From Peribolospora baueri (Eukaryota), in NCBI GenBank assembly GCA_029717555.1, contig JAMDHS010000034.1:62001-126000 (forward strand): a stretch of 64,000 nucleotides of DNA, read 5' to 3'. Below the pieces are notes generated by a model. The model was not told the DNA's origin. It saw only the letters and a list, made by a program, of their open reading frames with translations, and did no database searches. Made by a program: the position numbers and the translations under genes. Below are positions 1 to 64,000 of this stretch, piece after piece; within the stretch, counting starts at the first letter, position 1, and every line of letters starts with the position of its first letter.

Positions 1-679
1 GGTGAATTGGATATCCGGATTGACGTCCATGGTGGGTTGAGAGAGTGGAGAGAGAGTCGTTATCTCAAGACAGTATAGTATCATCATCCTCTCCCTCTAA
101 CCCTCTCTGATCAGGCCCCGTAAAACCAGCGACGCCAGCTGGGAACCAGGGCCACTGCGCTCCCTCCCCTCCACCCACACCTCCATCTCTCTCCTCCCTT
201 CCCAAGCCTTAAATAAATTTGTATCTTCAGGAGCTCTATATGCTTGAAGTTGAATAAGTTGGTAATATTTATTCACTAAAAATAACCGATTACGTTTGAT
301 GGATTGACAATGGTTAGGTAGGCAGTGCGCTTGAGGACACCGCAAACAGCGCAGCGCTTCCACAGACCAACTTAACCCGAGCTGGTCCCACCCAGCACGT
401 TCTGGTCCTCCCTTATCTCGCCGGATGCAGAACTTTCTCAGCGAATGCGGATTGTCTCTCCAGACGCACAAAGAGACAACCGCGTCCCCCAGGTTTATCA
501 ACCGCAATTGCGCTGCCAGAAGCGGAGATAGGCCTTCTTTCCTCTGTTCCCCGCACGTGGACAACGTCTCCAAGACGTCTGCTCCATCGCCGGTAGGCAG
601 ATAGATAACTAGCGAGCGCATCGCCCAGCTTCCTCTCAGCTCCCAGCACGCGCTCAGACGACAACGACAATCGGGAAGG

Positions 680-2924
680 ATGCTCCCCAGACGACAAAGA
701 CGCCTCTGCTTCCTTCTTTCCCTTCTCACATCAACAGCTGTCACCGCTCTCGCTCCCTCACAACAACCACAACCATCGCCCGTCAACTTTGAGCCGCGCT
801 TCGACCACGACAGATCTGTGCCTCTCCCCCACCGCCCGACCGACTACCGAGTCCTCTCCGCCGAGCTGACCTCCCCCTTCTTCAGCCCAGATCACCCCTC
901 CAACCTCCTCCTTCAGAAGAGAGGCGGAAACAGCAACAGCGCCAACGAGTCCGCCGCGGAGCTCGTCAGGGGGGCCTTGCTCAGCGCCCAGAGGGCTAGG
1001 TGGGTGTTTTCTAGCCTCCTTCAGGTTGGATTGGAGATAGATCGGGTGGGGAGGGCTAGCTAGAAGAGGATGGGGAGAAGATCCCTTTCGCCCATCAAAG
1101 GGTCTTCGAGGAGAGTGCCGCCGGAAGTCGAGCTCGTCGTTCGACGGATGGCGCAGCGCTCGTCCGCGCACGCCGGTACTCAACGTGGACATTGCTATGA
1201 TCGCCTCCTTTTCTCCATTCGACGTCTATATTCAATGATAGTTGGGAACAAGGAGTGTGAGTGTCTTTGGATAGAATTTTTCGGCGCCTCGTTCCCCGCG
1301 TATCTCCTCCCTGATTCATCGCCGGGCTTTTTTTGTCCTCATTCGATCTGGATCAACAGCGCTATCTCAGCACTGCTAGAGTACGGCTACGCCGGCTTTT
1401 CCGTCTTCGCCCAAGATGGCCCCAGCTATCTCGGTTCGCACCCTCCCCGGTCCTACCCCAACCAGGTCCTCCAGCTCGCCTATGACGCCGTCGTCCGTCA
1501 AGACCCGTCAGGCCGCCTTGGAAACAACTTCATCGACGTCAGCACCTCGCCCACTGTCGGCTCTTCCGCCGACCCAGCCAGCCTGGGCGAAGGCGTCCTT
1601 CTCGGAGCCCTCGCATTCGGCCAGCTCGCCGATCCGTCCTCTTTCTGGGGCGGTGGAGCCTCCCGCCAACTCACGTGGATCCTCCAGACCGCCCCTCGAG
1701 ACGCCAATGGCATCGTCTCTCACCGCGCTGATTCGCTCCAGTACTGGTCCGACGGCGTTTACATGATCCCTCCCTTTCTCGCCGCCTATGGCCTCATGAC
1801 GAACAATCAGAGCCTCCTCCAGGCGGCGTACGAACAGGTCGTAGGCTACAGGACGTATCTTCGGATCGGCGCCGGGAACGCGACCGGCACGTGGAGCCAC
1901 ATTTGGAATCAAAGCTCGAGGACTTGGGTCGATCAGGGCGCTTGGGCTACGGGTGAGCGCTGGAGCGCCTGCTCTTTTTACAGATTTCGTGCTTAGCTCG
2001 TCCACGTTTTCTGCTCGTCCCTCCCCTCCTCTCTAGGGAACGGATGGGCGGCAGCTGGGATGCTCCGCGTGCTCGCCTCCATCTCCCAATCCCAATTCTC
2101 CTCGAAAATGGAGGCGCAGAAGACGGACCTACAAGAGTGGATCGCGGAGATTGTCGATTCCTCCTTTTCATTCTTGGTAAGTGGAAAAGAGACATGAGAG
2201 GGAAGGAAGGCGGCTTCCTCGTTTTCGTCATCCGATGCCGAATCTGACCTTTTCTTCCACCGTGTCGATGTCTTTCTTCCTCCCCTTTTAGGACCCGGAC
2301 ACCTCGCTTCTACGCAACTACCTGAACGGCAGCACGACGACTTTCCTCGACGTCTCCGGCACCGCCCTCCTCTCATACGCCGCCATGCGCCTCGCCTCGC
2401 TCAGCCCCCCCAACTCGACCTACGTCACCACCTCGCGCTCGCCGAACCTGGCCTCCAAAGCCCGCCAAGCCGTCGTCAATTCCATCTCATCCTTGGGCGA
2501 GTTCTTCGAGTCCAACCCTAGCCTGAACGTGAGCGTCGTTGCTGCGCTTTCACCGGGAAGCAAGGGAAAGGGAAGTTCTCCAGAGAGCCTGGCGTTCGTG
2601 CTGTTGCAAGAGGCCGCGTATCGGGATTGGAAGATGGGCAACACGACCGGCTTGGATGGTGAGTGAGGGCGACACGAAGTACACGCCCTCAGCGGCGCGA
2701 ACCCCTTTCCCTTCTTTGCTCATGTGCGTACCTACCACTTCCCCCTCTCCTTCCATCCGTACCCGTCCCCCCCAGGCCCAAAGACGGGATCCAAAGCGGC
2801 CGCCCTTCCCGGCGCGCTCGCCGCCCACCCGCCTCACATCCTCCTCGCCCTTGTCGTTGCCCTCCTGGCAACCGTGATGACTGCTGGACTCGCGCAGTTC
2901 AATGTTGGCCGGATCGGGCCGTGA
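680..2924 (+). CDS. Secreted six-hairpin glycosidase, GH105/GH88-like (Glyco_hydro_88), with C-terminal hydrophobic TM/GPI-like tail; multi-exon
   Basis: N-terminal signal-like hydrophobic stretch (LCFLLSLLTSTAVTALA). The spliced product reads AQRASWEQGVAISALLEY (via the 15-nt exon 1242-1256), QYWSDGVYMIPPFLA, WATGNGWAAAGMLRV and FLDVSGTALLSYAAMRL. The last intron 2659-2775 joins a tail HILLALVVALLATVMTAGL; stop at 2922-2924. Confidence 0.85.
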
Positions 2925-3732
2925 TGATGTGATGTGATGTGGGGAGGAGATGGAGATTCCGTGGAAGGAGTGTTTTCGAACTCGTCGTCGGCTTGTTTCC
3001 TTCGTTCACCTTTGACTTTTTTTCTGTCTCTCTCGCTTGGTCCCTTCTTGGTTTGGGTTGTAGTGCTTTTTTTCCCCAACGTAGACATGCTCCCTCTTGG
3101 CCGTATCATAGCCTATGCCGGCTGGGGGTAACGCCGGTCTCCTAATGTCGGTTATACGAAGCCCTCATCAGAGTTATAAGGGAAGACGTGCGATGAGGCA
3201 GGGTTAAGACAAGCCAACCAAGTGAAAGTCATCAACGACAGAGGCTAGTCATTTTCGCTCAGACAACCTTGTCAGCCGGCCTTGAGTGATTTGACAAGTC
3301 CGAAACCTCAGCGGACGTTGCCTGAAAGGCCCTCTCGAGATCTGGTTGCTGTACTGCTGGAAAAAAAGACAGAGAGAAACAGAGGGAATGAACTCGGCGA
3401 AACACCGTGGGTTGTCACAAAAGATCTGCTTGCTTTTGAGGGATGCCTTATATCCGGCCCGGCACCTCACTTTGGGCGGCGGCCTATGTGGCTTCTGCGT
3501 CATCTGCCGTCATTCAGATCAGCTGCATCTGGTCGATGCAAGGACAAATTAGAGGGCGGCTTTTGAGCAATTCTGATCTGTTATACGAAGGACAGTTTTG
3601 ATGGCCAGAAGGTTGACGACATTGGGACAGTTGCGGCCTGCGGATCAAATGTTGTGATGTGATCACGATGCTGTCGGTATAGGATGAGGACGTGGATCAC
3701 GTTTGCCTAGGATGCAGTGAACATGGAAGACG

Positions 3733-3879
3733 TCAACGCCGGATCACTTGGTTCTCGCATCGATGAACAACGCAGCGAAATGCGATAATATAGATTGCAG
3801 AATTCAGTGAATTATCGAATTTTTTGAACGCAACTTGCCGCCCCTCGGCATTCCGGGGGATATGCTATCCGAGTGTGTC
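3733..3879 (+). pseudogene. Degenerate 5.8S rRNA gene copy
   Basis: Recognisable 5.8S blocks GGATCACTTGGTTCTCGCATCGATGAACAACGCAGCGAAATGCGATAA, TTGCAGAATTCAGTGAAT and TTTGAACGCA, with substitutions and indels at normally invariant positions. Confidence 0.9.
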
Positions 3880-4071
3880 TCCGATTTTCACGAACCGGTT
3901 GAGGCTTTGGATGTTTGAGCGCCTGCCGTTGACCGCGGCTCGCTCGGAATGCATTAGCAGGACCTTCCGCTAGACCAGTTCCACTCAGTGTAATAATTCT
4001 TTTCTGAGGACGTTTGTCTCTGAGGGACGGGAGGTTGAGGGTAATAATGCTCGCTCCCAACCCCCCAATGT
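3880..4071 (+). other. ITS2-like spacer remnant
   Basis: Lies between the 5.8S and 28S remnants; contains basidiomycete ITS2-like words GGCTCGCTCGGAATGCATTAGC and TTCCACTCAGTGTAATAAT. Confidence 0.65.
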
Positions 4072-4208
4072 TAAGCGGAGGAAAAGGAACTAACAAGGAT
4101 TCCCTTAGTAACGGAGAGTGAAGCGGGAAAAGCTCAATTTTGAAAGCTGACTCCCTTCGGATGTTCACGCTGTAATCTAGAAAAGCGTTTTCCGCCCGGA
4201 CCGCATAT
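4072..4208 (+). pseudogene. Truncated, degenerate 5' fragment of the 28S/LSU rRNA gene
   Basis: TAAGCGGAGGAAAAGGAACTAACAAGGATTCCCTTAGTAACGGAGAGTGAAGCGGGAAAAGCTCAA...TGTAATCTAGA matches the start of the LSU. The extreme 5' LSU segment (GACCTC...CCCGCTGAACTTAAGCATATCAA) is missing and similarity ends near 4208. Confidence 0.88.
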
Positions 4209-4864
4209 GATACGCAAGCGACGGGGGAGCGGTCGGACTAAGGGAAGGTCGACCGACAAGAACACAGAGGAGAGTGAAGTAGAGCAGCTGGAAGCTGTGC
4301 TGAATGTATGAATTGATATGAAAATGATGGAAGTCGTAATTCCCGCATCCTCCAGAGAGAGCTCGGAGGGCACCTTTTATACTAGACGACAGGAGAGAGA
4401 CCACAAAAGGAAGGAAGGGGGTTGACAGAATGGATGATGGGAAGAAGACAAGGATGAGTAAGGTTTGGTAGTAACAAAAGCAGCAAACGAAGGTGTACAT
4501 GTCGCAGTCGGTGCAACGTCACTTCTCGTCAGCGCTCATGTGGGAACCATGTGAAGAGACCACATGGGCGACGCAGGGCATCGCCGTCTACGCATTAAGT
4601 TAGCTCTGAGTCTGAGTCCCGTCGTATGACCCTCCCTCCCTCCCTCTTCCACGACGTCTCGCTGCTCTGCTTCAACCCGCATCACGTACCGCGCCTAGTG
4701 GCTCCCCGGGGGCACAAGGATGCTCAAATCTTGCGGTCTCGCTCCCTCCGCGCAGCCGTCAGGCTGGCCCGCTGTCGAGCTTTCATTCGTGCGACGTGGC
4801 GCACGAGCGCCAGCGCAATCAGTTGACCTCGCCCACGACATCTACTCCAGAGATTTCTACTCAC

Positions 4865-4947
4865 ACAATGAAACCTTGCATCCTTCCTCTCATGCCGATG
4901 AGCGTCTGGTAGTTCTTGATCCCGGACGGCTGCGACTTGTTGTACAC
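4865..4947 (-). pseudogene. Isolated exon of an NADP-dependent MDR oxidoreductase (PTGR/alkenal reductase-like)
   Basis: 83-nt segment bounded by a TAG acceptor and a GTGAGT donor, translating VYNKSQPSGIKNYQTLIGMRGRMQGFI(V). This resembles the GAIS-xYN...GIKNY..LI..R..M.GFIV region of that family. No intact flanking exons were found. Confidence 0.6.
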
Positions 4948-6759
4948 CTAGACGCTTGCCATAACACCATTTTGACGACACGCTCGCTACCGCAAGTCCT
5001 GACGAACCCCGGACTCGAGCCCTCCATTCCGGCCCCTAACCTCCTTTCTTCCCTTGTTTATTTGCCCGACGCCTCGCCCTCGCCCTCGCACGGACGGACG
5101 TGCGGCCTTCCTTCGCTTTGATACGTTTCTTTCTTACCTTCTCGCTCTCCCCTACCGTGTCACCGTGTAACCTCCACCCACCCGCCCCACCCGGTCGGTG
5201 TATTCGTCTCAGGAAAAAGAAAAGATCCTATCGCACACATCCGTCCGCCCTTTCGACGCGCCTCGCCTCGCCTCGCTCGACATGACCAGACATGACGGTG
5301 GCCCCGCGGCCGCACCGATGTATCTGTCTCCGGTAGTCCGGCATAAAAACTGAGGCGGCCGTCGCGCTGCTGTTCGCATCGCTTGAGCTGGGTCGATGAG
5401 GCGAGCAGCAACGCGGAGGTCAGCACTCCAATGGAGCAAGTGCGGCCGGCAACAGAGGGAACAAGTTGCGCACGCCAACTCAAGGAACTCAAGGAACTCC
5501 GCCCAAACGTCATGCCATGTGCCACTCTTCTCAGCCTCAGCCTCAGCCAATGCACTCAGTCTCACCTGACCTCAAGCTCAATGATATGATCTTCTGTAGT
5601 TCGATGGGAAGGACGGGCAGGCAGGCACTGCTGAGAGCCGAGCCTTCCTCTCCCATCTCAGTCTCCACTTCGCCCGCTTTCCCGCCCAAGTCATTTTCGC
5701 TGCGACCTACCTACGAGTGCTTGCTTGCTTGCTTTCAAAAGGATAGAACCCCACCTCGTCGACCCGGGCCGCATTCCTACAAGCCTTTCTTTCTTTTGCG
5801 AACCGGAACCGATCGGATCGCCAAGCTGTTTTACACTCGACTCGGCAACCGTTGGGACCTCAAGCAGACGGGCGGGCGTCTGCCGCTGCTTACTGCTGAG
5901 TTTCTTCCCTTGGTTGTCGGCTTACAATACCTGAAACGACGACGACATACCTTTGGCGCACAAATAATTCTATGAGGGCCTGAAACCGGACGTCAAGGAT
6001 GCTCTCGTTCTTTTCCAACCAGGTCTACGCGGAGAGGATGGAAGCGCGGCGATTGGCGTCCACATCCACATCCATGTCGATCGACCGTACCGGGGCGGGG
6101 AAGGTGACGGACGGCGAGGCGTCTTCGACGTCGACGTCGACGTCGGATCGAACGATCCGTGGGCGAGCGAGGGATGGGTGTTTCTAACGGTTCGGCTAGC
6201 CGTACGCGACTCGACTCGACTCGACTCAAAACACGGTGGGCATTCCAGACACCACCGACCGACCGATCAGCCGATAATAAGCCAGCCAAGCCAGCCAGTC
6301 CAGTTACACTGGCCTTTGCCCGAATTAAGAACCCATCACGACAAAGAGATAAAAACCAATTTCAAGAGGGAGAAGAGAGTGGAGCGAGGAAAACGAGCGG
6401 CATAGACACGCGTGTAACCTGTGACCTGAGGAGATGGAAAGAAGGATCGATCAAGCGACCGAGCGACAGAGCGAAAGGAGATATAAGCAAGGGAGGGAGC
6501 GGAAGGTCTACGCTAAAGACGAGCGAAAGGAGGTGTCAAAAGTGCGTCCACATCCACATATTCGGACGACAGAAATGGAGGTGGGGACGGAACCGTGGGG
6601 ATGATTGCGATCTACCATAGAATACGAAAACTGGAGAGTAAAAATGCTGGGAGAAACCGTGACCAATAGCCCAGGAGAACGAGAGCCACGGAGGACAATC
6701 GGATAGATAATGATACGGAAGCAAGGAGGGAGGAAAATACGGGCTGGTCTTCGGGAGGA

Positions 6760-8281
6760 TCACCATCCGCCGCCGAGCGCGACCGAGGTGGCGACGACAG
6801 CGCCCGCTAGAGCGGCGACGATGCTCACGACGCCGCGCCCACCGCCGATGACGGCGACGGAGCGACCGGCAGAGGCGGCCTTGGTCATGAGGCCGCCGTT
6901 GGAGCTGCCCGAATCGAGTGCGTGCTGGTCGGACGGCAAGGGGCTTGCGCCAGGCGCCGGGGCAAAGGTGGAGTTTGCACACGACCAGCCTCCTCCGCTC
7001 GGCGGCGAAGAAGCGGAGGAGGACGTGGAGTTGGCCAAGGAGGGAGCGCGGGAACCTAGGATGACAGGCAAGGCGGCAGGATAGGTTTTGCTGATGACGA
7101 GGGAGGTGTCGACGGCGTAGGAGGCGTAGAGGGAGAGCAGCTGTGAGGCGCACGAGCTGCAGGTCGACACCGTGTTAGGGGCAAGATCCAAGCCCGAGAG
7201 CAGGTAGTCTGAACGGTAGAGGGCAAGCGTCAGCGCACATGCCCGCCATACGAACAGAGCTCGAGAAAACAAAGGAGAACGAAAATGACGTACAGAGTGA
7301 CAACAAGCTAGGATCTTCGGCAGCAGCTTCGACGAAGCAATAATCGCCCGTGTCCTTGTCGGTCAAGCACCCAGCCCTCCTACCGAGACCCCAACCACGT
7401 AGGCCCTGAACGGCGCTCTGGACGATGGCGTTGCCCTGCGAGAGGTCCGGACCGCAGGCGTCCTTGTCTGCCAAGCGGGTGGCGAGGCTACCCATGACGG
7501 CGGGACAGTTGGAAGTGGAAGGGTCGGTAGAGGCGCCGCAGAGGGTGTCCAGGGCAGCAGTCAAGTCAGCGTACGGTTTTCCGCTCCCGGTCAGATTCGT
7601 CACCGCCGCGTTGGGATCACCGGGAGTAGAACCGGGTGGCTGTTCGAGGGCGAAGAAGCCGTTGGAGGCGGTGACGAGGAGGGAGAAGGCGCCGCACTGG
7701 ACGAAAGTGTCGTTGCGGAGAAGGTTATTGGTCATGAAAGAGGAGCAGCTGTTGCTCATATTGACGCCTAATGTCGTGTCGAAGGGTTTGGGGAGGGAGG
7801 AAGGTGCGACGGAAGGCACGGAGGAGGGCGCGGGGAGGGAGTAAGACGTGGTGGCCTTGGCCAATGTCGTCGCAGTGGCGGAAGAAGAGGCACTGGAGAT
7901 GGCTGTGGCTGTGGTTGTGGCCGTCGAGGCCACCGTGTCGATTTGCGCGGCGAGCACGACGCCGTCGCCGCCCTTGATCCCCAGCTCTTTCTCCCAGGCC
8001 AGGAACGGCGGCAACGGCCTTGGCGGCGCTCCCGTACCATCTCGCCTGTCCGGACCTGGCTCCCTGTGCGCGGCGCGGAGGTGATGCGAGTGGGGGCGGG
8101 GAGGAAGCGAAAGCGAGCCGGACAGCATCGTAGGATCGGTTGCGGCCACGGAAGCGGGGGCGGTGACGAGGGCGGTGAGGACGAGGAGAGAAACGAGAGA
8201 GGGCGGCCGTCGCTCGCCGCCGACTCGAGCCGTAGAGGCTGCCCCTTTCCGATAGCGGCGCAGAGGAGCGTCGGCCATCAT
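6760..8281 (-). CDS. Uncharacterised Cys-rich fungal surface protein (S/T-rich stalk, C-terminal hydrophobic GPI-like tail; tentatively DUF7729-like)
   Basis: ATG at 8281/8278; hydrophobic LVSLLVLTALVTAPASVAA; Ser/Thr run; Cys-rich domain (LPKPFDTTLG...CSSFM...CGAFSLLV...CGPDL...AGCLTD...YCFVEA); intron 7293-7209; tail VVSIVAALAGAVVATSVALGGGW*. Confidence 0.75.
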
Positions 8282-8610
8282 CAGACTGATGGAAGGCGGG
8301 GCGGCCGACAGTGATCAGGCGCGGTGGCCGGTGTCAAAAGCCAGGCACAGGGCGCGGTGGCTGGACGAGGTGGAACGGTGGGCTGGCAACGATGTGCTTG
8401 TGCTGGAGTGCCTGGGACGAATGGCAGTTGGGGTGGGGTGTAAGGGGGAAGACAGACGAGCAGATAGGACGGCACTGGCTGGAGGATGTGGACGGACAAT
8501 ATGGGCGAAAGAGGACTTCTAGCGAGGCGAAGGGAAGGGCGGAGGGAACGTGGTTTAGCAAGGAGCGTGAAGCGGCGGACCGAGCGTGGGCGAGGGTTAG
8601 GGAAGGTGAG

Positions 8611-8680
8611 GAGAAGGAGAAGGAGAAGGAGAAGGAGAAGGAGAAGGAGAAGGAGAAGGAGAAGGAGAAGGAGAAGGAGA
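8611..8680. repeat. (GAGAAG)11+ hexanucleotide microsatellite
   Basis: Perfect tandem GAGAAG array upstream of the Cys-rich protein gene. Confidence 0.97.
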
Positions 8681-9558
8681 GGCCAAGGGAGGAGGATGGA
8701 TGACAAGGAGGAGGAAGAGGGAAGGTTTTTAAAAATTCGCCGGGGCGGTAGCGCACCGAGAGCTGGCTAGCTAGCTGGAGCGGGGCTAGCTAGTGCGCGG
8801 GGCGGAAGAGTGTGCCAAGGTGAGGGAAGAAGGGCAAAGGGGGGAGGGAGTGGGAGAAGGAGGGTGGTATTAAGGGAGGGGAGAAGGAGGTGGTGGTATT
8901 GAAAGGCTAGAAGGGACGAAGGCCGACGGCACGAGCAAGAGCCGGCGAACAACGGCGGCGACGGCGACAGGCGAAACCTCCGCATACGCCGGCCGGCCCG
9001 CCCACCGTCCCAAGCCGAGGCGGGGCGAAGCGAGGCGCCGCAGCAACTAGGCCCAGATCGGCGCCGGAACGTTCCTCGTCGATCGTCGTTCCTTCCGTCC
9101 TGACAAGCGAGACAGAACACAGAGAGTGTGTGTGTGAGAGAGAGAGAGAGACGAAAAAAGAAAAAAACAAGCACGGTACGAGCTGGCGAGAGGAAGATAT
9201 GATAAAGATGATGGGCGACGGACGTCGACGACAACAACGACGACGGGGCACATCCTCCTCCGCTCCAACACCCATCAGAATCAGCACCGCTCAACGGAGG
9301 CGGCATGTGCGCGCGTGCTGACGTGGAATTGACCTGGAAGAGAAACGACGCGGGGGAAAGGAAGGCGCTGGCATCGACGGACATATACTATTTTGTTCGG
9401 ACGGACGGGACATCTAATTCTGATACAAGCAACTTTTTCTCCACTTCTCTCGAGCCATGCTTGGAGCGCAGCTTAGAGCGCATCGCCACTCGTCCCATAC
9501 GCGACTTGCGTCCTTCCCTCCAATCAGCCCCGAGCGAGGCCCTGCGCCAAATCCTCCT

Positions 9559-12500
9559 TCACTCCGACATCTCCGAAGGCCCTCCCAAACTATACCACAC
9601 CACCGTAGCCATCCCCAACATGGCGGTGATCACGCATCCCGCCAGCGCGCCCTTCGCCCTCGGCGTCCAACCCAGCTCGAGCAGGTGGGGACCCGTCGGC
9701 GCCAGGCCAAAGTCGGTTGTCTGGAGAGAAGGATGCGGACGGCATGAGAAGAAGTAAAGTCGCCAGATCGGATGGGATCGGATGGGATGGGGTCGCTCAC
9801 CGAATTCAGTCCGCCGGCATTGCCCGTCGTACTGATCCCCTGCGCAGCGCACTGCTCGTACATCTCCCGCGGTGGCGAGAGCCTTTGCTGGGCTTGCTCC
9901 GAGCTGGACACGAACACGGCTGCCAGGCCTGATTCGAGGTGCCATCTGCGAGGGTGAAAATCGCAATGTCAGCACTGTGCGCGCGCGAACGGACGGAGGC
10001 GGGGCCTTCGTCCACGATGACAAGGCTCGTACGAACTCGATGTGACAGTGGAAGATCCATGTGCCTGGGTTGTCAGCTCGGAAGCGGATGGTGGTCGCGC
10101 CCTGGAACGCAAGTGCGATGCGATGAGCGGGAGGTGTGGAAAGGGGAGAAAAGCGCGTTTCCCTCCGAGTCAACTACGGCGACCGCCGATACGACTTGAC
10201 GGCGTACGGTGGCATGCTCACCCCCGGGAACACCTGCACCGTGTCCCTGCGCATTGGGTTGACCTGGCTGTTGTTGAACGGAGGATTGATCGTCGGGTCG
10301 TCCGACGACACGTTCTGGCTCTTGTGCACCACCTGGAACTTGTGGCCGTGTAGGTGGACTAGTCGGCGCAAGAGAAAAAACAGGTCAACGTTCACGCCAC
10401 GGTACGCAGCGCGCTTGCCTCAGAACGCGGCCTCGATCACAACAAGGCGAGCACGTAACACGAGCGGTCAAACGACGCTCCGACGCTCACATGGATGCAG
10501 TCCCTTGTCCCAGTTGTAGATCGTCACCTCGACCATGTCCAAATTCTTAAGTAAAACCGCGTTCGTCTGAGGTCCGTAGACGGCCACGTCGTCCGCGAGG
10601 GCGCCCATGGAGAGCTGGGTGAAGATGGAAGGTACGATGGGCGACTCGTACGTCACGTTATTGAAGGATGCGTGATTATAGCCGTCGGAATACACTACGC
10701 TCGTACGCCACCGGACGGGATGGGACGGGGGGCGAAAGGCGTCGGTGCGATGAATGCGGGCCGGGTGAGCTCCCGTCGTGACAATTCCCGGCTTCTAGTC
10801 GACGGAGCACGATCACGCGAAGCTCACCGGTGAAAAACACGTTAAGGTCGTGCTTGGAGTCAGGGTCGACCATGCCTTGCGGGATGTATGGCACGAGCGC
10901 GACGTCGTCGAACGTGCCGTAAGCGTCGGCCGTCGAGGGCGGAAACAGGGGCGCTGAAGCGTTGTACTGGATCTTCGACGTCACGTCTGGGCGGCGGGGA
11001 TGGGTTCCGAAGGAGGACAGCCAGCGCGAGTTGAGCCTGGAGCCGACTTCAAAGGTTGCATAGGCGGGTGTGCGTCTCCAGCGGGGTACACTCACTCAGT
11101 TGAAGGTTCGGCGGGACTATGTCAAACATGCTGGCTGCGAATGTGCAGTGTGCCGCGTTCAAAGGTCCCAACCGGTCAGCACGATGGCCGGCCAAATGGA
11201 GAAACACAGACCAAAGCCCGAGCCGAGCCAGGCGACGCCACCGAAGGCACACCGTCTCACCGTCCATGTTCGCATGAATGGCCCAGTTGTTCGCCATGTC
11301 GTTCCTGGCCGTGACGAGCACGGAAAGACGCTGAGCCGCGGCCAAGGTGACCTGCGAGACGGGCAGCTCCTGCGTGTCTACGCCGTCCACCTCGATGATA
11401 CGCATGTCATGACCGTCGATCCAAAAGTAGAACATCGCGAAACTATGTGAGCGCGAGAGAGAGAAGGCGAGGAGAGGGGGCGTGATGCACAAAACAAAAA
11501 GGGGTTTAGTTGAGATCAGGAGGCAAGTAAGGATGATCCTTGGGCCATCCCTCGACCCAAGACACAGTTAGATACCGAACAGCCGACGGCCCCCACGCAC
11601 CCTCCCGTATTGATCAGCCGAAGACGATACGTCTTTCCCGGCTCGAACGGTAGCGTCGCGTTTTCGTTGAAGCCCGGTAAGTATGTTTGTGTGGGCGAAT
11701 GGGAAAAGTAGATTAGGCCGGAGTCTGCGCCGTCGGGCGTAGGATGACAGGGGAGCCAAATCAAGGGAGTAATTAATGCATTAGTGGCATCGTCAGACGA
11801 ATCATACCGACGGCGGGAAAGCCAGCGCAGGATGAGCAGTCTCCTGGCGCAGGATAAACGCACCTGGTACAGGTTCAGCGCCGGTGGGGTTGGATACGCT
11901 CATATATTTGTTGAGCAGGACGGCGTGCTGTTTGTGGTACCAGTCTCCAAGTACGACAATATACTCGTCATCGTAGTGGTACGGTGCGGGGGTCGAGCCA
12001 GAAGGGTTGATGACGAAGGGTCTGAAAGAGCAACATGGTGGAAGAGGAGAGGACGGGATGAGGATCTAACGAAAATGTAGCGTTTCGCGACGCGACTCAC
12101 GTGCGTAGACCGTCCACGTATTGGCCTTTGTAGTGACCGTGGATCCAGCTGCCGATTCGCGTGGACAACGGCGACGTGCCACTCAGCCGTCAGTAAATGC
12201 GCGACCACATCGCCCGGCGGGCTGACCCAGGAGACAAAACACGTCAAGGCGGCGGAGAACGACACTGCGACGCGACGACTCACTAGGTGCCAGGATCCTG
12301 ATTCGCGACGGGGATGTCATAAGTCAGCGACTGGCCAGGGGGGATGCCGCACTGGCTCACGCCTACGGCGCCATCGTAGTAGGCCGACCCGTTGAAGTAG
12401 ATTCCGTGCGAGTGGAGAGCGGTGCCTACGTCGGAGAGGCCGTTGAACTGGGCGGGGAGAAGGACGAGAGGCGAGGAGGTGGGTGTATGCGGTTAGAATA

Positions 12501-12794
12501 AGTACTCCGACGACAGGCTCCGGTCGCGCGCGCAAAAATGGACAACGGAATAGAGCATCAGCATCGGCTCACAGCATGGATCCTCAATGTGTCATTCTGG
12601 TTCACTACCACGGGTGGAGGCGGCCAGCTGCCGTTGACGCCGATGGCACGGCGCTCGAAGAGACCGTCCGGGTTGGTGGTCGCGTAGGAGATGTTCCACC
12701 AGTGCTCTATGAGAGCTGCGTCTGCCGTTTGAATGAGCAGGGCGGTGGAGAGGATGAAAGACGCGAAGCGAAGAACGAGCGAGGATGGGCTCAT
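9559..12794 (-). CDS. FET3: Fet3-type multicopper ferroxidase, multi-exon
   Basis: Signal peptide and WNISY...NPDGLFERRAIGVNG; copper motifs LHSHG, WIHGH, HP(F)HLHGH and WIFHCHIEWHLESGL; Fe-site-type residues in EPVP and NWDKGLHP; C-terminal TM ALAGCVITAMLGMATVVWY; divergent from FTR1. Confidence 0.95.
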
Positions 12795-13020
12795 GACGGC
12801 AGTGGCGACGTTCTGACGCTGAGAGGACCAAACGCTGAAATGATCTTGGAGCTTGATGGTGGAACAAGGTCAAAACGAAGTGAGGAAGAGGTGGGGGAAA
12901 GGAGGGGGCGCTGTGGAGGCCTTGCTCTACCCAAGGAGCCCTCTCTTCCTACACAAGCAAAGGGTAGGACAATGGGGTTAGCAAAAATAGCGCGGGAGGG
13001 AGCGGACAGGCGACGAGCGC

Positions 13021-13033
13021 TTATCAGATCAAG
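13021..13033 (-). promoter_or_regulatory. ATCWGATAA iron-responsive GATA-factor site (FET3-proximal)
   Basis: TTATCAGATCAAG; its reverse complement contains ATCTGATAA. An identical 13-mer occurs at 13981. Confidence 0.7.
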
Positions 13034-13980
13034 ATCAGCGAATCGTCGAGGAGCAGGAGAAGCGGCCCCATCATTCGGTGCCTGCTGGCTTCTGCCGCGT
13101 GGTAAACGACGAGCCAAGCTCGGGCGAAGAAGGGGAACAGAAGGAAAGGGCCGGGGCGGGAGCATCGCATCGAGCGGAACGGATGGGCGCCGAGCCGGTT
13201 GGTCTCCACGCTCGGGCTCGCACCGAGACAAGAGCATGTTACTAAGAGCACGAACGGACGCTCAGTTCCGCCGCCGCGGATTGGAGTGGGAAGCACATGC
13301 GGATTGGCGCAAGGATGGGCGGAGGAGAGCGAAAGCCACTTAGCGGAGAACGGCCGCTGCCACTCACCGTTTAGTCAAAAGACGCCCCAGGCGGTGGGTC
13401 GGCTCGGCCGCGACTCGGCGTCTGCTTGGGACACAGCGAGCACAAGTTTGCGGGAGGAGACGCGGGGACCGGAGCGTGAGCGGACGAAGGAATGATGGCG
13501 ACAGAAAGGTGGTGCAGGAGCGAGCAGGGGAAGGTAGAGCAGAAACGGAGGTCAAGTCAGAAGGTCGTTGGAAGTGCCGCGACACGAGCAGCGAACGTCG
13601 ACTCATAGCCGAGCCGGCCCGAATGGCGGATGCTGAGCGGGTCTCAAGATGGTCGCGAACCGCGTCAGTCAGCGCAGGGACTGTCTACTCACGGCGGCGG
13701 CGGCGATGGCGACGACGACGACGAGGAAGGGCGTCTGGTACTGGGGTCGCGTCTGCAGGCAGACGGATGGGGGAAACAGAGGTGGACGTGGGGGCCGAGG
13801 GAGAAGGGAGAAGGGGGAATAAAGAAGGAACAAGAGAGAAGGAAGAAGGGAGAAGGAAATAAGAAATAAGGAACAGGGAGAAGGCAAAGGCCGGACAAAC
13901 GCCGTCGTTGTTGAAGCCCGGAGGGGCGAGACGGCATGGCAGAAGTAGACGACGATGGGTGAAGAAGCGTGGATCCTGAA

Positions 13981-13993
13981 TTATCAGATCAAG
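13981..13993 (-). promoter_or_regulatory. ATCWGATAA iron-responsive GATA-factor site (central)
   Basis: TTATCAGATCAAG, identical to the site at 13021. Confidence 0.7.
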
Positions 13994-14303
13994 CAAGCCT
14001 GTCCATCGGCCGCAGCCGGTAAAGCGGGCCTCCCTGCTCAAGTCCGTTTTTGTGCTCTTTAGCTGCCTGTCAAAGAATGTGTGCACTCTCTCCCCTGCAA
14101 CGGCGCTCCTCGCACTGCAAGCCGAAAGATCGGCCTTCTCTCTCCCAGCTGCCGGCCCCCATGGCGAGCCAGGGTGCTTCCCTGGGCCGCCCAGTGCACC
14201 GGCACAACTCGGAGGCGAAGCGAACGAGACGCCGCGGAAGAGGGAAGAAGCGGAGAAGGGCGGACGCGCGTGGCTTTGGCTGCTGTACAGGCTTAGTGAG
14301 CCA

Positions 14304-14334
14304 TATCTGATCCGCGGATGCCGTGATCAGATAA
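14304..14334. promoter_or_regulatory. Inverted pair of GATA sites upstream of FTR1
   Basis: TATCTGATC-N12-GATCAGATA(A): a perfect 9-bp inverted repeat whose right arm includes the consensus ATCAGATAA (14326-14334). Confidence 0.7.
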
Positions 14335-14428
14335 GGAAAAAGGAAGGTCGCCCTCCCACTAGCCCCGGTCTTCATCCGCCGTGCCCCCTTCACATGGCTA
14401 TACGCGCGACGTTCCTCGCGCTTGCCTT

Positions 14429-14553
14429 CTCTCTCCTCCTCCCCCTCTCCTCATACTTAATACCGTCTTGAGCAACACAGCAACTCTCCCTTCCCTCTCT
14501 CCTCTTCCTCCTCTCTTCATACTTAATACCATCTTGAACAACACCAGCAACTC
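14429..14553 (+). repeat. Imperfect ~66-bp tandem duplication in the FTR1 core promoter/5'UTR
   Basis: CTCTCCTCATACTTAATACCGTCTTGAGCAACACAGCAACTC versus CTCTCTTCATACTTAATACCATCTTGAACAACACCAGCAACTC; CATACTTAA starts at 14452 and 14518. Confidence 0.9.
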
Positions 14554-14658
14554 ATCCTCCGCCGTAGGGCTCGTACAATAGAGCTTCGTAACGTCGACCC
14601 AGCGCACCGTCCTTCCTCCCGCTCTTGTTGACACCGCCCACCGAACCCACTCGCAACC

Positions 14659-16919
14659 ATGGCCAGGGACCTCTTTTCCGTACCCATCTTCTTCGTCCTC
14701 TTTCGTGAGTACACCCCGTCCTCTTCGATCCTTCGCCTTTCCTCCTCTTCCACTGTCCCTCCAGCTCACAACCAGAGGCGCCTTGTCCCCTCCTCCCACC
14801 CCACCCCCATCTCATCCGCAGGCGAGACGCTGGAGGCCTCCATCATCGTCTCCGTTTTGCTCTCCATGGTAGAAGGCATGGTCCGCAACGGTGACCTCGG
14901 CGACCCTTCTCCTCAAAACCCGTCCTTGTCTCATGACAACCCAAGCCAAGAGCAGCGGACCGTCGAGGTCCCTGGTACGGAAACTTCTCGCATCGCCAGC
15001 CAGCTTGACCGCGATACTCTTGCAGGCACGACGGCGGGGACACAAGCGCCCCATACTGAGGAGGCCGTGGTGAGCCCGGAAATCAGGACGAAGAGGTTGA
15101 TTCGCAAGCTGAGAATTCAGGTGAGTCCCCATCGACAAATGCCTCGTCGTCCATTCCTTTCTAACTTGCAGCCGTGCACCTCATCCTTCTTCTTCCCCCG
15201 TCACTCCCTTTCGGGCTCCGCCGTGCTCCCACACAGATCTGGGCAGGCGCGTTGAGCGGCCTTGGCATCGCACTCGCCATTGGTATAGCATTTATCTGCG
15301 TCTTTTATCTCAAGCTCACCAATCTATGGGCCAAGAGCGGTGGGTATGCCTACCGCATTTAGACCCACGTCTTCTGCCGGACCTCGCCCGTTCTCCTTCA
15401 CTGATTTTCCGCTATCCCTTCTTGACTCAAAATCCATCCGACCTGCCCCGTCGTCGTCTTGTGCCCGCGCACCGCGCCTCAGAGGACCTGTGGGAAGGCA
15501 TCTTCAGCCTGATCGCTTCCCTGCTCATCCTCGCCATGTCCACCGCAATGCTCAAGATCGACAGGGCCCAGGCGAAATGGCGCGTCAAGCTCGCCGCCGC
15601 CTTCGCCGACACCAAGGACGGCGGCCACGGTTCCGCCGCGACGGTGGGGGCGAAGCCGTCCAAGCTGTCCAAGTACTCCATCTTCCTCCTTCCTTTCGTC
15701 ACCGTGCTCCGAGAGGGCATCGAGGCCTCCGTATTTACCGCTGGCGTGAGCTTGAGCGAGAAGGCGACCAGCATCCCTATCGCCGCCATCGTTGGCGTGC
15801 TTTGTGGTGCCGCCATTGGATACGCCATTTATCGCGGCGGCAACGTCATCAAAATCAAGTAGTAAGTCACCTTCCTTCTTCCATCGTCAAGTATCCCCCG
15901 AGCTCACTTGCTCATCCTCCTTCTCCGTCGGGCCGATTCAACCTCGCGTCCACTCGTAGCTTCCTCGTCGCCTCGACGTGTCTCCTTCTGCTCGTCGCCT
16001 CAGGCCTCTTTACCCGCGCCGTCGGCTTCTTCCAGAACTACGAATTCAACAAGTCCGTCGGCGCCGACGTTTTCGAGAGCAGCGACGGACCCGGCAGTTT
16101 CAACGTTCAAGGCAACGTTTGGCATCTCACTTATGGGTGGGTGGATCTCGTCCATGTGGCCCTCAACGGTCAACTCGAAGAGCGATGCGATCGGCACCGG
16201 TATGGTTCGTCGAAGAAAGCTCGGCTGACTGGTGTCTTTCCACCGCTTTTATCCCTCATACTTCTTCTTCCTACTCCTTGTCCGCGCTGACGATACAGCA
16301 ACCCGGGGAACTTCGCCGACGGGTCGTGGTCCATTTTCAACGCCATCCTCGGCTGGACGAACAACGCCACGCTGGGCACGGTCCTGTGAGTGGCGAGTGG
16401 CGTACCATGAACGTCGGCCGAGGCGCCGACATCCGGCCCTCGTACCACTGGCTCCCTCTCTAACGTGCCGCACAACTCATGCCCGTATATCACGTCCCAT
16501 CTTGCCCTCCCTCTCCCTCCCGACATCTCTCCCACAGCTCGTACTGCCTTTACTGGCTCATGGTTATCGCCATCCTCGTCTACCTCAAGTGGAAGGAAGG
16601 CCGCGTCACTTTCTGCGGCTTCGCTTCCCGGTCACCCGAAGCCGTCGAGTGGCGCCGAAAGCTCGCAACAGTGAAGGAGAAGAAGCGCGTCGCCGCTGCC
16701 GCTGCCGCCGCTGATAACTCGTCTACCCCCGAGGCCGAAGCGACGGGCGCGGTTGCGGACTCGTCCCATCCCGGAAAGAATGGAGGGAGGGCACGGGACG
16801 GCGAGCCAGAGCGTCTCGAGAAGGATAAGTCAGATGGAATCGTGGAGAAGGCCGAGGCGACCGACGAGGAGCGAGGGGAGGCTAGTTTTGTGAACGATCT
16901 TCCAAAGAGACCTCAATAG
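14659..16919 (+). CDS. FTR1: High-affinity iron permease Ftr1, multi-exon
   Basis: MARDLFSVPIFFVLF|RETLEASIIVSVLL, second REXXE motif VLREGIEASVF, EDLWEGIFSLIAS, GWTNNATLG, YCLYWLMVIAILVYLKWKEGR; stop at 16917-16919. Confidence 0.96.
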
Positions 16920-17529
16920 TTAAGCTTACGTAGAGAGTCATGAACACATAGAAAACGCATCGAGCGCCTACTGGCCCCGTTTGTCCTTACGATGTCACGT
17001 TACTACGATCCTATCCTTCCATCATGAAATGTGATGATGAACGTATTGTGGGATTGAGACCGAACCGTTGTGAAGGTGCGAGTGCGGACGCATTTCGCGC
17101 ACGACGGGATGTAGACGGTCGTCCGAAAACCGTCGAGCATCCTCGTCACGTACGAAGACGACAGAAAAGCTGCCAGCGCGTACGCACGACGTATGTGGAC
17201 GGGCCTTCCACCACGACGCTGCCGCCACCGTCTACATGCTCTCTCTCGCTGGCGGCGCCATCTTCCATGGGCACCACTTCTTTTGTGCCTCCTCCACCTC
17301 CTAGCTCTGCCTCTACCTGGTGGACTGCGATGATGATGCGTTCAAGTCCCTCTGTGCTCGTACCGTACCGGTGTTAGGTTCCAATACCCTGAGATTTTCT
17401 CAATACAGTACCCAACTAACCCGTTAGGTCCCCGCGTGTATACTGCACGGCACGTGACGCGCGGTGGCTTGATCGAACCTTCTCAACCGGTTCGTCGACT
17501 TCCTCGTTACCATCCTCCACAAGCCCAAC

Positions 17530-18879
<1,350 letters not shown>

Positions 18880-19275
18880 AATTTATGGCCGGTCCGGATC
18901 GACCCTTTACTCGAGACCACTCGCCCGTCCGGACAAAGGTCCTTCTTGAACACGACGAAAGATAGGCGTGAAGGTATTAAGGTCAAGAGTCGCTGCGACC
19001 GTTTTAATAGACTGTTACTACATTCCTCCATTCCGACGCCGGGAAGCGAAAGCAACAGATCTATCTACCTACATGCACGCTGTGCAGAACAGAGGACGAG
19101 CAAAATGTGCGAGTACAGCAGACGCAGTGAGAGTTTGTGTTTTGGGAAATAGAGAGAACGGAAGGAGAGATGCCCGGCCGCTTTGAAGGCGGTGGCGAGA
19201 TGAAACAGAGGATGGGATCGACGCGTCCATGGGAAGAACCGGGGAAGAGAAGATAGACAAAGGATCCCAAAAGAA

Positions 19276-19400
19276 AGGAGAGAGAGGGGGGAAGGAGAGA
19301 GAGGGGGGCAAGGAGAGAGAGGGGGGGAAGGAGAGAGAGGGGGGGAAGGGAGGAAAGAGAGGGGTGGGAAAGGGAGGTGAGAGAGGGGGGGGGGGAAAGG
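19276..19400. repeat. Purine-rich ~18-bp minisatellite (AAGGAGAGAGAGGGGGGG-like)
   Basis: About four near-perfect units followed by degenerate units, between the convergent 3' ends of CFIm25 and the WetA-like gene. Confidence 0.85.
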
Positions 19401-19715
19401 CGACGACTCAACTCGACGACTCCAGGTCGCCATTATGAGGAAGAGGAGACAAGCGTCTTCGTCGGGAGCCTTGCCCATGTCCGGGGATGTGATGATGAAA
19501 CAAGGAGCCAACTAGAGAAAGGGTGTGTGGGCGAAACCGGTACGAGAGAAGGAAAGAGATGGTATGACCAACACTTGTGTCCATGCCGAAGAAAGGAATG
19601 TGGGTAACAAAACAGAGTAGAGAAAGACGGGGAAGGAAAACGCATGTTGCGGTCCGAGTCCGAGCACGGTCCTACCGTGGACGTCGACAAGAAACAGAGG
19701 GCAGCGGGGTCGCTT

Positions 19716-22592
19716 TCAGTTGGCCTTGCTGCGAGGCCGAGCGGCGCCAGTGGCCTTGCTCCTAGCCTTGGAGCTCTTGGCCTTGGCCTTGGCCTTACCA
19801 GCCACCTTCCTGCCGCTCACGCTGGTGAGCCTTCCGCCGAGGTCGTCCTCCGACGATCCATCCTCCACACTGCTGCCATCGTCGTCATCGTCGTCCCTAC
19901 CACCGCCACCTCCAGCTTTGCCTTTGCCCTTCCCGGGGAATCGGCGGACCCTCCGCTTAACTTCGTCCCCCCTCTTCCGCTTGCTGCTTCCGCTAGGGGC
20001 GACGGCAGCGCAGATTTCCTCCGCGTCCACGGGAGTGTAGTGCTTCCAGCGCAAGCCAGTCTCGTCCATCTCGTCGTACGATTCGCCATCGCTGAAAGCA
20101 GGAGAGGCCGGGGCCGTGGGAGCGGCCCGGGTGGGGGTCGAGTTGAAGTTGAACGGCTGCGGAGCCTGAGGGCTCGCGCTGCATGCGGTGAAGCCATCGC
20201 TGAAGCTGAAGGGCGTCGAAGGGACAAACCCAAGGTACTCGCCCCCACCCTGTTGACCAGCGTAAGACGCGGGAGAAAAAGGCGTTGCTGCGAAGGTGGG
20301 GTGGCTGTAGCTCGAAGGAGTCATGGCCTTCACCGGCGGCTTGGGCCTAGTGGGGGTGCTGCTGCGCATGTTGGGCGTCGAGCGGGCCGGGTTGATCCTA
20401 CTGGGTGACACCTGACGCATGTGCGCGCCCATCCCCGCGTCAAATCCGCCTGGCGTGTTCACGCTCTCGCACGACGAGCTGGTGGAGAGGGTCGACCCGC
20501 CGGCAGACGAGGGGTAGAAGAAAGGCATGTTGTGCGGGAAGGCAGGCGGATAGTGAACGAGTGGACTGACGGGGACGCTGACGCTGTGCATCATGTTGGC
20601 CATGCTGGCATTGGCCGTTCCCATCATGTGGTTTTGCTGGCGAAAGGGCACGGTGCCAAACTGCATCTGCTGCGCGTGCGTGTGCACCTGGGCTTGACGA
20701 GTGGCGAGCGCGTGCGCTTGCGAGTAGGACATGGGACCTGACGAGGACATCAAATGTCCTCGCTGCATCTGCATCGGCGCGGTCTGAGGCTGCCCATCGG
20801 GAGCGACGGTGACGGGCACCGAGACGAAACCGAGTCCGCTGGGATGAGGGACAACTTGATGGGGAATGAAGTGACGCTGAACAGGGCCAGGAGCCGACAC
20901 GGGTGCAGGATCTGGGAAGGCCGGCCCAAGCGTCGTAGCTGCGTCCGAGTGTTGGGCCTGCGAGCTGGACTGTTGGGCCTGGGTGGATGCGTTTGCACCC
21001 TGCGAGTGCGACTGGCTGAAGGACTGGCACTGCTGCTGGAGCTTCCTCAGCCCTTCCATCCGCTCGTTGGCGGCCTTGGTGTCGATCGGACGCGGGGCTT
21101 CGACACGACGCTTGGCGGCGATAGTGGCAGCCCCGGCCTTCGGACTGGAAGTGGTCGGGACTTGCGTCGCTGCCTCCGTCGTTGGACCGGCGCTGGCCTT
21201 GGCGGCAGTTTGCGGAGAAGCACTTGGCTGGGCGGTAGTCTGAGGAGCAGCGCTAGACTGGCCGGTGATGTGGCCAGGCGCAGTAGACTGAGACGTGTTG
21301 CTGGCCTGAGGATCCTGAGGATCAGCAGGTTTGGACGCAACGCCGGGAACGCGGCAAGGGAGCTGAATCGGAGACACGCGCCAGAGATCCTGCGGCGAGA
21401 TGGTACGCGAAGCGGTGGACCAAAGGGTAGGGTCGGAGGGCGGCTTGCGCAGGCCGGAAGACGAAACGAGCTTGAGCGCATTGGCCAGGCTGCTCTCTGC
21501 CGGGGTAGGCGGGTACTTCCGCGGGCCTTCGGTCTTGGAGGTCAGGCTGGTCACAGACATGGCGTCCATAGGCTTCTGGCTCAAGGAAATCGCGCGAGGC
21601 CTAGCGTTCTCCATGATGGCGCCGTCACTAGCGGCACGAGGGTGGTGGGAGGGCCGGGGGCCGCTGTCGATGTTGCCGTCGGAGACGAAGGAAGCCAGAG
21701 CGTCGGCCAGCGTGGACTGGTAGCCCTCAACAGGACGACTGTCGCCGGGCCCGGCGAGCCCATCCGTCGGTTTCGCCGTGGCGTGCGAGCCGGAAAGGGC
21801 CAAACCGTCAATGCCGCCGGCCAAGGGAACCGACGAGAAATGGTCCGTCAGAGGAGAGACATCCTTGAGGCCATCCAACGAGGAGAAGGGCGTGTCTGGA
21901 GACTTTGCGAATGCCGGAGTGAGGATGCCGTCTCCCTCGGGGCCGAGCTCGGAAGGATGGAAGTTGAATGCGCCGTCGAACGAGTCCATCGCGTCGAAGT
22001 TGGACGTCTCGCTGATCAGACGGTTGACCCAGTCCATGCCGTGAAAGCTGCCGACGGTGTTGTCGATGTCAGTGTTCCAATCGGATGACAAGTCGGCAGG
22101 AGTGCGGAGACCATCGGTGAGAGGCGTGTGAAGACCTCCAATGATGTCCCGAGGGGCACAGTCGACTCCTCGAGTCAAGTCAACGATGGGACCACGGACG
22201 TCAGGGCGTGCGGAACGAAGGCGGGGAGGGGGGGTCACGGTCCTGTTCGTCTTGTCCGACTTGGGCGAGTCGTCGCGGTCCGAGGAGTTACTCGAGTTGG
22301 ATCCGGCGACTACGGCGGCCATCGGCTGCAAGTTGTAAATTCCGAGGGCCGATCCGGAGAGGACGCTGGAGGCGGCAATGGTGTCGGGGGTGACTTTGGT
22401 GTTGGTAGGTGAGTGGGACAGCCCGGCCGAGGTCGCAGCCGTTGCCAAGGTGGGATGAGCCTTGGGCTGTGGGAAAGCTACGACGGCCGAGGCCGAAGAG
22501 AGAGACGAAGTTGAGAAGGGGTCAGGGGCAGAAAGGGCGGCGTGCACGGAAGAGAGAGTCAAGTCGGAAGCTTCCCAGTCAAACTCCATCAT
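19716..22592 (-). CDS. Large disordered protein with C-terminal WetA/Esc1-like motif; putative transcription regulator
   Basis: Intronless ~958-aa ORF from ATG 22592, with TATA-like TATTAAATA near 22830. The motif WKHYTPVDAEEICAAVAPSGSSKRKR resembles the WetA core F.NFTP.D..KIL.GVAPSGSSK. S/P/Q-rich body and basic NLS-like tail. Confidence 0.7.
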   Translation of the reverse strand: MMEFDWEASDLTLSSVHAALSAPDPFSTSSLSSASAVVAFPQPKAHPTLATAATSAGLSHSPTNTKVTPDTIAASSVLSGSALGIYNLQPMAAVVAGSNSSNSSDRDDSPKSDKTNRTVTPPPRLRSARPDVRGPIVDLTRGVDCAPRDIIGGLHTPLTDGLRTPADLSSDWNTDIDNTVGSFHGMDWVNRLISETSNFDAMDSFDGAFNFHPSELGPEGDGILTPAFAKSPDTPFSSLDGLKDVSPLTDHFSSVPLAGGIDGLALSGSHATAKPTDGLAGPGDSRPVEGYQSTLADALASFVSDGNIDSGPRPSHHPRAASDGAIMENARPRAISLSQKPMDAMSVTSLTSKTEGPRKYPPTPAESSLANALKLVSSSGLRKPPSDPTLWSTASRTISPQDLWRVSPIQLPCRVPGVASKPADPQDPQASNTSQSTAPGHITGQSSAAPQTTAQPSASPQTAAKASAGPTTEAATQVPTTSSPKAGAATIAAKRRVEAPRPIDTKAANERMEGLRKLQQQCQSFSQSHSQGANASTQAQQSSSQAQHSDAATTLGPAFPDPAPVSAPGPVQRHFIPHQVVPHPSGLGFVSVPVTVAPDGQPQTAPMQMQRGHLMSSSGPMSYSQAHALATRQAQVHTHAQQMQFGTVPFRQQNHMMGTANASMANMMHSVSVPVSPLVHYPPAFPHNMPFFYPSSAGGSTLSTSSSCESVNTPGGFDAGMGAHMRQVSPSRINPARSTPNMRSSTPTRPKPPVKAMTPSSYSHPTFAATPFSPASYAGQQGGGEYLGFVPSTPFSFSDGFTACSASPQAPQPFNFNSTPTRAAPTAPASPAFSDGESYDEMDETGLRWKHYTPVDAEEICAAVAPSGSSKRKRGDEVKRRVRRFPGKGKGKAGGGGGRDDDDDDGSSVEDGSSEDDLGGRLTSVSGRKVAGKAKAKAKSSKARSKATGAARPRSKAN

Positions 22593-23860
22593 TTCGAATG
22601 ATTCGGGGCTTTTGGACTGGGGAAAGGTGACCGAGGTGGGTAGGGAAAGCAAAGAACGAGAGCGTTCTGAGAAAAGAGCAAGTGGCCGGCACGTCTTCCG
22701 CTGGAGATTCCTTGAGCGCTTGGGACGATCCCTGGAGTCGCTGCAGAGGAGATCTACTCTGTGAAAAGCTGCGAAACGACAGAGAAGAATGTGGGAGGAG
22801 AAAAGGAATGTAGAGAAGAACGCGGCGTATTTAATAGTGGGGATCAGCGGATTAAAGGAGAGTCCTCGTATGGCCAGCGTACGAGGAGGAGGATGGGGGT
22901 GTCGCGGATGATGATGGTGGTGGGACGAAGAAGGGAGGGTGGGTGGGTGGGAATGGTGGGATGGGAGACGGTGACATATGAAGTGAGACCCGGGGGCCGC
23001 GCGGGAACCCAGCGCGTTAGTTAGATGTCGTCGGATTCGAGTAGATGTTGTTCGCTTGCATCGAAGATCCGTCGACGACAGCCATCACCCGGCGTTTCGA
23101 AGAGCGTCGACGCTGGCCCTTGGAAGTGCATCCGGCCAATGTGGAGCTGAGCTGGACAAGAGTCGACCATTTCGTCCGGTATCCTGCTCGAAGCCGGTCG
23201 TCGACCAGATTCTGAAACGAGGCCTTGGGTTACTAGCGTTTAGCGTTGTCTTCGCCAAGCGTCCAGCGTCCACTCGGGGACTTGGCAAGACATCAGAAGA
23301 CAAGCGTCAGTATCGCGACATTTCTCCGACCCTCTGTGAGTCGAAGGGCAATTGGCTCGACCGACCGATAGGTAGGCAGATGGCCAGACTATCGACGTTC
23401 CTGACTTGGCGGGGTGATGGTGGTGTCCGATCAACTCCACATCCTGCACGTTGCCGCAGCAAGACGCGTTCTGGCCTTCGTTGGCCCGTGCGCAGGGAGC
23501 AAGCTCGTGCACAAGACCAGTCTCGCCAAGACCGACCGCCGATACAGACGAATGAGAAGAATGTTTGTTTCCGTGGTCTTCGGTGGCTTGAAGGGATAGA
23601 TGTACATTTCCAAGGTCAGGTGAGCAGCTGTACCGCTCGTGCCACCGCCAACGCGTCGTGGTTCGACTTGAAGGCGCGGAGACGTATTTGTCTTCTCCAG
23701 TCGCCCTCGACGAGGCAAACGACTTGGACGGAGCTCGATCCTCGACGATATTACCAATATACGCTTAAATACAAGAGCACAGAGCGCGAGTAAACAATGA
23801 ATACCACTCGCAAACCTGAAACGCACGGAGGCCACGCCGGACGGGATCTGAACGACGTTT

Positions 23861-25757
23861 TCACGTCGACGATAGCCGGTGGTACGCTGGACTGGCGCTC
23901 TCGTACTCGGACGCAAAAACCCGCTTCTGCTCCTTGACGAGGAACCTGGAGAGCGTGAACGAGTTTGGGGAGGGGAGGAACGATGGGGGGAAAAGAAATC
24001 AGCCGCAGCCCGTTTGGCTTGTCCGCACTCGCGATGATGCTGCCGTCGCTCACTTGAGAAATTCGGCAATGTGCTCTTTCAGGATCATGATCGCATCGGC
24101 GTCCAACGTGGTGTGGGCTAACATGCCGGGGAGGTTGACTGACGAGAGTGGATGGGTGTCATCGAAGTGGAATGGAGAGACAGGAGGATGGAAGACAAAA
24201 ATGCCAAGACAAAGCTCAAGTGAGTCGGTCTGACATGCCTACCCAAAGAATACAACAAGGGGTCGTTCCGCGGAGGCGGAGAAGGCCAATCCGACGAACA
24301 AAGGGCTTCTCCGGTATGGAACCACGACTTGACTCGACGCACCGAATAATCGCAAAAGATGCTCAGCACCATATATCTTGCTGGGCTGCATTTCCGCATC
24401 CTCTCCGGCAAACTTCTTCCTCGCGTCCACATACTGCGCCCGTTCAAATCGGTAAAGGAGGTTGGCACCAAGGGACTTGTCGAAGTAGAGTTGGAGACCT
24501 GAAAGGAACTCTGTTAGGAGGGCCGAGGACGAGGCTTTGCTGGATGGATGAAGTATCGGGCACAGCGGTTGGAGGGCAGACGAAAGTGGAATGGGATAAG
24601 AGTCAGGGTCAAGTTCGTCCTGAAGATGTGGGCTTGCTCCTTCAAGATATGTGAGCAGGCATGGTCGAAGCCGACCTCTCACCTGGACTTGGCATCACCA
24701 CCCTTCTTCTCCCTCGTGTAGTGCTCTTTGTACTGAGCCAAGACGTCCTGCACGTTCGGCGTCCGTGGAAGTGACACGAGCTGTCGTCGGCAGATAGGAC
24801 GAGACCAGGTCAAAAGAGACAAGTCAGCCGTGACAAAAAAGGGCGATCCTTGCAGCATTACCAACGCATTCAAAACGATTGATCGTCTGGCCTCCCCCAA
24901 GCGCTCACCTGACCATTTTTAGTAACGTATTCCCAGTCGTCGACGAGCTGAACCTTGAGCGGATCTGGAATCGCAATCCTGATCTCGGGGCGTTTGATGT
25001 ACTCGTCCTCCTGCGGGCGAAGAAACGGTATTGTGTGAGGTGTGCGACGCCGCAACGTCTCTCTCCACATCCCAAGCCACACTCGTCCCCACTCACCCCC
25101 TCGACGTCGCCCCTGCTCCTCTTCGTCCCTCTGCCCTCCTTCTTCCCTCTTCCGCGTCCCTCCCCACCCGCGCCCGACGGCGTGCCCTCCTCCTTAACAG
25201 CCTTGCCTTGCGAGGGCTTCTCGGCCGCCCTCTGTGCGTCGGCCAACGTCTTTTGCCGCGCTATATTCTCCTCCGTCAGCTTGAGGACACGCGTTTCGGG
25301 AACCCATTCGTCCCACCTGAGTGCGGTGCGGGGGGCGGGGCGGAGGGAATTTATACGACGCAAGGAGCGGCGCCGTGAAAGGCGTAGAAGGACAAAAAAG
25401 GAGGGGAGGGCAGATGTGACACGTAAAAGTGAGTGGACATAGCGCACGGTTGGAGATGGTCGAGCAAAGGCAAACGAACGCACGTCTGCTTCCAGCCTTG
25501 ATAGTGCACGAAGTAGTGCGGTCCATTTAGGCCTTCTTCGTTTTCCCAATGCTCGGCCTTGAGCACCTGTGGCGGAAAGAGTGGACCGGCGTGAGAGAAG
25601 GGGGACATCTGATCCATGACTGTCCGACATCTGGCCTGCCGACGCGCGGCGGCGGCAAGGCATCTCCGACCGGGCGGCTCACCTTGGCCTGGTAGATGAG
25701 CGGGCCATGCCAGCAGAGCACCTTCTCCTGAGGCTGGAAGAGCAGCTGAGGCGGCAT
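23861..25757 (-). CDS. EAF3: Chromo-barrel plus MRG domain protein Eaf3/MRG15, multi-exon
   Basis: [90 protein letters not shown]; stop at 23861-23863. Confidence 0.96.
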
Positions 25758-26012
25758 GGGCGATGAGGAGCGAGGGAGCGCGCAAGCCGTATCGGATGTG
25801 GTCCGTCTCTCTGATCGCGGTGGGCGTTAAGAGACGAAGAAGCGCGCCGCGTTTAATTTGATCGCGCGATCGATCGGCGCGGGCAAAACGACGCTCCACG
25901 CGGCGGGCGGGGACATTACGCCGTGTCTCGCCAAGGGGGTGCACGGTCACTAGCGTCGACGTTCGTAGCTCGAGTGCTGTGTCCGTGGCAGTCCAGGTCT
26001 AGTTGACAATAG

Positions 26013-26019
26013 TATATAA
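26013..26019 (+). promoter_or_regulatory. TATA box of the DJ-1/SUKH gene
   Basis: TATATAA about 75 nt upstream of ATG 26091, in the short divergent spacer shared with EAF3. Confidence 0.6.
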
Positions 26020-26090
26020 GTAGGTCTCACGAGCTGGGAGGAACGAGCGAAGTCGTCTTCTCCTCCTCCAGTCCGAACCCGGCACGCACC

Positions 26091-29000
26091 ATGGACACCG
26101 GCAGCACCAACACCATTCATTGTCTCGTCACGCCGTGAGTGAACAGTTCGTATAGAGTGAAAAATTCGTCTAGAGGCTGCCCCGGCTTCTTCATGCAGAG
26201 CGCAAGAGGCAAATATTTCTCTGCGTCTGATCCCATCGTCCCACCCTACCTAACGCTTGTCCATCCCCCTCTCGGTCCAACTCGCCGCAACTAGCGATGG
26301 CTTCGGGCCCGACCACGTCTTCATTACCGCTCTCCGATCGGTCGGCTTCCAGATCAAATGGCTCGGCTTTGACGCGGTGGAGGAGGGTGACGTGGGATCT
26401 CCTTTGAGTCCAGAGAGGGCCGCCGGGAAGGACTCTGCAGGCGTTGGAGACGAGGCCAGTGCCGTGGTACAAGAGAACAGGACGTGAGCTTCCGGGACGC
26501 TACCTCTCTGAAAGTCACGAAACCATCGACGCCTTGACATGGGCTCCATTGCGTTTCTCCGTGGATGTGGTCACCGTCAACCCAGGATCAATGTGCTCCT
26601 CCTCCCACCTTCCCTCCACCTGCTCTATCGCTCCGAAAACACCGACCTGTTAGCGCGGCTCGTGGACCGCGCTCACTTCGTTATCGCAATCGCTGAGAGC
26701 ACGTTAGCGCTGGCTAGGACGAAGAGGGTCGACGGGAAGAGAGTGGTCATAGGTCCCGTTGCGGAAACTATCGAAAAGCGTGAGTCCACAGCAGGTTGGC
26801 GGAAGGCGAGGTCCGCGCTACGTGTCCGGGCAGACATAGCTGACCGCCGTCGACGGGGAACGATGGCGCGCCTTCCGCAAGTTGAAATGGTCGCAGATGT
26901 GAAAAAGATCCCTCACTTTAAAGGAGATGAGATACAGAGAGACGGTGAGCATGTTCTGCACGGCGGCCGGCGGCACACGTTCTCAGCGCTGCTTTCCATG
27001 ATTGCGTTCCCAGGCAATCTCATAACCATCTCCGCCCTGCGGAGCGAATCTTCAACAGTCATTGGTGCGATGGCTGAGTACCTGCGGAGGGAGCTTGTGG
27101 AGGTCGGGTTGGACGCTGAAAGCGAGGAGGAGAGGGTGAGGTGGCAGAGGGACGAGAGGACGCATGTGCTTCATGCTCTCGTCTTCGAGTGAGCAGACCG
27201 ACTCTCTCCCATACGACGGCACGACGCCTTCAAGAGCTAGCTTCTTATATTTCTGATTCCCTTCCTCCTTCTGGCCACCTGCTTGTCAGCGACTGTCGGC
27301 TCCCATTGGAAAGCCTCAGCATCCTGCCCTTCCTCGGTCCTCGGTATTCGATCCGAACCGCCCTCGCGCAACGAGGGGGTCCTCAAACAAGCACCTCTTT
27401 GGAATACCGTGACACAAAGTTCGTCAACCGGCTCTTCGAAGGACAGACTCCTCAGGAATCCCGACCTGATGGAGGGTTACTCCTCGGACGTGCACCGCCG
27501 AGACGGGAGGGCTCGTCGGACGAGGAAACGCTGCGGGCAGATATGTCCATGTACGAGCTCCTTCAGGATACAGGGTGAGCAGGACTACCAAACCAACCTC
27601 TTCGATTCGCGCGGCACAGGGGTCCTGATTGCAGAACTCGACGCTCATCAGCCTTGTTTCCCTCCCTTCCCCTTGCGCAGCCTTGAGACTCTCCTGCTTC
27701 CCGGAGGACCTGGAGTGGAGGCTTTATTGAAAGAGTACGAAATGGTCGGCAGTATCGGCGAACTGGTGAGGGTCTTCGTCTCTTCCTGGCCAATGTTGCA
27801 CTCACCTCATTCCCCGCCCTACCGACGTCTCGTTTGAACCACTGCATCGTCCTACGGGCGTCTTTTCCCTTCGGCGTCCACAGATCGATAAAGCTAAATG
27901 GGTCGTCGCGGAGGACTATGGCGCCGCGTTGGTAGCTGCTACGGGGAAGCTGGACGGAAGAAGGGCGGTGACGAGTCGAGCTTGGGTCGACGTTTTGAGG
28001 CGCAGGTGTGAGTGCTGCCTTGGCTCGCGAAATGTCCTTCCGTGCCCCTCTACGTCGCGTTGCTATCGGCGTCGCTGACATGGGGCTTTGGCTACTTCGA
28101 CGTTGAAAGACCCAAACGTCTATTGGGAGTCGTCTAGAGTATTTGAGAGACGAGGCAAGATCGCTCACGATGGTAAGTCGCCCGGTCTTTGCATCGTGTT
28201 GTACAACGCCGTCCCTCCCTTCTCTCGTCGGCTCCAACCGCATCGTCTCCGTTCCTTTTCGCGGATCTCCACCGGCCGAAAAACAGGCAAATTCATCACG
28301 ACTGATCAGATCGGTCGTCTCGCTCCGGCTACCGACTGTGAGGCTGGTGAACGCGCCGCTTTCTTTATCAGTCGCCTCATAGAGGGCGCGAAGCGAACCA
28401 AGGAACCGATCGTGGAGAAGCCGGTTCCGGATCGAAACGCAAAGGGCCAAAAGGGAAAGGAGGGGAGGGAGGATGGAGAGACTTTTAAGAAACAGTGGGA
28501 GGAAGTTGCAAAGGAGATCTCTACGAACAGGGAAGAAGACGTCTCGGTGCGTGGGGGCCTCCTTTCTTTGTTGTCGCTGACAGAGTGTCTCGACCTTGTG
28601 TATGGCGGGTGCCCTTTGCCGACCTACGTAAGCTCTCCATCGCTTCTGCAGATCGAGCGGGCGACATCCTTCGCGGAAAAGGTGGCCACCAGCGGTCGTA
28701 TGCGCATCGCGAATGGTGAGTGACGGTACGGTGTCTTGGCGTCACGCAGGCTCGATATTGACACGGCTCCCTTCCGCTCGCTCCTCGGCGACGTCATGAT
28801 CCGCCGAATAGATCTGATAACGTCCATAGGCAGGCTCTGCCCCACGTACGACTACGAAGGCTTGCGGCCTGTTTTCGAGTTCCTCTGGTCGCATTGCGGA
28901 AAACGGCCTGCCGACCTGCCGCCCACTTGGCCCGTCCCGACAGCTCAGTGGTTCGATGAGGCGGAGGCGCAAGAGCGGAGGTACACGATGGGGAGCCGCG

Positions 29001-30698
29001 ATGCCGGTTATGTAGCATGGCTAAAGTCGCGACCAGAGCATCTGCTTGGGCCGGGTGGGTTCACTTTTTTTTTTACTCGTCTCCAAACGCGTGTCCTCGT
29101 GACGTGTTGAAGTTTTCCTCTTCGCCCAGAACATATCGCCGATCTGGCCAGGAACCTCCTCAGCGTTCGCTACCTGGAGAAACCCAAGTTATTGAGACGT
29201 GAGGGTGAGTTGAAAATCGAGGCCGACTCTTCGCTCGTAGGACTCCCCCGGCCATTCGTTACAAACGTCTGATTCGATTTCGAACAGAATTCTGGTTGGG
29301 CGGCGGAATGGAGGAGTGGGATGAAGGCGGTGCGCCTGTGATGCCGAGCGAGGATGAGGAGAGGGAGGCGATCGAAGTGTTCAAGCGTGAGTGTGGTGGC
29401 GATCGTCGGCTCCGAGGGAGACGCGACTCATTTTTTGTGTCTCGTCCGTTTCCCTTTTGTACCACCGCTTTCTCTCTCCAAAGGGCTCGTCGAGCGGCGA
29501 GACGAGTTCGAAGATGGCCACGTCGACATTCACCTCTTGTGCACGTGTCTCGACGTCACGGTGAAACGGAACTGGGTAGAGGAGAGGGAGTACCTCGTGA
29601 ACGTGCTCCGCTCCGAGTGTGCGCCGGCCGCGCTCTCCCACCTAAGCGACGAGGAGGACGGCGCGGTGGCGAAGTGGCAGGCCGGGCTGGCTCAGGCGCG
29701 GCATGCGAGCAGACTGCTCGTCGACGGCACTTTTGCCCCGGCCGAGGCGCCTTCGGACGACGATGTGGAGCGAGCGGGACGGGAGATCGCGTCGACGTTG
29801 CGAGTGCGACTGGAACGAGGACCGGTGCGGCGGCGCGTTGGCCTATCGTGGCCCGATCTGTTGCGCGAGCTGGACGAAGCGTATCGGTTCGCTGCCAAGG
29901 CGCGAGCGAAGGCGGAGGCGTATGGCGACGACGGCGACGGCGGGGACGTCGGCAAGCTGGACGAGCGGAGCATCCTCCGAGCGCCCGCGAGCGAAGCGGC
30001 GATCGAGGCGGCGGAGGCGAAGCTTGGAATAGAGCTGGAAGAGACGGTCAAGGAGTTTTACAGGCACTCCAACGGCCTCGACCTCTGGGAGCCTGTCCCT
30101 GACGAGGAGCCCAGCATCTTGCGAGTGGAAGATGTGGAGTGAGTTGGAATGCGAGGCGTGTGTGTGTGTGTGTGTATTCTGGGCGCGACTGGCGAGCTGG
30201 CTGACCGCGACTCGACTTGGACTTGGCAGCTGGTCCGACCACACGGCCCAGTTCGCCAAGCTGGACCTGATACCGACGGTGAATGGCGACGAGCTATCGC
30301 ACATGCCCATCCTCTCTCGGGTGCTGATGATCTCGCCGAGAGGGGATGGGGAGTTGTGGATGATCGAACCGGAATTGGTGGGAGAGGGGGAGGAAGGGAG
30401 GAGGAAGTATTGGGAGGGCGTGAAGGAGAAGGGGGAGGTGGAGGTGGCTTGGAGGCCGAAGGAGGCCAAGGGGGCGAGGTGGCTCTGTCAGAGCGACATG
30501 ACTGGAGAAGGCGGTCCGGTGAGTCTCGTCTCGTCTCGCCGGCCGTTCCCATGGCATCTTTCTTCTGGCTCGCTGGCGCCCGCGTGGACGACGCTGACCA
30601 CGCCTGCCGGTCCATGTCGCCGCCCGCAGCACTGGGAGACTTTCCGAGAGCATCTGGAGGAGAGGGTGGAACAGTACTGGAATCCGATATCGTGGTGA
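26091..30698 (+). CDS. Fusion protein: two DJ-1/PfpI-like domains lacking the catalytic Cys, a helical region and a C-terminal SMI1/KNR4 (SUKH) domain; many exons
   Basis: Spliced in frame by hand. Domain 1: INVLLLPP...FVIAIAESTLALARTKRVDGKR...DGNLIT. Domain 2: LETLLLPGGPGV...WVVAEDYGAALVAATGKLDGRRAVT...YPNVYW...DGKFITT. Then VFEFLWSHCGKRP and the SUKH signature PASEAAIEAAEAKLGIELEETVKEFYRHSNG, ending HWETFREHLEERV...W*. Confidence 0.72.
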
Positions 30699-32501
30699 GC
30701 GGTCGGCGCATGTCTGTCTGTTTCGCTTGCTCACTCGCTCGCTCTCCCGGAAGAAAGGTGGCGGGGCGCGCCCAGTGTTGGTTATTTAAGAAAGGGGGGA
30801 GGAGCGTACTGTCGATTAGATTGATATGGCCCAGGTAATTAAGGGGGTCACTAGCTCCGCTCGTCTCTTTGTTTCTTTGTTTCTTCCCTCGTTCCGGCTT
30901 GACGAAGACGTTTACGAACGCGATCATCTGGCCATGTCTTCGGATGCGGTGTGGTGTGGGTGGGGGGGGGGAAACGGGAGCAGATAGATAGGTGGGGCCG
31001 TCGTGGGGCACGGGCCACGTCTCGATCATGCGCTCGCTCGCTCGCTGTGATTTCTCCGAGAAGGCGAGGGAGGGGGAGGCAACATCAAAGAATCCTGCAA
31101 ACCAAGCATGATTATTATAAGGAGTATCTGGATCACTATTTAATTTTTTTGACATACTATGTAGTAAGTCAAGAAGGAATTAACAATATGAGGCGGTCGT
31201 GCAAGTGCAGGTTCTCGTGCACCCGTACACCGTCTCCGTCTTCCACCTCGGATTGCGCGCCTGGGCTGGGTTAGGCGGTAGTGGGACGACAGACGCGGTG
31301 CTTACCAGAAAAAAAAAGGGATGCTACCCCGGCCGCGTCTTCTTCTTTTTTTTTTCTTCTCCTTCTTCCGTTTCCTCTTCCCTTCGCCGTCGCGCGTCTT
31401 TCGAGCTGGGACGCGACGGCTGTTTGGCTGACACGGCCTGGCCGTCGCATGCATGCGACGCGGCGCCATACTGTGGGATGGTGCGTCTGCGAGGAGGCGG
31501 ATCGATTGGTGCGCGAATGGGAAGGAAGGAGGGACGTCAAGCGGCGCATGTCAGAGCGTGAGGTGACATTCACGTCAGAAGCAGAGAGAGCATGGAAGGC
31601 GAGCGAAGAAGAGGAGAAACGAGGTGGACATGAGCACAACGTCCGCCTGCGCGTCTGTCCGGTCCGTGTCTCGTATGCATGTATGTGTGTATGTGTGTAA
31701 TGTATGTATGTATGTGTGTGTGTATGTATGTTCGTCTCTGGACCGACCCGCCGCACTCGGCGTTGCCCAGCCCTGTCCAGCCTGGCCCAGCCTGGCCCGC
31801 TCGCCTTGCCCGATCGATGGGCGGCACGTCGCGATCGGTCGGCGTCGGCGTTTTCCTGCCTGTCTGTCCGCGCTTGGGCAGACGACGACGACGACGACGA
31901 CGGGAAAGTGAGACAGTCGGGAGGCGTGGATGTGGATTAGGGAGAGACGGAACGGGCGGCCGGACGGACAGACGGAGTGAGAGTGAGTGACACGTCTGCG
32001 GTGCGCCCTTGCGACCCCAAAGGCCAGGGCCAGCGTCGGATGAGGGTCGAGGGGCGCGCCCGCTCTTGGCTGCCCAGCGAGGCGAGCGCTGATTGGCTGC
32101 CGCCGACGCCGCTGCCACGATCGCCCGCTCGCCGGTCGCTCTCAAAACCGACGCTCGCGTCGTCGTCGTCGTTCTTCTTCTTCGCCTTCGCCGTCGTCGT
32201 CGTCGTCGTCCGAGCCATCCTCTCCTCTCCACACCGACGACGATCGCCACCGCCCCCTCCTCCTCCTCCGCCACCGCTTCTCCTCCTCTTTCTCCGCCTC
32301 CGCCTCCACCTCTTCCTCCTCCTTCCTCTCCTTCGCCCCCAAAAGACCGCCCAGACGCGTCCATTTCGGCGCCCAATCGACGCCGGCGCCTCGTCTCCAC
32401 CAACGGTCACCGTATCAGCCGCACCGCGCTTGATCGATCGCTCGAGGAGCGATCCACCTAACCCTTTCTTTTCTCCCTCTTCTTGCCTCCTTCGCTCCGC
32501 C

Positions 32502-34115
32502 ATGGCGCCACACGACGACGACGACCACCACCACCACCACGCCTCGGCACCCTCCCCCCAACGCCCCTCCCTCATGGGTCGCTCCGTCTCCGACCTCGCT
32601 CCCTTCCCCGGCACACGTCCCTCCACCCTCTCCCAGCCCAAGTCCGGCCGCATCGGCCACGCGAGCTCCAACTTAGGATACGGCCACTCGTACGCCGGCC
32701 TGCCCATCCCGCTCACCGCTAGGCTCTTCTTCGACTCGTCCCAATCTCTCGCCGGAAACCTGAGCCCGGGCCCCAGGCCGGCTTCGGACACGAGGCACGT
32801 CGAAGACGTCGCCGTCCACCCCTCGTCCTCGATGGACATGGTGAACGAGGAGGAGGGCGACGAGGAGGACCCGCTTCGCACGCCCACCCCTCGCGACTAC
32901 GCTCGCGACGCAGTCCTGAACCCGAACCCGAAAGGAGCGTTGCCCATGGGACGACTGCCGTCCACCCACCCGGCGACGGGCCCGGGCCCGACGCACAGGC
33001 ATGCCGAAAACGCCCACGCCCGCCAAACCCCTATCTCGCCCTCGGCCGAGGCGGGCACCGCTGGCGACTACTTCTCCTTCAGCGCTCTTCCCTTCCTTCA
33101 TCCCTCCCATCACGGAATCGCTGCCGTCCGTTCCCCCGCAGGCGGCATCGGCGTCCACTTTACCTTCACCAAAATGTCTCCCGGCCTCACCGTCCCCGCT
33201 TCCACCTCGGCCCATCCTTCCGCCGCACCCGTCGATGGGCGCCCCCCGTCGGCCAAACCGCCCCCCTCGTCCTTTCGCCCCGTCGCCCTCCGCTCCTCCT
33301 CGGCGCGCACCTCTACCGATCCCCGCTCCAGCCCGATGATGACGCGCTCCTATTCCAGTCCCGTGCCCACGCAGCGGGAGGTGGAGGAAAGGAAGAGGAG
33401 GGAGAAGGAGGCGCTCAGGGCTTGGAGGGATGAGGTGGCGAGGGCGATCAGGGAGGGCGAAAGAGCAGCGTGCGGTCCGGCCCTCGAGAGGTCTTGCTCC
33501 TCCAACAACGTCGTCGATGTCTATGAAGAAGAAGAGGAATCGAAGGAGGGCGTCGGAAGCCGGAGCGTCTCGCCGTCGCCTAGCACCAACCCCGGTCTGA
33601 CGTCGTCGTCGTCGTCCTCCCTCTCCGCCTCGTCCACCTCGCTCGATGACCTATCCTCCTCCGCCTCCCTCCCCTCGCTCCTGCCAATGCACCTGGCTGA
33701 TTCGTCCCTCGATCCCACCTGCTACGCCAGCGCACGCTTCTTCGGCGATCCGGACGGCGACGCGGACTCGGAGTCCTTCTCGGCGCCCGTGCAGGCTCCC
33801 GCGAGCCTCCCGGTCGTCGACCGCGCGCCTCAGCTCGACGTGACGATGCACTACCACCAGCTCCTGCCCCTCTCGTCGGGCATGAGCACCACCAAAAGCT
33901 TCCATCCTCCGCTTTCCCACGGCGCCGAGGTGGAACACTGGATGGCAAGGAGCGCGACCGTCGTCGGAGACGGCCGCCCTCACGACCATCCCCCGGCTCC
34001 TCATCCCGTCCAGCGGGCGGAAGAAGTGCTCGAGATGGAACACCATCACGTGTGGATCCATCCTGATCACTTGGAGCCCGTCGCCTCCGGTCCCGGTCCG
34101 GACGACGAGGATTGA
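32502..34115 (+). CDS. Hypothetical intrinsically disordered protein (~537 aa)
   Basis: ATG in good context (GCCATGG) after a pyrimidine-rich leader; intronless; His run, Ser/Pro-rich, charged helix EVEERKRREKEALRAWRDEV. No family recognised. Confidence 0.65.
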   Translation: MAPHDDDDHHHHHASAPSPQRPSLMGRSVSDLAPFPGTRPSTLSQPKSGRIGHASSNLGYGHSYAGLPIPLTARLFFDSSQSLAGNLSPGPRPASDTRHVEDVAVHPSSSMDMVNEEEGDEEDPLRTPTPRDYARDAVLNPNPKGALPMGRLPSTHPATGPGPTHRHAENAHARQTPISPSAEAGTAGDYFSFSALPFLHPSHHGIAAVRSPAGGIGVHFTFTKMSPGLTVPASTSAHPSAAPVDGRPPSAKPPPSSFRPVALRSSSARTSTDPRSSPMMTRSYSSPVPTQREVEERKRREKEALRAWRDEVARAIREGERAACGPALERSCSSNNVVDVYEEEEESKEGVGSRSVSPSPSTNPGLTSSSSSSLSASSTSLDDLSSSASLPSLLPMHLADSSLDPTCYASARFFGDPDGDADSESFSAPVQAPASLPVVDRAPQLDVTMHYHQLLPLSSGMSTTKSFHPPLSHGAEVEHWMARSATVVGDGRPHDHPPAPHPVQRAEEVLEMEHHHVWIHPDHLEPVASGPGPDDED

Positions 34116-34675
34116 TCGCTTGCCATGTCTTCGCTTTCTCGCAACTCGCATCATCGTCCCGTGTCTATCCGTCTATGCATCTTCGCCATCCATCCTGCTC
34201 CACCCCGGTCGGCCCGACGTTTACGCATGTCGTTCCGCACGGATATCTGGACCGACTTCAAGAAAGTACTCGTATATTTTTTTTTTTTTTTTTTTTTACT
34301 TTTTTCAACACCCCTTATCCGCTCACGTGCGCCCATACACGTCTGCTTGCTCTTGGACTCGCACCCCGAAGCCGCGGTCACAATGAGACCTCTTCCTATA
34401 CATGTATACGTTCTAGCCCGCCTTCGCCGGCTGTCCTCGTGTTTCTTTTAGCCCTGTATCCGTATCCGTTTCTGTTTACTTTCATTCTCTCCCCCATCCC
34501 TCCTTCCGTCCTTCACTATCGCATTCCCCAACCCTCCCAACGTCGAGGGACCGTTCACACTGGTGTCGACGCCCGGCCTCCCACACGGCCATCTCCGTTG
34601 CAAGCAAGCGTTCATGACCGATGTTCTGTGCCTCGCTTCCCCCGTGCCGCTTCTTTTCCGGCCGCTTCGCGCTGG

Positions 34676-34705
34676 CTTGGCTTGGCTTGGCTTGGCTTGG
34701 CTTGG
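34676..34705. repeat. (CTTGG)6 microsatellite
   Basis: Perfect pentamer array. Confidence 0.95.
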
Positions 34706-36760
34706 CAGGCTGGCCGTCGTATTGCCGTATCGCGCCGTCGCGGCGCCGCCGTATCGCCGCCGCGCACGCATTCGTTTCGTTCCTTCCTCGTTCCTTCGTT
34801 GCTGCCTTGTCTGTTCGTCCCCTCCGCCATCCGCCTACACCTCGCCGACGTGTACACGCACATGGTCCGCTACTACGCTCTGCGTGCATACGTATCTATG
34901 TGTGTATGTGTATGTGTGCGTGTGTGTCTTCACGTCTGTCCTATCCGTCGTCAGTGTCTCGGGACATGGGGACTTCAAGCGGCTTTGATGGGGGAAGGAG
35001 AGGGACGGATGGGCGGACGGGCGGCTTCAAAAAGCTTGTCCTGCCTTGTTCTTTTTTTCTGTTCTCTTCTGTTCGTGTTCACCCGAATCACGACTCGACT
35101 CGACTCGACGGGGGAGGAGGACGGAAGGGAGGGCGACCCGGCTCTTCCCGTCGTCGTTATTCCTTTCTCAGACCGACGACAAGAAGAAGGGTCTCCTCGC
35201 CTCATCTCCCACCGCCCGCTCACACGACACACACGACACGGGGAAGATTGGCCGAGGCGAGCGAGGTACAGACATACGTAGCTAACTGTGCGGACACCAC
35301 AAACTCCAGCCCAGACAGGAAAAGGACGTCGGACAAGCCGATGGGTAGCACCCACCCACCCACCCACCCACCCTCCCTCCCTCCCTCCCTCTATCTATCC
35401 ATCCATCCATGAGAACCCGGTGTCATCATCGCTGGACCCTCGCCGGCTGAGCAAGACACCAGGAATACGATACACATGTATGCGTCAAGGCGGGGGTCAT
35501 GCGCTCGAAGGAAGGAAGAAGGGGTTCATGTACCCGCCGGCATCAGCATCGGGGCGCAAGCATGGATGTTTCTTTTGTTTACGCCGACGGGCGTCGGGCG
35601 GCGTCCGTCGACGTCGGTCGTCGGCGCGCAGCGGAGGTGGAGCGAGGGCGAGACATGGGCGTGCTGGGCTAATCAACGAATGAATGGTGGATGAAGCGGA
35701 ATGGAGTGGAGTGGAGATGGAAGGTCCCACGGTCCTTCGTTCATTTCCATCGATCTACGGACGGACGGGCTACGACTGTTCGCTGTTCACCGTACGCCGT
35801 GCCGTCGTCGCCTTGGTCGCCGGAGATGGGAGCAACGGCCCGCGGGACCAACAACCGAACGAACTATTCAACCGGCCGGCGTTTGTCTCCTTCCTTCCTT
35901 GTTCCTTGGCACCGACCCGAGAACACGGACGGACGGAGCGGCTCAAGACGTCATCAGTCAGCTCGGCTGGGCCGCAGTCGGGTCGGGGCCGCAGCAGTCG
36001 GCCCAGGCCCCGTCTTAGCCTACAGATAGGCGCTTTCTCTGGCCGCGCACTGGACGATGGATGGCACGGAGGACGGGTGGAGAGCGCAGGACGAGGAGGC
36101 ACATGGTTCGTGAGCGAGGGGAGTTGGGTGAGAAGGGAGTCCGTCGAGGGGTCGACTAGGCTTAGTCACATTCGTCGACGCGGCCTGAAAGCTTATCGTA
36201 TTCGCCCACCCCAACGTCGCCATCGAGGGGGCGCGGAGGTGAACTGGTGGGGTGTGAAAGGAGGGACGGACGGATGTGTTCGCGTCGAGAGACAGACGGA
36301 CAGATAGACACCGCCGGCCCGACTAGGCCGCACACGAGTGACACGGAGTGGACGGAAGGGAAAGGGCCGCTGAACGGAGCCTTCTGATCGTACGTACATA
36401 CGAGGGCCTAGGGCGGAGGCTACGTACATTGCTCACAGGATGTGTCGCCGTGGATGGATGGAGACGGTCAAGCCGAGCGTGCGGTGCGGGTCGAGTTCGC
36501 GGAGACGAGACGGGACGGGAACGGAAGCGAAATTGCGCGCTTTCATTTCCGCCGCCCGCCCGGCCGCCCGGGTTGTCGCAGATGGATATGGGACCGTCCC
36601 ATCCAGGGAGTCGTGCTACTACAGTCGAGTCGAGGCGGTAGATGATCTCGATATCATCTCGACTTGTCTCGGTTCTTTCTATCTCTCTCGTAGCCGAGCC
36701 GGACAAGCGGCGGGCGGACGCACGAGAGCGAGGCGGGATCGAACGGACTTGCTTCGTTTG

Positions 36761-36814
<54 letters not shown>
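36761..36814. repeat. (TCAA)13 microsatellite
   Basis: Perfect tetramer array in the long intergenic region upstream of SFP1. Confidence 0.97.
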
Positions 36815-36815
<1 letters not shown>

Positions 36816-38741
36816 ATTATTACGGAGCTGACGGATGTTAACTGCATGTTGAATTCAAATGAACAAGCCCGCCGGCCTCCTCTTGCTTTCCCACGTCCGA
36901 GCAGGGCCCACCCCACCCACCCACTCACGGCAGGGCGAACGAACGGACGAACGGAGGCGAACGGAACGGCGGGGGCGGGCACGCATACCAAGACATGCGA
37001 ATGGAACCGTCCCCTTTCCCGTCCGTCCATCCTCGGCGGCGGATGGGACGCGGTTTCCCGAACCAAGCCGCAGCAGGAAGGGCCCTCTGTGATGTGTGAT
37101 AGCTCTGCGTCCCGTCCCGAGCCGAAGGGAGGGAGGTGGTCGTCTCCGCTCCGCTCCGCTCGTCGATGGGCCAAGCGTCTGGTGTAGGTGCGGATGGAAG
37201 CAGAAAGCAGCAGCGGAACAGATCGTAAATGGCACCTCCGCTCGCTGCCCTCGGTTCTGTTTGGATCCTCTTAGGCCGGCCGGCCGAGCCGAGCGGAGCG
37301 GCGACGGCGACGGCGACGGCTGTCCTCGTCGTCACATTACGCCGTCGAGCCGTGGCCGTTTGTCCTTTCGTCGTTGTCGTTGTGTCGTCGTGTCGTCCGT
37401 CGATGGGTCGATCGGTTGCCGTCGGTCCGAGCATGGGCCAGCAAGGCCATCACGACCATCACGACCAGCACGACCAGCAACACCAACCCGGGCCAAGCAA
37501 GGGCGTGGTGACGACGCCAGGGGCGGCCACGGGCTGAGTGCGAACCGGAGCAGGAGCCGGAACCGGAGCCGGAGCCGGAGGGACGAAGAGGGAAGCGGGC
37601 TTGTATTTGTCGGACTAGCTGCGGTAGCGCGCGTGCTAATCCCACGGGGCACACAGCCCAAGCCCAAACGCGAAGCCCCCGTCCGCTCCGGCGAAGACCA
37701 TGCGTTGATGAGGCCTTGGGGGAACAATCAAAACCGAATTTGTAGTGATGATCGCAGCAGTGGTTAGTGTCCCGCCGCGCATTTGCTTACTTTGCTCCTT
37801 ACCGACGTCTAAGCGAGGCGAGCGAGGGTGCGACGCGGGCGAGCGACCGCGCGTCCGTCCGTCCGTCGTCAGTCAGTCAGTCAGTCAGTCAGTCAGGCAG
37901 GCAGTCGCCGTCATTCAGGCGACCCATCCGTCGACCAGCGACAGCGACCCGCGCGGGGCAGTCACGCTCGCCTCGCTCACCGACCGACGAAACGCCCAGC
38001 CGGCCCAGCCCAGCGCCGTATCCTACTCAATCGCCACGCCCATCCATCTCATTCATATCCGTCCCGGCCACCGTCCACCCATCTTCCCATCTCCCACCAT
38101 CTCCCACCACCTTCCCACCCCCTCCCCCCTCCACCACCGTCTTCCTCCGCCATCCCATCCCCCCTTCCCTTCAAAAGGACCGCAACCGCGACTCCAGCCC
38201 AGCCCCCGCTCCCGCTCTCTTGCCCGCCTCCTCCCCCACACCGTCCGTCCTTCGACACCCCATCGCGATCCTATCTCCCACCAAAAGGCGCCTCCCCCGC
38301 CACCGAGCACCCGCTCTCTCTCCGTCCCACGTCCACTCGCCATCTCCATCTCCAAAAGGCGCCCTCGTCGTCGCCACCACAGCTACCAACAGCACTTCCT
38401 CCCCGTCGATAGACTGGTCTTTCGACGCTCCCTACCGCTTCGCATTTCGGCCCCGTCCAACGCATCGCTTGTACCAACTCGACCGACGCCCACCGGACCT
38501 CTCGCTCTAGCCGGCCTTCGTTCGAACCAAAACCGCCCTTCTCCCAACCCACCGTCGACGCATTGTATTGTCCTGCACTCGCTCAAAATCTCAGTCGTCG
38601 ACATCCCCAAAAGTAACCAAAAAATAGGGGCGCGCACACGGCCATCGTCACCGCCCTCGATCCAACCGCAATCCCCACCCACTCTTTCCTATCGTCACGG
38701 CGTCGCCGTTTTCGTCCACGGTCACTTTCCCATCGCCCACC

Positions 38742-40927
38742 ATGCCAGCCCCCATCGCCATCGCCTCCTCCTCGCGCTCGCGCGACGTCGACTCGTTCGG
38801 CTCGCCCCGCAACGGACCCGCCGGCGGCTCTGGATTCAGCTACGAAAAGACCGGCCTCGCTGTCAGCTATGGCCGCGCGGACATGGCCGAGTGAGTCACG
38901 CGTGGCACCACCATGTGTCGTCGACCCCTGTCCACATGGACGACGGGACGGGCACGGCTGGGCTTTCACGCGCCTCCGTCCTCCTTGGCCCTGTGGTCGA
39001 CCGCACGTTGGTGACTCACCTCGCTTCTCCTCCCCCTCTCCACAGCGTCATGGACTACTCGATGGCCAGCCTGTCCACGTCCACCGACTCGGAGGCCACC
39101 GCTTATCCCTCCTCCCGTCTTGAGACCACCTTTTGCCGCGATTTCACCTGCTGCGGCCTCGCCCTCGACGACCTTCACGACCTCCTTCAGCATTACGAGG
39201 AGTGCCACGTTCGCTTTGAGGATGACGACGTGATGATGTCCGACGACCTCGATTCGCCCTCTTCCTCTGCCTCCACCGCCTCCACCTCGCAGCCACCCAG
39301 CCCGCGCACCTCGCCCCGCGCCGGCAACAGCCTTTCCACCGCCGACCGCCTCGCCGAGCTCAAGCGAAGAGCGGCGGCGAGCATGCTGGACAATATGTAC
39401 GACGAAGAATCCTCCCCCGCCACCTCGGCGTTTGACAACTCCGTCGTCCGCTCCTCACCCTCGTCCGCTGCCAAGGGCAAGAAGCGCAGCTTTGGCTCGT
39501 ACGCCAGCGGTCCCTCCGCCTTTGACGCCTCCCACGCTTCCCTCCGCCGCTCGCTCATCGACGGCGGCTTTGGCAACGCTCATCGCCTCAACAGCCCCTC
39601 CGTTTACTCTGCCAATTCGCCCTTTTCCACACCCGATTCGTCCATGCCCGGCACGCCCACCATGGAGAGCTTGGACGTTGCCGGCGGCAGCGACTTTTTT
39701 GGTGCCGCCGTCGCCCCCGCCTTCTCGTCCATGTCCCTCCGACAGCAGTCTGCCGCCTCGTCCACCGACAGCGAGTCCCACTTGCCCTCTTGCGCGCCCC
39801 CCAACCTCTTTTTCCCCGCCAACGGCAACCACTCGCACGGCTTCCCCGCCAACAAGCGCCATCAGGCCATGCCCGGTTCCGCTACCTCTACGATGGCCGC
39901 CGCCAGCGCTTCCGAGGGCCACATCTCCCGACCGGCTGCGACGCTCACCGTCGACAAGCCGTACAAGTGCCAGGTGCCCGGGTGTGACAAGGCGTACAAG
40001 CAGATGAACGGCCTCAAGTACCACCGCCTGCACGGCCACTGCAACCAGAACAACCTGCCCATGCAGACGGCCACCCAGGCTGCTCAGGCCAGCGTTCACG
40101 TTCAGGGCGTTCGGTCCCCCCTCCCGAACCCGCAGGCCGTTCGGCAAAGCACGGCGACGCCTACCCAGGCGCCCGCCACGCCCGTCGGCACGCCCACCTC
40201 CACCGCTCCGAACTCGCCCCGCGTCCAGATTCCCACTTCGCTCCCCGGCACGCCCTCTTCGACCGCCTCGGGCCCGGCCACTCCCGCGAGCAGCGGGGCG
40301 ACCCCCGTGAATGGCGCCCCGCCTATGCCGTCGATGCCCTTGTCGGAGAACATCACCAAGCCCTACGTCTGTCAGGTGGGCGCCTGTGGCAAGAGGTACA
40401 AGAACATGAATGGCCTCCGATACCACTACCTCCACTCTGGCGCCCACGGCATGCTCGGCCTCCAGCTCCTCCACGCCAACGGTGGCGCCGCCGGCGCCAA
40501 GGTGGACCCCAAAACGGGCATGCACCCCAACCTCGTCATGCCCCCCGGCGCCGTCGCCCTCGCCGCCGCCACCCAGCAGCAGGTTGGTAACGGCGCCAAC
40601 GCGGCCGCCGCCATGGCCGCCGCTCTCGCCGCCGTGTCCAACAGCAACAGCCGACCGGGCACGCCCCAGTCGGCTCAGCAGATCCAGCAGGCCCTCGCCG
40701 CCGCCGCCGCCGCCCAGCAGGCCAAGGCGGCGGCCGTCGCTCACACGAACAACAACGCCGGAGCGGCGAGCAACGCCGCCGCCAAGCTTATGTCCTCCTC
40801 TTCTCCCACCCCCGCCCTCGCTGTCCCTGCCAACCCCGTCTCTTCGGCCGCGGCGCCCATGCCCGAGCCCAACGATGCCGCCTTCCGCCCGATGGCGGCA
40901 GGCGCGCACCCCGGCCAGGTAGCGTGA
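38742..40927 (+). CDS. SFP1: Split C2H2 zinc-finger transcription factor Sfp1
   Basis: ATG 38742, intron 38891-39045; FCRDFTCCGLALDDLHDLLQHYEECH, KPYKCQVPGCDKAYKQMNGLKYHRLHGHC, KPYVCQVGACGKRYKNMNGLRYHYLHS. Confidence 0.92.
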
Positions 40928-43900
40928 ACGTCCCCCCCCCCCCTCCCCCTCCCGAGCCGGCCGGGACCGCTTCCCCACATTTCTCTCTGTCTCCATCGCT
41001 CTCTCGCACCTTGTCGCTGTCCTTTCCGCCTCGTCTCCCATACGCATACGCGCACCAAACTTACTTTACGTTGATACGATTATACGTTTCGGCCACGCAA
41101 CTGGGGGATCGGAGCGTACCTCGCATCCATAGAGGCGCTGCACATATCCTTACCTCGTACGTTTCTCTCGCTCTCGCTCCACGGCGCAGCTCGAGGTTTT
41201 GAATATGTCTTGCTTTACGCCTCGATGGTCCTAGTTTTGTTCTTGTTCGGCCATGTCCTCCTTCGTCCACCTCTCGCTTCTCGGCTTTTGTCTCCGTGTC
41301 GTCCCTGTTGTCTCCTTCTCCTTCCCCGCCCCTCTTTCCCTCGGTCCTCCATCTCAACCCCCTAGTCTTGTGCTTTAATACGGCCATCGTCGTCGTCTAT
41401 GTGTGCGCTGGTCCGTTGTGAAAGGTCTGAGAGCTCGTTGAGAGAGTATATACGTTCGCCCACCACCGCCAAGGTGGTCGGGTGCACGCCGTCCGACGAC
41501 ATTCGATCAAACTGTCACGGGTGTTCCGCCCTGAGCGGCGAGGATGGGAGGCGGGTCCAGGAAGGGTCTAGGTGTCCGTCGAGGTGCGGACCGAGCGAGC
41601 CGAAAGGCGGGGCGGGGCATCACGAAGACGGCGGCTTGGTCCCGCTCGCTCTCGCCTTTCTGTCACTCTTCCGCGCCCATCTATCTTCTGTCCGCCGGCG
41701 GCTGAGGGCAGCGAGGCGCGCCGCAAACAAACAATCCCAGCTCAGACCAGACTAAGCGAAGTGGGCTGACCTTAGCGCGCAGTGTGTGTTTGTGGAGTGT
41801 TCTCGCCGCATACGTAGATCCGGTTGGTCGGTTGGCATCGGCGGATCGGCTTCCCAGCTACCCCCGCACCCGCTCGCGCGCCCGGCCCGGACGAGACGGA
41901 CATGCGCAGATAGAGACAGATAGACAGACAGAAGCTAGAAAGATGGAGAGATGGCCGAATTTGACCATCGTATTCGGAGGGGCGTAGTTCGCCACGTATA
42001 GGTATGTATGTATGTTACGTCGCAATAGTTCGTTACGACGTTCACGTACGACGACGGGCCTTCCGCTTTGCTCATCTCTTCCTTCCCTTCCTCCCTTCCT
42101 TGCTCGCGCGTCGTCACCGTCACCGTCATCCGTCGTGGGGGCATCGGTGAGTTTGTTCGTAAGGGGTAGCGCAGCGCAAAGAGAAAGAAAAAGAAAAGAA
42201 AAGGAAGCCACGAGCGTTGTTGTTGTGGCCTCTCCCGTCTCCCGTCGCCGTCGTTATTTCTTTCCACGCCAAGCTGAACAGCCACGGCCGGCCGAGTGCC
42301 TGCTTGCCGGAAGGCCGTAGGCTCCCTTGGCAGGGCACGGCACGTCAGACTAAAAGTCTCTGGGCATCTCCGACCTCGACAGCCCAACACCGACACAACG
42401 TCTCGCCTCAAGCGGTCAGTCCGGTTCCCGTTCGCTCGCTCTCGTCGGATTGGAGAGATGGAGGAGGGAAAACGGCGACAACGGCGAGCATGCTCATCGT
42501 TGTGCGTGCGTGCGCCGCCACAAAGACCATTGCTGTGGATGATGAGAGCAAGACTGCACGGCCCACAGGGGGGAGGGGAAGTGGCAGGCTTGAGGTTGCA
42601 TTGGACGCGCCCATCAGCCGGAAGACGGTCGGTCCACTTTGGCGTTGATAAATCACAGGATGACGCTCCAGGCCGTGACGGGGACGTAGGCGAACGTGGG
42701 GATGGACCGCTCGCCCCCCCACCGATCGCATAGGCTGAGAAGATCTGCGAAAAGAACGGACGGTATCAATGGCGCCAGAGGTTCGTCTTCGAACAAGGCA
42801 GCCGACCAAAGAAGATGCGCCCAGGAGCGTAATGTAATATGTTATGGAGATCTTATTCCCCAATGGAGGCATGCTCGCGCGCCTCCTTGTCAGTGTCCTG
42901 CGGAGTGTAGCCAAATAATTAAGGGCTGGAGTTGACGAAAGGAACCCTATGTTCCGCTTGCACCCATCGACTCGGCCGGATCGAAGCTGACAAGAGTTCA
43001 GAACGGATCGTCTGGGCACGCACCCAGGAGACGATATCGAGCGTCCTCATCAGGAACCGCAATGACGCAACGCAAGGGTCGACGAATACTCGGTCATGTC
43101 CCTGGCACTCGACGGTAAGGAGGAACGCGGCTTGTCTGTCCGTATTCGTCAAGGGTGAAAGCGAAGCACAATCAGTTCGTCCTTTCGGGTTGTCGGGAGA
43201 CCTCGCGCTCGTCGTGTCTCTTTTGAAAGGGACATGCTTAACGGACGAGGGTGAAAGGGCCATCTGCAAAGTGGAGGCCGTCCCGAGACAAGAGCAGAGA
43301 CCGAAGAGAAGACCTGAAGAAGAAAAGCGGAAAGGTCAAGTCGAGAGGATTTTGTAACGTCGTCACCGTCCTCGCGTCTCCGCGCTCCTTTCCGGTCTCA
43401 AACTTCACTCTCAATTGTGTATTGAAAACCGCCGCACAATCGTCTTGTAAAGCCACAGGCACTTCTGTGGCTCGTCATCATTCGCAGGTCGATGCGACAC
43501 TCACGGTAGAGATATGCTGCAGGTCGGCCGGTGCCATGGTGGGGTGCGTTTGCTTGTGCGACTGAGCGGACGACAATGTGGTCTTTCGACGAGCCGTAGC
43601 CACGCTGAGCGACCGCAAAGACCAACCAGCGTCCAATCCCTGCTCACGTCTTGGGGGCCCCGTCGGACATGGTGGGGCGCGATCAAGTATGGATGCTGAT
43701 CAGCGGTGCGTCCTCGAGACGAGGACCAGAATGGAGCTCAGCGCGGCTATCCATTCACCGCAGTACCGACGCCGCCGAAAGTGGGGCACCAGCCTGTGGC
43801 TCCACGTGACTAAGACCGCAGCAGCCGTGTACCTAGCGGCCGTGCTATTCCTGGGCAAGAGCCGTCGACGTCAACGGACGGCGACGAGCGACGGTGGTGG

Positions 43901-44038
43901 TCTTGGTCTGCACTGCTTGCAGTCGGCAGTATACAAGGCCCCCTTTTGTTCATACCAACGCCACTACCACCTCGAAAGGTCACCTCCTCCCGTACACGAT
44001 CTTTCACCACCGCCCAGAATTCGACCGGGGTCGTCGCT

Positions 44039-46353
44039 ATGGCCCTCCTCATGAACCGCCTCTTCGCCCGAGCCGACACAGTCCAAGGCGACCCCGAAAC
44101 CCTTGCCTCCCTCCCTGCCTTGAGTGCCGCCGAGGCGGGCCAAGCCGCCGCTCCCTCTAGTGTTGCCATGGATGAGGGACGGTCGCGATCTCCCGTACCG
44201 GCTTTGTCCTCGCCGCCCGCCACTCCCGGCGACGGAGGTCATGCGGAGAGCAGTCGCGGCAGAGGCGGCGGAGGCAACACGCGAGGGCAGAACGCCCGAC
44301 GTCGCAAGGACATCGACTCCTCCACGTTGTTTGGGCCTCCGGTCGTGGGCACGGGCGTAGGGAACAGGAAGGGTTTCAGAGGCACTACCGGTGCGAGCGC
44401 CTCCCTTTGGGGGAGGTACTTGGACTTCGCCGGTTCGAGGAACGCCGTAGTTAGAAACGAAGGGCTCGGCGTAGCCGCTGGTGACGACGGTCGAGGAGAG
44501 GAGGACAAGGCGGAGACAAATGCGCCTCTGGAGAAGCAGATGACGGAGAGAGAGAAGGAGGAGTTGGCGAATGGCGTCGACGTTGAGACGATCAGGAGAT
44601 GGGTGGAGAGGAGTGGACAGGTGGGCCCAAGCGACGTTCTCTAACCAGACGGTATTGGGCAGTTCCTTTTGACCTCGTTTCCTGACTCTCTGGCTGTGCT
44701 CTTCTCTCTTGGCTACATCTCCAGCACCCCGCCGCCCTATCGACGACGCTACAATCGCTTGTCAACCTCAAACGCAATACTGTCCGTCTCGCGCCCCTCC
44801 CGTCCACCACGCCATCCTCATCCCCTGCGCCGTTAGACTCCTCTGTCTTGTCGCCCACTCACTCATTTGTTTTCACGCTCGACTCTGCCGCTCCTCGTAC
44901 CCGCATCCGCCTCATCGCTCGCCATTCAGCTACCACGTGTCGCGCCAAAGTTGGCGCTGGCGCACGGGGCTGGCACGAGCTTGGAGAAATCATCTCCGAG
45001 AGTGCCATCTCCAAGAGGTGTTTTGGAAGGGAGACGAGTGTGAAGGTGCAATTGCCTCCACCTGTGAAAGGAAAGAAGAAGGTGGAGAGTAGCGACCCGA
45101 TCTTGACGGTGGATGGCGGTAACGGAGGGACCAACGTGGAGAGGGACGGTGCCGAGCTGGACGCGGAGCCGGAGCCGGAAGACGAGAGGGAGTTTACGTC
45201 GCCAGTCCCCGCTCCAGGCTTGGAGGACGAGGTCGTCCCACTCGGTGATATTTCTTCTCCATACGATAACGCTTCGCCTTCGACTACTCCGGCGCCAGCA
45301 CGAAACGGTGAAACGGCCGCCGGTGCTACGGCAGAAACAAGCTTGAAGGGGAAAGAGAAGGAAAAAGACGCACCGGTGCCGGAGACATGTAAGCTTGGTA
45401 TCTTGGTTGAGGCGTTGGACGCAGACGGTGAGCCAAAGTTTTGTCTTCATCCTCGCCACATGGAATCATTCTTCTCGGTCAGGAGCCGTTCCGGACTGAC
45501 GATTACGATTTCCTCTCCGACCTTCTCAGGCGAACCTCTACCTTCCGACATGGCCAACTCGCAAACGACCTTCCTCCGCGTCACCGGGACGCCTGTCGCC
45601 TCTGCATTGTCCGACGACACTCCTGTCTCCGCCTTGGAAGAGCCACAACGACGCACCTGGCTGATGCAAGTGGAAGGACAAGAGGCGCAGATTGGTCCTC
45701 ATCGGTTCCAGCTGCAGGAGCTCTACGCGCTCTCCTCGCGTCCGCCGGTTGTTATTCCCTCTGGGCAACCTTCTGCAGTCGGAGAAGATGACGAGCGCGA
45801 GCACGAGCCCGCTGAGGGAGAGGATGACGTAGATGGTAACGGCCACCATGACGAGGCTGATCCCTCCTTCCTCGGAGGCGTCGGAGGAACGGGCTCTGGC
45901 GGCACCGAATGCCTCATTTGCCTCAGCTCGCCGCCGACCACCGTTCTCCTCCCTTGCACTCACGGCCTCTGTCTCGAGTGTGCCGTGCAGTTGCGGGAGA
46001 GCGTGAAGAGGATAAGGGAGACGGAGAGAAGGAGGGGCAGGGCGCCCAGGAAGAAGTATGTCTGTCCTGTTTGCAGAAGGCGTGAGTGTCCCCCCCCCCT
46101 ACTAGTTCTCCTTGTCGTCTTCGTGTCTTTGAAGCTATTAAGGAAAATAGGTCCAGGGGCAGAGGGCAGGGCGGAAGGAGGGCTAGTGCTGACTGTTTCT
46201 TTCTCCATCTCCATCCTATTCGTCCCCACAGCTTACCAGTCCATGCTGCACATTGCTCGAGCGACAGAAAAGGAAGAGGCCAGAGACGTGCTCCTGCGTC
46301 GAGATGTGTTTCAGTCCTCCGCTACTGTTCATGCAGCTCAGGCAGCCGAGTAG
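44039..46353 (+). CDS. RING (C3HC4) E3 ubiquitin ligase, MGRN1/RNF157/LOG2-like, multi-exon
   Basis: TTLQSLVNLKRNTVRL, NSQTTFLRV, QIGPHRFQLQELYALS, and RING ECLICLSSPPTTVLLPCTHGLCLECAVQL...CPVCRR. Confidence 0.82.
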
Positions 46354-48112
46354 AATCCGGACTTGACGAAGGCCTTCGGCCAGACACTAAATTATCGTCG
46401 CATTCGGCTTGGCTTTGTTCCCCATGCTTCGTCGTTGCTTGTCCAGCTTCGGACGACGGATGATGGGGGTGGATCGCACTTCGTTGGGTTTGACTGATCA
46501 TTTCCCCCGCCTACCCTTCACACTTTGCCTCTGCTCCCATCCTGTGCTGCCCATTCCATATCTTTTCCAAGTTCCTATTACCTCGCTCGTTTCTTTTGCT
46601 TTCGTGTTCGAACCCTGTGCTATCTATCGCTGTGCCTTCTCCCTTTCCTTCTGCTACCGTCCTCTTTTGTCATGTTGCCATACGCAGCCTCACGCGGCCT
46701 CCGCGTGACCCTATTGCCCTCTCCTCCCTTCTCAAACCGTGCCGCACGTGGCTCGCCCTTTCTTTCTCGTCATTCTCCCACCCCAGTTGCTCTTGTGTAG
46801 TTTTTGCTCGACAGGCTCTCTGTTCTTGTCCCTTCCTGGGGCTCCTGTATTGTCATCGATTTGTGTACGTGCGTGAATCTTGGAGTTTTGAGTACTACCC
46901 GGGACGGCCGAGCCGGCGATGGACTCTCTGCCGGACGCTCAGCCGTGGTTACTACTGCCTTGCTTCGAAATGCACGCCCTCCATCGAGCACTACTCTCGG
47001 CCTGTCTCCCCCAGCTCTCGTGGTCCGTGCACCGCCCGGCGGCTCCGTAAACTCGCCACCCTCCAAACGCTGACGTCGTCCGGACTACCTCTCACCGTTG
47101 TATTTGTTTACCTGTGATCACCCACCCCCCCCCTTCCCCCTTCGCCCCTGCCCATTCTCTTATGTCATACATGGCACGATGCTCCGCATCTCACCCCACC
47201 CGGCTCGCGTTGTCATCAATGTCGCCCCTTGTTCAAATATCTCCCCCTTCTTCGCATCGGAACCTTTCCCTTTTCCCCGCCGCTACCTCAGCGTCGTCCT
47301 TTCTCTTCCAACCCGTTCTACGCTCGAGAGCCTCCCATGCCTCGTCAGCCAATCTTGTCGCCGTAGGATTTCTGTCCGCAGTCGTCGGTTCTCCGGGGAC
47401 AGAGCAACGACTGAGGAGAGGAATATTCCGTCACGCCGACTCTTACCCATCATTAATTAGCATTTGCAGCCATTTCCCTCCGAAACCTTCTCATGCTCCT
47501 CTTCCAACCTCCACGTGATGTTGTCGTTGTTCGAAGGCGCGAAGTCGCCCTTCGTGACGAGCGTCGTTTCGGAGGTCTACTCGCTCTATGCGAAGCGCGC
47601 GGCGTCCACGCATCGGCGCCGCGACCATGCTCAGTCTCCGCGTATCTATGCGAACGCAACGCGTGGTTACCTGAATTAGCTTAGAGAGAAGCCAGAGCAT
47701 TGCCGCGCGCAAAGTGCGAAGTTACATGCTTGCAATGCTTGCATGCAGCATGTCGGCATGGCAACGGCGCCAAAATAAGGTGGAACGAGCGGGATGTCGG
47801 GCCGACACGCATGTAGCCCTTTGTGCGATCGAGCCGTCGCTTCCCCGCCGTCCTTGATGAAGGAGCGGCAAAGACGGAACACTCCAATTTGGCTGGGAGA
47901 CTGGGACAATGTCTGTGGATGCGATATCAGCTACCTGCACTAACGGCGGAAGCCAAGCGATCGTCGTTCGGGGGGTGGCAACCGCTAGGCCGAGCCAACA
48001 TGTAGCTAATCCTTCTGGCATTTCCCCACTTACTCACCCGGTTCAAGATATTTTCTGTACGGAGTACTTGTGTGCCGTTATCTGAAGGAGACCGACTCGG
48101 ACGGTAGCAAGA

Positions 48113-48119
48113 TATATAA
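48113..48119 (+). promoter_or_regulatory. TATA box of the methyltransferase gene
   Basis: TATATAA about 110 nt upstream of ATG 48228. Confidence 0.6.
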
Positions 48120-48227
48120 GAGCGCTGGGATGTACGGTGCTCTCTGGCCTTCTCAAGCGGCCCTCTCTCTCCTCACGACAGCCACCCGCCACCGGAGGAC
48201 ATCCTGCGAGTTCTACTGCACCTCAGC

Positions 48228-49961
48228 ATGTCCGACAGCAAGAAGGGTGAGTTCGTCGAGTCGATGTCCAAGGACACAGCCCTTTGAGTGTCGCCTGATG
48301 ACCTACGTTTGCATCGAGATAGACGGCAGTATGGGCGATGGGGGCAAGGACGTTTACCGCCTTCCCAGTGACGACAAGGAGGTCGAGCGCCTATCCTTGC
48401 AGCATAAGGTGCGTACAGTGGTACCCTGGCTGGCTTCGATGTTTTAGCGAGTCGGTCAAGGGACGAGCATGGCATTTAGGAAGGAAGGCGTACGAGCTCG
48501 TCTTTCGCCTCGCATTCTCATGCGATAGATCCACAAGTGGTGCTTAGGAGGACGCAACTATCCGCCCAAGGCGCCTATACTCGAAGTATTGAACGACTCG
48601 TCTTCTGCGAGGCGAAAACAAAGTGAGCATCCTCGTGTCCGACCGCTCTTTCCGAGGTCTGGCCATTTGACCGGTACTGAAATTGAGTCCATCGTCTGTC
48701 CGTCCCTCACCGTAACCGTGCAGTCCTCGACGTCGGCACAGGAACGGGAGTGTGGGCTCTCGAAATGGTCAATGAGTTCCCGAACGTGGACGTGACGGGG
48801 ATAGACAAAAGCAATGTCCAACCCCAAAAGGTGCCGCCCAATGTGTCCTTCGAGCACGCTGATATCACCACCGACGAGGCTTGGGTGAGCCTTAAGCGTT
48901 GGAGGGGGACCGGCCACTTGAGAAAGGGTCGTGAAATAGATTTGCTGAATGATGCGCTTGTACAGGAGACAAGAAAGGATCGGTTTGACCTCGTCCACGC
49001 CCGCTTCCTCGCGTAAGCCGTCGTGTGGTAGCCGGAGCTGGTCATTTCGATTGATCGACTCAAACAAGCTAACTCTTGTTTGAAACGTCCCCACGGAAAA
49101 AGCATGGCCATTAAAGACTGGCCCGCGCACGTCTCCAACGTCGTCTCCGCAGTAGCGCCCGGCGGACTGTTGCTCTCCATCGAGCCGTGGTCTTGGATCG
49201 GAAGCCACAACGGCACTCTAGGCCTCAATTTTGCGCGCTGGAACCAAATGTTCCTCAAGTCCTGCGAGTCCAAAGGGGCCAAGGTGGAATCGGTGGGAAT
49301 CCGTCATGGTCGACTGTGATGCTCCTGCGTCGCCATGTATGCCCATCAGTGTTGACCTGAGCGCTTGATCCTCTTCCACCGTTAGGGACCTATTTGCCTC
49401 AAGCTCGTTCAAGAGCATCCCGACCTGGAAAGTGTTCAACATGACGTCATTGAATGGAGCTGTGGGCGAAGCCCCAGTGGTAAGTTGAGGCGGCCTGCTC
49501 GCTCGCATGGTCCGTAAATAAGCTTGCACTGAACGTCGCGCTAAAACGTCATCGGTCATTCCGCACAACAGACCCCGCGAAGGACGAATTCGGTGTCATG
49601 ATTGCCGAAGACTTCGAATATCTCTTGCCCCTGGTCAAGTAAGTCGTGTTGTGATGGTCACTCTGTCAGTCTGCTCGCTACGGACTAGTCGGCCACTCAC
49701 GCTTCCTTCCGCGCGTGCCCTTAGGCCATTGCTCGTCGAAGAAGGTTTTGACGAAGAATAGTGAGTACTGTACATCATCGTTAGACTGCCTTTTGCAGCA
49801 CGCCGCCGCGCAGTCCTGACCGAAACCCGTCGCCGGGTCCGGGGGAGAACAGCATCGCCAAGTTCTTAAAAGATGTTCGTGATGAGATTTGGGACCCGAG
49901 CAGGGAGCAACATCTGTGCATCCTCTATGCTTGGGCTAGGAAGAAGGGCACTTCGCCGTGA
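48228..49961 (+). CDS. Class I SAM-dependent methyltransferase (LaeA-like/TAM-type fungal family), multi-exon
   Basis: YRLPSDDKEVERLSLQH, LDVGTGTGVWALEMVNEFPNVDVTGID, PPNVSFEHADI, FDLVHARFL, IKDWP, PGGLLLSIE, YAWARK; stop at 49959-49961. Confidence 0.9.
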
Positions 49962-50545
49962 AGGATCTTCTTACTCGGGGAAGAGAGACGAGACCACGTT
50001 AGCGAATGGAACGTGGAACCTCACCACATGGGAAAGGCCGGCTTTTTCTCTTGCTCTGTCTCCTGTCGCCTGCACTCGCACCAGCCTGTCGAAGAATTGA
50101 AACGGCCGTTTCTGAAGATATATCATGTCCAGCGTTCTGCGCTGTTTGTTCTTGTTGGGGGCCGCGAGGGAAATGAGCAGACAGGAAGGTAAGCCAAAGA
50201 CAGGCGCCTTGCGACGCGGAATGATGTTTGAGGACAAAGACACGTCCGTTTCTTCTGTGTATGGTCGGTACGAGCACGACCACCGGCATGTGTCGTGCTG
50301 TGCTGGGAGCACGGCATCACGCGAAAAAGCACGTGATCAATGACGTCGACTAGCGCGTGCCGGGAGCCCACCGGGAGTCTTTAACCACCTGCGGCGAGCG
50401 CATCTCTTTCTCGCTCCCTGCCCCCTTCTTCCCCTCGTCTCCTTTCCCTCTCCTCATCTCGAAAACGTACTGGCAAGCACGCGCTCACGCGCACTCATTA
50501 GTCCAAACCGCTTGCTAGCTTCGACAGAGAAGGCGAGAGTGAAGA

Positions 50546-53135
50546 ATGGTAGAGAAGTGTCCGTCGGACAACACCGCGGCGGTGGAGCAGGCGCACTTTT
50601 GGGACCACGATGGATTCCACTGGGACGCCCATCGGTGAGTGTGTTTCTCGCCCCTGCGATAGCGCCAGATGAAGGGGGAGAGCTTTTCAGGAGCGAGGGA
50701 GGTGGAGGGGCGGAGACGACCTCGTAGCAGCGAAGCGGCGGACGCCTCGCGCGCGGACGACCCAGCTGCTCGGACTGGGTGGGTCCTGGCAGGTACGAGG
50801 TTGCAGAGTGCCTGACGATACCCATTTCCTTCATCGTCTCTTTCCCCTTCCCGTTCTGCGCATTGTTTTCTCTCAGAATCGGGTCAGTGAATGCGACCTC
50901 TGCGAAATACCATTTCCTTGCTGCATCACTTACAAGGCTCATTCGTCCATGGCTCCTTTATCCTACTCTATTCCATATGCTTTTTCTTTTCCCCATTCTA
51001 TAGATGGGCGGTGGCAGGCACAGCGGCGGCCATTACGACCATCATTGCTATGATCAATATCCTCAGTCATGCGCTGTGCGTTCCTCCTCGTGCTTCTTCG
51101 GACAGTCTTGACAGTGTGCGTGCCTTCCAATTCAACTGACGCGCTGGGGCCACTCTTCCATACATCATCCGAAAAGACATTACCACAAGCCACTTCAACA
51201 GCGTCAGGTGATTCGCATTCTGCTATTCCCCGTTGTCTACGCGGTCATCAGTTTCTTCAGCTATAGGTTCTTCCGGGCTTATACGTATTGTGAGTCACGT
51301 CATGAATTGACTCGGCTTTCCCACTTTGTGTTCATCCAAAAACAAACGGACTGACTTGTTTCCCCTTGTGCTTCCCCCCCCTCGCTATCCACCCTCTTGC
51401 CTGGCCGGTCGTCGCGCCTTACAGATGAACTGGCCGAATCCGCCTACGAAGCCCTTGCTATTGCCGCCTTTCTCATGCTCCTGCTGCAGTACGTAGGTGA
51501 GAGTAGGGCGGAGCAAACGGCTGCGCTGCACACAAAGGACAAGCGCAAGTTCCCGTTCCCGTTTTGGTGTATAAGGTGAAGTCAGCGGCACGGAACGGGG
51601 CACGACAAGAGTGGACGGACGAGGAAGGCCCGTCGTCGTCGGAGGTGCCCTGACGATCTCGAACCGGTTTTCCGTTGGAATCGCAAGGTATCGACCGAGC
51701 AAGCCGTATTTCCTCCACGCCTTGTGAGTCCTTCCCCAGGGACTGTGTAATTGAGCTTGTCAATCTTCTACCGCGCACGGCGCCTCTGACTTCGTCGGAC
51801 GTAACGACGGCATTATCCATCCCGTATTCTTCTTGGTCACAGGAAGTGGTCCGTTTTGCAGTACTGTATCGTGCGGCCTCTGGAGACCATTATCGGCATT
51901 ATCTGCGAGGCGTACAACGTGCTCTGTCCTGGCGTGACGTCCGTCCATTTTGCTAACGTCTACCTGTGAGTCCAGCCGACATTTCCGTTTTGCTTCCTTC
52001 CTGGAGAGGTTGCGACGAGCACTCATTTTCGTTCACCTCTTGTGGGCTCGCAGCGAAGCGGTGGATTTTGTCAGCATCACCATCGCCCTGTACGGCCTCG
52101 TGAGTAGACTTGATTGTACGCTCACATCAAGGTGGCGTCGTGCTAAACTCCTGTTGTGCCTCGTCTTGGGTACCCTAGATTATCATGTACGACCTCATGA
52201 AGAAGGAGCTTCAAGGCAGACGTCCGCTGGCCAAGTTTATGACTATCAAGCTCGGTATCATCTTGACCTGTGCGTCTGTCGTGTCCGAGCGCTCGCGGGA
52301 ATGAAATTGGGGAAGCTTGTAAGGCTATTTGCTGACATGGTCACTTCAAATTGGCGGCGGCCGCGTGCAGTTTATCAGGGTTTCATCTTTAATATGCTGG
52401 AGGCTCACGGGAAGATCAAGGGCACCGAGTACTGGACGCCGACGGTCAGTTCATCGGCGCGTCTCTCGTGACGTTGTTAAGCTGGTGGGAGGACTGACCA
52501 TATTTGGTACGATATCGCACTCTTCTCAGAACATCGCGGACGGTCTGAACGCGTTGTGCGTTACGCTCGAGATGATCCTCATTGCCGGTCTACAGTTCTG
52601 GGCGTTCCCCTACAAAGGTGAGTGCCTGCCCACCGACGTCGACGGGATTTTGGATTTTGTCGCTCACCCACCCATGCGCCACCGCCCACGTGCTCTCACC
52701 GCCCCTCGCTGTGCAGAATACGAGGGCGAAGAGCGAGGCAGGACGAACCCGGTGAAAGCCATCCTCCACGCGCTCAACTTCTACGACTTCGTCTACGACT
52801 TCTGGCTTTCGACGAAATTCGCTTTCGACTATATGCGCGGCAAGCCTGGAACGAGCTCGAGGAGCATGCCAGTGGGCGGCTTGGACTTTGCGCAGGTCAT
52901 GGGCCATCCCGACGATGATGAGAGCATCGCAGGCAGTTACCACGACAACGTGAATGGCAACGAAGTCGTGCAGGCAGCACACTCGCCGATCTCGTCGGCG
53001 GACGTGTACGCGCACGCTTCGGCCCAGGAGGATGGACGTGCGCCGCGATCGATGGACTCCGTAGCCGACAAGGCGGCCGCGCCGTCGGGAGCGGACGCTC
53101 TGTCGGTGAAGAAGAACGACTCCGGCTCTCGATAG
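50546..53135 (+). CDS. OSTalpha/TMEM184 (DUF300) family membrane protein, multi-exon
   Basis: HWDAHRIGWAVAG (via the 6-nt exon 50877-50882), HYHKPLQQRQVIRILLFPVVYA, YEALAIAAFLMLLLQY, VLQYCIVRP, RPLAKFMTIKLGIILTFYQ, LCVTLEM. Confidence 0.93.
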
Positions 53136-53305
53136 AACTTGCAAACAAGGCCGACGAACCACGGCGAATGATGGAACGTGCTTGACGCTTTTGACGAATC
53201 CGATCGGATAGGATACCTTGATTACCCTTTCCGCTAATGTCATAATATGAGATGACGACGGTCGATCGACGGAGACTTTTCGTCTGTCTGTCCGTCTTTC
53301 CACTT

Positions 53306-53306
<1 letters not shown>

Positions 53307-53348
<42 letters not shown>

Positions 53349-53363
53349 TTTTTTTTTTTTTTT
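53307..53363. repeat. Poly(T) tract T41-G-T15
   Basis: Homopolymer between two convergent 3' ends. Confidence 0.95.
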
Positions 53364-53409
53364 GGTTTGCTTCCCTGCTGTCTCTTTTCCGTCGACGTCC
53401 CTTCTCTTT

Positions 53410-53730
53410 CTATTTCTTTTCTCCTTTTTCGCTCGAACCTGATCGACTCTCTCTCCTTTCCCACTCGAGGACCTTGCGCCTAGGGGTCTGTCGGACGAGC
53501 ACCACCTCCCTAGCGCGCAAGGAGTGGTTGCGGGACCTACCGCTGCTCCGCGAGGAGGTGCTACGCTGCGAGGCAACGCTGCGACGCGAAGCGGAACTGC
53601 CACGACGTATGAGACTGGTGATGGAGTTTTGGAGAAGAGACTCCATACGGGCCTGCTCGAGGGCCTCTTCGACGATCTTCAGATGCGACCGAACGTTGAT
53701 GTGGGAGATGTCGAGGGTCGAGACGGGCAT
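53410..53730 (-). CDS. Small hypothetical protein (106 aa)
   Basis: ATG in AAAACATG context after a CT-rich leader; amphipathic helix HLKIVEEALEQARMESLL followed by an S/R-rich tail. No family recognised. Confidence 0.45.
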   Translation of the reverse strand: MPVSTLDISHINVRSHLKIVEEALEQARMESLLQNSITSLIRRGSSASRRSVASQRSTSSRSSGRSRNHSLRAREVVLVRQTPRRKVLEWERRESRSGSSEKGEKK

Positions 53731-54617
53731 GTTTTGAAAGATGAGAACAAAGAAAAGGTAGAAAAAAAAAGAGCGGAAACTCGGATTAATACACGAGAGG
53801 ACAGGGAGTGAGAGAGCGAGGTTGCTGAGGTGTGAGAAAGATAGAAGAGGGAAGAACGGATATCAACAACGAGCACGCCCGACAGGCCCTTCTTTTAAGC
53901 TGTCGTCCGGCGAACATGGCCCCTGTTATTCGAAAGTGAGAGGACCTTGGGGTGCAGTAACGAACTGACAGACGAGGTGTGTCCAGAAGTGCGTCCTCGT
54001 TATTGACCCTCTCGCATAGCGGAGCGCTTCAGTAGAGTCTTGCGAGCGGTAGTCGTGATGAAAGCGTAAAGGAAGCCGTCGGATGCATGTCGTCGGATGG
54101 CCTCGCCGGTTGCGCGGCGGAGCGTGGCCCGTGCACGATTCGCATTCGCCATCCTCCTCTCCGTATCTCGAGACCAGCCCCACGGCATTCGCTCCAGCAT
54201 CCGATATGAAAATTTTAACTGCTTTTTTTCTGGTAAGACTAGACGAAAACACCAAAAAAAAAAAAAAAAAAGAAAAAAAAAGAAAACAATCCAAGACTGT
54301 CACGTCACGTCGATCAGCGAGCGTCTTTTCATAACCGTCGAGGCGAGCGAGCGTTCCTTCCTTCCAATGCGTGCTAGAGACAGGACGGGGGACAAAACAT
54401 ATAGATGCGCTAGGTGCCGTGTAGAGTACCGCGTGTCAGACGAAGAACGGGACGGAGGACGAGGGGAGACGAGGCGACGAGGACGAAAGAGAAAAGACCA
54501 AGTGAGAGACGCGAGTCGAATGCAATAAACAAGCTTGCACACGGAGCGACGGCGGGGACAGCAGCGAGGGGAGAGCAGCGAGAGAGGGAGCAAAGAGCGA
54601 GTTCGAACCACAACCTT

Positions 54618-56057
54618 TCAGCCCGTCCGCCCTTGATCCGACAACGTCCGCGCCTTTGCCGCCGCCTGTCTTGCCGACGACGACGTGACCGTCTCGTCTA
54701 TCTCGTCCGCATCCGCGTCGTCACCTCCGTCTCGCGACTTGCGTCCTCGCTTCTTCTGTCCGCCACCACATCCCTTAACAAGAATATGTCTCTTCAGCGC
54801 GTCCTTCCGACTAAACCCTTTCCCACAATGTTGACAAGCAAACGGCTTGACGGCCAGATGAATCCTAGCATGCCGCTTTAGGTCGTGATTGCGACTAAAG
54901 CTGGCCGGGCAGACGCTGCATTTGAACAGCCGAGGCGGAGGCGCGGGTGGGGCGGTCGAGGCGGCGTAACGGGCGTGAAGGGAGGACATGGGGTAGGCGA
55001 AATGGGTGGGCGGGGGCGGCGCCGAGGAAGAAGAAGTAGAGGACGAGGCATACGGCCCCGGTAACGGTCGGTAGGCGGCGTAGGGGCCGACGGCCGACGA
55101 AACGGAGGAGGGGTGGAGGGCATAAGGCGAGTATGTGGCGCCGGAGGAATAGAACGAGGCGCCGCCGCCGCTGCCGCTCGCGGGGTAGGAGGGGGACGAG
55201 TTCCATTGTGACGGCACGCTGGTCAAGCCGACGCCGACGCCCATCATGGACGACGACCCAGAAGGCGTCCGACCTCGTTCGGCGTACTGCTGGGACGCGT
55301 ACCCTGCCGAGCCCGAGCCGAGCCCGGCCGGGTTGCTCGCACCGGCGTAATCGGGGACGGACGGCGAATGCGCCGCGTTTGCCAGCGCTGGAGAGGAAAA
55401 GTGGGGATGTGGTGAAGCAGATGCGGAGGAGGGAGAGGGATGGGGGACAAAGGCGACGGAAGAAGAGGAAGAGGAGGAAGACGACGGGGCGAAGCGACCC
55501 ATCGCGACGGAGGCGCTGCCGGTCGGGGGAAGTGGTGGGGCGTACATGCCGAACTGAGCGCCCTGTGGACCATACATGCTTTGCCCACTACTGCCTGCCG
55601 CTGCCGCCGCTGCTCCTCCGCCGCTAGAGAAAGCGTCGTAGTGACCGCTGGGATAGGAAACGGCTCCTTGTGCGCCGCCGGTCATGTACATTGCGCCGGC
55701 AAACGAGTCGTCGAGGTCTGGATGGCTGTATTCGGCGGTGCCGGTATGGCTGCTACCGGCACCGAGCTGGTGGCGGTGGTGAGGAGAGAGGAGGGCATAG
55801 GACGACAGAGGCGTGGCGCCGGCGTGGTGGTGGGCGGCGAGGGCGTGAGAATGAGAAGGAAAAGGCATGCTGAGCGTCGTCGCGGCCGACATGGCGTCCG
55901 GGGGATGGAGAAAAAGGTGGGGATGAAGGGATGAGGACGAGGACGGCTCAGGGCGGGGGTGCGAGGAGGCGGCGGCGAAGAGAGGAGAGTTGCGGAGCGA
56001 GTAACGGCGAAACGAGGCGTCGTGATTCGAATCGCCCGCCTCGCCGTCTTGGCTCAT
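54618..56057 (-). CDS. Two-finger C2H2 transcription factor, FlbC-like
   Basis: FKCSVCPASFSRNHDLKRHARIHLAVKPFACQHCGKGFSRKDALKRHILVKGC, as recalled for FlbC/FLE1-type fingers; S/A/G/Y-rich disordered N-terminus; alternative start near 55892. Confidence 0.85.
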   Translation of the reverse strand: MSQDGEAGDSNHDASFRRYSLRNSPLFAAASSHPRPEPSSSSSLHPHLFLHPPDAMSAATTLSMPFPSHSHALAAHHHAGATPLSSYALLSPHHRHQLGAGSSHTGTAEYSHPDLDDSFAGAMYMTGGAQGAVSYPSGHYDAFSSGGGAAAAAAGSSGQSMYGPQGAQFGMYAPPLPPTGSASVAMGRFAPSSSSSSSSSVAFVPHPSPSSASASPHPHFSSPALANAAHSPSVPDYAGASNPAGLGSGSAGYASQQYAERGRTPSGSSSMMGVGVGLTSVPSQWNSSPSYPASGSGGGASFYSSGATYSPYALHPSSVSSAVGPYAAYRPLPGPYASSSTSSSSAPPPPTHFAYPMSSLHARYAASTAPPAPPPRLFKCSVCPASFSRNHDLKRHARIHLAVKPFACQHCGKGFSRKDALKRHILVKGCGGGQKKRGRKSRDGGDDADADEIDETVTSSSARQAAAKARTLSDQGRTG

Positions 56058-57951
56058 CGGTCGCGGTCGCGGTCACCGGTGGAGTGAGCGGTTGGCGTCG
56101 TCCTGGGCGTTGACGGGATGAGAAGGATGGAATGGTCGGTTTGAAATGGTGCGACGGCGGTTCGAGTACGCAAGCTGTCGGACCGGACCCGCGACGTGAC
56201 GTACGCTACGAGAAGGTGGGAGTGGTCAGTCAAGCAGTGTTTGTCTGGTCCGTCTGTCCGTCCGTCTGTGTCGCCAAGCCCCTAACAGTGCAAGCGGGGA
56301 TGCAGACCAAGATCGGCTGCGAGGCGTGATCGGCGACAGGTCGCTTGCGTTGAGAGGAGGGGATGGGAGTGGGGAAATGGGTGAGCGCAGCTGGCCCGTG
56401 GAGGGAAAGAAGGAGACGACGACGACGGTGGGGAGGCGATGTGGGCGCCAATCGTTAATGGGCGGGAGGTGGCTGTGACTGTAATAAGAAAGGCGGGCGG
56501 TGGAGATGCGGACGAGGTGGGAGGAGAGAAAGATGGTAAGAGGGTCAGCGAGGAGGAGGGAGGAGGAGGGAGGAGTGGGGAAGGGCGAGGGCCATGTCGG
56601 GGCGAGCGAGAGGGAGTGGATGGCGGGAGGCAAGAAGGTGGGAGATGGGGATGGGGACGGGGATGGAGACGGAGGTGGTGAGGGCGGGGTTAGGTGCGAG
56701 CGAGGTCGAGCTCGAGCTTGTGCGAGCTTGTGCGAGGTTGAGCCGCTTGGTTGGTTGGTCAGTGGTCGAGTCGTCGGCAATCAATATGCTGATGCTCGTC
56801 TGGTCTGCTCGCTCTCTCCCTCTCTTCTTCGCTCGCACCTCCGGCTCCCTCCTTTCTTCCTCCTTTCTTCCTTCGTCCCTCGTCCCTCGTCCCTCGTCGT
56901 CTCGTCTCGTCGGCGCGGCCGGACCTGCTTGTGTCGTGTCACGCTCGGCTCGCTCGTGAGCCTGGGTCGTGGCAGGTGTGCCGGAGGAGGAGGTGCGGTG
57001 TGTGTGTGTGTCTTCTTCTGACAGGCTCGTTGGTTGGTTGGTTGACTGGTTGGCTCACTGGTCGGCTCTCTCACCGTCTGTGTATCTGTCTGTCAGTCTG
57101 GTCGCACGCCCGCCTGCCGGCCGTCCGCCGACCGCCGACCGCCGACCGTTGGTCTCGATCTCGATCTCGATCTCGGGTCTGTCAACAATTCTCGGCCCGC
57201 CTGATCAGATCCAGGTTCGCACAAAAAACCAAGTGTTCGGGGGCCGTCGGGCGGCTCGGGTCGGAGGGAGGTGCAGCGGAAGAGAAAAGAGAGGGGCGAA
57301 TACCTCGGTCGGTCGACCTGACTTGGTCGACGGGAACGCAAGAAAGAGGAAAGACGAAAGGCACAAAGTAAGGATGGAAGGAACGAACTGCTGCTCCTCC
57401 TCCCCGCCACGACGCCCCGCCTCCTCTCGGCACGCGACAAGACAAGTGCCCAAGTGCACCGTCGACCGATGACCGGCGCCCCGGCCGGCCACGCGAGCCG
57501 GCGCTTGCATCCGTTTCGTTCGCCAAGACTCGCCAAGGGTTAGGTCGGGCCGGCTTTCGAGTAGGTGGTCGGCCAGGGAGAGGGGGAGCGGCAAGCCGAC
57601 GCGGCCGGCAGGTCGGTTGTCGGTCAGTCAGTAAGTAGGCCGTCGTCGTAGCGGCAGCGTGACCCGACGAGATGCGGACGGGTTGCACTCATGCGTAGCG
57701 TTGGGTCTCTCTGCTCTACCCACTCAGGGCTAGAAGAAAGACGGCAGAGGGCGAAGGAGCGGAAGAGAAAGCAAGCAAGAGAGCGAGGCGTGGACACAGA
57801 CGGGCATCGCTTCGCATCGCATCGCCCATGGGCCCCCTCCTCCCTCGCCACCGCCGTCTCTCGTCCCGCCGCTCTGGCCGCTCTTTCCGGACAAGTGTTT
57901 GCTCAGCCGGCCGGGCGGCAGACGTGCGTGTCGTGTCGTGTTGTGTTGTGT

Positions 57952-58020
57952 CGTGCAGTGCAGTGAATGCAGTGCAATGCAGTACAGTGCAGTACAGTGC
58001 AGTACAGTGCAGTGTAGTGT
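57952..58020. repeat. Degenerate (CAGTR)n pentamer repeat
   Basis: GTGCAGTGCAGTGAATGCAGTGCAATGCAGTACAGTGCAGTACAGTGCAGTACAGTGCAGTGTAGTG. Confidence 0.85.
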
Positions 58021-59726
58021 CGTCTCTCGGTCTCTGTGTGTCGTCCGTACCTTCCCGTCCTCTCGTCTCTTATGCACGCGCTATACATGCCCATCTGCGC
58101 ACGCCGACGCAGCCAGTCCTCGCTCACGACTCTACTCTACTCTACTCGGCCGGTCGGCGTCGTCAAGGAGCAGTGTGTGCGATGCGATGCGATGCGAGCG
58201 CTACGGTGTAGGGGGCCGTAGGTAGGTAGTTAGGAAAGAGCGAAGGAGGCTTCCTCCTTCGGCCTAGGCCTCTGTCGCCCCCGTCAGTCATGTACGTACG
58301 TAGCGGCGGCACCGCGCAGGGCAGCCACGGCACGGCACGGTACTAGGTAGGGTACGGCACGGACGCAGACGCACGTGAGCAACACCCGATCGCACCGTGC
58401 GAGGGCGGGCCAACGTTGTACGACGTTCGCCACACGGGCTTGCCATGTGCGAGGATGAGGGAACGTTAGTTTAGTTTACTTTGTGTGCGAGGATAGAGAC
58501 AATTCCTTCCTTTCTTCCATTGCATCCCTCGCTGCATTGCGACGACGATGACAGACAGACGCCCGTTTCACTGCCCACCCTTTCCTTCCTTCGTCTTCGT
58601 CTTCCTTAGCCCTGCCTGCCAGAGCACACACAGCATGGCACGGACGGCACTGCTCGCTCGTTAGCTGGCTGGCTGGCTGGCTACTACTCACATGCACCGC
58701 CGTATCGCACTTGCACGCTGCGTTCGCCGTCGCCGTTACTGTCGCCGTCGCGACGAGACGGGACGGACAGACGACAGAAGGACACACAAGTCGACCGACT
58801 GACTGACCGCCGTCGCAACCGCCTCCCTTCTGCCGTCCCAGTCGCCTGGTGATGGCCATGGCCATGGCCATGTCGATCCCCATGGCCACGCTCGCTCCCT
58901 CGCTCGGCTTCGCATGCAATCCCTTCCGCCCCCTCTGCCACACGCACGTGGTGAACGTGGTGACCGCGTGCAAGACGCGGGGAGTGACGACGACATGTGC
59001 CTCATCTCATCTCAACTCGTCTCATGGCTTAGCCGTACCACCCTCGGTTAGGGACACGCGGTTGCTGGGCGCGTCCCGACCCGCATCTGCATCTGCATCT
59101 GCATTTTTTTTTTATTTATTAGGAGTCGTGGGCGGTCAGTCGGTCGATAGATCGAGTCTTTTGTCTGCGCCCGCTCTCGTCTCGCCCCGGCCACCTCGAT
59201 GCACAGCGAGCGTCCTTGCTTGCTCGTTTGCGTTTGCGTTTGCGTTTGCGGGGCGGGGCGGGGATGCGCCCCGCGTCGCGTGTCCCCTCCCGCCGTTCCG
59301 TTTTGCCGGCGACGAGGACGGAGCGAGTCCGAGCTGCCGCGGTCCATTCCATGCATTCAGCCCGATCCTGCCGATGACGACGGCGACCGCCGAGCGACGG
59401 CTTCGTTCTCGTGAGTTGAGACGAGCGGTGACCTCTCCTTCCTTCGGATCCTGTCCTTTCTGATCGCGACCGCCGGTGAAAGGCAGACAGGCAGTCGTGG
59501 GCGCCACGTCGTTCGCTCCTTCGCCGCCCTTCCACCAGCAGCTCGCGGACTGTCGTCGCTATCTGACGGTCGGATATTAGATGTGTTCCTGTGAGACTAA
59601 TCGATATTCGTAGACGTACACGCCAGCTTGTCCCAGCGGATCGAAAGAGAACGGGAGGGACAAGCAAAGGGAAATAGAAAACAGATAGGAAGAACGTCCG
59701 CCCGCATCCCATCGCGTCGCGTCGCA

Positions 59727-62700
59727 TCACCCAGAGACCGAGCCCGACAGTGGGAGGGCGGCAACGACGAGGGACCGTCGGAGACGATGGCCGACGACGC
59801 AAATCTCGCTCCACCCACGCTTGCGCGCCAGCTCTGCCGCCCCGTTTCGCGTCGACACGCTCAACAGCCTTCCGTCGCACGCCGCTCCGGCCGGAAGCAT
59901 CACGTCGGCGGCGGCGACCGCGACGGAGGAGGACGCTTGTGCATCCGCGAGGGCAAGCGCGACCGCCTCCTTCAAGTGAGCCTGAAGACGAGGGGAAGGG
60001 AAAAAAAAAAAGAAAAAAAAACCGGATCAGAGCTCGTGCACGCTGGTGTAGGCAGGATGGGCGGACGACCGCTCACCGTTTCCATCTCTTCACCCTTCTC
60101 CGTCGACTCCTCCGGCAAGGCGATCCGGAGCACGACGGCGCCGTCGGCCAAGACGCAAGGTCGCTCCGCACGCCTCGGCTTGCCCTTCGACTCTGCCGAC
60201 GCCGACGACGGTCGAATGAGCCAAGTGGCCGACGGGCCGTGCCCGATCTTCTTTGCCCTCGCCGTCGGGTCTAGCAGCACGGCGTGCTCCATGGCCGGCT
60301 CAAACGGCGGCGACTTTTTAATCTTCACCAGGTCGCCGTGAAGGAGCATCCTCTGCAACGCCGTCGTCGACGCGTGCGCCCTCCGCGCGTTCGCCGTCAC
60401 GTACCCCTCGTACCTCATCTCGTCCATCGCCGAGAAGAGGGCGCCGGGATAGACCAAGCACAACTCGGCTCCCGCTTGCCCGAATCCGAACGAAGTGAGA
60501 AGGCATGCCTTTGGCTGGCTCCTCAGTCGAATCGACTGCGACGGGTAAACGAGGTGCTCGAACTGTTGCAACTTTCCGTCGACGTTGTCCAGATTACGGT
60601 TGCCAGGAATGATACCACTCTGCATCGCTTGCAAGGCACCGTTGATCATGCTGTCCCGCCCGCGCCGACATGAGCAAAACGTTTCAACTGTCTTGATCTC
60701 TTTCCACCTCCGCCCCAATAACACTCACAATGCGCATGCCGCGCCCTTGGCGTGACCCGTCAGGTACTTTTGAGCAATCACCAGCGCCGCATTGCCAGGA
60801 GAGCGGCCAAGGTGTTTCAACGCCGTGTTGTGCACGTTACTACACCGAGCGCAGACCGTCCGGGTATCAGTAAGGAAAAATGCGGATGGATCCCGTAACG
60901 GCACACACCTTTCACTCGTATCGTTGGCGCTCGTCGAAGTGCCGTGGAAAGACAGGAAAGCAATGTCGTCGACACCCAAGCCAAAGACGGCCAAGCTGTG
61001 GCGCAGTGGACTGATGTGCACCGGGTCGAGCCTGTCCAGCATTCCGTGAGTCGACAGCAGTAGTTGCTCCTTACGCCGAGCCTCCTTGAAAATGCTCGAG
61101 ACCCGGTCTTGCCATTCATCATCGACGTCGCCGGCGCCTCTCAGTTCATCGAGTCTCCAGGTTAGCCACTGTGGGAACGGCGATACGACGTGAGCATTCG
61201 ATGACCCAAGGCGAGTCCCAGCAGCCAGCCAAATTTGGCACCGCGCTCACCTGCTTGATCTGCGAGCGGCCAAAGTCCAGCTCACGCTTGCGGTCCTCCA
61301 GAGACAATCGGTCAAGAGCCGACGGGTCGCCGTGGATTTCCCGCGCGGTCGAAAGAATGCCGTGGCCCGGTGCCGGAATGGAGAAACCTTGCTTGTCATG
61401 AGCAGATGCCGCCATAGCTACGATGCCGTAGATGGGCAAGCCCATAGCGATGGCCACGTCGGCACGAGCCAGGATTTGCGTGCCGCCACCCTGCGACTCG
61501 GTGAACCCCGCTCGGGTGCTCGACATGGGCCTACACGCCTGCGACGGCGGCCTGCCTCTTGCCATGTCAGCTTCGTTGTCCAGCGTTGCCGCCATGTTGG
61601 CGAATTCGGCGCTGCTCTCCTCCGTCAAGTCGTCGTAGCCGCCGCAAACCATGATCTTGGCTTGGTCGTTCAGGATGGCTGAACGCGCTACAGCGATCGA
61701 CACGGCTGCAGTGGCACACGCTGCCGTAGGCGTTATGACGGGCCCGCTGCAGGACAGGAGCAAGAGCTGCACCCAAGCGCCCATGGTGTTGATGAACGTC
61801 TCTTGCAGGACTGTAGAGAGGAAGAAGAGCGTCCAAGGCAGGAGAGGGGTGAGCATAAGGTTAACTACGCCCCCCAAGCGAGCCTCGCCTGCCTTCGGCT
61901 ACTCACTGTCATTTTGAACCGGCATGCCGAGACGGCGATCCCGGTACATCTTCTCCATCGACATCAAGCCGCCCATCGCGCTTCCAATGGCATTTCCGAC
62001 CTCGGTGGGATGGACGTACTTGTAAAGTTCGTACGGATCCTGAATGCCGGCACTGGCGAACGCGTCCGCTGTCGCGGTGAGGGCCCAGACCCCGCAACGG
62101 TCCATCGATTCCACATTGGCCTCTGGAACACCGAGTCGGCGCGCGTCCCAGCCCGTGGGAATGAGGCCGCCGACGAAACGACTCCAAGGTCCAGCCTTGG
62201 AGACAAGTACCTCGGCCCCTTCTCGGAGCTGCACAAACTTCGTGCCGCCCTCTTCGAAGATGTCCACCTTATCGCCGTACTTCGCAAGTATCGAGGCCGC
62301 GTCGTCCGCCGTAACTTCGACGCGTTCCATCTTGCCGCACAAAGCCACTGCAACACGGTGGAGGGTGGGGTGAGACAGCAAACGAAAGAGCTTGGCTTCA
62401 AACGTACATCTGCTGCTTACCTTGATGGAACATCTCCTTCTTCTCAGGATCGTAGCCTCGAAGAAGGCCAGGCTCGAGCTTGCGAATGCCGCAACGTTCC
62501 TTGATGGCCTCGCCGAACCGTTTGCCAACGTCTGCGTCGGCGATCGGCTTTCCTGATTCGCGCTCGACCCAGCCTACGTAGTCGGTACCGTCAGCCAGAC
62601 GATCGTGGCAGAAGCGAATGTGACCCATCAGGAAGGCGAGCTCGATGTAGCCCTCCATGGAGAAGTCTCCCGAGCTTTCCATCTCCCAGCGTGTGCGCGC

Positions 62701-64000
62701 AGAGCCCCAGGGGCCAATCTCGGAGTATCCAACGACGACCACCGTCTTTTGCAGATCGACGACGCCTTGAAGATCATGGGCGATGGATCCGTATGCTGGC
62801 AAGCGCGGGAAATGATGGTTGAAGTAGCTCCTGGCACGTAGACGACGATCGAATATGGCCGCTTGCGACAGCTCTTTCCCGTCGTTCGAAAGGTCTGCTT
62901 CGTCGAGCCAGATGGCTCGCTTGCGTGCAGCCTGGTCGTTTATGCTTTGGCGCAGCGATTTCAATCGGGGGCCCAGGTTGGCGATCGTGTCCATGTTCCC
63001 GCCAAAGTCTGCCCAGACAGGCTCGCGCTTGGTCATGTCGACAACTGCAGGGTGGAACAGACCGAGAAGATTGAAGGCCATTTCCTTGCACGAAAAGGTC
63101 CGGACTCCGTCTTGCATGTTTTCGAACCCAGCGGCGGTGATATTAGTCGCGCTCATCAAGCCGGTGCCTCTCGTCCACCTGGCAAACAAAGGTTAAACGC
63201 CAGAGATAATAGAAGGAGGGCATGAGTGTGGGACAGACGCATATTGCTCGATACGATGTAGCGAAAAAACAAATCCGCACCCAATCACAACTCCGACAAG
63301 CGAAAGGTAGTCTTTCCAACCTTCGCTTTGCCACTTGGACAGCAGCGCCTCCAATCCCAGCTTCGACTCTGCATAGAGCCCGTCTCCGCCAAAGACTCCG
63401 TGGTTCGGTGACAAGGGCAAAAGGACCTGAGCCGGTCGAGTCGTGGAGCCGAGCCTAGCTTTGCACGAAAGCACAGCGCCAAGCAGGCGGACGACGTTCG
63501 TCAACATTGCTCGATGAGCCACTTCGCTCTTATCGTCGATGCCCTCGATTTCGCGACCGTTTTCTGGTATGGCCGCAAATGGAATGACACAGTCCTGGGT
63601 CGAAGGTGACAACAAGAGGCACCTGTCAGTGGGTCGCATTAGGTTGACAAGCAACGACGAGACTGCCTCACTAGGTCGAGGGCTAGCCCTTCCGCAGAAT
63701 AGATCCAGTCAACCAACGCTTGCACGTCCCGTTTCGAGGCTTGGTTGAAGGGCGCTATGACGAGCCTTGACCCTTTCGATCCGTATTGTTTGAACAGGCC
63801 CTCGTAGTAGGATACGCTCTTGGGAGAGTACGACGACGTGGTAACGATGACTTGCGCGCCGGCGCCTAGCAACGGCTTGAGCAGTTCGCTGCCGATGGAG
63901 TTTTGTCCTGCACCGGTAATCAAGATATTTTGATGCTGAAGGCTGATGCCACTCAATGCGATCTCTGCCATGCCCCTGAAGAAGAGCTTGGTCAGTTTGG
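59727..64000 (-). CDS. Fungal type I fatty acid synthase, alpha-type portion (KR-KS-degenerate PPT); 5' end lies beyond the window
   Basis: [71 protein letters not shown] (active Cys), [27 protein letters not shown]. The last exon retains only KEAV of the PPTase. Confidence 0.95.

Follow-up and report, generated by a model that had tools for sequence, protein, structure and literature searches.

SUKH domains form general protein-binding scaffolds that have been re-used as adaptors in eukaryotes, where the conserved members are thought to have abandoned their role in immunity (PMC3113570, in the part drawn on here). Yeast Smi1/Knr4, FBXO3 and the fungal F-box-SUKH-4 proteins are eukaryotic SUKH proteins of this kind and probably act as protein-binding adaptors; the N-terminal partner of the latter two is an F-box (same part of PMC3113570). 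In the literature searched, the eukaryotic SUKH fusions described have F-box or immunoglobulin-like partners, and fungal SUKH proteins besides Smi1/Knr4 are almost unstudied. Among DJ-1/PfpI proteins, the isocyanide hydratase of Pseudomonas fluorescens (InhA/ICH, PDB 3NON) has an active-site loop in which Gly150 and Ile152 play a role (PMC10462001, section consulted). Arabidopsis AtDJ1C, an essential plastid protein, provides a precedent for tandem DJ-1 domains that have lost the conserved Cys and presumably form a pseudo-dimer (PMC3160306, portion used here).

We analyzed a 64-kb stretch of DNA (the window) that contains a predicted gene in which these two families very probably meet; the source appears to be an intron-rich fungus, probably a basidiomycete. 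Like AtDJ1C, its product has tandem Cys-less DJ-1-like domains, but they come from another DJ-1 branch and are joined to a SUKH domain, which AtDJ1C lacks as far as that portion of PMC3160306 describes it; unlike F-box-SUKH-4 and FBXO3, its N-terminal partner appears to be a dead enzyme. A conserved SUKH fusion with a Cys-less DJ-1 domain would represent a new architecture and a new lineage of DJ-1 pseudo-enzymes, with named residues to mutate. It also offers a direct route to the question of whether fungal SUKH domains serve anti-microbial defence or are regulated adaptors.

Gene model and neighborhood

Sixteen GT-AG introns (69-160 nt) link the ATG at 26091 to the TGA at 30698, the start and stop that the initial annotation had joined in frame, and give 17 exons and 991 aa with no internal stop. 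This splice model is a prediction read from the sequence, and its parts are as follows.

26091..30698, + strand: predicted gene, 17 exons, 991 aa (open spliced frame; collinear with the relatives P0007, P0009 and P0002)
26091-26134, 26295-26483, 26586-26779, 26882-26944, 27014-27188, 27290-27574, + strand: exons 1-6
27681-27765, 27884-28007, 28110-28172, 28287-28546, 28652-28715, 28812-29054, + strand: exons 7-12
29130-29204, 29288-29386, 29484-30138, 30230-30518, 30630-30698, + strand: exons 13-17
26013..26019, + strand: TATA-like box TATATAA, 78 nt upstream of the ATG, putative promoter element

The donor GTGAG is used by 13 of the 16 introns, and the gene span holds 16 GTGAG words among 270 GT sites. 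Exons 6-16 can each be aligned to at least one relative (17-52% identity), and the alignment of exon 17 is weak (4/16). The frame across 28079-28723 is open, and retention of intron 9 or 10 introduces no stop, which agrees with the earlier observation that the passage from the DJ-1 part into the next region is stop-free even with its introns kept.

The TATA-like box lies in the 333 nt between this ATG and the start of a divergently oriented MRG-domain (EAF3-like) gene on the minus strand (ATG at 25757; MRG match E 5.8e-21), and it is the sole TATA- or poly(A)-like word among those scanned in 25801-31300. No cognate toxin gene adjoins the locus, with the MRG-domain gene upstream and two long frames without a Pfam match downstream, and no neighbor in the window suggests a function in defence or the cell wall. 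The predicted protein contains no hydrophobic segments (maximum KD19 1.28). Its gene is single copy in the genome, with no expansion.

Conservation of the fusion

A hypothetical protein of Calocera cornea, KZT56444.1 (CALCODRAFT_555897), matches both DJ-1_PfpI (E 2e-7) and SMI1_KNR4 (E 3.1e-6). It is collinear with aa 216-853 of the window protein, across the junction (183/642 identical, 29%; E 5e-66). P0009 is an uninterrupted 640-aa frame running from the DJ-1 domain to the SUKH end on a 2299-nt JGI/IMG contig, so that the join there is independent of splice prediction; compared with P0002, it has one 6-aa insertion and lacks deletions of 5 aa or longer. KZT56444.1, C. viscosa KZO95087.1 and P0009 resemble the window protein in having a Cys-less DJ-1-like domain, helices and SUKH in the same order. 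KZT56444.1 differs in that its annotation has a single DJ-1 domain rather than a pair, and the Calocera gene models are themselves uneven, that of C. cornea ending early within SUKH and that of C. viscosa starting late. Judged from these sequence comparisons, the fused gene itself is very likely real.

Searches recovered six family matches with exon 15 and three with P0002. Word-based protein searches with the same two queries among longer proteins gave no relative, which is weak evidence, and two metagenome scans gave 245 and 435 pattern matches with no confirmed relatives. The Calocera fusion proteins are uncharacterized, and our literature search returned no paper on them and no description of a DJ-1 plus SUKH architecture. 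The initial annotation had suspected that the architecture was undescribed, and this stands with respect to publications; the architecture is not unique, however, as it is already present in NCBI/UniRef as a hypothetical protein.

Two DJ-1/PfpI-like domains

The N-terminal half of the predicted protein contains two DJ-1/PfpI-like regions, with the following domains and candidate pocket positions.

26109..27108, + strand: DJ-1/PfpI-like domain 1, aa ~7-195, strongly diverged, PGG motif absent, Ala114 at the nucleophile elbow (profiles, introns, composition)
26692..26694, + strand: Ala114 codon, catalytic-Cys position of domain 1 (alignment)
27160..28390, + strand: DJ-1/PfpI-like domain 2, aa ~213-442, isocyanide-hydratase-like branch, without the catalytic Cys (profile score)
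27911..27916, + strand: Glu355 and Asp356, Asp356 replacing the catalytic Cys (alignment)
28304..28318, + strand: Asp414 and Gly417-Arg418, in the loop lining the active site, isocyanide hydratase positions 150-152 (alignment)

Against a profile built from 79 bacterial isocyanide-hydratase-like DJ-1/PfpI proteins, domain 2 reaches 40.5 bits once spliced, compared with 3.3 for the highest of 1000 shuffles. This score, together with the C. cornea orthologue lying above the Pfam cut-off, supplies the match to the DJ-1 family that had been posed as a test. The presence and start of domain 2 are as first annotated, but its end lies nearer 28390 than 28520. Unspliced pieces of the window gave no Pfam DJ-1_PfpI match (0/10 and 0/9), and exon 8 alone returned three PDB matches, all in the ThiJ/PfpI family and all weak (E 0.49-2). 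In sequence and in fold, the DJ-1 domain matched InhA and the ThiJ-family protein 3MGK best (E 1.5e-5; Z 13.9 and 14.9). A structure model of the orthologue has the DJ-1/PfpI fold (Z 14.9), a match that is not independent, since a DJ-1 alignment went into building the model; domain 2 belongs to the superfamily by its own profile score, and the fold of its orthologue agrees. The first model of P0007 was unusable (pLDDT 40.7), and the second (65.6), in which bacterial alignment rows were partly misplaced, is trusted at residues ~70-180 only.

Domain 1 reaches only 7.8 bits on the bacterial profile, with 1 of 1000 shuffles scoring higher, and 19.7 bits on the family's own DJ-1 profile, where the best of 1000 shuffles scored 7.0. 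Its four introns match those of domain 2 in phase and in column (three exactly, one off by one). This family-profile score and the four common introns support homology of the two domains. The composition of domain 1 is coding-like (GC2 0.41, GC3 0.69), and its branch in the tree is very long. It lacks the family-specific residues and the two insertions that mark domain 2. Since the Calocera DJ-1 domain shares both insertions, it appears doubtful from the alignment that domain 1 arose simply through recent duplication of its neighbor, domain 2; the pair may instead be older, with Calocera having lost domain 1 or having it unannotated. A supposed loss of the first helix from domain 1 was dropped, as it depends on the alignment.

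Loss of the catalytic cysteine and a putative altered pocket

The elbow Cys is missing from all four family DJ-1 domains, being replaced by Ala114 and Asp356 in the window protein, Gly in P0007 and Ala in P0009, whereas it persists in 78 of 79 bacterial relatives. The Thr that follows it and the Thr/Asn/Lys of the next motif are likewise lost, so that neither Cys101 nor Thr102 of isocyanide hydratase is retained; the family further differs from InhA and 3MGK in its two insertions and its fusion to a 550-aa C-terminal part. Asp16 in domain 1 or Glu229 in domain 2 may align with Asp17, the general acid of isocyanide hydratase, in a register that depends on gaps. Reading these domains as Cys-dependent stress enzymes, as was first done, or as Cys sensors fails because the nucleophile is absent from both domains and both relatives.

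Four other residues, Glu355, His406, Asp414 and Arg418, occur in 3/3 family members and 0/72 bacterial rows, a contrast resting on three sequences of which two are 56% identical. Glu355, Asp414 and Arg418 align with the old pocket and, judged from the alignment, would lie close together in space.

Helical region and SUKH domain

The C-terminal part of the predicted protein comprises two further regions.

28490..29890, + strand: all-helical middle region, aa ~476-790, no Pfam family (alignment; helical in the P0007 model)
29969..30698, + strand: SUKH-1 (SMI1/KNR4) domain, aa ~817-991 (PF09346; alignment with P0009 and P0002 extends to the C-terminus)

The helical region is well conserved with Calocera-type proteins, and its last part (from aa ~719) is common to ascomycete-type relatives without a DJ-1 domain. 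These relatives (Lophium KAF2502178.1, Kalmusia KAJ4305326.1, P0003 and P0005) share the last helices and SUKH with the window protein, which scores 63.9 bits on their profile, but resemble it weakly, if at all, in the first half of the helical region. A fold search with the helical region of the model found nothing convincing (best Z 9.2 on 81 residues).

Exon 15 matches PF09346 at E 2.7e-7 and 31.7 bits, above the curated cut-off of 25.4, placing a SUKH signature at ~29980-30075 just where it had been annotated. In the ESM Atlas, exon 15 found SMI1_KNR4 clusters under 0.9, which serve as leads only, and P0009 found nothing usable; matches from NCBIfam and PADLOC were weak at best.

The initial annotation also invoked the cell-wall signaling of yeast Knr4/Smi1. 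This link is unsupported, because another contig of the same genome carries a separate Smi1-type gene, L005, and the fusion SUKH groups apart from it. L005 matches PF09346 better (60.1 bits, model positions 1-116), and we read it as the Smi1 orthologue from its layout; compared with the fusion SUKH it gives E 0.23. A 13-row tree with long branches splits the two at 100/100 and places the fusion SUKH with the fungal helical-plus-SUKH proteins and three actinobacterial SUKH proteins. On these comparisons the fusion gene is not a Smi1/Knr4 orthologue. The actinobacterial matches came from 3 of 401 genomes and are confined to the SUKH part; their 1.5-kb flanks contain no DJ-1 gene. A bacterial DJ-1/SUKH operon was also considered as a source, and none was present at the four loci checked.

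Proposed mechanism and alternatives

We propose a single cytoplasmic protein composed of two non-catalytic isocyanide-hydratase-like DJ-1/PfpI domains, a helical spacer and SUKH-1. The DJ-1 part would be a pseudo-enzyme in which the remodeled pocket of domain 2 (Glu355, Asp414, Arg418) binds a ligand or partner, and domain 1 would pair with domain 2 structurally to form an intramolecular pseudo-dimer, comparable to that of tandem DJ-1 proteins in plants. The helical arm would present the SUKH cleft to a target protein, making the whole an adaptor for stress or conflict, in which the DJ-1 end, through a binding event or its oligomeric state, decides whether SUKH keeps hold of its client. That a non-catalytic DJ-1 pair steers a SUKH protein-binding arm in this way seems to us about an even chance.

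Other readings concern the gene itself. There might be two adjacent genes, one DJ-1-like and one helical-plus-SUKH, merged only by the gene model. Helical-plus-SUKH proteins without DJ-1 do exist (where listed, the bit scores of P0003-P0006 on the two DJ-1 profiles are negative), and KZO95087.1 is annotated without a DJ-1 domain. However, that protein starts at a Met within the last DJ-1 strand and scores 19.5 bits on the family DJ-1 profile, so it looks like a shortened model. In the window gene, exon 10 crosses from the DJ-1 tail into the helices, and aa 338-511 offer no Met for the start of a separate SUKH gene. The earlier judgment that two genes are the less likely reading is upheld because KZT56444.1 has both Pfam domains in collinear order and the P0009 frame is unbroken over the join, which P0007 also spans; we regard two genes as largely refuted and extremely improbable. 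It is also very unlikely that domain 1 is separate or dispensable, as a 222-aa gene or an isoform that keeps intron 5, and that the conserved DJ-1 plus SUKH protein begins at an internal Met. Retention of intron 5 would bring a stop at codon 223, Met183 is in frame, and the C. cornea annotation shows a single DJ-1 domain. Against this, domain 1 ends and the first strand of domain 2 follows within the one stop-free exon 5, intron 5, with its GTGAG donor, matches intron 1 in position and phase, and the words scanned in 25801-31300 included no second TATA-like one.

The remaining alternatives accept the fusion and differ on its function. Domain 2 could still be an enzyme, with new chemistry through Glu355/Asp414 or through Cys224 of the first loop in place of the elbow Cys. 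The charged residues are conserved at the old pocket, and the window protein and C. cornea have Cys at the same loop position; this Cys, though, occurs in those two sequences only, in a column that is mostly Phe in bacteria, the catalytic Asp17 can be aligned in more than one register, and Asp356 is ruled out as a conserved nucleophile by the variation at the elbow (Asp, Gly, Ala). We consider new chemistry distinctly unlikely. Rather unlikely, too, is a fungal polyvalent immunity protein, in which SUKH neutralizes a protein toxin of competing microbes and the dead isocyanide-hydratase-like domain serves as a binding site or decoy for a small-molecule weapon. Isocyanide hydratases have been described as a defence against isocyanide natural products (PMC10462001, section consulted) and SUKH proteins as acting against toxins, including in polyimmunity fusions; the SUKH tree grouping, the patchy spread of the family and the earlier entry of single bacterial SUKH genes into yeasts (PMC2715888, excerpt used) point the same way. 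The 16 long frames scanned within the window included no toxin-like gene, however, the gene is unexpanded, the actinobacterial matches lack DJ-1, and the conserved SUKH proteins of eukaryotes are presumed to have moved away from immunity, as noted above. We give less credence still to a combination of sensing and immunity, in which a DJ-1 pseudo-dimer serving as decoy or ligand site, with the rebuilt pocket, a helical arm and a bacterially derived antitoxin domain, SUKH, would form a receptor whose SUKH binding is switched by a chemical sign of attack by microbes.

Several observations count against the adaptor that we favor. Domain 1, on its very long branch, lacks the residues and insertions that mark domain 2, and the neighboring genes give no hint of defence or the cell wall. 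The family is tiny in our searches, and the family-specific residues of the mechanism thus come from few sequences. Only one DJ-1 domain is annotated in the sole named orthologue that is complete, which means either that two are not required in every species or that the annotation misses one there. Jelly fungi have the DJ-1 plus SUKH pairing as well, and it may represent an as yet unstudied adaptor for sensing or defence.

Structure and Integrity of the Fusion Gene

The genome that holds the window is fungal and intron-rich, with 22.7 Mb in 668 contigs. Reading the three frames gave a fusion gene with 16 GT-AG introns of 69-160 nt each, and its 17 exons join from the ATG at 26091 to the TGA at 30698 (forward strand) into a stop-free protein of 991 aa; the initial annotation had claimed an in-frame join between these two codons. 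GTGAG occurs at 13 of the 16 donors; the whole span has 270 GT sites, 16 of which read GTGAG. At 78 nt 5' of the ATG there is a TATA-like word, and no further TATA- or AATAAA-like words occur in window 25801-31300. The gene model stands on sequence and homology, and the gene was single-copy in the genome searches made.

The initial annotation considered two adjacent genes the less likely reading, and relatives of the gene agree. A search with the Calocera viscosa protein KZO95087.1 found three proteins, including C. cornea KZT56444.1 (597 aa), which carries DJ-1_PfpI (E 2e-7, over cut-off) and SMI1_KNR4 in one protein and forms one unbroken alignment with fusion-protein aa 216-853 (29% identity, E 5e-66). 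The relative P0009 (640 aa, from a 2299-nt JGI/IMG contig) keeps a single frame from the middle of DJ-1 through to the end of SUKH, without intron-sized insertions; because the fusion gene has ten introns across the matching stretch, we infer that P0009 is probably an assembled transcript. Since both proteins bridge domain 2 and SUKH, no Met occurs in aa 338-511, and exon 10 covers the DJ-1 tail as well as the beginning of the helical region, this connection within one gene is well supported. Dacrymycete-type sequences are 56-62% alike mutually and 29% to the fusion protein, and the fusion therefore spans a long distance.

The public Calocera models look truncated at opposite ends, as KZO95087.1 begins in the DJ-1 tail and KZT56444.1 ends in SUKH. 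The start Met of KZO95087.1 falls within the last DJ-1 strand, which suggests that its annotation has been shortened.

The initial annotation had tentatively taken the architecture to be undescribed. No description of a SUKH/Smi1/Knr4 and DJ-1/PfpI pairing in fungi or Calocera appeared in the literature searched by title and abstract start, which includes a minority of subscription papers, but the hypothetical protein KZT56444.1, with both domains, is already deposited in public databases. The words "DJ-1" and "PfpI" are absent from the main text of PMC3113570 and the available text of PMC3482391, two papers whose supplements list architectures and may bear on this. The fusion is thus a real and rare variant of known parts.

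Two DJ-1-Like Domains and a Probably Altered Pocket

Pfam DJ-1_PfpI did not match unspliced pieces of the window, and exon 8 searched by itself matched three PDB sequences, each from the ThiJ/PfpI family, with weak E-values. For a bacterial profile, 80 loci of the ThiJ/PfpI branch were fetched and 79 whole proteins retained. Spliced domain 2 scored 40.5 bits against it (top of 1000 shuffles, 3.3), confirming this half of the proposed tandem. Domain 1 scored only 7.8 bits, with 1 of 1000 shuffles higher, and reached 19.7 bits (top shuffle, 7.0) when the profile was made from domain 2 plus its two relatives. Its four introns match introns 5, 6, 8, and 9 of domain 2 in phase and alignment column (three exact, one off by one). 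Based on this family score and the common introns, the two domains are homologous, at 25% identity. Domain 1 has a coding-like composition and an intact frame and therefore looks maintained; as it lacks two insertions common to domain 2 and Calocera, the doubling may be older than the divergence from Calocera. The join between the two domains lies within exon 5; the relatives lend it no support, and retention of intron 5 would yield a 222-aa product.

The expectation of a Cys-dependent DJ-1 stress enzyme did not hold. PMC10462001 describes Cys101 as the nucleophile (elbow cysteine) of isocyanide hydratase, its thiolate bonded by Ile152 in the loop with position 150. The Cys101 column is Cys in 78 of 79 bacterial proteins, Ala114 in domain 1, Asp356 in domain 2, Gly in KZT56444.1, and Ala in P0009; Thr102 and several more invariant positions are also lost in the family. 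Glu355, His406, Asp414, Gly417, and Arg418 occur in all three family members (window domain 2, KZT56444.1, and P0009) and in none of the 72 bacterial rows left after removal of 7 without the PGG anchor, and Asp414 aligns to position 150. This pattern suggests remodelling of the pocket rather than simple decay, and these residues would lie close together in it.

The C. cornea protein was modelled (pLDDT 65.6) on a DJ-1 alignment, and for a model so built the top matches were isocyanide hydratase and 3MGK (E 8.5e-6; Z 14.9, rmsd 3.2, 151 aligned). Its middle region is predicted to be helical and has no convincing fold match.

The SUKH End Is Separate From the Probable Smi1/Knr4 Locus

Exon 15 matched Pfam SMI1_KNR4 over cut-off (E 2.7e-7), upholding the SUKH signature. 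Among 1.84 billion representatives (E <= 0.001) it found six proteins, all with SMI1_KNR4; the three named ones come from Calocera viscosa, Lophium, and Kalmusia. A better PF09346 match lies on another contig of the genome (L005, G000:C639:54627-58052). The long open frame there covers the SMI1_KNR4 model almost completely, has disordered tails, and is probably an ordinary Smi1/Knr4 gene. L005 matches the fusion-gene SUKH at only E 0.23, and a tree of 13 rows, a small sample with long branches, separates the latter from L005 (100/100) and groups it with three actinobacterial SUKH proteins and with fungal helical-plus-SUKH proteins. The fusion gene is therefore not an orthologue of the cell-wall regulator Smi1/Knr4, contrary to the suggested yeast link.

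Closest to the fusion-gene SUKH in the tree (93/91) is P0001 (Logan, 180 aa), a fragment that matches approximately the exon 15 stretch and ends near the same place; it may signal another fungus with the fusion gene. A Streptomyces virginiae plasmid (NZ_CP108335.1, locus L009) carries two SMI1/KNR4 genes inside 5 kb; in one of them the N-terminal SUKH belongs to the type nearest the fungal family.

Possible Function

The initial observation was confirmed and its interpretation partly supported. A defence role is attractive, as both parents, isocyanide hydratase-like DJ-1 and SUKH, have been described as defensive (PMC10462001, PMC3482391). However, no toxin gene adjoining the fusion gene was found among the frames scanned in the window, and among 401 genomes sampled from the phylum to which G001 (an Atopobiaceae genome) belongs, just 3 gave a match, to the SUKH part alone, with no DJ-1 neighbour in the short flanks of these three SUKH genes.

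Most likely, the fusion protein is a cytoplasmic adaptor, placed in the cytoplasm because it has no hydrophobic segment. The Cys-less DJ-1 domains would dimerise and possibly bind a ligand, and the helical arm would connect them to the SUKH cleft, which would hold a client protein. DJ-1-like domains serve as ligand sensors in AraC-type regulators; the C. cornea protein matched FtrA only weakly. AtDJ1C, which likewise has tandem DJ-1 domains without the Cys, is a precedent (PMC3160306), and SUKH has been argued to be a re-used binding scaffold (PMC3113570).

Surroundings of the Gene

An MRG-domain (EAF3/MRG15-like) gene (window ~23800-25757, reverse strand) diverges from the fusion gene, with 333 nt between the two. 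Long open frames without a Pfam match lie nearby at 19716-23084 (reverse, 1122 aa), 31941-34115 (forward, 724 aa), and 34067-35281 (forward, 404 aa). Ordinary fungal genes elsewhere in the window are:

1064-1996, forward strand, GH88 glycosyl hydrolase frame
7175-8314, reverse strand, DUF7729 frame
44686-46353, forward strand, RING finger frame
54618-56072, reverse strand, C2H2 zinc-finger frame

A degenerate 5.8S rRNA copy (3728-3878, forward strand; Rfam, 101 bits) continues as rDNA-like (ITS2-like) DNA to ~4730, within a chromosomal contig. By its sequence, this stretch is a duplicated rDNA pseudogene fragment, with 82-83% identity to rDNA contigs C239 and C634 and 94-98% to a second dispersed copy on contig C139.
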